Assembly: GCA_051294905.1 (NCBI GenBank)
Contig: CM119372.1
Location: 19,532,001 to 19,596,000 of the forward strand
Length of the DNA: 64,000 nucleotides
Direction: 5' to 3'
DNA from: Botryllus schlosseri
Taxonomy: Eukaryota
Shown: in pieces, positions 1 through 64,000 of the stretch
Position numbering within the stretch: the first letter of the stretch is position 1
How the letters are laid out: every line of letters starts with the position of its first letter
The notes under the pieces: model-generated
Told to the model about the DNA's origin: nothing
The model's database searches: none
Seen by the model: the letters and a program-made list of their open reading frames with translations, nothing else
Position numbers and translations under genes: made by a program

Positions 1-1796
1 TTAACGAATGATATTGGCATAATAACCGTGTGCCAGGATATATCTGAATATCACTGAATATATTTCGGAAGTGGCCATTTCTGACTGACCGCATAAGTCT
101 CCGATTCCGCGACCAAATCTACTTATTGAAACTCCTTGAGTACGTTTCATACCGTTCGTTTTCTACTTGTATGGAGTATCGACATTATTTCTACTCTGAA
201 AGTATTGAAACTACTCGAGTATTTTCCATGCCTTTTGTTTTCTACTTTCGCTTGAAGTAGTTTTGACAGGGTTTGGAAATTGCTACTGAATACAATTAGC
301 TGAGTGAGAATTTGTTGAATTAATTCTACTCAGTAGCAACACTGATTACTTCGACCACCTCTGCTACGAAGGCGCAATTGATTCTACTGCCCGACATGTC
401 CGCTTCCTTCAAAAATAAACTTAAAACGTTAGTTTCATTCTTGACAGAGCGACGGTTTGGAAGAAACACGATTGCTGGCCCGTCAGCACGCGACGGACGC
501 GCAAAGATACTTGGGAATTTTGGAAGATTCAGACGAAAAGGAAGCACTTTTTTCAATAGCCATGGCTCTCGTCGATCGAGTGAAATGAACGTGCTTTCGA
601 ATCGGGATATTGAGTTCAATATGCAAAGTCTTGAGCGTATGCGGGTTTCAAATAAATTTTGTACTATTCGAACAGGTTCGGTTTACTGACTCGTGTACTA
701 GCGCCAGAGGGAGTTTGTGACGAAGTACTTTTCGGACTACTTTTGTACTTCTGAACAGTTTTTTGGTCAAAATACCTTTTTACACTGGATTTGAAAATGC
801 GGAAAGTAGTTCAGGGATGAGTTTGCGTCACTTTTACCAGTGGAATATATTATAAGAACCACTTGATATTTTCGTAGTGGTGTGATCAGGTATTTTGCGT
901 CAGTGTCAAAGATGCATCCTGTAATTTCGGGAGTAGCCGCTTCCGATTGACTACTAAATGTATGTGACTCCTCGAGCAAATTTAGGTTTTCCAACTAGGC
1001 CTACTTCAGGGAGTGGTTTTCAAACCTTTCATTTTGTACTTCCACTTGAAATAGTATTGATGTGTCTTGGGAATTGCTACTTCTACTTTTAATTGAATAG
1101 AAATTTACGGTGTTATTGCAACTTGAGTAGCAACGACGACTGCATTGACCACGTCTCTGGTTAGCAAATGACACTTGTACCGGCTAATAATAAGGTAGAT
1201 TGCGCGTTACATTCCGCCGTATATAGCGTTAGTGGCTGAGGCTATTGTTGATTAGCGTCATTTGTCGGGTAGGGTTTCGCATGTTGGTTGTTCCGAGACA
1301 ATACAAGCTATGAATGGTGTGGTGGGCCTCGGTTGATAGCGATATATAATAACGCTAAATTACCATAACACGACCACTACTCAATTTTATCCCATTGGGG
1401 ATGTAGAGTGGTTTTCCAGCTGCCAGCCACTGTAGTTGAAATAGTGAGCGGCACTTGACCTTGTGGTAATTTGTAAATCATTGGCTGTCGGTTTCAAGTG
1501 GCATGAATGAGTGCGAATGTTAGCACTGAGGAGGTCGGTCCTTGCAATTCTGGTTACGACATGGTTTATAGCCTATATCCGGCAGGTCAGGTTTAGGTAT
1601 GAAACAATAGGCATAACTTCATATTCCTGTTATCCTTTTATAGATCGTAATTGTTTTGTCTCCAACTACTGAGTAGTCTAGCTTATAGCCATAATATCCA
1701 GCGAATTCCGTTGTACGATCGCAAGCCTATTCAATCCGTGGGCTAAATCGACTCGCACGGCCATTATACGTTCTTTGATGTTATTTTAGTCCTACA

Positions 1797-4700
1797 ATGG
1801 GCCTATTCAAAATTCTACAAGGAAAGGGGAAAGCTAAGAAGCCTCGAACTGAAAGCGTGGATAGAAATGGGTCGGCCAAACCGGAGAAACGTCAACATTC
1901 GTCCTCGGGTAACAATATAAGCCATTAAGCATAAGCACTGAGTGCAGTAAGGCTATATCTCTTTATGCGAGAAGTAGATAGGGTATTCCTAGTTAGCCTA
2001 ACTGTAGGCTAAGATAACGGAGAAAGCAAATACGAATGTGCCTGATTTATTTGCTTATTGTCCCGACCGTACGGTATATCGCTATCTGGTGTGGAAATGT
2101 AAACAATTTTGGGAACTGGCTTGTTCAGTTAGCTGTTGATAACCGACGAGCTTGAGTAATGTGCACACTGTTGTGTACTGTACAGTGTAGGCTACAAGGT
2201 ACACACGCATCGCAAGATCTCATTCCGCTGCTTATTCTCAGGGAACAGTAGGTCGACTGGGAGCAAAATGAAGAAGAAAACGAAGAAGTCACAAAAAGAA
2301 AACCAAAATTCCCAAGCGCGTGCTCCCAAAGATGTCTTTCCGAAGAAAAGCATTTCGTCACTAGCAAGATCGTTAAAAGGTGATGACTGGCAAAAACTGG
2401 CATCGGCTCTTGGATTTATGGAAATGGTGAGTCTACAATTGTTCTTGTTAACTACACCTGCTCAACCAAGTTACCCATGTAATTGTAGGCAATATCACAC
2501 TTCACTGGACGAGCAAGCTCCTCTCAAAATACGTATAGTCAGGCATGTCTCATGCTGAGAACGTGGAGGGATCAGATGCCCCTTGAAGAAATATTGCCGC
2601 GACTGACTGACGCCCTAAAACGAATTAGGCGACACGATTTGGCTTTGAAAATGGGATTGGAACTTGGAGTAATAGGTGAGGAGTTTGAGCACAATAACAT
2701 AAAATTAGTTCGTTATTTCGCTTGTGTGACTGTGGATTCTGGTTCTCGCTGGATGGGTCGAATACGTCAGAGCAGCCGAATGAGCCAATCCAAGTTTTGA
2801 CAATTTTCCCTTTTCTGAACTATTTGTCTGTCAGACCTCTGATCATTTATGAACTTTTACGGCAGGAATAGCAGGTAAACACAGCCCACTTGCTTTGTTA
2901 CATCCATGGTATCTTAGCTATCCATAGTCAAAATCGTATTCTTCTTGTCCTTTCGCTTGTAAATGCCCATATATAGCGAAGTCTCTGCGAAAATCGAATT
3001 CTCTTCCGTGATTTCGCTTTGCGAATGCCTAGCCGGGGCATGCCCCGGTAGCGCTCATAACAAGCTTTCACTGTCTATTCTCTCAAAGCCGCGCACAATA
3101 AAGAAACAGTGATTTACTCTCTCCTATTCGTAAAATGGCCGAGCAGGTGGGGCAACATAGCCTGGTCGCCCTTAAGGTGTGATGTAACAATCGTATCTAT
3201 ATCTGAACTCGGTTACCGTCATATGCGTTTAGTCGACCTTTGCTGGTATAGGTCGATTTTGATGGTGTTTCACACCATGATAATTCTTGAAACTTGGTAT
3301 GTCATGTCGTGATGGCGGTATGTAACACTGTCCCAAGTTTCAGGGTTTCTACTTGAAGTTTAGGGTAGTAATTCCGTTTCTGAAATTGAGTGTGTGCTGA
3401 TCCGTCATGTATCGCAAACAGATTTTACTCAAAAGTCGGTATTGGTATCCATTGATTTTGACGATGTTCCATACCGAGATCGGTCATGTCATTTGGTACG
3501 GTAAGTCTTAATGTTAGCATCGAACGCTGTACCAAGTTTCAAGTTTGTCAATGAACTGTGTTAGTGGTAATTTCGTTTCCTAAGTCGAGTGAGAGCTGAC
3601 TCGTCATTTATCGCAAACATATTTTACGCAAAGCCGGTATTGGTCTCCATTGATTTTAACGATGCTCCTTACCTAGATCCGTCATGAGCTTTTGCATGGT
3701 ATGTCTTGATTTTAGTATCGAACGCTGTGCCAAGTCTCAAGGTTGGCACTCAATCATTAGGGCAGCAATTTCGTTATCAATGTCGAGTATGGTAGAGATG
3801 TGCGCTGATCTGACACTTAGCCAACCTAACGCATTGCGGATTTCACGCAAAAGCCGCTGTATCTGTGTTAACGCTAACTGTGTTCCATACTGAGATAGGT
3901 GATGAGATGATGATATCATGAAACAGTTTACTAACATCCTCGGTTTGCATTCAAATATTTACTTTTATTTTATATTCTCCAATGTCAATTTCACCGTGAA
4001 ATTGAGGCCTTCAGGCCATTTGCTTACAATTACAACCCCTGTCAAGCGCGATAGGCCGATAGCTGTTTCGTTTTCGATGGCGGCTAACAGCTGATCGCTT
4101 AATCAGCCTATTCCTCAGTAAATTTTACGCAAAATTCGGTGTTGGTCTGTTCGTATTAATTTTGACAGTGTACCATACCGAAAACTGTCATGAGGCTACT
4201 TCTCGATGATTTCATGTAACAGTGTACCAAGTTTTCGGCTTTCATCCTCGTATTTATTCGGTAATATATTTTCCAAAGGTGATTTTGCAGCAGACATATA
4301 GACACTATAGACCGTAAGCCGTATGTGTCGTGTGACAGTCTCCAGCCTCAAGGCCAAAATTTCCTATGCTGTACCGGGACCGAATTTCCGAGGCTGCTAT
4401 CCGTAGTTCTTCAGAATTATGTTTTGGATTCAATATGACATGTCCAATCTATGAGATAACAATTGCGTATGTGTCCAAACTCGTTGACCTTTCCAGTTGG
4501 CTTACGCAATCTCTCGAGTTATAGTAATTTCCATTTCTGCAGATAATTAGTCAGGTATAGTGCGAACATGAACCGTGTCTATCAATACGCCGTTTACGCA
4601 GTTACCACACTTCAAGTCACAGCTCACCGGCAGACCTCTCGCGGCACATACGTTAAAATCAATGTTGTCGGGAAGTTCGTGTTACCGTACCACTAGTACC

Positions 4701-7700
4701 ACCAAGTTACTTGTTTACGTTGGAAAACGCCATTGTGACGTCATCTTGATAAAAAGTCGCTTGCAGCCCTTGCCCCACCACCCGATATTGTCACGAGCCG
4801 CCACTGGATGTTATACATCGATGATTCGATTCCGAATCCATCCAATATAGCCTCGAAAGGACCTTTAGGTTTTATGTTCCTGTATCGCAGTTCATATTGA
4901 AATTTATAATCGTTGTACAATGCATTGAGGAGTTACTGAAATAGTGTCTACTGTCCATATTTTCAGCCGCCAATGATTTCGACGAGCATGAAACAGAAGG
5001 AGTCCGCACCGACGCTAAAAGTATACTAAAAACACTCGAGTCTGATGACAGGTCGGAACCACCGTACTATGAAAGCAAACTTATCATCGGCGATGAAAAA
5101 ATAAGCTTCCTAGCAAGACAACTTTTAGCTCCAGAAGAATGGAAGCGATTGGCCTACGCGCTAGGATTTTTGCCACACGAGGTAGGTCAATATGTGTCAT
5201 GTGCAAAAGCGTGCAATACTTGTGAGAGATGCCTGAAATGTGTCAATATAACATCTCCCGGGGCCTACGATATTCGTAGGCCCCGCACCTTCGCCATTAA
5301 AGTTGAAAGTTATCGGCATCCTGCTGTTGTTAAATATAGTGTTTCCTTCATTCGGCCAGATATAAAAATAAATTTAACTGTAAAATATATTGAAATGTAT
5401 TGACGATCATCATTTGACCTTTCAATTGTGTGCGGTCATGCGGTCAACTGAAATATTTTTCGCACTCGGCGCGATCTACCTCAAATTCCAGCTTATTGCT
5501 CTGTACATAGTCCGAATTTCATATATGTGAATTGTCTCATCAACAGTCATAACCTTCCGTGCCATCAAACTATCCGTTAGGATTGCAAGAATTCTGGTTG
5601 CAGTTTGTGATATGACGATAAGGGGGCGCGAAATTTTTCACTATCATAAAGGGGGACGTGTATAAAAAAGTTTGAGAACCACTGACCTAAAGTATCAGAC
5701 AGCACGTCCACTCCGATTAATACAGGAGCGATGACGTGGTGGACAGGCCGATAAATATTGTCAGAAGTTGGCTGATCCTGATACTTCTGTGGATACAGAC
5801 ATCGTTCGGGCTTTCCATGTGTAGAGTAGTACACTGTACAGTGTACAGTGAACACACTGTATACATGTACAATTAACTATCGAAAGGTAGCCTAACTTAG
5901 GGTTGCCATACGTCCGGAATTTCCCGGACATGTCCGGAATTTCACTGTTCAAACTAGCGTCCGGGAGGAATTTCTAAAATATGCCAAATGTCCGGAATTT
6001 TGAAGACTTGACGTAGGCTCATAACTTTTTCGTAAATCAGCATATAAACAATATTTTTTGGGAATATTTATGCTGATGCATGATATTTTTCTTCGCGCTG
6101 CGCGCGATTTACCACCACATTTATTGATTTTAATATAGAGACTACCACCCTCGCAAAAACTGCAATAAAATATAAATAAAAACAACCTTCATTTACTGTA
6201 ATGTAATCGCAATTATAGGACAACGGTATATTTCTAAAGATCGTTAAGGCCGTTTAAATGCTCTATTAAAAGCTAGTGGTTCCAAACGGGGGGGGGGGGT
6301 CGTTTGCCTTTATTCTGGGGTTTGCGAATATGTTGAACGTCATCAGCTTCCAAAATAACTCGTGAGTAAGTCTGGGCAAAGGTGCTGCCTTCTTTCAGTG
6401 ATCAGCTCGTCAGATATTGATCTGGGCCACGGAACACTTTCAAATTGGAGATAGAGTCGCGACCACTAGATGTGGGATTTTTATAAAGCTCAGGGGTGCG
6501 CACCGGCAAGTTGCATGGATTACCTCATAGTGTGGGCTCAAAATCATTGTTTATTTGGGCGGGAGGGGGATGAAAACATGTGCTTTCGGTCCTGATTACA
6601 CAACACACAGCCACATACTTCTGAACCGAATCGTGACCACCTCTGGTCTATGAGCAAAGATTTGGTTGTTTGACGTCACAACTCATTTTGAAATCCACCA
6701 GTGGGCGCTAAAGAGTGTCCGGAATTTGGGTTGCTGAAATATGGTAACCCTAGCCTAACTCCTATTCTCTTTATAATATCACCAAAACCGTCCAACATAA
6801 ATGATGATGCATTGTAATTTTAGATAATGTATTGTACAATGCACAATGTACAATGTACATACATCCGCAAGGAACTAGGGGTTTGGGACGTATATTTCAT
6901 ATGTAATTATACAGGTTGCCTGTTGAAGGTGTAGACTAAATGACGATTATTGATTACGATACCCTGGCCTGTTCTAAGTGATTTGAATCAATAATCTAAT
7001 TTAAAATGTTACGTACCGTTCTGCGTTTGATCTTCCTCCAAATAATGACCGGAACTTACAAATTCAACCTTCCGATCAATCTACATGTGCTTGTGTTTTG
7101 ATAATGGATTTAAAATGGGTTCGTCAGGTCGCAGTATTTGTACGGATTGCTTTGCGAAATTATTTTGTTATCGCCTTGCGTTGATTGGATTCCGCCGTTG
7201 TTGATTTTCAGTTTGCCCATAATTAGCTGAACAAGTCCACAATTTTTTTAATCCCGACATGAAAGGAATTAGAGTAATAGATAGTCATAGAGAGTGGGCC
7301 TTCGCATATTAGAAGTCCTTCTGACGCTATTCAGCTATATTTTGCATTGGTATTGATTTCGATTTAGGTTTTGACTTAACGAACATGCCATTCCGGCTAT
7401 AAAGCAGCGAAATTTAACCTCCTCTCCCGACCTTGGCCTGCCAACTGCGCCTCTTACACAGAGTTGGTCAATAACAAAGTACTTCTACTTTTTTTCGAGT
7501 AGGCTACTCAAGGGGTTATGTTATACTTCTTCCAAGTATACTGAACAGTTTTGAAGCCAGAACATATACATATTTTTACTCTTTGTATTTTGTTTAGTAG
7601 AAAGTAGTTTCGGATATACTTGCATCACTTTTGCGTGTAAAACTGTCGTGACGACTGGCAGAAAGACCCCCAGTATCACAGTAACTGAATTTATTTTCGA

Positions 7701-8298
7701 AAATTACACTCATATTTGTACTGTCGTTGGTCATTTTGCGATAGTCGCGAATACCCATCTTTCTATTTCGCAAGTGGCCACCTTCGATTAGCTGTCAAAA
7801 TTATGCGACTCATCGACCAGAACTACATTTCGAAAACACTTGAGCTTGAGTACTTTTCATATCTCTCATTTCCTACTTCTACTTGAAGTAGTTTTGAAAT
7901 CGCTATTTCTACTTGTAATTGAGTTAACATTTCGGTGTTACTTCTACTTGGGTAGCAACGCTGAGTACTTTGATCACCTCCACATCGTCACGACTGCGAA
8001 TTCGCAGGTATCCCAGATCATCGCGTCCGCCAGCAGTTCGCAAAATCTCTACTCTCAAGCACACGTGATGCTCAAAAGATGGCGGCTTCGCACTCATCCG
8101 AACCAGATCATCCCCCGTCTGAAGGCCGGCTTCGTCAGGATTCGCCGACACGACCTGGTGGACCTTCTCAAGATTGGCGCAATCGCCGGGACAGAAGATA
8201 TCTTGCACTTGATCGAGGAACAGCTTCGTGAGAGCAGAGAGCCGCAAGACAGCTTCGGCGCGTCGCTGACGAAAAACTTTTCTGCGTTTCAGCAATAA
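1797..8298 (+). CDS. Tandem death-domain protein, 329 aa; exons 1797-1908, 2242-2426, 2489-2675, 4967-5181, 8008-8298
   Basis: All introns are GT-AG with matching phases (1,0,1,0), and the total of 990 nt is an open frame. Two homologous repeats have the death-domain pattern: DDWQKLASALGF...YSQACLMLRTW...LTDALKRIRRHDLA and EEWKRLAYALGF...YSQAHVMLKRW...LKAGFVRIRRHDLV. The stop TAA overlaps an AATAAA. Confidence 0.85.
3240..4280. repeat. Degenerate tandem repeat, about 198-199 bp unit (about 4-5 copies), in intron 3 of the death-domain gene
   Basis: The motif CCAAGT(T/C)T recurs at 3333, 3532, 3730 and 4227. ATTTTAC(T/G)CAAA..GTATTGGT recurs near 3422, 3620, 3840 and 4122. Boundaries are approximate. 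Confidence 0.7.
5898..6752 (+). mobile_element. Non-autonomous hAT-type element, family C (copy 1)
   Basis: Termini are TAGGGTTGCCATA...TATGGTAACCCTA with a perfect 8-bp TSD GCCTAACT. It is homologous to 26693-27777 and 28463-29569. Confidence 0.9.
7457..7981. repeat. Representative copy of an old, abundant MITE-like family (CAGAGGTGGTC-like ends, AAGTAG/CTACTT-rich); other copies near 60-362, 700-1160, 15700-15890, 16870-17306, 48770-49060, 51350-51700, 52520-53100, 58998-59500, 62050-62310, 62780-63010
   Basis: Shared motifs include CTACTTGAAGTAGTTTT, GGAATTGCTACTTC and GTGGCCACCTTCGAT, with GACCACCTCTG-like ends. Copies are heavily diverged and boundaries are approximate. Confidence 0.65.
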
Positions 8299-9965
8299 AC
8301 TTTCGTGTGCTTGTGCATAGTATGCTTGAAAACATTGTATATATGCTTTCTCAATCTTTTAAAATCTACTCCGTATTTGCTGAAAATTACGACAATCGCG
8401 GTCCTTACTCGAATTCTCAACGGTGTGACTGGCAGATTGATTGATTTTATCACAAATTTCATTCAGCATGAACCGTCAAGTCAGCGCAACACCACGCGTA
8501 ACTATACGCAGCAGGCACGAATGAAGGAGACAAGTGACACGTGATTGTCATCAATGTAGTCAAATGCGACCTATTATGACAGTATAGGTAAACAGACGAC
8601 TTCAAAGGCGATAGGCAATAGGCTCAATTACACTTCTGAAAATACAACAAAGGAAAAGAGAGCAATAAACTAAAACGGAAAAACTTGTGCATCATAATTC
8701 TATAGGGAATGCTGATTTTATCGGCTTTATAACTAATCCTAGATAGGTACGTCATACTGCTGTTCATTGCACTTCTTCAATAGTACGTCGAATTACAGAA
8801 ATGTGGTGAAGGATTCATGACTTTCATTTATGCATGAATCGAATGAAGCTCACCGGATACCGGATGTACCATAGTGATATACATTGTATATCTCATAATG
8901 AGACTCGATAATGCATTCGTGCAATCTTAGAGCTATAGTAGTGTCGTCACACGCGGTTTCGTATCAATCCTTATTGTTCCTGCTGCTTCGAGGTGTCGTT
9001 GTCATGGCCTATCCACGCAGGCAGCTTATTTAGCGCTTGAGCTGAGCATACGGAAATAGTTCCTTCGTGAAGAGCGTCCTTCGATACACAAGTTCCCTCT
9101 GGTCTCAGTGGGATCGGGTCAGCGTATGGTTAGAATACGCAGTTTCCTGTAGTCGCTTGGACTATAACGGTTCGATAACGCGTGCGATTTCGTGTTAATA
9201 ACTAAATTAAAGGCCATGTGGCCGCGTCCGCGTGGATGCTCCGCATACGTTCAAATATTGTAAGTTACTACAAATGAGCGAGTATACGTAAGCGATAATT
9301 TGCGCGCCACTTTGACAACGGTAGCACGAGCAAAAGAAGTATAGGTTAGCAATAAGCATATTATGATAATATTATGTAATATATGTACTGATATATATGT
9401 ATTCTACAGAGAGCTTTAATAAATTTTAATCGATTCCTTACTGGCGCTAGTAAATTTATAGTATAGCTCGTATAACATCCATACTGTTTGCCATATTGGG
9501 TTTCGATGATATATTTTGACAAGCTCATTCCTGAACAGTGAACACATCCGCACAACGTATCGTAAATTCAGGAAATTGCATGTACTGCCGCATCTAACTA
9601 TAGATCAGTACCACTATCTCTCGGTATTACATGGTGTTAGATTAATACTACCAATTGTACCAATGGCTCTGTTGATGGATGATGAAAATTGGTGCAGTAT
9701 TTAGGTTGTTGAGGGGAAGTTATTACGTATACTACCGATTTTGAAAAGTGGATGTTGAAATTGAAATGAACTTACCCAATCGAAGTAGGTGGTAGGCTAT
9801 ATGGTGTCTAATTGCTTCATATTTTACAGTTACTAGGAAGAGATAATAAGTAACATCTGTATTGATGAAAGACGGCATTTGGGAATCAAAGAAATCTTGC
9901 CAGAGCTAGGTGCGTAGTGGATACGCTGTCTAAGCAGAGACGCCTTCGGCTGTGGTATACGTATC

Positions 9966-12900
9966 ATGAAGCATTATCAACCAACTTTTTCTGTGAGATG
10001 GATCATAGTATCTATGGTACTTTTTTGTTGTCAATGCAGCGGGGAATTTTATGACGAGGATCAAGTATGGGACCAGCTTGATCTCGGTAACCAGCCTGCA
10101 AACGACGAATACTTCACTTCTGCATCGAGTATTTCTATTTACCACGACTTTTTAAGAGACATTATCGAAGATCATAACGGAGGTATGAATATCAATTTCC
10201 AAGATGAGATTGCACTATTATGTATATTGTATATATGACAGTAAACGGAATCTGCATGGAGTAAATGCATGGTAGTTGGACAGCTGAAGATGAATTTCGC
10301 GGTCGTGTTGTGATGAGCACGTTCGACCAACTTCCCTTTATCTAGCATTGTGCAAGCAGCCAATATCTAACTCCCACGTACATCTGATTCGATTACCTGA
10401 TTAATTTCATCATAGGGTCTGACTTTTGATCAGGCAAAGGTTAGCGGAAACCTGTCCAGTGTCCATGAACCGTCAGATACAATAGTATACACAGAACAAT
10501 AGTATGGATTTATACAAAAACAGATAGAAGTACACGCATGCCTTAAACATGTTGATGACATCTGTCAAAGCGATAATGCACGGACATTGACGTTCCATTT
10601 GCCATCAAATATTTACCAATTCCCGAATAGGCACGATTATCTGAATTTTCAAGCATCTTCTGCAAACAAAACACAGTATGCGTCGATTGATTTTCCTCGT
10701 TATTCGTCATAATCAGCATGAATAATTATTGTATGGGTCTGTTGCTCTGTACAACTAATTACACTAATCGATTACAGGAGACATTCTGGAGAAACAAGTA
10801 CCCTATTCGTACGCTTACCGATGGAGGATGAATAATTATGCAAGAAGTGAGTATATCAGTTGAGTGTGCGCACTACTCTAATGGGCTTTCATAGTGACTT
10901 TGATTGATCAAACTGAGATGACGATTTTGTACTGTTCCTTTGCGTCTACCGAAGATCTATCAATATCATAGCCCAATGAAAAAGACTGACATATAAACTC
11001 ACTGGATTCTATCTTCATTACGTACTCGCAGGGCACCCTTACCCTTTTATACAATTTTCCGGGAATATTGTATGTTTCTCACTTGTCAGAGTGTGCATGT
11101 GCATGTGCAGGCTCATCTCATTGTGAGCTCTGTGGCACTGGTGGTGTGTTTAGGAAGTATCAATGCGCGGCAGAGGAAGTTTATCGCATGTTTTGATGCA
11201 ACAAGCCATGTGCATGTGTACATGTATAAAATAATTTCTGCTTCCTGGGGGTTATTGCGTGACCAATTGACCATTCGTGTAAGTGACATACCTTCAGACC
11301 CTCGTGGCCACGTTTGGGACCTGTTCGACCGAACGGAATTTATCTTCGGGATAGGTATGACAGGTATTGTCAGTAGTACTTCGTGATGAGATGATATTGT
11401 GAGATCTCACAGTAGACTCATATACGCGAAAATGTAATGTTTGTTATGTTGGAGACCCAGTCTTGTAGGAAGGGCTGTCATTTGATCGTTTTCACGGCGA
11501 ACTTATAAAAATCAGGCCGTTTTTTTTCGATGACGTCAGGTAAACCAGTTATACTTGAATATAACGTTTCCCGGCAACCACTCTCGCGTTATACAATGTC
11601 ATTAACAAAATTTGAGGTATCGAATCGAAAATGCATTACAAGAAGTATTTGCTGTGATTGTTTCTGAGCCAGCGTTTTGCGACATACTGAAATCTTTTGC
11701 TGCTAAGTTAGCTCTGCCGAGCGATCTTATGTTAGCTCCGTGTTGGTCTTTACTGCTGGTAACGAACACAAACACGATTTCCAGAATACATAGAGCATGT
11801 AATAATCCCGTGGTGCAATTTCACAGCGCCAACGGTGTGACACTACTGAATTTTTTATTCTGCGAGTAATTCAAGCTTCATCACCGCGACTGGTGAATTT
11901 TCGCATCATCGTGTCAACTTGCAAAATACAAACCACCATAGAGCACATTTGTCGCGTGTAGTGTCGGGAGGACAAAAGCTATTCGCTTGACCATTCCAAT
12001 GAATATTTAGCTAGGCTCTTCCTCGCCATCCGACCCGCACATGCGGTGTCTTACAAAAAGCCAAGGACGAAAGAATATTGGAATGGTGTAAATTGTAGTT
12101 GAAACTCCAGGAATACCAAAACAACAATATCAACAGCAATTCCACTATATGATTATATGATTACATAAAAATTCGATTTGCACGTAACTATACGCCGAGT
12201 CTATATTCCCTCGAGACCTGCTTTCTGCTTTATGCTATCGGCAAAAGCCCATTACGGGATCAAGGAAATGCTGTTTATATAATCTGCGGGACTGTCTGAA
12301 ATCTTCCCGTCCGAATCAGCACATCATGGTAAACATATCGTCATAAATAATTGATGCGTGACGTGTCATATCAACTCCCCTTGCATCAGAGATTTGGATT
12401 TAATGAAAGCGGATTTGATGATTTTGGTCGGATTCGGATCGGATATGACATTTATCATAATCATAGTTTTAACTTTTTCATGCGGCTGTTGCGACATATT
12501 CCACCCATTACCCGAGTTGGACAGAATACGGAATTAATATAGTATTGGAATTTGAATCTTAAAACAGGAATATGATATGGATTTGAAAACACTAAATCTA
12601 GCCATCTCTTCCTTGCATGCACATTATGCAGCTTCCCATGAGTCGAATGTCACGAAATAGAACCGCCTCCATTCAGTTAACCTGAATGCATGTCTAATGA
12701 AAGAAATAATCTCAATAAGCCGAGATATGCCATTCCTCTCTGAATTAATTATCTCTTCAGACAGATTGAAAGTGTCAAAGTTTCTTCGGTATTATCAGCG
12801 TTTGTTGCATTTGTGGAGAAGAAAATGCGCTCTTGCCGAATGGGCAAAGGAAACAAATTTGACAAAGCACAATATAGCTGTGTCAAAACAAGTAAGATTG

Positions 12901-15900
12901 ATTTCACATTACCCATCACTGCTTATAAGAGGAGAAGAAACTAGTCGGTGAGATGAAATTTTTCTACGCATTTTATTCAGAACACGCTACAGTTCTCAAA
13001 ATGGGTTGAAAAGCAACGGAAAGAAGCGAATAAGTTCAGCAGAGCCGGCCTCACGTATACGCAAAAGCGAATGCTAAAGCTAATCTTGGAGTCTTCCGCA
13101 TTGAAAGAGGCTATTCTAAGAAAGTGAGGAGAAAACCTATTATACTCCTACAATAGATACAGTTGAAAATGCAAATGCGTAGTCCACTGGTGGGAAACAG
13201 TCCGCCGTGTAAGAGGATGCCGTCAAAATGAAATATAATATGTTGTAGCCAACTTGGTTTCAATGTCATCATATCAAAAGGAGCATTGCAAGCAGTGGAT
13301 CCCCGACTCGTAACTCCTGTGTTGTGCAGGGTGTATAGGTTCACTTAGGTTGGCTATGCGTTCTTAGAGGTATGGTCATTAACGTAAGTTAAGTACTCAA
13401 GTTAACTACGTCTACTTTTATTCTTAGGACTCAAGTAGGCGTTGCCTACCGTACTATACTTATTAGACGGGTTATACGTTTAGACCATTCCACCATCTAC
13501 CGAAAAGTAGAAAATAGTTTATTGTAGGTTTTGCGTGAACTTGCACACAACCTGTTGAGAAACTATTACAACTATATAGAAGTATGTAGGTTTTCAAATC
13601 TTTGATATATGATTATTATTGCATTTTTCCATGGTCTAATTTACCTCGTCGGTATTCGCAGGAAACTTGTTGGTTTGGAATCACAGATCAGTACAGTCTA
13701 CAGCAAAGCCACTGTATGCAAACTCGGAAAGTGCTACCATTTTGAGCCGGGATTGATCAAAATAATGCGGACATCACGCGATTACGAGTGAGTATCCATC
13801 ATGTCCTGCTTCCTGGGATAGCCAGTAAGGTTCATCAACAGCTTGACTTCACGAATTCAATCCCAGCGAGTTACTGTGGGCTTGGAAAGGTTGGAGAGAT
13901 GCGATCGGACCGAAGACCAGAAAGGACTGGACCGCGGCGGAAATTCTACGAAACAAAGGCGCACGAGAGAACGGTTAGTTCCTTCGAGATTGTGAAGTAA
14001 ATTGGAAGATTCGAAGAAATGTCAAACTATACTAGAAGATTGCCCCGAATAGATAAATCTTTTGTAGGGGAACGAGAATTTACAACAATGGATACACACC
14101 ACGATTCCAATCCCGTAATATTTTAAAAATTAGTCCGTGATGACATCTTATGAGCAAACATATGGAAAAGATACACTCTGCCAATTCATATACGCTTGTA
14201 TTGTTCTGTGGAATGTTGGATTAAAATCACATAGATAGGTTTAGGTATAGTACAGTGGTTCTCAACCATTTTGTCTTCGAAGAGCTTCTTGGAGGTACAG
14301 AACTTCAATATACAATTAAATAGTATATTCATATTGAAATGAACCCGAATATTTTCGGCTGACACTCGTCAGGGGTAATCTACTAGTTGCTGACGATTAC
14401 CCCTGACGAGTGTCAGCCGAAAATATTCGGGTTCATTTCAATATGAATATACTATTTAATTGTACATTTTGTCTTCGTAAAATAAGTTTTGGGTCGAGTT
14501 TAGCTCAGTCATCGTGCAACCGTCATCGTGCATTGAGCAAATAGTATCAGAGGCTAGTGATAAACAGCAACAATTTGACTTTTCCTGGAAATAGTATCAT
14601 ACTATGTGAAAATTGTGGAGACTTTCATTATTTAGAGCAAATTTTGCAGCTATGTCTCTTAAAATGCGTGTTCGTGTCTTGAAAATCCGCGCGTTCCATT
14701 TTATATAAACGAGAGGCCATAAAGATAGGTGGAGCAAATAGAATAATAGCGTGCAACGCTAACGACGACACCTTTATATATGATCGCAACATCTTCGGCC
14801 CTAGAACAGTTCTGGCAGAACTAAGAAACAGATTTTGTATCGAGCACATCCCGTCCAGCCTAATCATTACTATCCGCAGCGGAAGACTTCTAGGATAGTA
14901 TATCACTGGAGAAAAGAGATTCCGTGCTGTGGTTTCAATCCCTTTGGAACAGATTAAACAAAATTGTATATTTGTGTATTGTTGAATGTATATTTCAACC
15001 GACTGTTCACTTATGTTCTGAGACTGACCACTTCAAATCGGAAATATTTTGCAAACATTGCGAAGTTACCGAGATTATGAGTTTGCATAGTATGGGTTAT
15101 TTATTCTCAGACGGCTGTTCTGTTAATGTGAGTCATGAAGGTTTAGCAGCTAAGCCTAAGAATCGAAACTGCCTTAGACTGCCCTTTCCCTAACTTAGAA
15201 AATTAAAAATTAGGTTATCAATCGTGTTGTAAATTTAGAGGCTTTGCGGACCCCCTGAAAATGCTTCGCGGCTCCCGGGGGTCTGCGGACCCCCGGTTGA
15301 CAACCACTGGTATAGTATGAACTCGAGATACTTCGATAAAACGAATGTCATTCTAAATAACACAATGAAATAAATAGAAGTATAGAAGTAACGCCGTAAA
15401 TGTCTACACAATTACAAGTCTAGCGATGCTCAAGACGTCAAAACGTCTTCCAGTGTAAGTAGAAAATGTGGGGTCTGAAATCTTCTCAAGTAAGAAGTTT
15501 CAATATGTTGATTGTCGAGGGGTCGCGCACGCGTAGTAGTTAATCGGAGTTGGCTATACTTACGGAATTGCGAGATGCATCTATGCGACTAACGCAAATG
15601 ACTAACGAGTACAATCATGTAAAATATATTCAGTTAACTGAATAAACGGGATGTTTCCTACGGTTCTTATGATATATTTCACTCATAAATGTGACGCAAA
15701 CTCATCGCAATACTACTTCTACTTTTCAAAATCCAACGTTTAATAAGTATGGAATTCTGCTTGAAGTACTTCCAGGCGAAGTGGAAGTGGTCTAAATCTA
15801 AAGCATCACTTGAATATAAGTAGTGCAAGTAGGCAAAACATACTTGAGTACTGCGACTAAATAGAACTATTCGTTAAGAACCAGTGACACCCAGTGACAC

Positions 15901-18900
15901 CCCGGAATATGCATAATCGTAATCATATGGTAAACTTAATATCCAGCCAATTTATCCGCAAAACACATTCACTCTGAAAGCAATGTCTCGCCGATATCGA
16001 TTTATCTTCCAGAACGACCAAGTGCACGGGCCATTTGATGCGGAATGACAACGCAAAAGCAGATTGACGGTTTATGGCCCTTATATATCAATGATTCAAT
16101 AATTTACTAACGTTTTTAGGTTACGCCGACATCGGAGATTACCTGAGATCCACATACGAGACCCCGGATTTCGAAAAAGATATTGATGAGTTGTGGGACT
16201 CTTTAGAGCCGTATTATAAGGAGCTGCACGCCTATATTAGACGGAAACTCCATCATGTGTACGGGAACAGGGTTTCATTGACAGGGCCGATGCCTGCTCA
16301 CATACTAAGTAATCCTAATCTTCGAATATTAGCAATTCATGTTGTGTGCGATATGGGAATCAATTTCCCCATTTAAGGTGATATGTGGGCGATGAAATGG
16401 GACGGTATCAGAAAGATAGCAGAGCCCTATCCAGATGTCCCAGGATTTGCTGTGACGGAGGGAATGCGCAAAAAGAACATGACGGTCAATCAGATGTTCA
16501 AACTGGCCGATGAATTTTACCGTTCCCTCGGTAAGCAGTTTTTTACACACGGTTTCCATTTTCTTTATGGTTTAAAATCGATAATTTTACTAAAAAGCCT
16601 ATAGAAGTGGGTCGTGCTGCAAGTCGGCAGATGCTGGATTATAATTAAGTCGGTGTGGTGTAAATGACCATTGTAGTCGTAAAACATCATGAATACTACA
16701 AAACGACAACTTCCGTGTAGTTGAGAGTTAGAGATAGACGCTATTTGTCGGTTCATATTGCTGTAATTTTGTCGTGATATCCATCGGCCGCAAAATATCG
16801 ACTGCGCGTGGAAACGTATAGTGGGCTAATCAATGAACGTATAGTGGCCGAATATCGTATTTTAAATGAACATCTAATGAACATAGTTTAGGAAAATACT
16901 ACTCACGCCTTACAATTTGTAAAGTACAAAGTAGTTTTTGGGTATATGTTTGCTTCAACTCTCTGTGTGAAATTGCCGGGAATATTGAACTTTACTGCAC
17001 AACTGGGCGAAATAGCCTCTGTATCACGATATCTGAATTTCTTATTGAATACTTCACCCATTTCTAAAACACATTTGGCGTTTGACCTCAGTTGCTCAGA
17101 TGCACTTTGGAATTTCAGAAGTAGAAACCTCTCATTACTTGTTAAAAGTGCTCGACCTCATAACAAAAAACATTTTTGAACTACTTACTTGAGTTGTTTA
17201 TAGACCATTCTTTTTCTACTTTCACTTCAAGTAGCTTTAACTTGTCTTGGGAATTGCTACTTCCACTTTTTATTTGAGCAGATATTTATACCTTCGCGAC
17301 CACTAGAGAACAGGGAAACTGTAGGATTTATCCAACTACCTAACCAACCTGATATGGAGATGACTAATTGTAACTATAAGTACTTTGTTACCGAAATATA
17401 TGCTCTTCGGTAGTGCCCATCTCCACGTCTTCACACCAAATCAGTCCCATGCTCTACTAATGGAATTTTAACCTATTTCAGGCCTACCCAAGATGACGCC
17501 AGAATTTTGGCAAAATAGCATGTTCACGAGACCGAAGGACAATAGGTCGGTTGTTTGCTACGCGTCGGCACACAACTTGGAAGGCGATGATGTCAGGTAT
17601 CGCGATTACCAGACAGCAACCCAATTCCGCTTCAATCAATTTCAAATAACCGTTTCAGGGTTAAGATGTGTGCGGCGGTTACCGGCGAATACCTTTATGT
17701 AGTTCACCATGAGATGGGACACTGTCAATACTACCTTGCGTACAACAGGCATCAACCGGAAATATTCCAGGCAAGTCACCAGTCGACTTGGGTGCATATG
17801 TGTAGCTAGATATCTGTTGGTTGCAAAGTGACATAACGTGACGATCTGCAGCCAGTCTAACACGGCACACATATAGCCCAGATCTCGTTAATTCTTCTCA
17901 AGATTGATAGACCGCACCTGGTCGTTTCGAGATCTTTTCGTGATATCGCATTCAGTGGCGTAGTTAGAAAAATAGAAAGAGAGAACATGTTTTATGAGTT
18001 CAAGAGAACTCCCCCCTTGAGCCCCCAATAGGGTGAGCATCGAGAAACCCAACATATTGGGGCTTGGGGCATCGTCCTTCATACTCTCATAATTCTACGG
18101 GGAATTCCATCACCGATCTTTATATTTCCGTAGCGAAAAAAGTGTGGCATTACGCGATTCACGAACGATTTGGATTTGCTAACAGAGGACGCAAGACTTT
18201 TCTGTTTGTATGCCTATATCAGCTTACTACGCACCAAAGTTGGCGTGCATTAATTTCGTAGACACGCGAAGAATTTTGCAGATTTTCGTACTGAAATGTA
18301 ATTGATTGTATTGATGCGAAAATATCAGTCTTTGAATTTTTTGTTATAGAATTCTGAGTATAATTGTAATCGCAGACTGAAATCCAAAATGTCCGTACAG
18401 GGACATAAAGGGATACAAGGATATATATCCCTGGGTCCTTACCACAACGTAAAACCCGCCAAGAAATTATTCCAACTCTGGTCGTATGTAAAGCAGTGTT
18501 GGGATCAAGTCACTACCTTCGAGTCACGAGTCATTTCGAGTCATTGCACATTTTGACTCGAGTCAAGTCAAGTCAATCGATTTTCGAAGGTGACTCGAGT
18601 CAAGTCAAGTCACTCGTTTTTTGCAGGTGACTCGAGTCAAGTCGAGTCAAGTCAAGTCACGAGTCAGGTCACAATTCAAGTCAATTAAATTGGTTTTTCG
18701 AAGAATGAGTGATGATTCAAAGTCATTACATTTTGCTAGATTTGTGAAAGGCGGATGTATTGGTCATATATCTTGCATTAATAACGAGTATAAAGTCTAA
18801 TATACATGCCAAAGGGCGTTGTATCGCTCACGCAGACGTAGAGCAGCAAATAAAATACTTGAGGCAAAATAGAGGATCGAATACGAAGCGTCGAGAAGTT

Positions 18901-21900
18901 GAAACATTATTGATATGGTAATACACTACCCATCTACACAGTGGCGTATCCAGGGGGGGTTTTAGGGGGTCGGAACCCCCCCCCTTTTCAAAATCCTAAA
19001 AATTGATGTAAAATATAGCCTCTAGTATTTGCTAATTTATTAGTTTAACATATTCGTTTTTACGTATGAGAAGGCGAATATGGCGTGTTAATGTTATTTA
19101 AGGGGACTAAAACCCCTAGCAAATCTTGGAATCATGCGCCGAATTAGTCGAAAGGATAAAATAGGTCGTTATATTTCGCTAATTCCATACGAATTCTGCG
19201 CTTGTTAAGCTACATTTCAGCAGTAGTTGCTGACGTTCTCAACTTTCTTCCCTCGATTTCTCTCTCGCCTTGCTAAAACGAGAGACGCATTTTAGGAAAA
19301 TCTAATCTAATTGGCCGACGCGATACGTAATTGCAAAGACGAAGTTGACGGCAATCAACATCGCCCGCGAATTCGCTGCGCCTGCTCGCCTCGAAATCCT
19401 AATTAAGAATTGCACGGCGTGTTGATTGATCAGCGAGACGCAGACACGGCGGCACCGGTACGACAATGCTATTCTCAAATCCACATTTTCTTCGCGATTA
19501 TTGGCGAGAAATAGTCTACGATTGACATTCACATTTCAAAATACAAGCCTAGCAATCCACGTTCCCGATTATTAGGTGGCTTGCTGGCGTCCAAATACAG
19601 GCCTGTGATGTCGCTGAACGGGAGAATTGAGTAGGCCTAGTAGTAAAGTCAACCTAATTATATCGGCTGACTAGTTTCTCTGTCGATCAATTTATTATTA
19701 TCCCAGTGTGTACTCTGTATTAATTATATATATATATCGTCTTTCAATTAAATAAACGGGAAACAAACGAACATCAAGATAATGAGTTTTCGGCCCTTAT
19801 TAACTGACTGACTTGCGTATTTGCAATTAAAGTCGAATTACCTTCGCGCGTACTACACGCTCAGCCGTCAGGCTAGTAAAGCCATCGAAAAGCACACATT
19901 CGTGTACGACGTACACTGTTCACACCTCTCCCGACCTCTCTGTGGCGATTGCGATCGCCCTCGTTTATGCTACCGCCTTATTCCGCGCTTGTTCGTCCGC
20001 TGCGATACTACCGACCGTGCGCATAATATCGTCAAAACCCAACAAAATCGCGCATCTCTGGCCGGAACTAGGCGCTTGGAGACGGGCGGCGTTTGCTGGC
20101 TCATGACTAAATGTGAGCAATTACGAATTTCTTTCAATCATACCGTAAAAGAAACGCGATTTTCAGGCATGTCTGTATCGTATTCGTACGTCTCCCACTC
20201 ACCGCAAATCTCTTTTTATTATTAAACTATACAATATCGTAAATATTCGCCATGGCGTGGAGACGAGTAATTGTAATGATGACGTCATAATAGCCTATTT
20301 CGTAACGCACCTTACGAATACAAAACAAAATCAACCAACAGAAAGATATACTTGGACCGATCACCACTGCAGCACTGACGCAAATAAGACGAAATTTTCT
20401 AGAATTAACCTAAAACGATTATGCTCCGTAATTTTCATCCAAGTTTAATTTACAGTCAATATTATGATCAAATGCTTCTGTAACACTATGTTTCATGATG
20501 ATTTTAGTTCGCAAAAAGTTTATGAAACGTCTCTTTATTTTCAATTAGCCTATACGAAAGATGCCTTTCCAAAGATTGAAACAACATTGACGAGAATATA
20601 ATAGGCATGCTTGCATTTAATGAAGACATTCTTTCAAGATTGTGCTGGATGCAATGTCTTGTTACGTTCAATAGTATGATGAACTATATGTGTTTGCCTT
20701 ATGTAGTTTTCATGATGATGTTAAATCTTACATTGTGTAAGAAACGCCTCTTCTTGATTTCAAATAAACGAAAGATGCCTATTTCGTAACGCAAAACCCC
20801 CCCCTTTTTCGCGCTCTGGATACGCGCCTGCATCTACACATCCGTGAGAATATAAACGCATAAACTACATTCGTTCCATTCAATTCATACAAGGAGGTCG
20901 GCTAAGGTGGGCACTGCGCGATGTAACCCGTCCAAGAAACAGAGATACGTTTGCTATTAGATTATACTTCTGATTTCACATAAACGTAAGCTGTCATCAG
21001 TTCGTTTTCGATCAATTTATTTGTGATGTAACAAGGGGTGCCACTGAAAGGTACAATCAGTGAATGACTGGTTGCTCTCACAAGTGACACATGCGTATCG
21101 CGAATAATCCGAACATAAAAAAGAGACAGATATTTAATTGACACCGTTTACTTGATGACTTGAAATTGACTCGTAAATTTTGCTCCGAGTCACGAGTCAA
21201 TCCACATTTCTGAAGCGCCGAGTCAAGTCAAGTCAAGTCATTTTTTCAAAGTGACTCGAGTCAAGTCAAGTCATACGAAAAAGTTGACTCGAGTCTGACT
21301 CGAGTCAAGTCATGACTCGAGTCATCCCAACACTGATGTAAAGGCACTCTTTGCCTAGCTGTGTCCTGCCTATTCACCTGTAATTATCTCCAATGATCAC
21401 AATTGCTCGTATAATTCAGTCGGGCGCCAACCATGGTTTTCACGAAGCGATCGGTGACACGGCTGCACTGTCCGTTATATCACCGACTCATCTGCAGAAG
21501 CTGGGCATTCTTACTCGTTCCGACGGCGATGCTGCTTTACAAGACAGTACGCTTTCTATTTACTCGTCCGATTTAGCGCTACCAATCCAAATCCGATAAC
21601 CGAAATCAATCTATTGCGATTCAGGGCAAGATATGAATTTTTTGATGCAAAAAGCCCTTGCGAAGCTGGTCTTTTTCCCGTATGCGATCACGATGGCGAA
21701 GTGGTCATGGGATGTCGCGCGCGGAGTTATACCTTACGACCAGATGAATGCCGGCTGGTGGCGCTACAGGTATATCCGTATATAGGGAGGCTTGCGTTGA
21801 GTATGGATTTTACTGGAATGACCATCACCATTTATACTATCATTTTCATCAGTTAAAAACACCACAAGATTGCGACGCAGTGAAAAAATAATAGGACTTA

Positions 21901-24488
21901 CATTATTCCTTCAATCAAACACACACCTCTGTCGATAAAATATTGATGAAATGGCATGTAGATAAGATGTATGTAGGTAGGGTATTCATAAATGACCGGT
22001 ACTCAAGAAATCATTCAGTTTGGAACCATTAGTTTTTTAATATTGTCATCATTTCAAAACATCACAAAACTGCGATACAATGAAAAGATAGGAGGGTGTC
22101 GAAACAACTTGGAGTAGTCTTTTGACTTGAATGCGGACATGCTCGACGACTGTCGGATAGCCGGCAAGATGCTATTCCACAATTGTGGTCCGGCATACTT
22201 GATAGAGCAATGCGTTTTCTTGTATTCCGAACTGATCATATGGTAGTTGTTCTTCGTTGACGCGCGTGTTCTGTACTTGTGCGCTTTTGACTCCGAGGTG
22301 AAGTTGTCAATCAGTAGGCCTATCAGTTGTCCGTGTCTAGTGCCCTAAAACGCAATTCTAACAATCCGTATTGACTATTGAATCCATCTGCATGGTAATC
22401 CATACGAAATCGCTGAAAATTCGGGGTATGGTGTTCTTTTGTACATGTACTGTAGGTTTTTGTGTTTGTTTATTAAACAAAAAGATTCAGTGCTTCTCAG
22501 CTGTCGGTCTGTTGCATCATGGTAAAATATTGCGAACAAAGAAATGCATCACGGTCAATAATTATAATGGTATACAAAAAGAGATTCCAGAAAATAAGAT
22601 TTCGTCACGTTAAGACAATACAATCAAGAGTCAAAACCATAAATGGCGATTAGAGGAAGGGTCCTAAGACAATGTACTGCATAGGGTTACCATACGTCCT
22701 GTTTGAAGAGGATGTATCCTTTTTTTGTCAATAAATTGAAAGTGTCCTCAGAGGTCGTCCAAATGTCCTCTTTTTTGGGAATTTGACCTCTTTTTCTAGA
22801 AAAAGTATTAAAATTCGATCAAAAACTCGACCCCGAGTTTTAGTCAACACAGTACTATCGGTTGAAAAGTTTTCAAAATCACCGGTTTTATTTTCCGGTG
22901 CTAGAGCTTTATGTATTTTAGAAAAGAGTCCTCTTTTTCGTATCTCAAAATATGGTAGCCGTAGTACTGTAGGTACAGTGTATTAGTGCGTACTTACAAC
23001 AATATTAATTTACAAATATCTCACGCATTTCAGAAAGAAATACCAAGGCTTGATACCTCCGGTGATGCGTACCGAAAAGGATTTCGACCCAGCATCAAAA
23101 TATCATATCGCAAATTTTGTGCCGTACGTCAGGTACGACTCGAATCTGCCCATTCTTCAGTTTATAAAGAATGTTGAATTTTACTATACTGTTCAGATAT
23201 TTTGTCAGCCACATACTGCAATTTCAATTTCTGGAAGCTTTGTGTGATCTGGCTAAACAGACTGGACCTCTCCACCGATGTGACTTTTCCGGATCTAAAA
23301 CAGCCGGGGAAAAGTTCGGGTATGAATAAGCGCGTGATCACAATATGACTGCATACGTTCTTTATCGTGAAGTTTGTATCATCATGCGTTCAAATGAGCA
23401 ATGAATCGAAGTCCCTGCTCTCGTTATAACGCTGTGCTGACCTGTCATACTCATAATTGTCAGGTCGTCTCAATTCCCGGCGCTTACGAGACCAGATTAT
23501 GATAATGTGAGCACTGAACACTGAGAACATCCAAGATCATTATTAACCCACGTCGAAAAGTGTAGCTATAGCAGTAGGCCTATATTATAGTGGCTATAGC
23601 AGTAGGCCTATATTATAGTATACTACTATTTATTTCTCCTATTTCTAATTTCTTTCGGAATTGATGATCGCCATTAATCGCTAGCCAAAATTTCAGTTGA
23701 TATGTAATATTATTGTATTATTGGAGATAGCGTAGTGGTGAGCGTCGGCGCCATTCAAGAAGGCAGCCCGAGCTCGATCCTCGCCGTCGAAGGTTATTCT
23801 GGGCTCCTCGTCCCCCGTGTCGTTGTTCTAACGGCGACAAAAAAGCTCAGTAAATAGACCCGATAAAGTAAGAAAAAGAGCAAGAAATAGCTTATATAAC
23901 GGGACCGACGAAGAAAAAATAACATCAAAGAGGACTATGACATCGGGCAGTAGGTCGAGGTATAGATGCCAGTTCCAAAGACCTCAACTGGTTGGTCGTT
24001 CGGCATCCCCCTATCTGCTCGGCTTACAGGACATTGTGTATCTTGCATAATCGCGTTGTACATTTTGAAAATATAATCTGTCGATCGATTGACTATAGAT
24101 TACTAACCTGCCTGTTAATCATCTATAATTGGACGATATATTGAAAGTTCTGTCTACCATTGCATTGTCTAATTTCTGCATCGCCACTACCTATTGTCGG
24201 CCGATCTCTCATAGCTACAGCAAACACGCAGCGCAGATTACATTCGCGATGCACAATTTCCCATATACTGGTAACATCGCCCCATTGCCGCAAAAAAGAC
24301 TTTACAATACACCTTCCATGTACAGGAAAATGCTTCAAATGGGACAGAGCCAGCCTTGGCCCGTCGCGCTCCATGAACTGACCGGCACGCGGAAGATGAA
24401 CGCTAGTGCCGTTATTCGCTACTTTCGACCGTTGCTGAACTGGTTGAAACAAGAGAATCAACGAATGGGAAATCACGTCGGATGGTAG
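9966..24488 (+). CDS. ACE: Angiotensin-converting enzyme-like peptidyl-dipeptidase (peptidase M2), single domain, secreted, about 691 aa; exons 9966-10182, 10778-10846, 11298-11354, 12761-12891, 12981-13123, 13662-13787, 13867-13973, 16120-16308, 16378-16530, 17482-17596, 17659-17770, 21420-21546, 21625-21769, 23034-23132, 23197-23319, 24326-24488
   Basis: There is a signal-peptide-like N-terminus ([15 protein letters not shown]). M2 motifs are [34 protein letters not shown] (HEMGH at 17708-17722), [17 protein letters not shown] and PYVRYF, and the protein ends at VGW* with no TM helix. Phases are consistent over 2076 nt. Exons 2-3 rest on splice signals and phase only. Confidence 0.92.
14280..14464. 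mobile_element. Penelope-like retroelement 3'-end remnant with inverted repeat, nested in the hAT
   Basis: It has perfect 70-bp inverted arms (14311-14380 / 14395-14464) and is flanked by the 13-bp direct repeat CATTTTGTCTTCG (14267-14279, 14465-14477). It contains a hammerhead core. The same terminal 31-mer occurs at 37651. Confidence 0.65.
14399..14432 (+). ncRNA. Minimal type I hammerhead ribozyme motif (mirror copy on the - strand at 14343-14376)
   Basis: ACCC-CTGACGA-G(TGTCAGC)C-GAAA-ATATT-C-GGGT gives the CUGANGA and GAAA cores, a 4-bp stem I, a 1-bp stem II, a palindromic AAUAUU stem III and a UUC cleavage triplet ending at 14428. Confidence 0.6.
18494..21335 (+). mobile_element. Non-autonomous hAT-type element, family A, with subterminal GACTCGAGTC/AAGTC arrays (copy 1)
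   Basis: TIRs are CAGTGTTGGGAT...ATCCCAACACTG with a perfect TSD ATGTAAAG. It is homologous to 59915-61886. Confidence 0.92.
18939..20830 (+). mobile_element. hAT-type element nested inside family A copy 1
   Basis: Termini are CAGTGGCGTATCCAG...CTGGATACGCGCCTG with a perfect TSD CATCTACA. Confidence 0.88.
21900..22340 (-). mobile_element. 5'-truncated LINE (CR1/L2/Crack-like) 3' end
   Basis: The minus-strand peptide HKYRTRAS...[29 protein letters not shown] matches the typical C-terminal tail of CR1/L2-group ORF2. Boundaries are approximate. Confidence 0.7.
22682..22963 (+). mobile_element. Short MITE with TAGGGTTACC termini, related to 58671-58963
   Basis: Termini are TAGGGTTACCATACGTCC...TATGGTAGCCGTA. 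The TSD is GTACTGCA/GTACTGTA (1 mismatch). Confidence 0.75.
23723..24060 (+). mobile_element. tRNA-derived SINE-like sequence in the last ACE intron
   Basis: An A-box-like TAGCGTAGTGG and a B-box-like GCTCGATCC lie at tRNA spacing, with no acceptor stem, followed by a non-tRNA body. The 3' end is uncertain. Confidence 0.55.
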
Positions 24489-25219
24489 ATCGCTTGCTGT
24501 CACTGCTCAACGGGAATGAAACGCATATTCAGGAGACAATAGCTTTATAAGTACTGAAAGCCCCGACCAATCATTGGTGGTCTTCGTAGGTTTACACGGT
24601 TGTCTGTAGTGTACAGTGCACCGATTAAACACAGGGGATATTTTAGCAGTGTGATATTGGTTGCATTTGCGTGTGTCACATGCCAGAGATCTGCTCGGTA
24701 ATTGCAATGCATTACGGAAACCAATGCTGTGTTGCCTGATAGTATGCGGGTCGTTACTGTATCGCTTGTTGTTAGGATATCTTGAGATCAAACGACTGGG
24801 ATGAAAGTCGGAAGCGCGCACGCTCCCAGCGGTACTTGGTAGGCTACCAAAGGAATTTATATTGTCATCAGGAGTGATGATCAGATTACCGAGACGCCCG
24901 AGAGAATCGAGGCTATGCGTGAGACAATTACGCAATGCGCATGGCTTGTGGCTTTCGTGTAACTCCAGTTAAAGGCAAAATGATGAGTGGTATTCTTTTA
25001 ATCAGGGCCGTAACTGCCGAACCCCAAACCCCCCAATTGGGGGGGGGGCGAGCTCGAAGGAGGCCCAAAATTATTTCGTCAATTAGCATAAATTATAGAG
25101 TATTTTTTGAAATTTTAGGCAACTTTATCCAAAATTATCCGCGATTTCAAGTTGCCAAGTATCTTGAATATTGGGTACTCTTCCCACAAAAAAAAATACG
25201 CAAGATTTATAGAAATGGG

Positions 25220-25815
25220 CAGGGTTGTAACCAAATCACAAGGCACCGAGTCACAAGTCAATCTCACTTTTATAGTTTTGACTCGAGTCAAGTCGAGTCA
25301 TTTTCAATTCACCACCGAGTTAAGTCCGAGTCCAAGTCAGCGAAAAGAGGGTCGAGTCCGAGTCACGGTATTATGACTCGAGTCGAGTCCAAGTCATTGT
25401 GTTGACTGCTCAGTTTCCTGTTAATGTCTTGTTAAACCCACCTTTTATAACTCTGTTTGGTGATATCGAATGGTTCGCATTTATAATATACTAATTTTCA
25501 TCACTTTTAGCAGTTTGTGTTCGCATTTGCAAGTACCAGTACCAATAGACGAAATCCCAATAGTGTGTTTACTTTACTATTCTTCGAAATTACAATGAAA
25601 TGTTGGTCTTGGCCGTCTGCGTCTCGAGTCATATGACTTGGCTCGAGTCATGCGCAATGACTCGAGTCCAAGTCGAGTCAATACACAGATTGACTCGAGT
25701 CGAGTCGAGTCATTTCCGTATTTTGAGAAAATGACTCGAGTCAAGTCGAGTCATCAGAAAATCATGACTCGAGTCAGACTCGAGTCGAGTCATGACTCGA
25801 GTCATTACAACCCTG
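25220..25815 (+). mobile_element. hAT-type MITE (family B) with GACTCGAGTC arrays, nested
   Basis: TIRs are CAGGGTTGTAA...TTACAACCCTG with a perfect TSD GAAATGGG. Confidence 0.9.
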
Positions 25816-26502
25816 GAAATGGGCATATCAGCGTCGGCCATTACCTCGCCACGACGCACCAAGACGTATAAAGTATTGGGCCATGTTACATGCGACTGCA
25901 AGAAGTGTGCCAAAACGATCGGCAGCGAGAAAACCTTGACCGAAAGGACTGCCCTTGTGCTGACCGAAAACTTCGTTATATATACAAAATACATGTGGGT
26001 TTAATAGTCCATAGGCGCCTAAATGACTGGCACCTAAATGTTCCTGTCTGGACAATCTGAACCTCACAAGACAAATACCACCCCGCAGGGAAAAATTATA
26101 TACCAGTGAAGAAATACCAATTTGAAATCGTGAGATCTTTTAGTTTAGTACACGCATGCGGCCCTCAGGGCCGCGGTTGGGAATCACTGGTTTAGTACGT
26201 TTCGGCGATTGTATATTTTTGATATAGCAGACAGGAGGCCACGCAATAACATCATGTAACGAAGTCATACCAACGGATCCACCTGCCCGAAGGTGTTATT
26301 TATTACGGTATTATTTACGGGCTCTACATTTTCCAAGACAACACCTGACTCAGCTCTACCGGTAAATCTGATTACGTGAGCAACTGAGTGTAGAGGACAA
26401 GAAATTGATAGCAATATATATGCAATTCCCGGTCTTACTGACCGATTTTATCTTGAATTATCGAAAATTTTCGCGCTTCGCGCTGGCTTGCTACGCAATA
26501 CA

Positions 26503-26617
26503 CAGGGCGTGTTATTTTTGGCATTTCAGGAGCCAGATGCCAAAACTGCCAAAAATAAAAATTTGAAAATGCCAAAAATAAGCAATTTTTGGCATATGCC
26601 AAAAATAACACGGCCTG
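26503..26617. mobile_element. Tiny MITE, nested
   Basis: Inverted ends are CAGGGCGTGTTATTTTTGGCA...TGCCAAAAATAACACGGCCTG, with an imperfect TSD GCAATACA/GCCAATACA. Confidence 0.7.
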
Positions 26618-26692
26618 GCCAATACATCTATACTTTCGTGGCAAAGTGAACAACGTGGTGGCGGCCTGGAGGGTCGGTTTGTCACCCTATGG

Positions 26693-27777
26693 TAGGGTTG
26701 CCATACGTCAGGAATTTCCCGGACATGTCCGGAATTTCACTGTTCAAAGTAGCGTCCGGGAGGAATTTCTAAAATATGCCAAATGTCCGGAATTTTGACG
26801 TAGCCTCATAATTTTTTCGTAAATCAACATAAAAAACATTATTTTGGGGAATATTTATGCTGATGCATGACAGTTTTCTTCGCGCTGCGCGCGATTTACT
26901 ATCGCATTTACTATCACCCTCGCCAAAATTACAATAAAATATAAATAAAAACTACCTTTATTTACTGGAATAAGTCTAATCGCAATTATACGAGAACGGT
27001 ATATTCCTAGATATCGTTCAGGCCGTTTAAATTCTTTATTCAAAGAGAGTGGTTCCAGACGTAGGGATGGTTTGCCTTTATTCTGGGGTTCGCGAACATG
27101 TTGTACGTAATCAGCTTCCAAAATAGCCCTCGAGTAAGTCCGGGCAAAGGTGCTGACTTCTTTTAGTAATCAGCTCGTCAAATTTTGATCTGGGCCACGG
27201 AACATTTTCAAATTGGAGATGGAGTCGCGACCCTAAAAGGTTGAAAACCACTGGATGTGACGTGTTTATAAAGCTCCGTGGTGCGCACCGGCATAAGGCT
27301 GATAAACAATCTTATCGGTGGGACATGTGAACATGACTTAACGATGTACAATTACGCTCCCCGTATTTTCGAATTCATCATCCTCCACCAGCACTACCGC
27401 CAAATCTGATCATGTGGGCGGAGAGCAGTAACTATATAGTAATATATGGAACAACCAATATTATTGACAGAATTCATTCAAAGAAATTTAACGACCAGAT
27501 GCATATAGAATCATACAGAAACCCCATCCCCCGAAAGTGACATCGATTACCCTATGGTGGGCTCAAAATAATTGTTTATTTGAGCGGGAAGGGAATGAAA
27601 AAAAGTGATTTCGGTCCCGGTTACATAACACACAGCCACATATTCCTGAACCGGATCGTGACCACCTCTGGTCTGTGAGTAAAGCCTTGCTAGTGTGACG
27701 TCACAACTCATTTTGAAATCCAGTAGTGGGCGCTAAAGAGTGTCCGGAATTTGGATTACAGAAATATGGTAACCCTA
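26693..27777 (+). mobile_element. hAT-type family C (copy 2), nested
   Basis: Termini are TAGGGTTGCC...GGTAACCCTA with a perfect TSD CCCTATGG. It is collinear with 5898-6752. Confidence 0.9.
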
Positions 27778-28444
27778 CCCTATGGGAGCCCAAGACTCCC
27801 GTTTTTGGGGACTGACGAAGTGCTGTTTCGTTCCTGCCAACGGGTATACAATACATCCGGAGATGTTTATTTATTATTGAGGGGTCCTACCCTTTCAAAC
27901 ACACCTCACTCTGCTCTATCGGTAAATCTGATTACGTGAGCAGAGAAAGGATAAAAATTGATAGCAATATATATGCAATTCCTGATCATATTGCTCGATT
28001 CAGTCATGAATTATAGAAATTTTTCGCGCTTCGCGCATTTAGGCGATAAAAACTGACTCACTAAACGGACACCCAATATAGATGACAAGCAGCTGTAAAC
28101 ACCGTACACCCTGAGGGTGGTCTGGGGGGCGAAGCCCCCCAGAAGTTAGGTTTATTACCCTATGGGGGGGCCCAGGACCAACGTTTTGGGGGGGGGGGCT
28201 GACGACGTGCTGTTACGGCCCTGCTTTTAATCACACATTGATGAAGTCTATGCACTACAGGGAGCCGTGTGGGTCGATGATATTATATTGTCAGTCACAT
28301 TATTGAACTTGCGGTCAGTTACTTTTCGTTAGTTCCCATTGGCAGCATACATAAAGATTGCCATATTATGCCAATGCCGTAATTGGCTCTCAGACAGGCT
28401 GGATATAACATAGTATGCACCACACGGCGAGCACCGCCGCTCTT

Positions 28445-30245
28445 CGGCGTGGGCCATTAGCGTAGGGTTGCCATATTTTTGTGAAGCAAATTCCGGACAC
28501 TCTGTAGCGCCCACTAGCGGATTTTAAAATGAGGTGTAACGCATTGACAGTCAATATGACGTCACACTAGTAAAGCATTTCCCATCGACTACATACGCTA
28601 TACAGGAATGAAGTGGAACATAGGTCGTGCATTGGGCCATCTGTAATGTGAGCTCTGGTAATTGCTACTTGCTAGGGTTTGCAATAGATTCCTGCACGGG
28701 CCGGATGAAATCGTTTGCGGGCCGTGTCTGGCCTGTCAGGATTGTGTTTGACAGCCCTGCTATACTGCTAGGTCGGTGCGGCTATCTCTTCATGTGTTTT
28801 ATTCAGGTCCGAAACAACATTTTTTTCTCCCCCCCCCTTCCGCCCAAATAGCACTGATCTTGCGCCCACCATAGGGTAGTCGATTTAACTTGTTGGGCAC
28901 TTACTATATGCAATTGGTTGTTAAATTTTATGCATGAATTCTTTCAATAATATTGATTCTTCGATATATTAGGCTACTGTAAAATGCACCAGCAGGTTGC
29001 ACACCCGGTGATTTCCAACCTTTTATGCTCGCGACCTCATTTCCCACTTGAAAATGTTCCGTGGCGAAGTTCAAAACTTGATAAGCTGATTACAAAAAAT
29101 TTCAGCGTGCCCAAACTTACTCACGGCCTAGAAAGCTGATTACGTCAAACATCATCGCGATCTCCAAATAAAGGCGGACGACCCCAAGATTTGGAACCAC
29201 TGTCTGTGATTGAAGCATCCAATCAGACTTACCTAACTCTAGGAATATACCGTTAGCTTATAATTGCGATTACGATCAAACTTATTTCAGTAAATGATGG
29301 TTATTTATATTTATTTTGATTGTATTTTTTGGCGAGGGTGGTGCCTGGAGCTCATACTGATATCATTACACGTTGCATTAACTCGCGCGAGGCGCGAAGA
29401 ACAATTTTGAATAGCATACATCTGCTTGAAAATAATATTGTTTATGTGTATTTACGAAAAACTTTTGAGCCTGCTCCAAGCCTTCAAAATTCCGGACATT
29501 TAGGCATATTTTAGAAATTCCTCCCGGACGCAGATTTTTCAGTGAAATTCCGGACGTATGGCAACCCTACATTAGCGCGCCACGACGCACCAAGGCATTC
29601 GACTTTTTAGGCCATGTGACATGCGACTCCGAGAAGTTATATATAAATGTCTAAGTTTAGTTGTCCATATGTGCTAAATGGCTGACGCCAAACGTACCTG
29701 TCTTGGCAATCTGAACAGCACAAGACAAATGCTATCGCGCAGTGAAGAAATACCAATTTGAAATCATGTGAGTCTTTTAGTTTAGTACGTTTAAGTGATT
29801 TCAATATCTCTTGACATAGCAGACACGATGTCATCATACCAACGGGTCCACCCGAAGCTGTTTGATTATTATTTACGGGCCCCATATTTTCCATGACACC
29901 TCCCTCAGCTCTACCGGTAAATCTGATTATGTTGGCAGGGAAAGGATAACAATTTGATAGCAATTTACATGCAATTCCGGAACATATTGACCGATTTAAT
30001 GATGAATTATATATTTTTTTCGCGCATAGCGCGCTTAGGCCACAGCAGCTGACTCACCAAAAGTTAGACAGATCTCGCTGATAAGCAGCGGTAAAAAGGT
30101 ACACGCTGATGGGGGGGGGGGGTCTAGGAAAGTTTGGTTTATCACTCCCATAACTTTGGTTTTTCACCCTATGGTGGCCCAAGACCAACGTATTTTTTTT
30201 TTGTGTGTGGGGGGGGGGGGCTGCCGAAGTGCTGTTTCGGTCCTG
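28445..30245 (+). mobile_element. Second, 5'-truncated copy of the 25003-28223 family
   Basis: It shares GCCACGACGCACCAAG, GGCCATG..ACATGCGACT and CAGCTCTACCGGTAAATCTGATTA with 25830-26480, and ends in GCTGTTTCGGTCCTG. The left boundary is approximate. Confidence 0.7.
28463..29569 (-). mobile_element. hAT-type family C (copy 3, inverted, more diverged)
   Basis: Termini are TAGGGTTGCC...GGCAACCCTA with a perfect TSD CATTAGCG. Confidence 0.88.
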
Positions 30246-32659
30246 CAGGTAGCCCTTGGAATGCTCCTGAGTCCTGAGCAGCAGGCTCTATATTGCGCTA
30301 TAAGACATAATATTGGTGAAAATTATAAACTGTGTTTCCTGAACTACAAGTGCTCCATGTAGTTGAATTGCAAGTAAAGTAGCCTACTGCTTTCTTACTC
30401 AGCTAGAATTTTATTGTAAATGATAGGACATGGGATATATTTTTGTAATTATACTGCCACCAATTAGAAGTTCTGAAAAAAATATGTCATATTTTGATTT
30501 CGGCGCAACACATCGGCTTATCGGCAAAAATATGATAAATCGGCGATGTCGGTATGAGCAGAAATATTAATATTGACCGGGATCTACTTCGGATTATTTC
30601 CGGACATAATTTTCCGCTTGACATACGATCAGCGAAATCGAAACTATTTTTCGTGAACGCCACTACCAGCCTACGTTGAATATACGTGCGATCCTGTTAT
30701 TTATATTGATCCCTCTTGTATTCAAGGTTGCACGTGCGTCGTGCACACCCTTGCCGTAAACTTTCGCCGTAGATGATGGAAGAGAACAAAGGAAATCATT
30801 TTCATTTTGTGTACAGAGGTAAAAATTCCATCAGAATACAATTTGAAGTCGAACATAAATTCATGATCGGTATCTGAATTTCTGAAGTTCCATTCCCACT
30901 GGGCCGAATTGAAATGAACAAACAAGTCAGCGATGAACAATGTTCATTGACATGGCTTTTGATTGGAAACGATTTGATTGAACAGCATTACGATATTGGC
31001 AAAATAAGATTAGGATGTGACCTAAAACTTCGAATGACGTTTAAATTTCACGCGACTACTGAGCCAGATTAGGATTTAAATATAACATGCCCGCTTCTTC
31101 TGATAAGTCCCGAGTCAATTTACCATGCCATGGTGAGAAATTGATGAACTAGGGACGCGGAGCAGTAGAATTATCACAACAATTGTTATGATTGGTAATT
31201 GGTATATTTGACGCTTCCACTGGTTGGAATTGAACCAAATTTGGTGAGCATCGTTTCTATAGACAGCCTAACACTTTCATGGGGTGAACAGAAACAGAAA
31301 ATTTTGAAATTTTTTATTATTTATTTTTATATAATAAATAGAAACTTTCTTCTCCTGTAGCAAAGCGGTTACTGGCTGGAATTGAACCAAATTTTGTGTG
31401 TAGGCTTAAATTAGGCAACCTAACAATTTTATCAAGTAGCCAGTACGATTTGAGAAAAAAAGTCATTTTTGAAGAGCCCTAATGAGCGTATAGTGTCGAA
31501 CTGTAGCACTGTAGACAGACACTGCTGACACTCAACCTGTTACGTGATCGTTGCCTAACAATTGAGTTCTCCAACATAAACAAAGCGCGAGTGATCTAAT
31601 CCTGTACGTTTAAATTTAGCGTTGGGAGATATTAAATGTTACTTAGTGATCGATCGCATCGAATTTCAACAAAGGTCTTGAGACGCGCGACGTATCTGCA
31701 ACACAAGAACTCGAGTTCATCCCATTTTAGCACAGATTGAATTTAACGCGCCAGAGGTGAACAATTCGCTAAACACGGCATCGCGCGACATTAAAATAGC
31801 ATATCCGATCTGTCAGTTATGATTTGGATAAAAAGATATGAGCGATTACGTGCCTGCAGCGAAAACAATCTTCGTTGAAATATAATAGAATCATCACATA
31901 TTATGGGTGTGGAAGCGTAGGCTACAACCATACGTTTTATCCAGTATGTTTTGAAAATCTAGATAGCTGCGCTGTCACTGACCCGATAAGCACATTGCAA
32001 GTAGCAGACGATCTCCAAATATCGCCATCACGGCAACGTCATTGAATAGATAATACTGACATACTGTGAACAATACGAAATGAACGGGTGAGAGTTATAC
32101 TTATTACAAGCACCGTAATCCCTTTGTGTATGAAAGCCTCACATCCGATGTATACGAATGCTAATATTTGATCAACGCTCTTTACACTCAACCTCTGACA
32201 AATGACAGTGAGATATTGCTGCGGGAAGCTGCGGAATATGTTGCCTCGACTTAGCCTACCTGTAGGCTTCTAAGAACAGATCGTTACCGCGCGAAACGCT
32301 CATAGCTTCAAGATTCACATTTGATTCACTCTACCGGTGCTGTTATTTGCTGGATATATCCCCAACCAACCGGGTTAGGTGCTGGTGGATATAATCGCAG
32401 AATCAGAACGTAGGGTAGCCCTAGTCGGCACTGCGCCGAATTGCTCTCTTTGAAAGCGGTTGTCCCATGCCCCATCGAAAATATCAAATCAAATTCGCAA
32501 CCTCATCAACAAAATTTGTGGTCAGTTACCTCAATGATTATTCTTGCGTTATGCTTCAGAATATGATAAATAAATGAATCGTACACGAAAATCAGAGGTT
32601 GTATTCGCAATATCACTTCAGCTGTCAAGGACTCGGAGAGTATTGCTGGGACTAAATGA

Positions 32660-32990
32660 TTCATGCAACAGAAAACACCGAGCGATTTTGAGTTGTGCTA
32701 TTGATGATTCGAGAATCAAGATGACTTAACTTGTGCAATGTGCATGTATCGGTATACAATACAGGGTGCCATGAGCAAGAAGATGGCCATTCGAAAACAA
32801 ATGGTCGACACAATGAAAGCAGTTGTGGCACACTGCTGGTCAAGAAAGGTTCAAATATCGCAGTGTAAAGCATAATATTGTGTATTGTAACGTACCGATA
32901 TATAAAATTTCCTCTCTATCAGGTACTTCATCGGCTGCATTCCTATATTTTAGCACACCAAAACAAAGCGTAACTCGCAGACGATACAAG
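32660..32990 (+). pseudogene. Degenerate Rab-family small GTPase fragment
   Basis: QLWHTAGQERF (about 32820-32852) matches Rab QLWDTAGQERF with D>H. Frameshifted ERF*VVLL and MSKKMAI lie upstream, with stops and frameshifts throughout. Confidence 0.5.
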
Positions 32991-35900
32991 CGCTCATTCG
33001 TCACGCGTGCAGTTCAACCCGAATCGATGTGATATTTAAAATATCATTCTCTCTGCATCGTGAGATTTGTCAAGTGTTTGCAAATGGTGCCGAGCAATTA
33101 GAAGGCCTGAAAAACAATTTTACTTCCATTTCGATGATAAAATATAGAAGAGAGTGGCAATTAGTGGCCCAAGTGAAGAAATTAATTATTGACTTGCAAC
33201 GCTTTATTTCGTTCGGATGATTCGCGGTATGGCGATGTTCGCACCTGCGCATTTGCAAGTCCAGGTAAGAATTACAGTTAGATCGACTGGAGTTTCGTTT
33301 CGTACAGTCTGTATGGGAAAAATAGAACAAGTATGCTCCTCGGACAATCTCCGCCATCTGAGGGCTGTCTACATGGAAAAGAAACCACATTACAATTTCT
33401 CACCAAAGCTTAAAAATTTGATGACCATGTAAACGACTATATGATGGCTTGCTGAGTTATCACCTATTTCAAATTATTAGGACGTCATGCGGCCCCTATT
33501 ATTTCGCACCAGTGTGTTGACGTCACAAACGAATCGTGTCATTACTTTGTTCCGTGAATTTTGTGGCGTCCTCCTGTAACTGGCATGTATTGTTTTGTGG
33601 CCCTCTCTTTTAGGAAACTATTATTTGCAAGGCATTTTCTGCAACCATGTAGATGACGTTACTGACCAAATTCATGGACGTGGTGGGGAAAGGTGTTAAC
33701 GTATTGTGTAACGGTGAAATTACGTTGACGAACCCTTGCGACATGCCAGTAGAAATGAAGTCGCGGTATTCAGATTAAAACAAGGGTGGGTAAAACACCC
33801 ATTTTAAACCAATCAATACTCCCGTACGCTCATCATAAACAAAACTCCGTTGTAGTAGCGGTGGTACAAAACACATCACAATTCAATTTTTGCGAGCGAT
33901 GGGCGTACGCTACTGCGGGCAGGCAGATAATGCTGCTGTCGTTTTATTGTCCCTGATAATAATGATGACATCACGGGCCAGGCGATTCTTCCTCTTCGGA
34001 TGGTATCTTCAACTATCAACTTATAGCACATCACCCTTTGGGTATAGGATTTTATGTAACCGATCTCTAATGCTCTTTGATCAAGAGCACATAGATAAAC
34101 CTCTAACAGTCTAGCGCATGAGCAGGGTTACTAGAGTCGACGGTGGACTCTGAGAGTGTAATTTTCAACCGAAAAACAGTACAATGACAATATAAATACA
34201 GCATCACCACAACGAAAATGTGATGGTAACTAAAATAACTCTCAGTCTGATATTAACGTACTTTGACATCCGTTTCCCATTATGCGGCGCAAAGTCAACA
34301 CTTTACGTGTTTTGAGTGGCGCATTTCACGACTTCTTCTTCGACTTGGTCGCTGTGCGATTGGGTACACGGTGACCTTCCTTTATGTGGAAATTTTCAGG
34401 AAAATGGAAAAGTGGTAATGAAAAGAATTCAAGAATTTCGTTAAATATCCTCGCGCACAATAATTTTCGAAAAAAATGTATAATTTCAATTGACAGCAGC
34501 ACAAACTCGCGACTACATTGCTCGCCGCGCAACATCTGAAGCCGTGATGTTTGATGTCCATAAATCGCTCGAGAACGAAGTGCTGGAGCGGGTCCTATCG
34601 TAGGCCCCGCTTGGCGGATAATGAAAGGTCTATCGTTCAACAATACTCTGACGAAATTTCAATGATTTTGAACCGAAACGCCAACTGCCCTCTATGGTTG
34701 TGAAATCGTGAATCTCCACGATTTACCCCTTGAATCGCGGATTTTTTGAAAATGGGTAGTGATTCGCTCCAGTTTGACTATTTTTGCAATGGAACACACG
34801 AGAAGGACCTCCAAACCATGAGCTATATATTAAAAATAAAATGTGAGTTATGATGGCAATGTTGCTCTTCCGTAGATATAGCATATATAATGCATTATGC
34901 AATTGCAATATATACGTACAGTTGGGATATGTTTCTGTTCCTGTTACGATATTTGTACTATTATATAGGGAAAGCATTAACCGGCGAGGGTCGTTTATCA
35001 TGATGACGTCACAAGTCCAGTGTCATCGTTCCTAAGGTTCGGATTTAGCGCCGCGGCAGAAAGGGTTTTAGAATCACTGAGCTATAATATCAGATAAACA
35101 CGTTGCTAAGCGGCTGCGGAATTCACTGCGCATGAGAAGTTGAGAATACACGAGACTCCGTTTGTAATTGAATCAGAGATATAATATTGTCTTATAAGTA
35201 GGATATTAAGAAGGCAACGCTTTGTGGAATATGGTTAATCCGCAAAATCAATTTGGTCCAATCATTGGGATGATGCTGATGGAACATTCAGAAACGACCG
35301 AAAGTCATGAAATGAAGTCATAATACACTATTCATATCTGCGAAATTAGTCAACGATTAAACACTGTTTACCGATCTTGGCAAGGCCGAGTGGATTAGAT
35401 TAATTCCGTAACGAAAGCAGCTACACTTTTATGATCAAAGATATCCTACAGGTACAAGTAACAAGTACTAATCGATTTATTCATCTGGTAAGCTAAATCG
35501 TATTAATATGTTTAGGGTAATACCTTCAGTATCACAAATATTTTATATCGTACTGGCACTTTAACCATTTATCCAACTCAGACATTCACACTAACATATT
35601 ACAAAGAGTATATTTTGGATAAGAAATAGATGTCACGCTCCATATAAAGCCCGGAATTCTACTGAAAATGGTAAGTGCAAAGTATGCGCTGTGTATGTTG
35701 AAATCTTATGATTTGCACCAAGAAAAGAAATTATCGATTAGACGCATGTTGCTTGCAACGAGTAATTTTCTCGAAACGTGACGGAGATACTTGCCAGCAA
35801 CGTATTTTTGGTGAAGAAGAAATTTATGTCGTATTCTTGGCACATTCAGCTGAGGAAGGCTGCTGAATACAGACTTATTCCTTGTTCCTAATGAGTACAG

Positions 35901-37649
35901 TACTGTAAGTGCGACCAGTGAAACAGCGGTGTGTGAGGCCTGCATCAGTAACGCCAAGCGCTGTGTAAGTGATAGAATTCCCCGAGGAGATTTAATTGCA
36001 TAAACTATGATCACGATCAGTAACACTTACCAGTAAGGGAAATGTTCGATAATATGATTGAAATTATTTGGTCAGTAAAATTCGCAGGCCAAGCGAATGT
36101 CAAGAGTCCAAAAGTATTAGAAATGGAAATAAACATCCTAAAGCGAGTATTCTCTATGAACCCATCGCGTACCGCGTAACAGAAACGAGTCATATCGAAG
36201 TAATCTGGCTAGAAGGCAGATACCAGATAACACGATATTTTTGTGAATGGAACTTCTTCGTCATGGAACGGCGAATATCGCTTCATGGCGAAGTGACGAA
36301 ACAATATAAAGAGAACTAGAGCGGGGAGAATAACATCTTTTGTAGCGAGAGTAAATACTTTTACGCTAGACGTCCGCCAGGAAAAAGGCTTGGCGCGTTA
36401 CCTTGCGCGGATTGTGTTTTCCATTTCAGAAGAGATAGCTTACTCGTTCACTTTTTACTAGATGTAGCTGCGCAAAATAGAAGAGACAGATACTACAATT
36501 CGCACATAGTTTTATTCATAAAATTAAAGTCGTCCGCGCGCTAGTACGATGTCATGAAACGAGTTCGCGGGTCGTAGATTGCCGAAGGGCGTCATAAGAG
36601 TTTAGCGAAGAATCATAGCGGATTTTTGTTGCTAGTTTTGTGGAAGCGGAGAAAGCGATAATAATTTGAGGTCTCCAAGCCTAGGACTTCCTGGAATCCA
36701 CTATTATGTGTATTATGCGTATTCAGAATTATGGAAAGATAGCTTTTTGCGCAAGTGCCGTTCTTTCTGCCGCCATATCTATTATTTATATTTGCAGTTA
36801 TCGCGTTTCCGAACGCATGTGTGCAGCTACCATATAATGTTTACAATTTTCCACGTTTTTGGGGCAACTCAGGATTATAATTTTGCTTTATCTCAACGTC
36901 GCCCGAATCTGTATATCAGCTGATCTTCGCAGATTATCAATAAACATGTTCATTGTTCAAGCAGGGCATGAGATTTGCAATCGGGAACATTGCTACGTTG
37001 ACATCATCCGGCTTATTGCAGTGCAGCATGTGCCAGAGATCTAATGAATAAGTAATTTCCATGTCAGCGGCAGGTAGCGATAGGCGTATGGTTGCAGGGG
37101 CATTTGTTATAACTTTCGCTTTTGACAATTTTACTCGCATGACAGACGCGATACGCGCTGACAAACGAACCGGAAATGTAATTAGTTGTGGAACATAATT
37201 CTGACAAGGTCCAGTCACGTTGTACCAGCTAATACATTATTCATCTGTTCTCACCTCGTCAATTATATTTTCCAACTTTTGATTACGGGGATTTCGCTAA
37301 TTTCCACAATAACATGACCGATTTAGGATATAATTAAGGATTACGTTTTGCAATTAGCTTAATTTGTTTGAACTCGCCTTCACTATTCTTGAACGTTCTA
37401 TCAAGTAGATGTGTATCGGTTATGTTTGTGCATCTTCTGTGGTCATTGCGATATGGAAGGCCAGACGAAAGTACAGGCTTTGACCGATATAGATAGTGTT
37501 AACTTTATCTGTCTGCACGGACATATATATATAGTACACTATATGGGATGTAGCCTTCGTACGCTCTCTTGGTAACGAGTTGACCTATTTCGAACGCAGC
37601 CCTCCACTGTTGCTTGCGATCCATGTATATTCTGCACTAATCAGACATT

Positions 37650-37686
37650 TGAAGAGCTTCTTGGAGGTACAGAACTTCAATTGTAT
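37650..37686. mobile_element. Micro-insertion of the same Penelope-like 3' terminus as at 14280
   Basis: GAAGAGCTTCTTGGAGGTACAGAACTTCAAT is identical to 14279-14309 and is flanked by the direct repeat ATCAGACATT (37640-37649, 37687-37696). Confidence 0.7.
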
Positions 37687-39244
37687 ATCAGACATTGCAA
37701 ACGGTCTGTTATGATAACAGTCAAATTTGATTCATATGTGGTGCAATACGAACACACGATTAATAATGACAGGTTAAATATTGTATTATCCAACCAAGGG
37801 AGGAAGCGCTTGCAATTTGAATGTTTTCATCCCTGTATTAACCCTATGACCCCCATCTCCATCGTAGGCGCATCGTGACATATCGCCACATCCGTGCCGT
37901 CTTGAAAACTAGAGCAATTGATGAATTGCGGGGCTATCAGCGGTTGTAAAACGTGTTCTCTATTGAATCAAAATCGTACTAGCGTCGCAATGCCATCCGC
38001 AAACAGTGCCACTCACGTGGGAAATAATTAGCGACATCTTCTCATAGCAATTAAACGCTTATTAGCACTTCGTAGATTATAGCTGTTGTCACACCGCCTT
38101 CTCTGCATAAATAAACCACGATTCGAGCCAGCTATTTCGATATGCATCGTTATCAATGTGTTGGAGTTGGTTTAAATCTTGCAATGCCCCTTTGCAAAGG
38201 TATTCCACTGCAGTGACCGTGCACTGTCAATTTTGATTACTATCTTTCCAATAAAACAGGTCGGGTTTACTTCGTCAATAGACTCCGTCTTGGGGCCTCC
38301 ATTTTGTTTAGGCCCGCGTTTTGTATAACTATCGCAGGAAGCGACGCAACGACAGGGCAAAAGTACTTCACCAACTGGTAAATGATCATACGCGCAGTAT
38401 CGCGTTACATCGGTGACAAGAGGGCTTCGGGAGATTTGATATCAAGTTACTATCGATCGCCTTTAGGGTAATTCTTAGAGACGGAAAGGCAGGCATCCTA
38501 TGTAGCCGCGCGCGGACTATTATTTAGTGAATTCATTACCGCAATAGTAGCGACGCATCGTATCGTTGCAAAATTACCTTGACATGAAAGATGACCGCAC
38601 GATACGCACGGCGCGAGGCCAAAAAATTTACGTGCCACTGCACATTCGCTATCCAAATTTTCGGATGCAATATCGATACTTTGTAAATTCTATTTTTTAA
38701 CCGTGTCTTGTTTATAATTTCGTGACAGCGTACGATAAACACGTGTAGGCTAATGCCAATCAGCACGATCCGCGATAGTTGCTAGCCAAAAGGATAAAGA
38801 GCATTGTCGATGCGCGTAGAATTCCTATCGCTCTGAATCGCGATGTGTGACCAAGAGGTGCCATTGTTTCCTGCAACGGTAAGTTATAAACTCTCCCGCA
38901 AATATCTACGTCGCCCGATTGAATTCCACTCGACCAGACTCACTACTATTGCAGTGCAATTAGGTCTGTAGCGAGGAGTGCTTTCGAATATTCCTAACTG
39001 TGCTTTTGAATAACGGACATCCGTCAAAGTTTTATTGTGACGTCAGAATCACGATGGCGTGTTGTTTTGAATTGAGGATTCGGCTACCACACGCACATAT
39101 TGCCCTTTCCCGGTAACTCGCTCGATATCACATTACCACTCTATTGAATTTAGTATTTTCTAAATTCGAGATGGCCTCGCTGCGAAAACTTGATTTATTT
39201 GATCGCCCGTGAAGATAATTGCCGGGCATTATAGTTAACTACGC

Positions 39245-39251
39245 TATAAAT
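39245..39251 (+). promoter_or_regulatory. Candidate TATA box upstream of the PEA3 start codon
   Basis: TATAAAT lies 98 nt upstream of ATG 39343. This is a motif match only. Confidence 0.25.
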
Positions 39252-39342
39252 ACGCAACGTGACCGGTTCGAATTACATGTCGCCCATTTCGGTAGGAAGC
39301 TTATCAAACTTTTATTGCGTTGATCCACAGAAAAATACGTCA

Positions 39343-42300
39343 ATGGACCCGAACGATAAGAATTTTCCGAAGGGACCCGCAAATCTGAAGCAATCAGATG
39401 ACGAATTTACCCTGTCGGACGGTAAGTCAGTCAGTCATCTAAGTTCGCAGATATTACTCATAAGGCCGGCCGGCGGCTCTCATAACAACTGTTAACGATC
39501 GAAATTTACAACCAGTCAGTAACGATTACGCGTATGTTTTCCTACTGCTATTGCGTTTTTTCTCGACGAAACGCATCACTGATGCTGACATTTGATTTTA
39601 ATTGTTTCTGTCAATTTACCTCTGCTTTGCCTTCGAGTGATCTATATCAGCGTTGGGACTCATCCGCATATTACGATGACGTATAGGATGCTTTAATTAA
39701 ACCCATCGGTATACGTATTCTAAACATTCGTATTTTTGCTTTTCAGATATCTTATCGCTAATCGTCAACGGTGAGCATCGCTTTACATTTGTTCTTCTAT
39801 ATCGCGCGGAAACTGCTGGGGTGGTGGTTTTTCGTTGTAAATTTCAGCGAGATAAGTCTTACCGACTTTCGCCTGCGATAAACCATCTCGCACGCACATT
39901 GCTTATGTGGATATGTTATTTGTTTCAGCCGAAAGTCCTAACGACGATCAGTTCGTACCAGAAGTGGAACACCGTGAGTTATTTGCGTGTCTTTCTACCA
40001 AATTCTATCCGCAGTAGTTATAGACAAAATACTTCGTAATTTGTCCAACTGTAATAACAATCGGAAGCTTTCGCGTCGGAATTGTGCGTCGTCGCGTTAC
40101 AAAAACGATACATCGGATTTAATGCTTTTGGAATTGTCACGTGGTCGATATCCATTGTGCTGGTTTAGCAATGTCAACACCCATCGACAATTTCAACTTT
40201 GGCAGTCAAGCGCTAATAATACCACACTTCAATAGTTCAAGAACTCTTAACTTGTTAACTTCGCGTAATCCAAGCGCTGTTCAGCGAAGGTCAGCGGTTG
40301 AACGCCATGGTCACTGCGGGATGCGGGAAATTAAGCTGTAACCACGTTACACTTTACTGCGTTTATCACTTAACGATAGCCGCCTAGGTGACAAATAGCC
40401 ACATCTGGCGGTTGAGGTATTTATTACCTGTCGCCTTTCCGAAGTTGAAAATCGCGAAGCATTTGGCTTCAGTTTGCGCAGTGATTTAACGATCGCTGCG
40501 TGTTGGCACTGCGTTATCTTTTCGAAATGAAATACTTCCGAGTGAGGCGCTTTGTCAACAACAAGCCAGCCGAGTGTGTGTCGCACACGCTAGCCTCGTA
40601 TCAGAACCAATTTCCGCCATTCTAAAAAAATGAAAACTTGCATTCCGCAAATCCCCGTTATATAATTTGATCCGGGCGTACCAATTTCCTACCTGATGCG
40701 CTTTCCGAAATCGCCATCAAGTAGTAAAGTGACTAAGTCTCGTTGATGAATATCGTGACCTATGATTCATGGCGATATCCCGTAGCGCAGAGGCGGCCAA
40801 GCACACATACACTACACTGCCGTTACAATCGACGGCATTTTACTCGCTCTAGATTTTATGAATGGAACGCATTGTTTCGTAGCTGTCGAGCGTAGAGACG
40901 GAGGAGTTCTATTTCACGCTTCGTCGCACCGAGTGTCGTACCGCGTATGTCCCGTATGTGCAGTTGTGCACTGTATAGTACACTATACAATCCTTTCCAT
41001 TGGTTATAAACACACTCAACTCAACACGCGAGTTCTCTTGTGTGCGCGGTGCGCGCTTTCTCGAACGGCAAGCAAACAAACACGGTACGGGCGTCCGCCG
41101 ATTTTCGGAGGCACCCACGAAATTTACGATGGCCACTAAAGTTTGATAAATGCCCAGCTGTCAATTTAACCGCGCGGCGCGCTGAATATCCACGGAGCAA
41201 GCGCTTCGCGAGGGTGTAACGCAAATAAAAGCGCCCGGAGTAGAGAGTCGGGGTCAACGATCTGATTGAATGGTCTTAAGTTGTGAAAAGCCTGAATCTT
41301 TCTCTAAGCAAACAGTTTGTTTAACATTACTTCCGGAACACTCTCGCGAGTGCCTTTGAGAGCGGAGATTACTGGTGTAGCGCCATAAGTCCACTTCAAA
41401 ACCTGTATTGTCGATTTCGTACCCGCACATAGAAAAAGGCGCCTGGTGTTTAAGAAATTACTGTAATTTGAGTGGTGGGCACTATGATTCGAGTGCTCGA
41501 ATCCGAATCAAGTATTAATCGGAATGATTCGAGTCAAATCATGGCATCTATGGATCTTTATCGAGTTACAAAATTATACACCCATTTCCACTTTGAGATA
41601 TATCTATCAATGAGAATTATAGTTTCCATACTTTCGAACCCTCAATTGATCGTATTGCGGCATCCAAAACACGTAGTAGGCCTACGAAGCTAATCACGTC
41701 AGTGGAAATCGTATTTCCGTGAATTTGTGAACGTGATCAACGACGCTGTCACAAAGTGAATGGAACAGGTACGATCGAAAATCTACCAAAATATCCTTAA
41801 TGCGGGGGAGAACTGGCATACAAGGTACATATTCGACATTTCCGCACTGTCCATACTCTTACTCGAAACATTGAGGTGTCGTATTTTCCCATCCCAAGTG
41901 CCGATACGTAATAAAGCTCAAAATATTATGTATCGTAACGCTTTTTATTCTCCTTTATCTCAGTGGTCCACTTTGACAACGACACTTCAAAACCGGACTC
42001 GAAGGTGCCCGAATGCACAAATTCCTCCTTGGGATACAACACCGCCACATCAGACGGCAGTATCAGCGACCCCCTAAACCCGCTGCAACTCAACAGTCAC
42101 TTTGACGACGTTTTCGCCCCCGACACCCCGCACGGGCGAGACCAAGATCCGTGCCTATCGCAGCAGCCGCAGGACTTATCCGTGCGACGCAACCCCGCTT
42201 TCAACCCGCACCAAAATCAAGCCTCAACCCCAATTGAAGACACGCTAAGCAACGATGGGGGTGAAGTTGGGATGTTACGCGGTTCTGATGATAGATCTGC

Positions 42301-45300
42301 GTCCAGAAACTTACAGCAGTTCGCGGCTAGACAACATAGGCGCAGTACCCAAGTCCCTAACACTCTCGACATCAGTCACGGACACCGGGAAGGCACAATC
42401 AACCCGTATCCGAATTTCTACTCTCCTACCTACACAGGGCCTGTGGTATCGCCTATGAGCGATTGCGGCGCTCCGACAAGGAATCAGTTCCATCCCGAAC
42501 GGCAAGGGGATATAAATTCGAGAAATCGCTCATGTAGCGCGGATTACTACGGACATCACCCTCATGCCGTGTTCTCAACCCAGGGTAGCGGTCATCGGTA
42601 CGGAAACGGCTCGCAGCAATTCCGCGATTCATCCGCGCCAAACCGACCCGAACACATCGACACTGTAGCGGAACCCCCGCCGCTGTCACATTTGCCGGTT
42701 TTGGCGCCCGGCTACCAGCGCGAGCAAGCTGGCGTTAATGCGAGCCGGAATACTGTCACGCCGACGGGCCGGGAGCATCAGCGGTTGTCTGGATATCACG
42801 CGGTGGCGGACGATAACGCAAGAGAAACGGGATACCAGGGCCTGCATCACTCTTTGGATCGAAGAGAGACGGGCGCGGAGTTCAGAGCCCCGCATCCGTG
42901 GCCTGGTAAGGAAGATTTCCTGTGAATTCGGCACTAGGTGAATTCGTCATCCGAAAGGAATTAACTAATATTATTATGAAAGTGATGCATTAATATTTAT
43001 TGTATTAATAAAAATTCTAAAATGAATGTTTCACTAAATATAAGCGTGAATTGTGATATACCGCACTTGGCGCATTCGGAACTTGGTGAACTCGGCATGT
43101 CGAAGCCGTTGGTGAATTTGGCATGTTGAATTGGGCGCACTAGCTACTTTAAAAATTGTTGATGAACGCCATAACCCCAATCCTAACATGATCCGACCTC
43201 GCATCGTTGAAAGGTGGACCGCGCGCTCTCATCCTCCCCGTCCCATGACCAATGGCCATGTGATATATGAATGCCCTGCTTGACCTCTGCATATCACTAT
43301 TCACGCTCACATTTATTGAAACGATCATTTTCGAATTTTATTAATGCAATGTTGATGCATCGCGTTCTTACTAATAACAAGTACACGTTACGTTTCTAAT
43401 GACGATTTCACCAATTGCCATATATCACAATTCACGCTCACATATAATAACTTATATAACAATAATAGTTATATTTATTATCACGAACGCCGAATTCGCC
43501 CAGAGCCGAATTCACTGACAACCGTAAGAAAGTACGATTATGATACGGTGTCGCTTAAAACGCGGACCCGTGACCGGGGTAATTTTTTGCCGCGAGGGGT
43601 ATTTTGATTGTGGCATTCGTCACGGCGGTTCAAGTTTCCGTAATTTTGCATTTCTTTAAAATCCTCTATTTTTCGACGTCTTACAAAACCACTCTGTCGG
43701 AAATTTCCGGTGTGCACCAGACAAGCGGTATGAAGATTGATGAACGATCGCTAAAATACCGAGGCGCACCGCAAATCTCGTTAACTCAGCGCTGTTATAC
43801 ACAACGTATACGGAGACTTATGATAGTGGTAATCGCCCTGTACACAAAAGCGTTCTTAGCGCGTTCGCAACGCTACAATAGTCGCAAACGATGAGTATTA
43901 TGAAGTGCGCTGTCAGAGCGCGCGCGTAATGTTAATCCGCGGATCACCGACAATGGCATACGCGACCGCTGTAACCGCTTATTTGTGTCCCAAGGCTAAA
44001 ATGACGTAAGGTTTTTGCCGATTTCTGATGACGAGTGTGTGTGCGGAGCGCCACACTTTTTTCCGTGTTGTTTGTCGGCATACGATTCGTAATTATTTTG
44101 GGTTTGGATAATGATGGGAAAAACTTGAGCGTGTTTGGCTTTGCAGCATTGGAACCTCAATCGAACGCATCGTGGCGTGTCGCCGAGGCATGGGATCTCA
44201 TCCAGATTACTTCAGGGTTCTGACAAATCGATGTTTGCTATGAGAAGTTCTAATTCACTGGCGCTCCACCGTGAAATTGAGATTCACGCGTGGCTGACTT
44301 GCGTAGTGGTGCTGCGCTGTTTAATTGTGGATTTTTCAATGTTTAGGTCTAACATAGGGCATACCCATACCCATGACACAACAACTTTTTCAGTGATTGA
44401 CATACTCGAACAGAAACAGTACTATTCTTATGCATTGCTAGGCGCCTATACACCGAGTATTAGCTTTGAATGTTGCTGTATAAAATAAGCTAAATCAAAG
44501 CCTACGAGTACGTTGGGCAAAGCCTATAATAGCGACACACGCCAATACTCAGGGTGGGTTTCAAAAAGTTGTCTTAATTTAGACCTGGCTTAAGGCCAGT
44601 GATTGACTTGCTCAAGACGCCAGACGTCGGCGGTCTTAATTCGGTTTCAAATCTCAATTTGGCGCCGCGCTCGGCCAAGTCCGTTAGTTGCGAGTAATTA
44701 CTGTCTACTTCGTCGCTGTAGCGAGTTCAACACGGAACCGAGGCCAGTTGTTATTGTTTTGAGTTGCTTGCTGATGTCGTATAGTACGGTAGCGATGCTG
44801 TGAAGGAATACGGAATTGCTTGAGCTATTGAAATTTACGGACGGATGATCAGAACGGAACCCCGAGGAAGTATCTGGCAAATGATCAGCACGTTATCGCA
44901 AAGTATTCGAAGAAATAGTGCGGCTGTGATACCGATTTTTGAAGACACAACTGCCCAGCATTTTGGCATATTAATTGTTGAAGATTATGCTCTTGGAGAT
45001 GCTGAATATCCACTGAGGACTTATTACTCACGCCACTATTATGCCCAAGAACTTTGACCGAAAAAAGTCACTATTGTTTTCATGCATATCGTTACCCTCT
45101 GGCAGAGCGCAGTGCTTTGTGTTTAAGAAAATATCTCGCGCATTGGCTATATTCAAAGAAGAACCTCAGAATATCGATATGACAATAGCCTGCTTCTGCC
45201 TTTACAATCCTAGCAATGCTGACAAGGCAGATGGAGCTGAATTTGATGACATACTGCAACTGGAAGCGTTGACCGCACTCCCACAGTATCGACTCCTACA

Positions 45301-48300
45301 GAGAAATCTGCACGACAACGCATGATCTACAGATTTTTGCAATACATTTGATTACATTCCAAAACATACTCGTGCTTTATTTCTTGTGACACGTTAAAAT
45401 GATGTAAAATGTGTATTATGGCTTTAAGTAAGTTCAAGTTCATAAATTTGGACACAAGATAGCGAAGTTATTGCAAGGGGCTTGGAAAACTGGAGCAGGC
45501 GAACATGAACGGCTGAACAAAATTGAATCAAATGTACAAAAGACATGTTTTGACTCTAGATTCGGCTAACGTCAAATTCATGTTGTTCAGCATCTTCTAT
45601 AATTATTAACGTTAAGACCATGCTCAACTTGTTTCATTCTCTTCTGCTTTATCACTGATTTTCAAATCTTCGCTGCTTCATAGTTGACTTCGGGCCTGGA
45701 CTTCGGTGAGCTGTTGGTAGAGATATAACTGATAAATTTCGAACGAATTTTTTAAATTTTATACTGTTGCTATCCATACAAAACTCAATAGTCTATTGTA
45801 ATACATAGCATCAGCAAACTATACGAATGTTAATAGAAATAATAATGAGATAATAATTAATAGCAATAATAATGAGATAACAAACAGACAATTGATGGCC
45901 TAGTAATGAATGCAAACTTACCTTGATTTGGTTGGAAATGTTGCCCAAACAACTAGCAGATGCAGTTCCCAACTGCTACTCCATAAGTTGGCACATCAGA
46001 TGGGTCAGCATCTATCACAAAACAACTTATCAAGCATGGTATAAATATGAATGGAAATGACATACTTACAGCCCAGTGTTGGTATCATGGTGCGAGGAAC
46101 TGGATAAAGCTCGAGCAAAGTGCTTTCAGAAAAACCTTAACATAAAAGGAACTGGATATTGGTATGCGCATTCACACTCACATATACGGATAGATAGATA
46201 AATACCTATTTGATGACTTGGCACATCACTGCTCGTTTGATTTTCTCTGTGTTCCAAAAGAATGGTGCTATCATTTGTTTCACAGCCTGCAGCTCACTCT
46301 GGTGGCACATTGCACAGCTATATAATAATTTTTACATGGACTGATTATGCTACTATGTCGATACTATGACTGGGTAGCAAATCTGTGAAAATCAATGTTG
46401 AATTGACATATATCTCAAAACATTTGGATTACTGAAGCGTTAGCATGTACTGCACTTTGAATATTATTGGCATATATCACTTCACATCAATGGCCCCTTT
46501 AAGCTGCATACATGCGCAAATGCGCAGTGCTGACACGGTTTATGCACACAGAAAATCTGAAGTCATGACCCTTTTTTAGTCGTTACGCACTGTTTTCCGA
46601 GGGTCTGCGTAGTGAGTTCTTGAGTGTACGCACAGACTCATCAAAAATTAGAGGGAACATTGCTTCACATCTATAGCAATTCACTAACAACTTCATGCAA
46701 AGTCATGTCATTTTTCTTTCCGAAACTTCTGGATCTTTATCCAGTATGCTGAAATTCGGTGCGCGTGCGGTGAACGGAATATCAATACAATGCTGGTTGA
46801 ATAGACACATATTGATCAAAGTTCCATGTAGTCGGCACTATTCTAGAAAGTAGCGGTTAAACATGGATATTGAGGGGAACCCTGCAATCAATCACAGTTG
46901 CGTGCAAGTGGTGCAACATTGATTAGGCTCAACAAAATGAGCATGATACATATTTTCCATTTTCTGGTGATGCGTCGTGTGTTCACTTTTTGGCTATAAC
47001 CACAGCATAGCCAAACTGTCAAAACGTCAACGTGCCTAAGTTAAAAGACGTAACCAGTCGAGAAAACTATAATGATGAGTTGACGTAGCATGTAGGCTAT
47101 CAATAAAGGATCTGTTGATCTGCCGCAACCTAAAATCTCATCTTGGGGCTTCTTCGATACATGCACTATATTAACTGATGTTCCCCATGACCACTGATCA
47201 GCATCATTACCCGTAGCGGATTCTTATCGCTGACCTTTCTTTGCCAAAATGGGCGGGATTCGCAAGTCCAACGCAAGGCACACCTTTACACCTTACCCCA
47301 AATATCACTTCCCGTGTCTCGTAACCATAGTCATATCATATTAGTAACCGAATCGATTGGAGCCAGCGAACGCGGGTTATGGTGGTCATGGGGAACATTG
47401 CTTGATACTATATGGTGCGGTTATGGAAGAAGTGCTGATGTGTCCTGTGTGCCTCAGGGCTTTGGCTATCCATTTGAATTGAAATCCATTCAGTATACGA
47501 AGACCCCTGCAGCATTCCACTGTAAATCCCACTATAACGGTATATGATACCAACTTGTCACGTTTGTGATATAAACATTGTTCCAAACTGCCTGGCATCA
47601 ATATACAATGATCTAATCTGATTTGCCAAGCTATACATCAGAAGAACGGCCAATATCCTTCAACAAACAGCACAACAGTTATCAGCACTGTTGACTTCAG
47701 CCTACCCCCTAGCTGGCTTGGATATCTGTCTTAACAAAGCGCACGCTGGTGGGGAAATCCCCTCAAGTCACAGTTTTGAAACCGACTTCAGCCTGAGAGG
47801 TGTAGCTTAAGCCCGACGACGGGCCTAAGTCGACTATTTGAAACCCACCCTCAGTGTACGCTTCCATCAAGGCATAAGAAGAATATGGTTCCCAGTCGAT
47901 TCGAACATGTCAATCGCTGACTAAGGTGTTGTGTCATGGATATGATCACTGGATATGGGCTACTATAGTAGCCACTGATTGGGGACGGTGTCATATCGCT
48001 ACCAACATCGTAGGCAGGCTGTCATCGACTTCCAGATTACGGCTACAATATTTACATTCATTATAAAAAGGATAATGCCTGTTAAGCTGGGGTGGTACTC
48101 GCGCTGAGATTTCATACTATCAACGACCAACGTAAGACCAACTTGTCTTACGTAGCCGCTATGCCAGCGGTATTGGTTATGCGATATGTGAGTTGTTAAT
48201 AATGAGTAATTGCAAATTTTCCTGTCGACGTGATACGAATAAATCTCTCTCACAAGCCCCGACTCCGTGTAAGCGACATTTAACGCAAGCTGACCAATGA

Positions 48301-51300
48301 CCATTGACCAATGTGCCAACAATGACCATACAAGCATGTTTACCGTTCTCGTCGTACAATCCGAACTATCACTAAGTTCATCCTGTTTTTCCGTTGCGAT
48401 AGGGCCTAAGGTACCATGATCAAACAGTAGTCATAGTTTTGCAATGACGATTGAATCGCTGGTCGTTGGAGCGTCCAGTTTTCAAACGTAGCCAACTAAC
48501 TCCCCGTACTGTGAAGTTACGTTCCGGGGTAATTCGTTGCGCCCAGACCAAAAATAAATGACCTGAATACTGCGCGGTGACTGATGCAGAATAAAATACA
48601 ATTTGTGGTGCAAGGGAATTATTATCATTTATCAATATCTTACTTTATTCAGGGTCGCACGCTTACCACGCAGCAAGACATTATGCCACCGTTAACAGAT
48701 CCGGCTTCCGAGAAAGGTAAGAAACGCGCACTCACACGGATAAAATATCCAAAGCTAGTCGAAGTAGTCACTAGTCCGCACTGCTACCAAAGTAGAAACA
48801 ATGACATAAATTTCTGCTCAAGTACAAGTAGAAGTAGCAATTTTCGGACATCCGCAGACTGCGTCATGTAGAAATAAAAAATGAATGTTTTGAAAAGTAC
48901 TCAAGTATGTAGAGCAAGTAGATTCGTCGGAGTCGTCGTATAATTATAGTAGTAAATCGGAGGCGAGACTTTCTTTCGGGATAGCAAGTAGAGAAAGTAG
49001 GCAAAACCTATTTGTGTACTCTGAAATAGTTGAAATATTTCGTTACTGGCCACCTCTGAGTATAACCTACTTTTTGCTCCCAGATTCCCCCATTCGGACC
49101 AGTCTCCTGGCGTGGAGCGGCCAAACCCAGCCCATTACCAGCACGGCGTGGCCCACCCGCCGCTGACGCGCCACAATTCCGCGCCGGTCTTCCACGGCCT
49201 GCCGTCCAATCATGTTCCAAGCGTCGCCGTGAAACAGGTAACGCGTACGCGACCGCCTGTGTGTGCCTTCACAGAACGGGTGTCATACGTATTTTGGCTG
49301 TTTTTTCAGGAAGCATACTCGTCTACGAATGAGGTACAGCCTTACCCGGTGCATATGGCCGTCAAGCTGGAAGCTGTGGATGATGGTACGTTTTTGTTTT
49401 GTTTTACGTATAGGAACGGGACTGTACACCGTAAATACATGACTCAAATTCGAAATCCAAATATGCCTGCCCAGATTCTCAAAATTTAAGTGCAAATCGT
49501 GTACAAATGCGCATAAGACGTTGAAACCTGTTTGTCTGTCCCAACATCGCTCTCATATGCGTTAACTGGTTTTGCTGGAAGATCGATTTCTTTTGAATTT
49601 GAATCGATTGCGATCAGTCGGTGATGAATTTCTGATCAAATCTAATATGAATGGCTCAGCTGTCGTGCTAAACGACCTAGCTCGCTAAGATCATATGTTG
49701 TTTGTGACCTTTACAGACTAACAATGAAGCTTCATAACACTTCAAACTTCGAGGTCGTGTGCTATTTGCGACCAACTTTGCGAAGTGTCTATTGCCTACA
49801 ACCTCTTCCGCAAAATTGTAAACGATATAATACGCGCGGACGACGAGCGTTTCGCCTTTACGATGTGTTCCCTACCGTGTGCAGTCCGCTAACTGATTTC
49901 CGCTGCTGAATGAGCGTGCCATGACAAAGCAGCTCTTGAGTTGTTGGGAAATTCGTGTGAGAAAGGCTCCAAGGTGTCATGCAGCACGCATTCACGGCGT
50001 ATGTATCCAAACTGAGCAGTACAACCTGTGCAATACATAGAAACATTGTTATAAACATTATGTAACTAGAGAATAACTTGCGGGGCTGTTATGTTGTATC
50101 ACGGACTCCTGATGGCAACACTAACGATGGTAATTTAACATCTGCAGTGTTGCCAACAGAAATGACTACTAATCAACGCAACACAACACAACAGAAAACA
50201 ATCATGACCGGAAATGAGCACAAAATCAGTCTGTCAACCAATCAGAAACTTTTTACCACATGGTCAAACCAATCAGAACCATTGATTAGCGATTGCCAAT
50301 CCAATCGCCGACGGCTACTTTCAAACACTTTGCACGAAAAGTTAACGACTTTCCGGCAAGCATATTGTGGACTCACTGATGTTTTGTTATCAAAACTAAG
50401 GAACGAGCCTTTGCAACGCAGCATTTTTGACATTTTGGACAACCATGATGTGCCTATATATAATAATGCACACGGTGAATGCTCTGTAAACGCGTCTTCC
50501 ACAATATTCACACTCGGGGCCCGCCTTCTTCCTGTCAAAACACGCGCCAAAAAGCAACCTTCTACCAACACAACGACGCGTCCGCATCCGACATAAAACG
50601 TGCAGATTCGCCGCGCGCACCGCATCCGACGCTTACTTAGCGACGACACCGCGGATTAAGACACATAATCCGGCGTTAATAACACGGAAAATGTCTCAGA
50701 TCGCGCGATCACTCGCCTCGAACACGACAATGTTGACCCAAACCTATCGCCCATAGGAGCTGCGACTATTGTCACCGCGCGTGCGAAGACTATCCTTACA
50801 TTTACCGCTATTGAGCAAAGTAAACATATGAGATATTTATTTTTCCAGATTTCCAAATATTTCAAAAAGCGTCACCGCACGGATATCCAGCCCGTCCGTT
50901 AGTGACAAAGGTGCCAGCAATCTGTCTGATAGTTAAAAACAACCCTTTAATCCCGCCCTTTCTACCGACAGAGACACAGCGCCAGCGACATATTAACAAA
51001 CGCCAAACCCAAGCCGACTGTGACGAAATCGAACCCGGTTCGAAAACCGTCCGACGCCGGAGAATCCGGTAAATTGCCGGGTTCAAAACCGGCGAAAACG
51101 CAGAAGGAAATCATGCCTCCGCCCAGCGCCAAAGCCAAGGCGGACGAAGGCGGCAAGCTTGACAAGAAAGGGAAGGAAGAGAATCGGAAAAAGAAACCGG
51201 AGACGCCGCCCTCTCCAGCGCGACGGAACCGGTACCCTTCCGGAGACGGGAAAGGCGATGGGTTGTATCACAGCCCGTCCGACGCGCTGGTTCCGGACAT

Positions 51301-53571
51301 GAATGGCGCCAGCGAAGTCAGGTACGTTCACGAGTCGCGGTTTCAGTTACGAGGTATTGCTGCTTGTTCGGAGTACTCAAGTTGGTTTTGCCGTATACCT
51401 ACACCGCTTACTCAAGTGCTTCTGTTTTCAAACCACTTCTACCTGAACAGATTTTCAGGCAAAACTACCCACTGTTTACACTTTGGATTTTGCGAAGTAG
51501 ATAGCCGGTTTAGCAAAGATTGGTATTGTTTTATGAGTAGTCATCTGTGGTGCCCAAGTAGAAGTAAAAGTAGCGATTTGCAATTAAGTATCTGACCAGT
51601 TCTGTTGCTACGTGACAGTGAGCAGTTTTTTAGGGAAGCTACGCCTAGAATACTTACATTTTTTACATATTTTGAAATCGCTAAACCTGTAGCCTACTTG
51701 ATTGCCAATGATGACCACAGTGACCACTACGCAGTCAATAAACACGGTTGCGTTTACGCAGGGAAACCAACAACCCGGGTTCGTCGTACCACAGACGCGG
51801 CAGTTTGCAGCTGTGGCAATTCCTGGTCGCTTTGCTCGAGGACCCTTCCAACCGTCATTTTATCACGTGGACAGGCAGGGGGCTGGAATTTAAACTCATC
51901 GAACCCGAAGAGGTGTGTGGAATTGTGGATATTATAATATACTTGATCTTTATGCCGTCGCGAATGTAGCCTGCGTGGATGCATTACTATAAAATGTCAC
52001 GGACACTATTGTGGAGCCATGAATGCGAGATATCAATGGTTGCTTTTTCTTTGTTTGATATTCATCGTGTTTCGACTACATTAGTGATTTAACACCAGAT
52101 CGCTACAAGTCGGCAGCGACGGAATAAAAATGATGAATATTGGCCTGGTGAATGATGAATATCGTAGGCCCCGACCAGACCGATATTCTTTATTTTTGAT
52201 TACGTATATATACCGACTTGTAGCACGGCTCACTTCTATGCTTTTACAAGACACCGCTTTCGCGGATCACGTGGCGAGGAAGAGCCTAGATAATCCACCA
52301 ACACATAGGTAAGAATCCTGGATATCAACGGTTTCTTTTTCATATTCAGGTGGCGCGAAGGTGGGGCGTGCAGAAAAACCGACCGGCCATGAACTACGAC
52401 AAGCTGAGTCGCTCGTTGAGGTATTACTACGAGAAAGGTATTATGCAAAAGGTACGCGGGAATGATTATTGTTACGTCCAATCTCTTGTATTCGCTCGTT
52501 ACTGCATAGCAGACGTGTTCAATGTATAGTCAGCTTTTTAAGTAGAAGTAGAAGTAATGCCGAACTTTTGTACATAATTGCAAGTAGAAATAGGCAGTTC
52601 CTGGACATGCCGAAACTCGTTCAAGTGGAAGTGTAAAATGAAAGGTCTACACAACCTCCCTGGTGTATTATTACCAGAGGCAGCGTGGAAATAACGTTTT
52701 CCAAGACATCTCAAAACTGCTTCAAGTGGAGGTAGTGAATTAACGTTTTAAAAGTGCGCAAGTGGCTAGTTTCGAAATAGCAAGATGCGTCTTCGCGACT
52801 AACGCAAAATCACCACTGACACTACAAATAGGCGCAATTTACGAAAATGCATTCCGTTAACTTGGCTATTTCGGCCAGTTTTTATGACATTCTCACTCAT
52901 AAAAGTGATGGAAATATATCCTTAAACGACTTTCTCTTAATGAAATGAATAGTGTTAAAAGTATGCAGTTTGCCTCAAAACTGCCAAAAGGGAAACCACT
53001 TTACTTTAGTAAGTTGTATCAGTAGGCAAGTAAAGGCAAAATCAGCATAAGTGCTTCGACAAAGTAGAAGTATAGGGTACTTCATTATTGACCACCCCTG
53101 GCCATTACTGATCTCTCTGCGAAGTCCCTGTGAAACAACCAGTTCAACTCTCTTACACAGGTAGCCGGAGAGAGATACGTCTACAAGTTCGTATGCGAAC
53201 CGGACGCCCTGTTCTCGCTGGCCGGGCCCTTAACCCCGCCCGACAGATGCATGACGCCCTTCCAGATGTCGCCGCACCACCCCTACCAGAACCACCCGGA
53301 CTTCCAGAAATTCATGCACCACGGACACCACCGGATCATGTCCCAAATGCACGACCACCGCGGTCCGGCGTACCCCTACCCGCCGCAGTCGCCGTTCAAC
53401 CCAGACGACGAAGTGCACGCGCATCACTTAAACGCGCGCGGCACCATCTTCCAGTATCAACACCAGCAGCGGCATTACAGCTACCCGCAGGACTGCAATC
53501 AGCGACACTTGAACCGCGTGTCGCCGGCGACGCCACATACGCTACCGACGTATCGAGGCGGCGCCACGTGA
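39343..53571 (+). CDS. ETV1/4/5: PEA3-subfamily ETS transcription factor, about 819 aa; exons 39343-39421, 39747-39770, 39929-39973, 41964-42905, 48653-48716, 49084-49237, 49310-49385, 50849-50910, 50972-51321, 51762-51912, 52350-52451, 53161-53571
   Basis: The ETS domain [15 protein letters not shown]...[71 protein letters not shown] is diagnostic of PEA3. There is an N-terminal acidic NDDQFVPE motif, plus VKQE and VKLE SUMO-type motifs. Phases are consistent over 2460 nt. The start codon and the 50910/50972 junction are less certain. Confidence 0.93.
42923..43515. repeat. MITE-like inverted-repeat element directly after PEA3 exon 4
   Basis: GTGAATTCGGC at the left pairs with GCCGAATTCAC at the right. 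There is an internal inverted GCGTGAATTGTGATATA / TATATCACAATTCACGC. Confidence 0.6.
44552..47850 (+). mobile_element. Decayed PIF/Harbinger DNA transposon in a PEA3 intron
   Basis: It has a 14-bp perfect TIR GGGTGGGTTTCAAA (extends to 25 bp with 3 mismatches) and a 3-bp TSD TCA. Frameshifted transposase remnants [12 protein letters not shown] and [17 protein letters not shown] lie at about 44980-45210. Confidence 0.82.
46488..46662. mobile_element. Small hAT-type MITE nested in the Harbinger
   Basis: Termini are CAATGGCCCCTTTAA...TTAGAGGGAACATTG with a perfect TSD CTTCACAT. Confidence 0.8.
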
Positions 53572-53663
53572 TCCTTTGCGTGTCAGCTCGGAAAAGGTGG
53601 TTGGCGTCTGATAGTCGCAATCGTGCTTGGTCTAGCTAGGATCAGTTCCGCGTGGTCGTGGTT

Positions 53664-54157
53664 TGGGGCTGGGCGATTTGAATCGGAGATTCCAAGATTG
53701 GTTGCGTCGACTCGAATAAAGCCGGATTCGAAACATAGTCTACTCGGCTCGAATCTTAATGAGTTCATTTCGATTCGAATTATTATGTTCCTAATTTGCC
53801 TATTCGAGCTTGTCCTAATTCGGTCCGAATTATGATATATTCGACTCGAATCGCGTAGGATTTGATCTGAAAGTAGGATAGTCGGCATGAATAAATAACA
53901 ATAACTCGGAAATACCGAATTTGAATTAAATTAGAGCGTGTTGCATATTAGAGTTGGATTCAAATCATAATGTCATTGATTCGTTCCGAATCGTAATATA
54001 TTCGATTAGAATCGACTATTTATAATGCTGTGACACGTGGTTCGAACTGGAATAGTCGGAATGAGTGAGTGATAACTACGAAATGCATAATTTTAGTCAA
54101 ATTCGAACGCGCATATTCGAGTTCGATTGGAATCGCGTTTTGATTTTGCCCATCTCC
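53664..54157. repeat. GATTCG/CGAATC-rich degenerate MITE just 3' of the PEA3 stop
   Basis: Ends are GGGGCTGGGCG...TTGCCCATCTCC with many GATTCGA/TCGAAT motifs. It resembles 55419-55934. Confidence 0.55.
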
Positions 54158-54783
54158 AATCACGCGTTCATCCGAGATGGGTCGGTGGATCAGAGTGAAG
54201 GTGCCAAAAAGATCCGTGTGTTGGGTGGATGGTAATGCACTTTTTTCGTGGGTTTGTGTACAATTTAATCGCAAAGTCAATTTTAATGTATAGAAAATCC
54301 TATTTTTTATTCGACCTTTTATTTTTCGTTTTCAATTTCGAGTTTCGTTATCGGCAGCCGGCAGACCGGCGAGGTGGTGTTTTGAAACCAAATAATACGA
54401 TCTACTGCCTGTGGTTTTTATTCGTGAATATAATGAAAAATACGATGTTGTGGTGTTGCGCGTTGCGGTGTTGGGTTTCCGGAAAGCACAGGCATACGGA
54501 AGTGAATCAGAGTTCAGGATTCAAATATTACAAGGTATAGGCCACTGGTGGAGTTTTCAAAGACGAGATCAGCTGCGAACTACTCTTGCGGATGTGACGG
54601 AGCAGAATTTTTATTTTAATTACTGGAGTAATTTTTATCCAGTGACATACATCCCTGCCTTTATCGCTCATCCTTCACAACTTCGCCTAAATTTGTTCAT
54701 CCGATGCCTACCACTTTTTCACGCGCTTGGACTGATCCATGTAAAGAGAAAATTCCTAGGAGGTGGAGCTGATGTAGCGTACA

Positions 54784-55126
54784 TTGGGTTGCATTTTAAA
54801 CAAATCGTGTTTTAAAAAACTTTGTTTATGACACGTGACACATTTTAGCAGTGTTTGAAAAAAAGCCTTTGAAAACTATTTCTTTAAACGTATAATTATG
54901 CCGACGATTAAAATGCTGTGTAACAATGCAGACCTAGTCAAATATATTTTTGGTCCGTTTATGACAGATTGAAGCCTTTTTCGTCAAAGTAGCAATATTT
55001 ATCCTATATTTTCAATTGCCAATGTCAACCCACTGTGACGCCACAATGAAATATGCGTGACGTCATGACTAAAAAACAGCAACAATAAAAACATGTTTGC
55101 TGATTTTTATTTTAAATGCAACCCAA
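54784..55126. repeat. Short inverted-repeat element (MITE)
   Basis: It has a 13-bp TIR TTGGGTTGCATTT...AAATGCAACCCAA and no clear TSD. Confidence 0.55.
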
Positions 55127-55418
55127 ATCTGGAATTTCTAGTATACATAGCCAGCGATGCACAAAATGAAAACAGGGATTTTCTCGAATCCGGAGAAATT
55201 GCAATCACTGTAGGTCTGTAACCAGTGTAGCTTGGGGTTGATGTAAGTCCGGATTTGACAGTGCATGTCAGGGATTTTAGTGTAGAAATCTGCGTATGGG
55301 GATTTCCAATCTTCTCTGTAGCTGCCACTTTTACCCAAACAAGAATAAGACTTCGAACATTCTATGTTCTTGTTCACTGTCCGCTTTAAATCTTTGTATA
55401 ACTTAATCTACTCATGAC

Positions 55419-55934
55419 TAGGGCTGGGCAAAATCGAGTACCTGAGTGATTCGATTCTGAATCACGTAATATGCTTCGAGTCGAGTCGAGTAATCGAGTA
55501 TCACTCATTATGACGTCACAACAGAATGTAATATGTCAAAGTTCAAATATGTACCTTTTATGCGACCGCAAAGAATATACTGCCTGTTCTCCATCACATT
55601 CAAGATACTTTGTTTTTTTTCGACCTACCGATTTCATTGCACTTGGTGACAATGTTGTTTGAGGGCAGATCATGACTTCGGAAATGTGCTATTTCAGTCA
55701 CGTTCGTAGCTTTGTACTATGTTTCGTATGCTACGATATGGCCGATCAAGGTTTCAAGGCTTCCACAGTGAAAATTAGAATCGAAACTATAATTCTCGTT
55801 GATAAATTATGTTTCAGTGACGAGAAGCGTATAATTTTAGTACTCGAAAAAATCTTCTTTTAGTACTCGACTCGAATCATTAAAATTAATACTCGATTCA
55901 GAATCGAGTACTCGAATCATTATGCCCAGCCCTA
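55419..55934. mobile_element. hAT-type MITE with TCGAGT/ACTCGA subterminal motifs
   Basis: TIRs are TAGGGCTGGGCA...TGCCCAGCCCTA with a perfect TSD CTCATGAC. Confidence 0.88.
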
Positions 55935-58416
55935 CTCATGACGCTATACCATTATAATGCGTAAACCCAAGAAAATGACCACTGAACAGACTAGGCGCGC
56001 TAATGTTGTTTGTTGCTTATTCAACATCAATATTTGGCGCTTATCGCCTTATGGCTTTTGCACCACGGTCATTGTACAATGTACGTACGTGCAGTATATT
56101 GTATGCTAATGTTGTTATGAAGTGGAATAGAGATATGGCGGAAGTCTCTTCGTTCTGTTGTAACTCGGTTGACTAGAGGTCACTCGAAACAATGTCGTCT
56201 AAACTTAGCCCTACAAATCCAGGGCATTTATGCAGTGTCGACATTGGTTTCATAACATCAAAAATGTGTTCAAATTCATTTTAGATCCTTCGCTACATAA
56301 GCCCAACGGGTGAATGTCACATCTTCATCTTCAGATTGTATATAACCTTTACATAGAAACCTATATAATTTGAGAGTGACCAATATTCGCACGATCCGCA
56401 AGCCGGTTTCATTTTCGAACCCGCTCGGAGATCGTTGGTAGTTACAGCAGCAACGGTGAGCGGTGCACTGGCCTGTGGCGACGGCGAAGAGTTGGAATCG
56501 GCATGTAGGCCTACGTCTACAATGTACAATTGTACATGTACAAGTACATGGGCCGGGTCTGAAAGGGTTTGAGCCTAACCCGACGGTTTCTGTTTCAGCA
56601 TAACTTGTGGAACCCGAAAACTAGTAGGCCTACAAATGCTATATCGCTGATTTGTATAAAGTCGTTATTCGGCCTGATCTAAGCCAAAAATATTCTCCAA
56701 TAACCCGATAAATTGGACCCGACTTCCACTCCTCCGCCGGCGAAATTTTGCCACCGTTATCCATGGCGCCACAAAAAATCAGAACAAGTGGTCTTTGTGT
56801 CATACAACCACATTATGAGCGACGATCGAGGAATTTCTTTTTATCTTACCTTGACTTGATGAATGCGTTTTGATTGGCATAAACTGTGCAGTGCATTCGG
56901 CGGGAATCCAAACTGAAATGGATGGCCACAGAAACTCCTAGCAGAGTTCCTACCTAAGTTTTGGAGGTTTAACTTGGCTTCTCCTCGCGACCGACCGATC
57001 CGACCCACGTAAGCATCTTACGAGCACCTTGCCGCAACCTACAAAGAAAGAGTAGGCAGCTCAGGAATCGTAATAAAGCATATCGACCTGGTGTAAATTG
57101 ACCGATGTAATCGAAATTCCGTTATTGTTCGTGGTGTTTGTCGAATACTATACTTGGTCATAATGGTCAATGGTCATTTGCGCCATGAAATTGTCTTAAT
57201 TTTTAATTCGTAGCTGCCGACTTGCAGCACGTCTAGGGTTTTTCTTCGTCAAGGAGTATGATTCAGCCTCGGCCCTAACCGCTCTCACACTCTTTAGATA
57301 CGAACCGACTTGTGTGTTTGCGGTTTCTTAACTACATTCGTATTTTCAATGCATTAGGCTCGACCAAAATTTAATGAGCTAAGTCGAAAAGTAGGAGACT
57401 TCCGGAGCCCCGACCACCGTATTCATCTACAATTCCACATGTTGTACCCGTAGGGGCATCAAGTTATCACAAGGCTATGACTAACTAAGGTTTATCTTAG
57501 TTATCTATACTATGACTCCTAGCCTACGAGTCCTAAAATCTCAGATCCGCGCCTGACTAGCTGTGAAAGAGCTTAGTTTCCAGATATCTGAAGTAATCTT
57601 GCCAGAATTGTGATCCACAACGTGCAAACACGACGCTCAGAGGCGAGAAAACAAAGGAAGATGCGACATATATTTATTGCAGTGATAGAGATATACAGAA
57701 CAGTGAAACTATTACTAAAATGTTCATTGTGGCTATACACCAGAACGATAGCACCCGTACACCACAAGCAGTCAGGTTGAAAAAACAGTAATCAGAATGT
57801 GGGTTGATCTGTTGCGAGGTTTTCAACAGATCCAACGGTTCACCAAAGCAGCGGAAAAAAGAGCAAGTAGTTCACCTTGGAAAACCCATTCGATTGCAAA
57901 CGTGAGAAAGAACATTGCTACCGTGGAGCAGGAAAAGATGCCACAATGATGATTAGTTAATATAGTCACTTGTTGATCACATATGCACTAGACTCGAGAA
58001 CCACAATCATGCTCATTCATTCCACAACGAAGACTACGGCATCATTTGACAAGAGGCTGTGATCTAAATACATAGGTATAAAAATTACATATAATACAAG
58101 TACCGCATTCAATTGGTCAACAAAATTATTCGATTACTGCATATCACAACGTACTACAGACAAAAAGCTATCAAAGTACAAAAAAGCCCACACGATTTTT
58201 GCTAACATCAAGGTGGCAGCCGGGCGTCAATAAATACGGAATACGGCACAGTAGAAGGGATTAGCAGATTTTCTTATGTGCTAGCTTGAAGAATCAGGCA
58301 CGTCGTTGAAGGCAATATGGTTATTTTGATCACCACGGGCCGGCGTGTTCCAGAGGTAGTTCGGCTGGAGGACAGCAAGCACAGCGGCGTGACTAGTACA
58401 TCAAATCGCGCGCTTT

Positions 58417-61400
58417 TCAGCTGTTTTGCAGCCGGTTAGCGGCCAGCGTCAGTTGTAGCTTTTCATTCGAGCACAGAGTCTTCTCGTCGTCGTCCAGCCA
58501 TTTGCTGTCGCAGTCCAAGTCGCGCCATTTCTTCACGAGGGCGTACTCGGGCGCTCGGAACACGTCAAGACCGGACGAGAGGGCCTTTCGGTACAAGTCC
58601 TCGCCACTGCAAAAAGTCATTAGACTCTTGTCTTAGCCGCTATTGCAGCATTCGCTATGTCACACTACGGTAGGGTTACCATATTTTAGAAATCCTAAAA
58701 GAGCACACTTTTTCAAAATTTTCAGAGTGACTTCCCGACTTTGTAGTCAGTTGACTAAAAAAAAGTCATCTGACCTGCTCAAATCCGGATATACCCGCCG
58801 GAACGTTCCTTCAGTACTGATTTCCTATATATCAGTCGAATTTTCACCTATATTTAACCAAAATTTCCAAAAAAAGAGGCTAAATCCTCAAAAAAGAGGA
58901 CATTTGGGCGTCCTCCGAGGACACTTTCAAAAAAGTCAAAAAAGAGGACGTACAGTAACCCTACACTACGGTCGCCAGACACAGAGTTGGACATCCGCAG
59001 AGGTGGTCAGCATCAAAGTACTTCTGTATTTACTCAAGTGGGTTTTGCCCACTTGTACTACTTACTCAAGTAGCTGTTTACAGACTATATCCACTTCTAC
59101 TCAGCTTTCAAGTCATAACTACTCACTTTTAAAACTTCGAATTTCCGAAAGTAGTACCATTAAGTACTTTTGTGTCACCTGTATCAGTGAATGTCATAGT
59201 AACCGGGCGAAACAGTCAATGTATCACGATAACTGAATATATTTTCGACAATTGCTTTCATTTGTAGCATGCGTCATTGATTTGCGTTAGTCATGGAGAT
59301 TGCAAACGTGGCCACCTCCGCTCACAGATTAGAGTATGTGACCACCAAATATACTTTTTGCAAATCTACTTGATTACTTATAATACTTCCATTTCCAACT
59401 TCCACTTGAAGTAGTCTCTAGTTATCTTATAAATCGCTACTATAGAGTAGAAATTAACGTTTCTTCTACTTCTGCTTAGTAGAAATGCAGACTACTTTGA
59501 CCATATCAGCCGATCGCCTAGCTGTGAATCATCAGCAACAGATGAAAGAACACTGGGGCCGACATTGCAACATTAGTGGACCTTACTTGGCCAGCTTGTC
59601 GCCGCCGCTTGCCTGAACCAAGTCGTGCTTATATCCGCAGAGCGTGTTGTAATCGAACGACCGCCAGAAGCCGTTCTCAAAGCCAATCGAGCTCGGAACA
59701 GCATTCTAAATCGAGCAAAACGTCACGAGTGCGATTGTCGAGGATACACGGAGGGCATACCTTATGTTTGAAAAACTGGAATGGAACGGGAAAGAACAGA
59801 CGTTCGTACGGCACCGTGTTGAGACGAATATGATACAGATATTCGGGAGACATCTGAATGCGTCGGGGTTCAGTATTAACAAAGGCGTATTGGAAGGCTC
59901 ATATGTATAGATAACAGTGTTGGGATGACTCGAGTCATGACTTGACTCGAGTCAGACTCGAGTCACCTTTTTCGCATGACTTGACTTGACTCGAGTCACT
60001 TTGCTAAAATGACTTGACTTGACTTGACTCGGCGTATCAGAAATGTGGATTGACTCGTGACTCGGAGCAAAATTCACGAGTCAATTTCAAGTCATCAAGT
60101 AATCGGTGTCGATATAAATCACAGTATCTTGCATATGTTCGGATTGTTCGCGAAACGCTTGTGTAACCCACGAAAGCGACCAATCATTCAATGACCGTGC
60201 GTTTCACTGAGCCTCGATTGTTCTCTCACAAATAAATTGACCGCAAACGAAGTGATAGAAGCTTACAGTATATGTTGTCGTAACTCAAGCAGTAAAGTAA
60301 TAGAATAGCAAAATGTATCTTTCTGTTATCTGTTCTTACCATAACCAAACCTCTTGTTTTATTGAAATTCAAGTCGAATATAGTTTATGTAGTCCTCGAC
60401 CATTGTCGCAGGCTCCAATAGTATCGTATCTATTTGTAACTGGGTAGGCTACAATGTATTGCATCATTATCATTCCGATTCTCTATTCTCTATTTTGGCT
60501 GGTAACCCTAAACTGAGACTATGCATTGCAATTACGTAGTTTACCAGTTCTACGCATATGTGACCGATACAGCACCTTCTTGCGCTTATATTTAACTCTA
60601 TATTCGTTCATCGGTTCGGAATCAATGACCACTCGAACTGTATTTCAGACAGCTAGCAAATTGCAATGACGTATTCATTAGGGATGGTGTGAACGTGAGG
60701 TTCACGTTCGCGTTCTGTGTGTGAACCTCTGAAATTTAGAGGTTCGCGTTCACAACAGAACCTTGGTAGGTTCTGCACTGTGAACCTTTTTCATATAATA
60801 CAATTTTCACTTCATTATAACATCTTTGATTCCGATTTATTGCATTTCAACTGCTGGCCACTCTATGCATGGCGCTGGCAGCATGAAAAATCAACATTAA
60901 ACGAGCATGCACCTTGACAATCTCAAAAGTTTTACTTGCTTTGTTACAAAAGTTTGCTCGAAATATCCAGCTTTCCGTTGGTGAATATTTAGTGACTCGC
61001 TGCTGTGAGCTTGACCAGCAATCACACAACATCGCGAGCGAAATACGTAGTCAGCGAAGATGCTTATTCAACCAATCAATGAGATTGATATCGTTTTTTG
61101 ATGTAAAACATCTAGCAGGCGTACGGGGTTAATCTTGACTTCATATTTTTAGTTCATCATTGAAACCAAATCTGTGCGATTAAGATGTTGGGTACTGCTG
61201 TATAACTTGTTAATGGGGAAATATCGGTAGTAAGTATAGAAACCCGTTTTACACTCTGCTCAATATCAATGTAGCAATACTCAGACGCCGAGCACATTGT
61301 CCCGTCTGGCCTAGACCGCTAAGGCGTAAGCTTATATTTCCTGGTAAGTCCCCGCGAAAATTGTTGGCAAAGCGAGGGAAGATATTGATTTCATGGGAGC

Positions 61401-64000
61401 ATTATATCCTTGATTGCATCAGTTGATACATTTGGCGACGTTTGGCACGCCAATATGTACTCCAGCATTGTGGCACTATGTGGCCCGAGTCGTCACTAGG
61501 AATCGTGTACATTTATATAGGCTATCCTTCATTGAAAGATAGGGTTAGAATTAGCAATATGACGTCTCGTGACGTCATGAGGTTCACGTTCGTGTTCACA
61601 CAGAACCTTTCAAAAAGGTTCGCGTTCACACGAACCTGAACCTTTAAGAGGTTCACACCATCCCTAGATTCATGCCTCATACGTACTTCGAAAGGGCAAC
61701 TTGACTTGAAATGTGACTTGACTCGTGATTTGACTTGACTTGACTCGAGTCACCTCCAAAAATCGAGTGACTTGACTTGACTCGAGTCACCTTTGAAAAT
61801 CGATTGACTTGACTTGACTCGAGTCAAAATGTGCAATGACTCGAAATGACTCGTGACTCGAAGGTAGTGACTTGATCCCAACACTGATAGATAATAATCG
61901 CTCAAGTGGCTATATTTTTTAACAACTTCCCTTTCTATTTGAAGTCTATTAGGCAAAACTATTTACTTTTCACAATCTGGATTTTGAAACATAGAAAGTA
62001 GCTTTGGGATAAGTCAGTATCACTTTTTTCCGAGTGAAATAGGCATAAGAACAACCACGTGAAATCAACCCCCGTGTCATATTGAACTAAATAGGCATAC
62101 ACTTTCGAAGATTAAAGCTTTGCGTATCGTCATTTGATGTTAGTGGCGAAGATACATCATCCAATTTCGAAAAGTAGCCACCTTCGATTAACTGTTAAAG
62201 TATGCGTCCCTCTACTGAACTGCTAGAGTCCTTTTCATTTTCTACCCTAAGTAGTTTTGTCATACTTGGAAATTTGTTACTACAACTTGAGTAGCTACGT
62301 TGACTGCTTCAACCCTACGCTGATCAAGCAGCACTTGCAGGGCGAGATTGAAGAAAAAAACTCGCCTGATGAAACAAATCCACAGAGCATATCAAGGTCT
62401 CCGAAGGTAGCGCTAACGTCGCCATCTCCACCGCTTTCATGTAGGAAAAAGCCCCTGAAGCCGCATCGATCCACCTTTGACAGAACACAGGATTAAAATC
62501 AGTCGTCCTCTGCTGAAGATTCCATCCGAGAATGCGGTTCCTACCTCAGAGATAGCTTAGGATATTTCTGCTTGTACAGGTTCAACAGAGTCAGGGTCTC
62601 GGAAGACTTCTCGTCGAATTGCTTCCCACCTGAGACGTTGGCTTTGCCAGAGTCATACAGGATCGCCAGCAATCCCACGTTTTGCGGTTGATCGGCCGAC
62701 ATCGAGGCCTGCAATTGAAAGAATGACAATCCTCTATACATCTCATGCTCAGTCCTCACAGACCGCCAAATCATGAGGTAGATATCCATGGCACAGCACC
62801 GGAGGTGGTCAGTAACGAAGTACTCAACTATTTCGGAGTGCTCAAGTACCTTTTGCGTAATGGCACTACTTACTCGGGTGGTGCTGTTTTTAGACTGCTT
62901 CTACTGGAAAAGATTGTTATCATAAACGACATACTTTTTAACTTTTTTTACACTTTGAATAAGTTAACAGAAAGTACCAAAATGTTCGGCGGCCTCAATA
63001 TTAGTAGTTTTGTGCAATAATGATCGTCTGTCACTGGAATGCCAGACTTAGACCCAGAACAGTCCTCCATAAAGACATTTACCAACGATGCAGCGCCACC
63101 GACGCTTTGGTATAACCTGGACGGAAAATCGAATCCGCTCACCTGTTCAAACATCTGCATGAAATCTGCAAAGTTACGGTCGGCCTCCTGCATCGGTAAA
63201 ACAAACGTCACTTTCGTGCTAGCCGCGTCTCGCGCTCCGAACGCCATCACTCGCGAATAGGGCTGGTTGACGCAAACGGTGCCCACCTGGAAGTAACCAA
63301 GTTGATAAACCAAACCTGACAGCTGACAGTGGCCGGTAACAACATAACTATACAGAAGAGACTTTTTGGTGTACACAAGTCTTACGCTCTTACACAACAT
63401 TCACATTGAAAAAATAGGGTTAGCTTTGGGCTAACACTCATACGGGACAATCGTCAGCAAATGAAGACAAGAATTCCTTAAGCTGACACAAGCATGGCTG
63501 GCGGATTTTAATCAAGGTGTGGGCGGCCTCTCCTGACTGCAGAACATCTTTTGTCAATATAGTTGTTAGAGGAGTTCATACCCATGGCCTGATCTCTGCT
63601 GAAGCCTCAACTTCAAATGACTCTTACTAAACAAGGGTCACCGACACGCCGCCCGCAAGGTCATATTTTGTGGCCCGCGGCATGATTTTAGATTTCGGAA
63701 GAACGCTTAATAAGGCATTTCATAGTGCGGAAACTGATTTCAGTTTAAAAATAATGTTGTTGTTGCTCAAAATAAGCTATTCGCTTGTGTCAAGCATCAC
63801 TATTCCTCACTAGCTGACGTATCTTCGACAATGGTAATAGAAATTCAGGAAGGTAGATATGCATTATGCAATGGCTCAGACAATGCCAATACGGAGAGTC
63901 GGAGACGCTTAGAAAACGACTTGGCGCTACCCACAAGATCAAGCTCCATGACGAGATATAGTTTTCCAGCAAGTGCCGTGTCTAGCTGACTCCAATATCG
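58417..64000 (-). CDS. Chondroitin sulfate synthase family glycosyltransferase (CHSY/CHPF-like), 5' part outside the window; exons (minus) 64000-63893 (runs off the window edge), 63286-63143, 62708-62545, 62474-62366, 59853-59761, 59705-59587, 58606-58417
   Basis: The spliced peptide reads VTFVLPMQEADRNFADFMQMFEQ...QNVGLLAILYD...YKQKYPK...SGAFSY...YLYHIRLNTV...FFPVPFQ...GFWRSF...CGYKHDLV...GLDVFRAPEYALVKKWRDLDCD. It is collinear with the C-terminal domain of CHSY1/CHPF, and phases are consistent. Confidence 0.8.
58671..58963 (-). mobile_element. Short MITE with TAGGGTTAC termini
   Basis: Termini are TAGGGTTACC...AGTAACCCTA with a perfect TSD CACTACGG. Confidence 0.85.
59915..61886 (-). mobile_element. 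hAT-type family A (copy 2, inverted)
   Basis: TIRs are CAGTGTTGGGAT...ATCCCAACACTG with a perfect TSD ATAGATAA. The termini are near-identical to the reverse complement of 18494-21335. Confidence 0.92.
60679..61666. mobile_element. hAT-type element with GTGAAC/GTTCAC motifs nested in family A copy 2
   Basis: TIRs are TAGGGATGGTGTGAAC...GTTCACACCATCCCTA. The TSD is GTATTCAT/G-ATTCAT (1-nt indel). Confidence 0.8.

What the first reader, a model, noticed from the sequence alone, without database searches (positions are those of the whole stretch)
1797..8298. Small adaptor made only of a polybasic MG- N-terminus plus two tandem death domains
Seen: the 329-aa spliced protein is MGLFKILQGKGKAKKPR...MKKKTKKSQK (very basic, low complexity), then DD1, an acidic linker (DFDEHETE...ESDD), DD2 and a short tail. 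I see no TIR, DED, CARD, kinase, ankyrin or TM segment. Known: MyD88, FADD, TRADD and CRADD each pair one DD with a different domain. Inference: this may be a lineage-specific, membrane-tethered DD-DD scaffold or decoy in innate immunity or cell death. Gly2 plus a basic patch suggests myristoylation or electrostatic anchoring, although position 6 is not the favoured Ser.
Basis: partly seen in the sequence, partly recalled or inferred. Interest (0 to 1): 0.7.

Follow-up and report, generated by a model that had tools for sequence, protein, structure and literature searches.

The report
Sea-squirt twin death-domain protein
This is a real sea-squirt gene for a small, slowly evolving protein made of little more than two death domains and a positively charged end; it probably acts as a membrane-associated connector in cell-death or immune signalling, but what it binds is not known.

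Summary
Five GT-AG exons give a 329-aa protein: a basic N-terminus, DD1, an acidic linker, DD2 and a short tail. It belongs to a conserved family. Named orthologues are Styela clava (86-87% identical in the DDs), Ciona and Clavelina; unnamed relatives share 46-60%. All are 255-364 aa, and no fused form was found. One relative has in-frame stops before its ATG, so the '3' end of a longer gene' reading is very unlikely. Folds of two orthologues match death domains (best Z 14.2, FADD DD). The two DDs look like an ancient duplication of one two-exon module. Myristoylation is only partly supported: 3 of 11 members have an N-terminal MG, and Styela has MD. A basic patch at one end is commoner (8 of 11). 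DD-only tandem proteins also occur elsewhere among the hits, so the architecture is not unique. Best reading: a membrane-associated DD scaffold (0.45). Bold reading: it supplies the membrane DD that Ciona's three TNF receptors reportedly lack (0.1). The scan's earlier notes held no look-alike.

The parts
1783..1789 (+). 3' splice-acceptor-like site (T-rich, AG at 1788-1789) 7 nt before the ATG: a 5'-UTR intron or an SL trans-splice acceptor (inferred)
   Evidence: Sequence. The in-frame TGA at 1776 lies upstream of the AG, so it does not by itself exclude an upstream exon. About half of Ciona genes are SL trans-spliced (PMC4691747, passages).
1797..1908 (+). Coding exon 1, aa 1-37: Met-Gly start, basic, predicted disordered; donor phase 1
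   Evidence: colinear with the Styela N-terminus, which has Asp at position 2
2242..2426 (+). Exon 2, aa 38-99: Lys-rich patch (aa 45-56, 2262-2297, net +7; Met47 at 2268 is a possible second start) and first half of DD1 (from 2334); donor phase 0
   Evidence: P0074 begins at the Met47-equivalent
2489..2675 (+). Exon 3, aa 100-161: second half of DD1 (to about 2662); donor phase 1
   Evidence: Pfam Death E 5.2e-5; tblastn of Styela 86% identical
4967..5181 (+). Exon 4, aa 162-233: acidic linker and first half of DD2 (from about 5086); donor phase 0
   Evidence: same length (215 nt) and phases in locus L002
8008..8298 (+). Exon 5, aa 234-329: second half of DD2 (to about 8175), C-terminal tail, stop TAA
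   Evidence: Pfam Death E 1.7e-4; 73% identical to Styela
8294..9423 (+). Candidate polyadenylation hexamers at 8294, 8664, 9206 and 9418 (3' UTR region; end not determined)
   Evidence: Pattern scan; use not shown

Best explanation
A conserved tunicate gene for a cytosolic, stand-alone tandem death-domain (DD-DD) adaptor. Shown: gene structure, two six-helix DDs and no other domain, strong conservation of both DDs, and a basic patch at one end of most members. Inferred: (1) the pair arose once, by internal duplication of a two-exon phase 1-0-1 module, before the sampled lineages split; (2) the basic end, helped in some species by an N-terminal myristate, holds the protein at an anionic membrane; (3) from there DD1 and DD2, which have kept distinct conserved surfaces, bind DDs of fixed partners (FADD-, MyD88/IRAK-, RIPK- or PIDD/CRADD-type proteins, or each other) and so seed or bridge a DD assembly, like a receptor tail without a receptor. 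The protein has no catalytic or effector domain, so its output must come through partners.
For: Death fold: best VIA matches FADD DD Z 14.2 (rmsd 2.1, 99 aligned), PIDDosome chain Z 13.9, ankyrin-G DD Z 12.9 for the Styela model; same order for the P0074 model. DD identity to the window: Styela 87/86%, Ciona 65/75%, Clavelina 60/65%, four unnamed 46-60%, against 1-15% for N-termini outside Styela. 21 and 20 invariant columns in DD1 and DD2 across 11 sequences, including a polar ASS-x-x-N-x-x-x-Q segment. Two close copies from another species differ by 10 synonymous and 1 non-synonymous codons in 133. All 22 family DDs form one clade among 61 other DDs (SH-aLRT 90, quick tree), DD1 a clade at 99. 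Intron phases 1,0,1,0 are conserved in L002-L004. 8 of 11 members have a 12-residue window of net +6 or more at one end; the two with an acidic N-terminus (P0003, P0004) have a basic C-tail (net +12) ending in Cys. Ciona carries MGANKSK after short, version-dependent extensions; Clavelina starts MGASKNS. Lipid plus polybasic patch is a known membrane anchor (PMC10940682, passages). Ascidians have DD partners: FADD-like and caspase-8/10 (PMC10923776), MyD88 and IRAK (PMC5465252).
Against: No partner, localisation or expression was shown. Gly2 is present in only 3 of 11 members; the closest named orthologue has Asp2, and the window has Ile at position 6, where Ser or another small residue is usually favoured (consensus recalled). 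P0074 starts at the Met47-equivalent, so a form without the MG segment may exist, or its contig is 5'-partial. Three members (P0006, P0007, P0069) have no window of +6 at either end. Lys-rich runs can equally be nuclear localisation signals. The closest solved sequences are p75NTR and ankyrin DDs at weak E-values (0.006-0.1), and ankyrin DDs are not apoptotic adaptors (recalled). The neighbouring genes are not immune genes. The tree is a short search on 86 columns, and the family node is below the starred level.
Confidence: 0.45

Rival explanations
1. Non-death structural or housekeeping scaffold: the DDs serve as interaction modules in cilia, cortex or nucleus, as in ankyrins, THOC1/p84, the DD chain of the sperm central apparatus or ctenophore CTENO189. 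The Lys-rich patch is then a nuclear or ciliary targeting signal or a microtubule-binding segment.
For: Slow, family-wide conservation suits a housekeeping role. Highest sequence identity among the structural hits is the ankyrin-G DD (30%). p84 DD (Z 11.8) and a chain of the mouse sperm central apparatus (9ijj_4Y, Z 9.9-10.2) are among the matches. CTENO189, a comb-plate structural protein, has two DDs (10.1101/2022.03.27.486007, passage).
Against: FADD and PIDDosome DDs score higher by Z than these, though fold rank does not show function. No ZU5, UPA or ankyrin parts. MG starts in three ascidian lineages point to membranes rather than the nucleus.
Confidence: 0.27
2. Dominant-negative DD-only decoy, the DD counterpart of cFLIP-S/vFLIP (tandem DED only) or of CARD-only and pyrin-only proteins: it caps or sequesters DD assemblies at the membrane and damps apoptosis or NF-kB signalling.
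For: Only death folds and no effector domain. The P0074 model has pTM 0.58 with about two-thirds of the chain ordered, which hints at a packed DD1-DD2 unit. Both DDs are net basic in most members.
Against: The Styela model has pTM 0.36, so the packing is not reproduced. Known decoys usually arise from, and resemble, their target (recalled); this family shows no close resemblance to any named signalling DD among 53 HMM hits or PDB sequences.
Confidence: 0.2
3. The five exons are the 3' part of a longer gene (ankyrin-, UNC5-, NLR- or receptor-like) whose upstream exons splice to the acceptor at 1790.
For: An acceptor-like AG lies 7 nt before the ATG with an open frame behind it. Only 1.8 kb of upstream DNA is in the window, and no RNA of this species was laid.
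Against: Three named orthologues are 347-364 aa and start at about the same place. The intronless contig L001 has in-frame stops before the ATG of P0003. A search of 169-2000-aa proteins with exon 5 gave 4 hits, all 306-361 aa (weak by the tool's own note). Of 53 HMM hits in 1.84 billion representatives, 30 are family (longest 357 aa), and the other 23 match only at generic DD level.
Confidence: 0.04

Closest known systems
Uncharacterised ascidian proteins LOC120342653 (Styela clava, XP_039267509), LOC104266515 (Ciona intestinalis, XP_009861214) and LOC143470213 (Clavelina lepadiformis)
   Same: Orthologues: same two-DD layout, same size, 60-87% DD identity. Databases already tag them with Pfam Death.
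   Different: Named only 'uncharacterized' or 'Death domain-containing'. N-termini differ: Styela MD-, Ciona and Clavelina MG-.
DD adaptors FADD, TRADD, CRADD/RAIDD, MyD88
   Same: Small cytosolic proteins with a six-helix DD; FADD DD is the best structural match (Z 14.2).
   Different: Each pairs one DD with a DED, TRADD-N, CARD or TIR domain (recalled); here the second domain is a duplicate DD. Sequence identity to FADD DD is about 15%.
Tandem death-fold-only regulators cFLIP-S, vFLIP MC159 and RIG-I 2CARD
   Same: Two death folds in tandem, with no catalytic part in the FLIP short forms.
   Different: Those are DEDs or CARDs with short linkers; here both are DDs (Pfam Death, no DED hit; Z about 8-9 against 12-14), joined by a 44-57-aa low-confidence linker.
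p75NTR (TNFRSF16) and ankyrin death domains
   Same: The closest solved sequences: the DD1 part of the profile matches p75NTR, the DD2 part ankyrin-2/3 (E 0.006-0.1).
   Different: The matches are weak. There is no TM segment, cysteine-rich domain, ankyrin repeat or ZU5.
Osteoprotegerin, CTENO189 and echinoderm multi-DD proteins
   Same: Tandem DDs: OPG has two DD-homologous regions and a heparin-binding tail (PMC4202272, passage); CTENO189 has two C-terminal DDs; starfish proteins carry 3-10 DDs; unnamed P0053 (199 aa) is two DDs only.
   Different: OPG is secreted and has cysteine-rich domains. The others are long or multi-domain, or group apart from this family in the tree, so the tandem arrangement arose separately.

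Membership tests
Death domain (DD) subfamily of the death-fold superfamily | Six-helix death fold | tested here: met
   AF2 models of two orthologues (P0001, P0074) show two helical bundles at block pLDDT about 83-93. DD1 matches FADD DD at Z 14.2, rmsd 2.1, 99 aligned. DD2 was barely tested on its own by VIA. The window's own spliced protein was not folded.
Death domain (DD) subfamily of the death-fold superfamily | Pfam PF00531 above the gathering score | tested here: met
   Styela orthologue 68.1 bits, two stretches. Window exon 3 alone 23.7 bits against 22.6; exon 5 alone 22.1.
Death domain (DD) subfamily of the death-fold superfamily | Homotypic DD-DD binding to a partner | not testable with these tools
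   No partner is known; needs pull-down or two-hybrid work.
FADD / TRADD / CRADD / MyD88 adaptors | A second, different domain (DED, TRADD-N, CARD or TIR) | tested here: not met
   Only Death passes its cut-off in P0001-P0004 at E<=1 and in P0005-P0007, P0015-P0017 at E<=0.001.
cFLIP-S / vFLIP tandem-DED proteins | Both folds are DEDs (Pfam DED) | tested here: not met
   No PF01335 hit at E<=1 in 4 of 4 orthologues; DED structures rank below DDs (Z 7-9 against 12-14).
Death receptors, p75NTR, osteoprotegerin | Signal peptide or TM segment, and cysteine-rich domains | tested here: not met
   Maximum KD19 1.15; no TNFR family hit.
Ankyrin / UNC5 / PIDD (ZU5-UPA-DD) proteins | ZU5, UPA or ankyrin repeats upstream of the DD in a long chain | tested here: not met
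   None in the orthologues; no long family member found; in-frame stops upstream in L001.
N-myristoylated membrane proteins | Gly2 with a permissive context, conserved in orthologues | tested here: inconclusive
   Gly2 is in the window, Clavelina and (after a short model extension) Ciona: 3 of 11. Styela has Asp2; seven unnamed members have none. The position-6 preference is recalled.
N-myristoylated membrane proteins | Myristate actually attached, and membrane binding | not testable with these tools
   Needs labelling and G2A localisation.

The most novel reading that the evidence does not exclude
The protein is a detached death-receptor tail. Tunicates lost DD-bearing TNF receptors (Ciona 3 TNFRs, none with a DD, against 4 of 10 in amphioxus and 3 of 13 in sea urchin; PMC4979521 Table 1) yet keep FADD and a caspase-8/10 that works in tail regression (PMC10923776). 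A lipid- or charge-anchored twin DD, whose DD1 is closest in sequence to p75NTR's, could supply the membrane DD seed that recruits FADD downstream of DD-less receptors: a split death receptor. Against it: the p75NTR match is weak (E 0.02-0.1), no binding is shown, and one preprint says death receptors like p75NTR and EDAR have been reported in tunicates (10.1101/2021.12.26.474206, passage).
Probability: 0.1. Interest if true: 0.8.

Novelty: new variant of a known kind. Interest (0 to 1): 0.45.

Why it matters
[quoted passage not shown] A tractable, strongly conserved DD-only protein with a Ciona orthologue gives a direct candidate to knock out and pull down. Even if it is structural, it is an undescribed family that shows how a duplicated two-exon module became fixed, with its basic end apparently moving from N- to C-terminus in one lineage. 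The architecture itself is only modestly unusual, since invertebrates have many tandem-DD proteins.

Tried and rejected
No whole genome is held for this window, so paralogues and upstream exons beyond the window could not be searched. Sequencing runs: no RNA holder listed; no reads could be laid, so nothing is concluded on expression or junctions from them. Complex prediction of three copies of the Styela DD1-DD2 region: no answer, score 0.00, alignment not used; no evidence either way. ESM Atlas: only generic Death clusters at 0.87-0.90, no structure search. Foldseek PDB: no match at E<=0.001, though the top rows are all DDs. Viral structure library: nothing at E<=0.001. VIA found no convincing two-domain match to RIG-I 2CARD or tandem DEDs; absence is not exclusion. 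The third homologue search, with a 10-sequence profile, added no new member. No exon 1 could be found in the about 1.1 kb upstream of exon 2 in L004/L005, so their N-termini are unknown. The upstream frame 327-686 has no Pfam hit and sits between dispersed repeats: rejected as an exon. A sub-threshold Pfam hit on exon 2 (Binary_toxB_2, E 0.059, 13.5 against 25 bits) is noise. Supplements of the Ciona cilia proteome paper PMC4427456 hold no 'death' or gene-number match in 4 files; uninformative, since the gene may be listed under another identifier. The supplement of PMC10923776 (Ciona TNFR and FADD list) could not be read and bears on the novel case. Literature searches for the six accession or locus names and for 'tandem death domains' plus Ciona gave 0 papers; the broader searches listed none on this family by title or abstract start. 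The careful tree did not finish; the quick tree is quoted. A PPY motif before DD2 in ascidians was considered as a WW-binding site and given little weight, as a full PPxY is in only some members. The RxDL-like motif suggested DEDs (recalled) but Pfam and structure favour DD.
Full report
Observation. Reading the window and joining exons by coordinates gives five exons: 1797-1908, 2242-2426, 2489-2675, 4967-5181 and 8008-8298. All introns are GT-AG, with phases 1, 0, 1, 0, and the product is 329 aa with one stop. The first 69 residues are net +15, the linker is net -7, and there is no hydrophobic segment (maximum KD19 1.15). Each DD is split by an intron, yet single exons still hit Pfam Death: exon 3 at E 5.2e-5, exon 5 at E 1.7e-4 and exon 2 at E 0.1; 3 of the 5 exons hit, exons 1 and 4 did not. 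The two halves of the protein align to each other (BLOSUM62 score 181).

Orthologues. Exon 5 found Styela clava LOC120342653 (347 aa), Ciona intestinalis LOC104266515 (361 aa) and two unnamed proteins. The Styela protein added Clavelina lepadiformis LOC143470213 (357 aa) and two more unnamed proteins. The window is therefore an ascidian, closest to Styela among the named species; an earlier scan note on the same genome also calls it a sea squirt. DD1/DD2 identity to the window is 87/86% for Styela, 65/75% for Ciona, 60/65% for Clavelina and 46-60% for P0003, P0004, P0006 and P0007. The N-terminus is 41% identical in Styela and 1-15% elsewhere. A profile search of 1.84 billion representatives gave 53 hits. 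By identity to the window, 30 are family (5 long forms of 222-357 aa and 25 single-exon fragments) and 23 are other DD proteins, at most 36% identical over 65 or more residues. Of those 23, the four that carried a name were starfish multi-DD proteins (five were looked up there and two more). No named family member lies outside ascidians. The unnamed members come from metagenome and Logan assemblies; that they are tunicates is inferred, not shown.

Is it stand-alone? An AG acceptor lies 7 nt before the ATG, and the in-frame TGA at 1776 is upstream of it, so the window alone cannot exclude an upstream coding exon. Four points argue against one. The three named orthologues start at about the same place. 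The intronless contig L001 has in-frame stops before the ATG of P0003. A search of 169-2000-aa proteins returned 4 hits, all 306-361 aa (weak evidence by the tool's note). No long family member appeared in the profile search. About half of Ciona genes are SL trans-spliced (PMC4691747, passages), which offers an ordinary reason for an acceptor just before the ATG. P0074, an unnamed continuous protein 85% identical to the model (240 of 283), spans junctions 2-3, 3-4 and 4-5 and begins at the Met47-equivalent; it may be 5'-partial or a shorter form. No RNA reads were laid, so exon 1 and expression remain unconfirmed in this species.

Fold. AlphaFold2 on the Styela orthologue (7 sequences) gives two helical bundles at high confidence, with a low-confidence N-terminus, linker and tail (pTM 0.36). 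P0074 (11 sequences) gives the same with pTM 0.58, a hint, not reproduced, that the two domains pack. VIA ranks FADD DD first (Z 14.2, rmsd 2.1, 99 aligned), then a PIDDosome chain (13.9) and ankyrin-G DD (12.9); CARDs reach about 11, PYDs 10 and DEDs 9 (same order). These rows mostly test DD1. Foldseek had no match at E<=0.001, but its top rows are DDs. By sequence, the nearest solved domains are p75NTR (DD1 side) and ankyrin-2/3 (DD2 side) at E 0.006-0.1. Pfam finds no DED, CARD, TIR, kinase, ankyrin or ZU5. The window's own spliced protein was not folded.

Origin of the pair. Exons 2+3 and exons 4+5 each begin in phase 1 and are cut by a phase-0 intron just after the conserved LG[FL] turn: three residues after it in DD1 and four in DD2. 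Loci L002-L005 from another species keep all four phases, and exon 4 has the same length, 215 nt. Genomic fragments of the distant subgroup break at the same places (P0037, P0041, P0051). In a quick tree of 22 family DDs and 61 other DDs, the family is one clade (SH-aLRT 90, below the starred level) and DD1 a clade at 99 (86 columns, careful search unfinished). The simplest reading is one internal duplication of a two-exon module before these lineages split. Constraint is strong: 21 and 20 invariant columns across 11 sequences, and 10 synonymous against 1 non-synonymous difference between L002 and L003 over 133 codons.

Membrane tether. Of 11 members scored (Ciona counted once; P0074 not included), 3 have MG near the start: the window, Clavelina and Ciona. 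The two Ciona models carry different short extensions before the same MGANKSK, which looks like the true start (inference). Styela aligns at the start but has Asp2. The window has Ile at position 6, a poorer context by the recalled consensus. A 12-residue window of net +6 or more lies before DD1 in 6 of 11 members. P0003 and P0004 instead have an acidic N-terminus and a basic C-tail (net +12) ending in Cys; they are 88% identical, so this is one event. P0006, P0007 and P0069 have no such patch. A charged end is thus better conserved than a myristoylation site. It fits membrane binding (PMC10940682, passages) but also nuclear or ciliary targeting.

How it most likely works. With no effector domain, the protein must act through DD contacts. 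The best reading (0.45) is a membrane-associated scaffold whose two DDs bind fixed partners and seed or bridge a DD assembly. Ascidians have candidates: a FADD-like protein and caspase-8/10 (PMC10923776, passages) and MyD88 and IRAK (PMC5465252, passages). Rivals are a structural or nuclear role (0.27; ankyrin, p84 and a sperm central-apparatus chain are among the fold matches, and CTENO189 has two DDs), a DD-only decoy (0.2), and a fragment of a longer gene (0.04). The neighbours, an ACE-like peptidase and a PEA3-type ETS gene, do not help.

Bold reading. Ciona is listed with 3 TNF receptors and none with a DD (PMC4979521, Table 1), and a 2007 paper reports no DD-bearing death receptor in ascidians (PMC1903365, passages). 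Yet caspase-8/10 works in tail regression. This family could be the missing membrane DD. A preprint states that death receptors like p75NTR and EDAR have been found in tunicates (10.1101/2021.12.26.474206, passage), the p75NTR similarity is weak, and no binding is shown; probability 0.1.

Novelty. The orthologues are in RefSeq as uncharacterised proteins with a Pfam Death tag. Searches for their names and for 'tandem death domains' with Ciona found 0 papers, and six broader searches (listings only) showed none on this family; most subscription papers, including the 2003 Ciona cell-death survey, are outside the library. PMC11463336 and PMC6394757 were read in passages and added nothing specific. 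Tandem DDs are known in OPG (PMC4202272, passage) and CTENO189, and DD-only pairs occur among the other hits (P0053). The scan's own notes held no look-alike by sequence or place. Verdict: a real, apparently undescribed tunicate family; a new variant of a known kind of DD adaptor; interest 0.45.

Noticed in passing
window 46-362, 776-1155 and 7546-7980; further copies near 15400-15750, 17190-17290, 48780-48900, 52550-52980, 59220-59420, 62130-62210: A dispersed repeat family, 68-83% alike, on both strands; one copy ends just before the exon 5 acceptor.
   Followed up: partly
window 3233-3753: Three tandem copies at a spacing of about 199 bp in intron 3, with partial copies to about 4230.
   Followed up: no
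window about 5899-6751: A stretch of about 850 bp in intron 4 whose ends look like terminal inverted repeats (read by eye); possibly a non-autonomous transposon.
   Followed up: no
window about 9970-24490 (+): ACE-like peptidase M2 gene downstream: Pfam PF01401 on 24129-24485. The frame from 9972 looks like its signal-peptide exon but had no Pfam hit.
   Followed up: partly
window 53134-53571 (+), with likely upstream exons near 41939-42925 and 50951-51270: PEA3-group ETS gene: the end of the ETS domain matches ETV4/ETV5/ETV1 structures at E about 1e-8.
   Followed up: partly
L001:48-968 (P0003) and P0004: In this subgroup the N-terminus is acidic and the basic patch sits at the C-terminus, ending in Cys-Cys or Cys-Ser; possibly a different lipid anchor (not a canonical CaaX).
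   Followed up: partly
window 2426/2489 and 5181/8008: The phase-0 introns in DD1 and DD2 sit one codon apart in the domain alignment, and this offset recurs in other species: a possible old intron slide.
   Followed up: partly
P0006, P0007, P0015, P0016, P0037, P0041: A distant unnamed subgroup with its own conserved linker motif (TTRT/V-N/H-H-V/I); it could be a second paralogue or the orthologue of a fast-evolving pelagic lineage.
   Followed up: no

What the first reader, a model, noticed from the sequence alone, without database searches (positions are those of the whole stretch)
14267..14477. Perfect 70-bp hairpin encoding a minimal hammerhead ribozyme on both strands inside an ACE intron
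Seen: arms 14311-14380 and 14395-14464 are exact reverse complements around a 14-nt loop, flanked by a 13-bp direct repeat. The arm reads ACCC CUGACGA G-UGUCAGC-C GAAA AUAUU C GGGU. Known: Penelope-like retroelements carry minimal type I hammerheads with tiny stem II and palindromic stem III that cleave as dimers, and they often insert with inverted 3' repeats. Inference: this is a young PLE insertion nested in a hAT. The ACE pre-mRNA would contain both a ribozyme and its perfect antisense, giving a long dsRNA that could block cleavage or be a Dicer/ADAR substrate.
Basis: partly seen in the sequence, partly recalled or inferred. Interest (0 to 1): 0.75.

Follow-up and report, generated by a model that had tools for sequence, protein, structure and literature searches.

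The report
Young fold-back Penelope retroelement insertion
The hairpin is a very recent, dead-on-arrival double copy of the tail end of an abundant Penelope-like jumping gene, which carries that family's small hammerhead RNA motif and sits in an intron of an ACE-like gene; this is a known kind of insertion.

Summary
Exact 70-nt inverted arms (14311-14380 / 14395-14464) surround a 14-nt centre and are flanked by a 13-bp direct repeat.

It is a 185-bp head-to-head insertion of the 3' end of a canonical Penelope-like element (PLE). Evidence for the family:
- The unit is 2,692 bp and its frame encodes RT plus a C-terminal GIY-YIG-like region.
- At least 5 copies have uninterrupted frames.
- The hammerhead core has about 10,800 copies in the 495-Mb genome.

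The right arm is the last 84 nt of the element. The left arm is the last 70 nt plus a 31-nt 'tail', inverted. Both arms are identical to an intact copy (185 of 185 nt).

Contigs of three sequencing runs join 14266 to 14465 with one copy of the 13-mer. That is the empty site, so the repeat is a target-site duplication and the insertion is polymorphic or hemizygous.

The insertion lies 26 nt inside a hAT-like element (TIRs, 8-bp TSD), in an intron of a Peptidase_M2 gene.

The hammerhead reading holds by comparison. Related PLE lineages keep the core, covary stem I, keep stem III palindromic and switch C3-G8 to U3-A8. Rfam models miss the motif and cleavage is untested.

Stem II is a single pair. 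Its loop covaries with a leader upstream, forming a pseudoknot I did not find described.

The parts
14246..14253 (.). 8-bp target-site duplication (left copy) of the host hAT-like non-autonomous element
   Evidence: The same 8-mer recurs at 15310-15317, just outside the two TIRs. Another copy of this family (L036) also has an 8-bp flanking repeat, with 1 mismatch.
14254..15309 (.). hAT-like non-autonomous element that hosts the insertion. It is about 858 bp without the PLE insert. TIRs lie at 14254-14268 and 15295-15309.
   Evidence: The termini are inverted complements. Window 14479-15309 matches other genomic copies at 67-84% identity, with a sharp common left boundary at 14479-14481. No transposase frame was found.
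14267..14279 (.). 13-bp target-site duplication of the PLE insertion, left copy
   Evidence: Exact direct repeat. The empty-site contigs keep only one copy.
14280..14310 (-). 31-nt PLE 'tail': the sequence that follows the element's 3' end in tandem copies. It is present on this arm only.
   Evidence: Identical to the first 31 nt of the next unit in the intact tandem copy. In an arbitrary sample, 10 of 11 head-to-head pairs have a tail on exactly one arm.
14311..14380 (-). Left arm: the last 70 nt of the PLE unit, inverted. It contains the hammerhead core (about 14343-14376 on the minus strand) but not the leader strand.
   Evidence: 101/101 identity with the intact unit, tail included. Motif match at 14344-14372 on the minus strand.
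14381..14464 (+). Right arm: the last 84 nt of the PLE unit, in sense orientation relative to the ACE-like gene. The 14-nt 'loop' of the hairpin (14381-14394) is simply the extra 5' element sequence of this arm.
   Evidence: 84/84 identity with the 3' end of the intact unit. It ends at the same base as the 3' end of the full-length copy in L031.
14389..14432 (+). Complete hammerhead-like motif:
- leader 14389-14394
- stem I 5' strand 14399-14402
- C3-A9 14403-14409
- G10.1 14410
- loop II 14411-14417
- C11.1 14418
- G12-A14 14419-14421
- palindromic stem III 14422-14427
- C17 14428 (predicted cut after it)
- stem I 3' strand 14429-14432
   Evidence: Coordinates read. No Rfam hammerhead match.
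14443..14445 (+). ATG that opens the PLE frame in tandem copies, 15 nt after the predicted cut site. Here it is followed by only 19 nt of element.
   Evidence: The translation of the intact copy runs through this region, with M at residue 13 of the stop-to-stop frame.
14465..14477 (.). 13-bp target-site duplication of the PLE insertion, right copy
13847..13975 (+). Upstream exon of the Peptidase_M2 (ACE-like) gene, profile positions 139-177
   Evidence: Pfam E = 1.1e-5, 24.7 bits against a cut-off of 23. RNA reads lie here with the first mate on the minus strand.
16098..16313 (+). Next exon of the Peptidase_M2 gene, profile positions 170-242
   Evidence: E = 8.8e-19; E = 5.1e-22.

Best explanation
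The feature is a dead-on-arrival, head-to-head ('fold-back') insertion made by an active family of canonical endonuclease-positive Penelope-like elements. How it most likely arose (inferred from the anatomy and from the published in vitro behaviour of a PLE enzyme):
1. The element's GIY-YIG nuclease nicked both DNA strands 13 bp apart, inside an older hAT-like element in an intron of an ACE-like gene.
2. Each 3'-OH primed reverse transcription of PLE RNA at one of two internal start sites, which lie 31 nt apart. This is why a 31-nt 'tail' sits on one arm only.
3. Both cDNAs stopped after 70-84 nt and were joined at a 2-nt microhomology.
4. Repair of the stagger produced the 13-bp target-site duplication.

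The copied segment is the pLTR-ORF junction, so each arm carries the family's type I hammerhead core. That motif is an evolutionarily maintained RNA structure of this PLE clade:
- a 4-6-bp stem I;
- a stem II reduced to G10.1-C11.1, whose loop pairs with a leader 8-11 nt upstream of C3;
- a palindromic stem III, which implies dimers.

At this locus the motif is very probably inert. The ACE-like pre-mRNA would pair it with its perfect antisense in a 70-bp duplex, no second sense copy is nearby to dimerise with, and the fragment has no coding capacity. The insertion is so recent that the empty allele is still found in three samples.
For: Shown by tool results:
- Anatomy of arms, centre and direct repeat.
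- Family size. The 32-nt core with up to 3 mismatches has 5,465 + 5,359 matches in the genome and 0 in the reversed control.
- Full-length unit of 2,692 bp between two same-strand cores, with an 860-codon open frame.
- Protein features. RVT_1 E = 7.8e-9, the DKG motif and a GIY...YVG...R...H...E C-terminus, and a GIY-YIG Pfam hit at E = 0.022.
- Relatives. 877 proteins with E <= 1e-10, some with PF01541 on record.
- Recent activity. At least 5 places have about 100% identity and no stop, out of 53 scored from 20,261 candidates.
- Both arms are identical to the intact unit, 84/84 and 101/101.
- Empty-site contigs in X1, X5 and X6 join 14266 to 14465 with 13 shared letters.
- In an arbitrary sample of 26 sites (the first 30 exact-core loci on contig C1), 11 are head-to-head pairs. 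Ten of these have a tail on exactly one arm, 1 is ambiguous, and none is tail-to-tail.
- Other hairpins have their own flanking repeats of 10-12 bp (read by eye).

From the literature:
- Inverted 5'-truncated copies and a one-sided 30-40-bp tail are typical of PLEs (PMC8557442, passages).
- Both strands are cleaved and extended, there are two internal RT start sites, and the tail is the sequence between them (PMC11167929, main text).

Hammerhead evidence:
- All core positions are present.
- Nine related sequences from at least 5 lineages keep the core, covary stem I (six different pairings), keep stem III palindromic in 7 of the 9 (three versions) and show C3-G8, U3-A8 and U3.G8.
- On a 10-sequence alignment, 95.8% of cells pair against 89.2% in shuffles (0 of 500 reach it) and 14-48% when partners are slid.
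- A generic min-hammerhead finder gives 15 hits in 78 PLE loci from metagenomes and 0 in the reversed control, and those checked lie just after the ORF end or just before its start.
Against: - No contig or read that I was shown bridges the junctions of the filled allele (14279/14280 or 14464/14465). The insertion itself therefore rests on the assembly alone. X1, whose flanks are letter-identical to the window, shows the empty site.
- Rfam's hammerhead models give no match at gathering score in the window, nor at E <= 10 in 14200-14560.
- Predicted thermodynamics favour two local hairpins (-12.2 kcal/mol) over a monomeric hammerhead-like fold (+5.2 kcal/mol).
- No pile of RNA read ends appears at the predicted cut site. 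The library type does not select such ends, and 896 of 899 reads come from other copies.
- The GIY-YIG Pfam score is below the curated cut-off (15.5 against 22.6 bits).
- The comparative set holds few independent events, and several copies are decayed: L066, L069 and L119 have broken cores, and L067 and L108 each break one leader pair.
- Eight loci share the same 28-nt centre junction, which simple random truncation does not predict.
Confidence: 0.88

Rival explanations
1. The hairpin is a copy of a small non-autonomous fold-back element that moves as a unit, with the hairpin itself as the template. On this reading it was not formed anew at this site.
For: The 28-nt centre junction recurs at 8 places in the genome with up to 2 mismatches, the window's own included. 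About 20 of the 40 scored candidates span the whole hairpin at 83-99% identity. L040, L041, L042 and L046 have nearly the same junction but different flanks, and three of the four show their own flanking repeats.
Against: - The junctions differ by 2-4 nt between copies.
- Copies with the same junction carry different subfamily markers, and each carries its marker on both arms: A/T in the window and L040, G/C in L041 and L046. This fits independent formation from different template RNAs better than descent from one hairpin master.
- Centre junctions vary widely in the sample of head-to-head pairs, with arm lengths from 30 to 1,497 nt.
- The hairpin lacks the ORF-proximal RNA that the one PLE enzyme studied needs (PMC11167929).
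- 7,350 copies continue upstream past the junction point.
Confidence: 0.08
2. The insertion is an assembly or chimeric-read artefact and does not exist in the animal's genome.
For: Contigs of all three DNA-type runs laid on the stretch show the empty site, including X1, which is identical to the window in the flanks. No listed piece bridges the insertion's ends.
Against: - An artefact would not create an exact 13-bp duplication of the target.
- It would also not reproduce the family's specific insertion anatomy: one-sided 31-nt tail, 3' end at the canonical base, head-to-head arms.
- De Bruijn contigs break in a repeat with about 10,000 copies, so the absence of a bridging contig is expected even if the filled allele is in the reads.
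Confidence: 0.05
3. The hairpin is a functional RNA of the host at this locus: a self-cleaving switch in the ACE-like pre-mRNA, or a hairpin or miRNA precursor gene.
For: The fold is very stable. There are sub-threshold Rfam matches to miRNA precursor models, the best being mir-m107-1 at 39.1 bits. The sense arm lies on the gene's strand.
Against: - The miRNA scores are far below gathering (39 against 83 bits) and merely reflect any long hairpin.
- The allele is polymorphic and absent from three samples' contigs.
- The sequence is identical to thousands of transposon copies.
- No RNA read lay on the unique intron flanks in the part of run X23 that was read.
- The ribozyme arm would be locked in a 70-bp duplex.
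Confidence: 0.03

Closest known systems
Insertion units of canonical EN+ Penelope-like elements (Penelope/Poseidon-type): pLTR, adjoining inverted 5'-truncated copy, one-sided 30-40-bp tail (Evgen'ev & Arkhipova 2005, recalled; Craig et al. 2021, PMC8557442; Frangieh et al. 2024, PMC11167929)
   Same: RT followed by a C-terminal GIY-YIG-like domain. Tandem units forming pLTRs. Head-to-head 5'-truncated arms with the 3' ends outward. A tail of 31 nt on one arm only. A target duplication of variable length. A hammerhead motif at the pLTR-ORF junction.
   Different: Nothing essential. This copy is unusually short and symmetric, so it reads as a near-perfect hairpin. The element's two 3' ends lie 22 and 53 nt after the ATG, whereas the RT start sites in the Anolis element lie 111-118 nt into the ORF.
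Minimal type I hammerheads of metazoan PLEs (Cervera & de la Pena 2014, PMC4209133; Lunse, Weinberg & Breaker 2017, not readable here)
   Same: Type I topology. Short stem I (4-6 bp). Full catalytic core, including the natural U3-A8 variant of the C3-G8 pair. Palindromic stem III implying action as dimers. Location in the pLTR. Thousands of copies per genome.
   Different: The published min-hammerheads have a large helix II of 6-8 bp preceded by one unpaired base, and are said to lack tertiary contacts. In this clade stem II is the single G10.1-C11.1 pair, and 5-6 nt of its loop covary with a leader strand upstream of stem I.
Hammerheads with a Watson-Crick helix between the stem I and stem II peripheries (Perreault et al. 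2011, PMC3088659, cited in PMC10085705) and the non-circularly permuted type-SGC hammerheads (PMC10085705)
   Same: A helix ties the stem I side to the stem II side. As in type SGC, a short linker (2-5 nt here) joins a stem II-side strand directly to a stem I strand, which would hold the two stems together.
   Different: Here the strand that pairs with loop II lies 5' of an open stem I. The order of the three conserved blocks is the ordinary type I order, so this is not one of the described permutations. I read only passages of these papers.
Non-LTR retrozymes of animals (Cervera & de la Pena 2020, PMC7229834, search listing only; Li et al. 2026 preprint, first part read)
   Same: Short non-coding PLE-related repeats carrying type I hammerheads.
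   Different: Retrozymes are direct tandem repeats that yield circular RNAs. This is a single inverted pair with a target duplication and no tandem partner.

Membership tests
Penelope-like element, canonical EN+ type | Reverse transcriptase domain with the PLE-typical DKG motif | tested here: met
   RVT_1 E = 7.8e-9, 36 bits against a cut-off of 29.6, on the 860-codon frame of L031. 'KPDKGSG' was read in the translation, and D282, K283 and G284 are invariant among 12 relatives. That DKG is diagnostic comes from PMC8557442.
Penelope-like element, canonical EN+ type | C-terminal GIY-YIG endonuclease | tested here: inconclusive
   The Pfam GIY-YIG hit on the last 149 residues has E = 0.022 and 15.5 bits, below the 22.6-bit cut-off. 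The motif (VVY...YVGRT...R...H...E, with Cys/His) was read by eye, and Y739, Y749, G751, R760, H764 and E835 are invariant in relatives. PF01541 is on record for relatives P0013 and P0085 and for 27% of one Atlas cluster.
Penelope-like element, canonical EN+ type | Tandem units forming pseudo-LTRs | tested here: met
   Same-strand cores lie 2,692 bp apart around the ORF. Tandem intact frames sit at C16:20952628 and C16:20955320. The sequence runs on from the 3' end into the next unit.
Penelope-like element, canonical EN+ type | Adjoining inverted 5'-truncated copy and a 30-40-bp tail at one end only | tested here: met
   In the window, the tail at 14280-14310 is on the left arm only. Eleven of 26 sampled sites are head-to-head pairs, and 10 of the 11 have one tail.
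Hammerhead ribozyme, type I | Conserved core: C3 U4 G5 A6 N7 G8 A9, G12 A13 A14, A15.1-U16.1, H17 | tested here: met
   All are present at 14403-14428. They are kept in the intact copies of related lineages, with C3-G8 replaced by U3-A8 or U3.G8 (CG:3, UA:3, UG:4).
Hammerhead ribozyme, type I | Stems I and III supported by covariation | tested here: met
   Stem I takes six forms: ACCC/GGGU, GCCC/GGGU, GUCCC/GGGAU, AUUCC/GGGAU, CAUACU/AGUAUG and GCUA/UAGC. Stem III stays palindromic in 7 of 9 sequences (AAUAUU, AAGCUU, AAAAGCUUUU); no palindrome was resolved in L064 or L079. The number of independent events is small.
Hammerhead ribozyme, type I | A stem II of several base pairs closed by G10.1-C11.1 | tested here: not met
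   Only 9-10 nt lie between A9 and G12. G10.1-C11.1 is kept (GC:8, GU:1, other:1) but no further hairpin pairs are conserved. Instead loop II pairs with an upstream leader.
Hammerhead ribozyme, type I | Match to a curated hammerhead covariance model (Rfam RF00163 and relatives) | tested here: not met
   There are no matches at gathering score in the window and none at E <= 10 in 14200-14560. Genome-wide, the best RF00163 score is 22.8 bits against 34, with 73 of 70,463 candidates scored.
Hammerhead ribozyme, type I | Self-cleavage after H17 | not testable with these tools
   RNA run X23 shows no pile of read ends at the predicted site, but the library is not suited to detect them and the reads come from many copies.
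hAT-like non-autonomous DNA transposon (host element) | Terminal inverted repeats and an 8-bp target-site duplication | tested here: met
   TIRs at 14254-14268 / 15295-15309 and the same 8-mer on both sides. A second copy (L036) also has an 8-bp flank repeat. That 8 bp points to hAT is recalled knowledge. No transposase was found.
miRNA precursor families (sub-threshold Rfam hits) | Score at or above the family's gathering threshold | tested here: not met
   The best hit is mir-m107-1 at 39.1 bits against 83. All others are lower.

The most novel reading that the evidence does not exclude
This clade of Penelope-like elements (the window's family, two further families in the same genome, and relatives of 47-64% protein identity in metagenome contigs) may carry a hammerhead architecture not yet described. 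Stem II is cut down to the single G10.1-C11.1 pair. Most of 'stem II' is then supplied by a 5-6-nt leader strand that lies 8-11 nt upstream of C3 and pairs with loop II.

The leader/loop pairs seen are GCUGAC/GUCAGC, UCUGAC/GUCAGA, UCCGAC/GUCGGA, ACUGAC/GUCAGU and GCAUU/AAUGC.

Geometrically this is an H-type pseudoknot. One unpaired U crosses the deep groove, and a 2-5-nt linker ties the far end of this helix to the far end of stem I, so the connectivity itself would hold stems I and II side by side.

Loop II can alternatively pair with the core's own CUGA. The leader could therefore also act as a switch that frees the core, so that 5'-truncated copies lacking the leader (such as the window's left arm) would stay locked off.
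Probability: 0.3. Interest if true: 0.55.

Novelty: new member of a known kind. Interest (0 to 1): 0.33.

Why it matters
For the locus itself, little. It is a textbook fold-back insertion of a Penelope-like element, a pattern already described and already met elsewhere in this scan.

Three things give it some value:
1. The empty allele is still present, the arms are identical to intact copies, and several copies have open frames. The family is therefore active or was so very recently, and the site is a clean natural record of one insertion event (13-bp stagger, two 3' ends 31 nt apart, 2-nt microhomology). It matches the two-strand, two-start-site behaviour seen in vitro for a lizard PLE.
2. 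A perfect 70-bp inverted repeat inside a transcribed intron is a natural test case for double-stranded RNA responses and palindrome instability, with carriers and non-carriers in the same population.
3. The comparative data point to a pseudoknotted, stem II-less hammerhead in this PLE clade. If confirmed, it would widen the known architectures of the most common self-cleaving ribozyme and explain why standard models and descriptors miss about 10,000 copies in one genome.

Tried and rejected
- A whole-genome DNA search with the 70-nt arm found nothing, not even itself, so the tool skips very common words. Pattern searches replaced it.
- Using the upstream CUGACGA (14390-14396) as the true core was rejected. 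No G10.1-C11.1 pair and no stem I can be drawn, and that heptamer is the leader strand.
- A 'split stem II' in which the leader replaces the whole 10.x strand, 10.1 included, was rejected. C11.1 faces a mismatch in every lineage, while G10.1 and C11.1 are conserved.
- A transcription start or a hammerhead-cleaved 5' end was tried as the cause of the recurrent centre junction, without support. RNA reads mostly continue upstream of 14379 (223 loose ends carrying element sequence), and no arm starts at the cut site.
- Within-family variation among 76 copies looked like neutral decay and was uninformative.
- A search of the Cervera 2014 supplements for this motif found 0 occurrences in 2 files; file 1 was not searchable.
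- Lunse et al. 2017 is not held.
- The viral-contig scan gave no relative, and the genome-contig scan gave one 515-nt fragment without a UTR.
- Sequencing-run search: no RNA holder is listed for this stretch.
- Protein names from the homologue search were uninformative, nearly all being unnamed.
- L079 could not be aligned by MAFFT, because its core was placed on the others' leader. It was left out of the formal pair count and analysed separately.
Full report
**Observation**

The sequence at 14267-14477 is as described.
- The repeat finder reports inverted arms 14307-14380 / 14395-14468 (74 nt, 99% complementary) with 14 nt between them.
- It also reports an exact 13-nt direct repeat at 14267-14279 and 14465-14477.
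- As RNA the stretch folds into one long hairpin at -131.7 kcal/mol, with z = -24.6 against 200 shuffles.
- The pattern CUGANGA-N(4-14)-GAAA-N(3-9)-CGGG occurs twice in the 64-kb window, once on each strand inside the arms. Chance expectation is 0.02.

**What the arms are**

The 32-nt core, allowing 3 mismatches, has 5,465 forward and 5,359 reverse matches in the window's 495.5-Mb genome, and none in the reversed control. The listing shows many close minus/plus pairs, and same-strand pairs about 2.7 kb apart.

One such same-strand pair (locus L031) encloses an 860-codon open frame. Its features:
- an RVT_1 domain at E = 7.8e-9;
- the KPDKGSG (DKG) motif;
- a C-terminus reading VVY...C.C.C.YVGRT...R...H...E;
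- a weak GIY-YIG Pfam hit on that C-terminus, E = 0.022 and 15.5 bits, below the 22.6-bit cut-off.

Relatives are plentiful. There are 877 proteins with E <= 1e-10 among 8,000 scored, up to 64% identical, and two of the 120 listed have PF01541 on record. Atlas clusters are eukaryotic RT families, one of them with GIY-YIG in 27% of its members.

The unit is 2,692 bp. Its 3' end is the same base at which the window's right arm ends. In tandem copies the sequence runs straight on into the next unit, and the first 31 nt of that next unit are exactly the extra 31 nt (14280-14310) on the window's left arm.

At least five places in the genome have about 100% protein identity and no stop codon. Families of 88-89% and 68-70% identity also exist. 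Only 53 of 20,261 candidates were scored.

This is a canonical EN+ Penelope-like element that is active or was so very recently.

**Anatomy of the insertion**

- Right arm (14381-14464): the last 84 nt of the unit, 84/84 identical to the intact copy.
- Left arm (14280-14380): the last 70 nt plus the 31-nt tail, inverted, 101/101 identical.
- The 14-nt 'loop' is simply the extra 5' element sequence of the longer arm.
- The two arms meet at a 2-nt overlap (read).

This is the published PLE insertion form: an inverted 5'-truncated copy next to the main copy, and a 30-40-bp tail at one end only (PMC8557442, passages).

The form also fits the in vitro behaviour of the Anolis element. There both target strands are cut and extended, reverse transcription starts at two adjacent internal sites, and the tail is the sequence between them (PMC11167929, main text).

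I took the first 30 exact-core loci on contig C1 as an arbitrary sample. They represent 26 sites.
- 11 sites are head-to-head pairs.
- 10 of those 11 have a tail on exactly one arm, and one older pair is ambiguous.
- No tail-to-tail pair occurs.

The window's hairpin is therefore a typical product of this family. It stands out only because both arms are short and nearly equal.

**Is the insertion real, and how old is it?**

Four runs were laid on 13800-15000. In each of the three DNA-type runs (X1, X5, X6; three samples and three studies), one contig joins 14266 directly to 14465. The contigs are 2,501, 4,550 and 1,371 nt long. Each skips 198 nt, and 13 letters fit on either side of the joint.

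This is the empty site with a single copy of the 13-mer. The direct repeat is therefore a target-site duplication, and the insertion is absent from at least one haplotype in each sample.

X1 is letter-identical to the window in the flanks and may be the source sample. If so, that individual would be hemizygous.

No piece shown to me bridges the filled junctions. Contigs break in a repeat with about 10,000 copies, so the filled allele rests on the assembly alone. I rate an artefact as unlikely, because an artefact would not produce a target duplication together with the family's exact insertion anatomy.

The A>G at 14318 and T>C at 14457 are mirror-image subfamily variants. They appear in the DNA runs too, so they are not editing.

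**Context**

Peptidase_M2 exons lie on the + strand at:
- 13606-13788 (profile 96-141; 22 bits, just under the cut-off);
- 13847-13975 (profile 139-177; 24.7 bits);
- 16098-16313 (profile 170-242);
- onward to 24276-24485.

The feature therefore lies in an intron. This is inferred from exon order, as no splice reads were seen.

The insertion sits 26 nt inside a hAT-like non-autonomous element. Its TIRs are at 14254-14268 and 15295-15309, with the same 8-mer on both sides. Other copies of this element are 67-84% identical. This host element is present in the empty-site contigs, so it is older than the PLE insertion.

In RNA run X23, a few reads lie on the exon at 13841-13963. None lies on the unique intron flanks. 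Of the 899 reads on the hairpin, 896 fit only partly, so they come from other copies.

**The hammerhead**

By the standard numbering, the + strand reads as follows:

| Element | Position |
|---|---|
| Stem I, 5' strand | 14399-14402 |
| C3-A9 | 14403-14409 |
| G10.1 | 14410 |
| Loop II (7 nt) | 14411-14417 |
| C11.1 | 14418 |
| G12-A14 | 14419-14421 |
| Palindromic AAUAUU (stem III) | 14422-14427 |
| C17 | 14428 |
| Stem I, 3' strand | 14429-14432 |

Evidence against a ribozyme:
- Rfam gives no hammerhead match at gathering score, nor at E <= 10.
- RF00163 reaches only 22.8 bits anywhere in the genome, with 73 of 70,463 candidates scored.
- The predicted minimum-energy fold is two local hairpins at -12.2 kcal/mol, against +5.2 for a monomeric hammerhead-like fold.
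- No pile of read ends appears at the cut site.
- The published metazoan PLE min-hammerheads have a 6-8-bp helix II (PMC4209133, parts 1-2 of 4 read). Here there is room for only 1-2 pairs.

Evidence for a ribozyme is comparative.
- The 68-70% family in the same genome changes A-U to G.U in stem I.
- It changes C3-G8 to U3-A8. This is the natural core covariation reported for Cercyon PLEs in PMC4209133.
- It changes the centre of stem III from UA to GC, which keeps stem III palindromic.
- It changes nothing at the invariant core positions.

PLE relatives fetched from metagenome contigs (78 loci) extend this.
- A generic min-hammerhead finder gives 15 hits and 0 in the reversed control.
- The distant relatives (30-40% identity) show the standard long-helix II type just after the ORF end or before its start.
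- The closer relatives (47-64% identity), and a third family in the own genome (L150, just upstream of a homologous ORF start), share the short type.
- Stem I takes six different complementary forms.
- Stem III is AAUAUU, AAGCUU or AAAAGCUUUU in 7 of the 9 sequences. No palindrome could be resolved in L064 or L079.

**An upstream leader pairs with loop II**

In every lineage, 5-6 nt that end 8-11 nt before C3 are complementary to loop II:
- GCUGAC/GUCAGC
- UCUGAC/GUCAGA
- UCCGAC/GUCGGA
- ACUGAC/GUCAGU
- GCAUU/AAUGC

For the intact versions, shuffles of the upstream 30 nt reach the observed length in 27-61 of 5,000 trials. For L079 the figure is 217 of 5,000.

I tested the whole structure on a 10-sequence alignment. 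L079 was left out because MAFFT misaligned it, and three decayed copies were kept in.
- 95.8% of cells pair, against 89.2% in shuffles (0 of 500 reach it) and 14-48% with slid partners.
- Two of the six leader pairs change on both sides.

The number of independent events is small (about five lineages), and two copies each break one pair.

The pairing is topologically compatible with the active fold as an H-type pseudoknot stacked on G10.1-C11.1. That compatibility is my inference, not a computation. It could equally be a competing or switching structure, since loop II can also pair with the core's CUGA.

A helix between the stem I and stem II peripheries is a known kind of hammerhead tertiary contact (PMC10085705, passages). 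Reviews describe PLE hammerheads as lacking such contacts (PMC6155905, passages).

A search for papers holding 'hammerhead', 'Penelope-like' and 'pseudoknot' listed 14, and none is evidently on this subject. I did not read them all. Lunse et al. 2017 is not held. Its content and supplements may already cover this.

**Consequences at this locus**

Only the right arm holds the leader (14389-14394). The left arm is truncated just before it, so 'a hammerhead on both strands' is true for the core only.

In the ACE-like pre-mRNA the sense motif would face its perfect antisense 14 nt away, and there is no second sense copy to dimerise with. Self-cleavage here is very unlikely. The expected species is a 70-bp duplex hairpin.

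Whether that hairpin is processed or edited could not be tested.

**Unexplained**

The same 28-nt centre junction (up to 2 mismatches) occurs at 8 places in the genome, the window's own included. In contrast, 7,350 copies continue upstream past that point. About 20 of the 40 scored candidates span the whole hairpin.

These copies have different flanks, and three of the four aligned show their own flanking repeats. Their junctions vary by 2-4 nt. They also carry different subfamily markers, each present on both arms. I therefore favour a mechanistic hot spot over a hairpin master copy. The cause remains open.

**Verdict**

The thing is a new member of a known kind, in agreement with earlier notes of this scan on other genomes. 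The hammerhead variant of this PLE clade is the part worth a specialist's look.

Noticed in passing
L062:250-560 and L056:250-560 (alignment A2): Between PLE families of 68-70% protein identity, the 3' UTR keeps an invariant TGACGTCATA block (a CRE-like palindrome) about 80 nt upstream of the hammerhead. The roughly 77 nt from the ATG through the tail is also kept at about 87% nucleotide identity. These are candidates for the internal promoter and for the RT-binding or RT-initiation region.
   Followed up: no
window 14443-14445; L031 4570-4580 (minus strand): The only early ATG of the 860-codon frame lies in the 3'-terminal 22 nt of the unit. A complete ORF therefore exists only across a tandem junction, with the start codon in the upstream pLTR. 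This fits the need for more than one unit.
   Followed up: partly
G000:C2:368700-392100 (outside the window): Further Peptidase_M2 exons on the minus strand, with each profile segment matched two or three times, lie about 19 Mb away on the same contig. The window's gene is thus one of several ACE-like genes in this genome.
   Followed up: no
window 2489-2800 and 7792-8298, + strand: Two open frames give weak Death-domain hits (E = 1.5e-4 and 3.9e-4, both just under the cut-off). They may be exons of a death-domain gene upstream of the ACE-like gene.
   Followed up: no
G000:C2:34054564-34165870: Six copies of a core variant (loop II ending in U instead of C) are spaced about 21.7 kb apart on the same strand. 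This suggests a tandem segmental array of roughly 21.7-kb units that each hold a PLE fragment.
   Followed up: no
G000:C12:24286738-24322374 and C6:11273591-11284772: The 68-70% PLE family forms long arrays of intact 859-codon frames at about 2.7-kb spacing, in both orientations. It too looks recently active.
   Followed up: no
window 14479-15309 and its copies (L036, L037, L039, L043, L044): The hAT-like element family carries repeated GCGGACCCC-type motifs near both ends. The window's copy has lost one of them next to the PLE insertion site.
   Followed up: no
window 41939-42925, + strand: This 328-codon frame is the longest open frame in the window and has no Pfam match at E <= 0.001.
   Followed up: no
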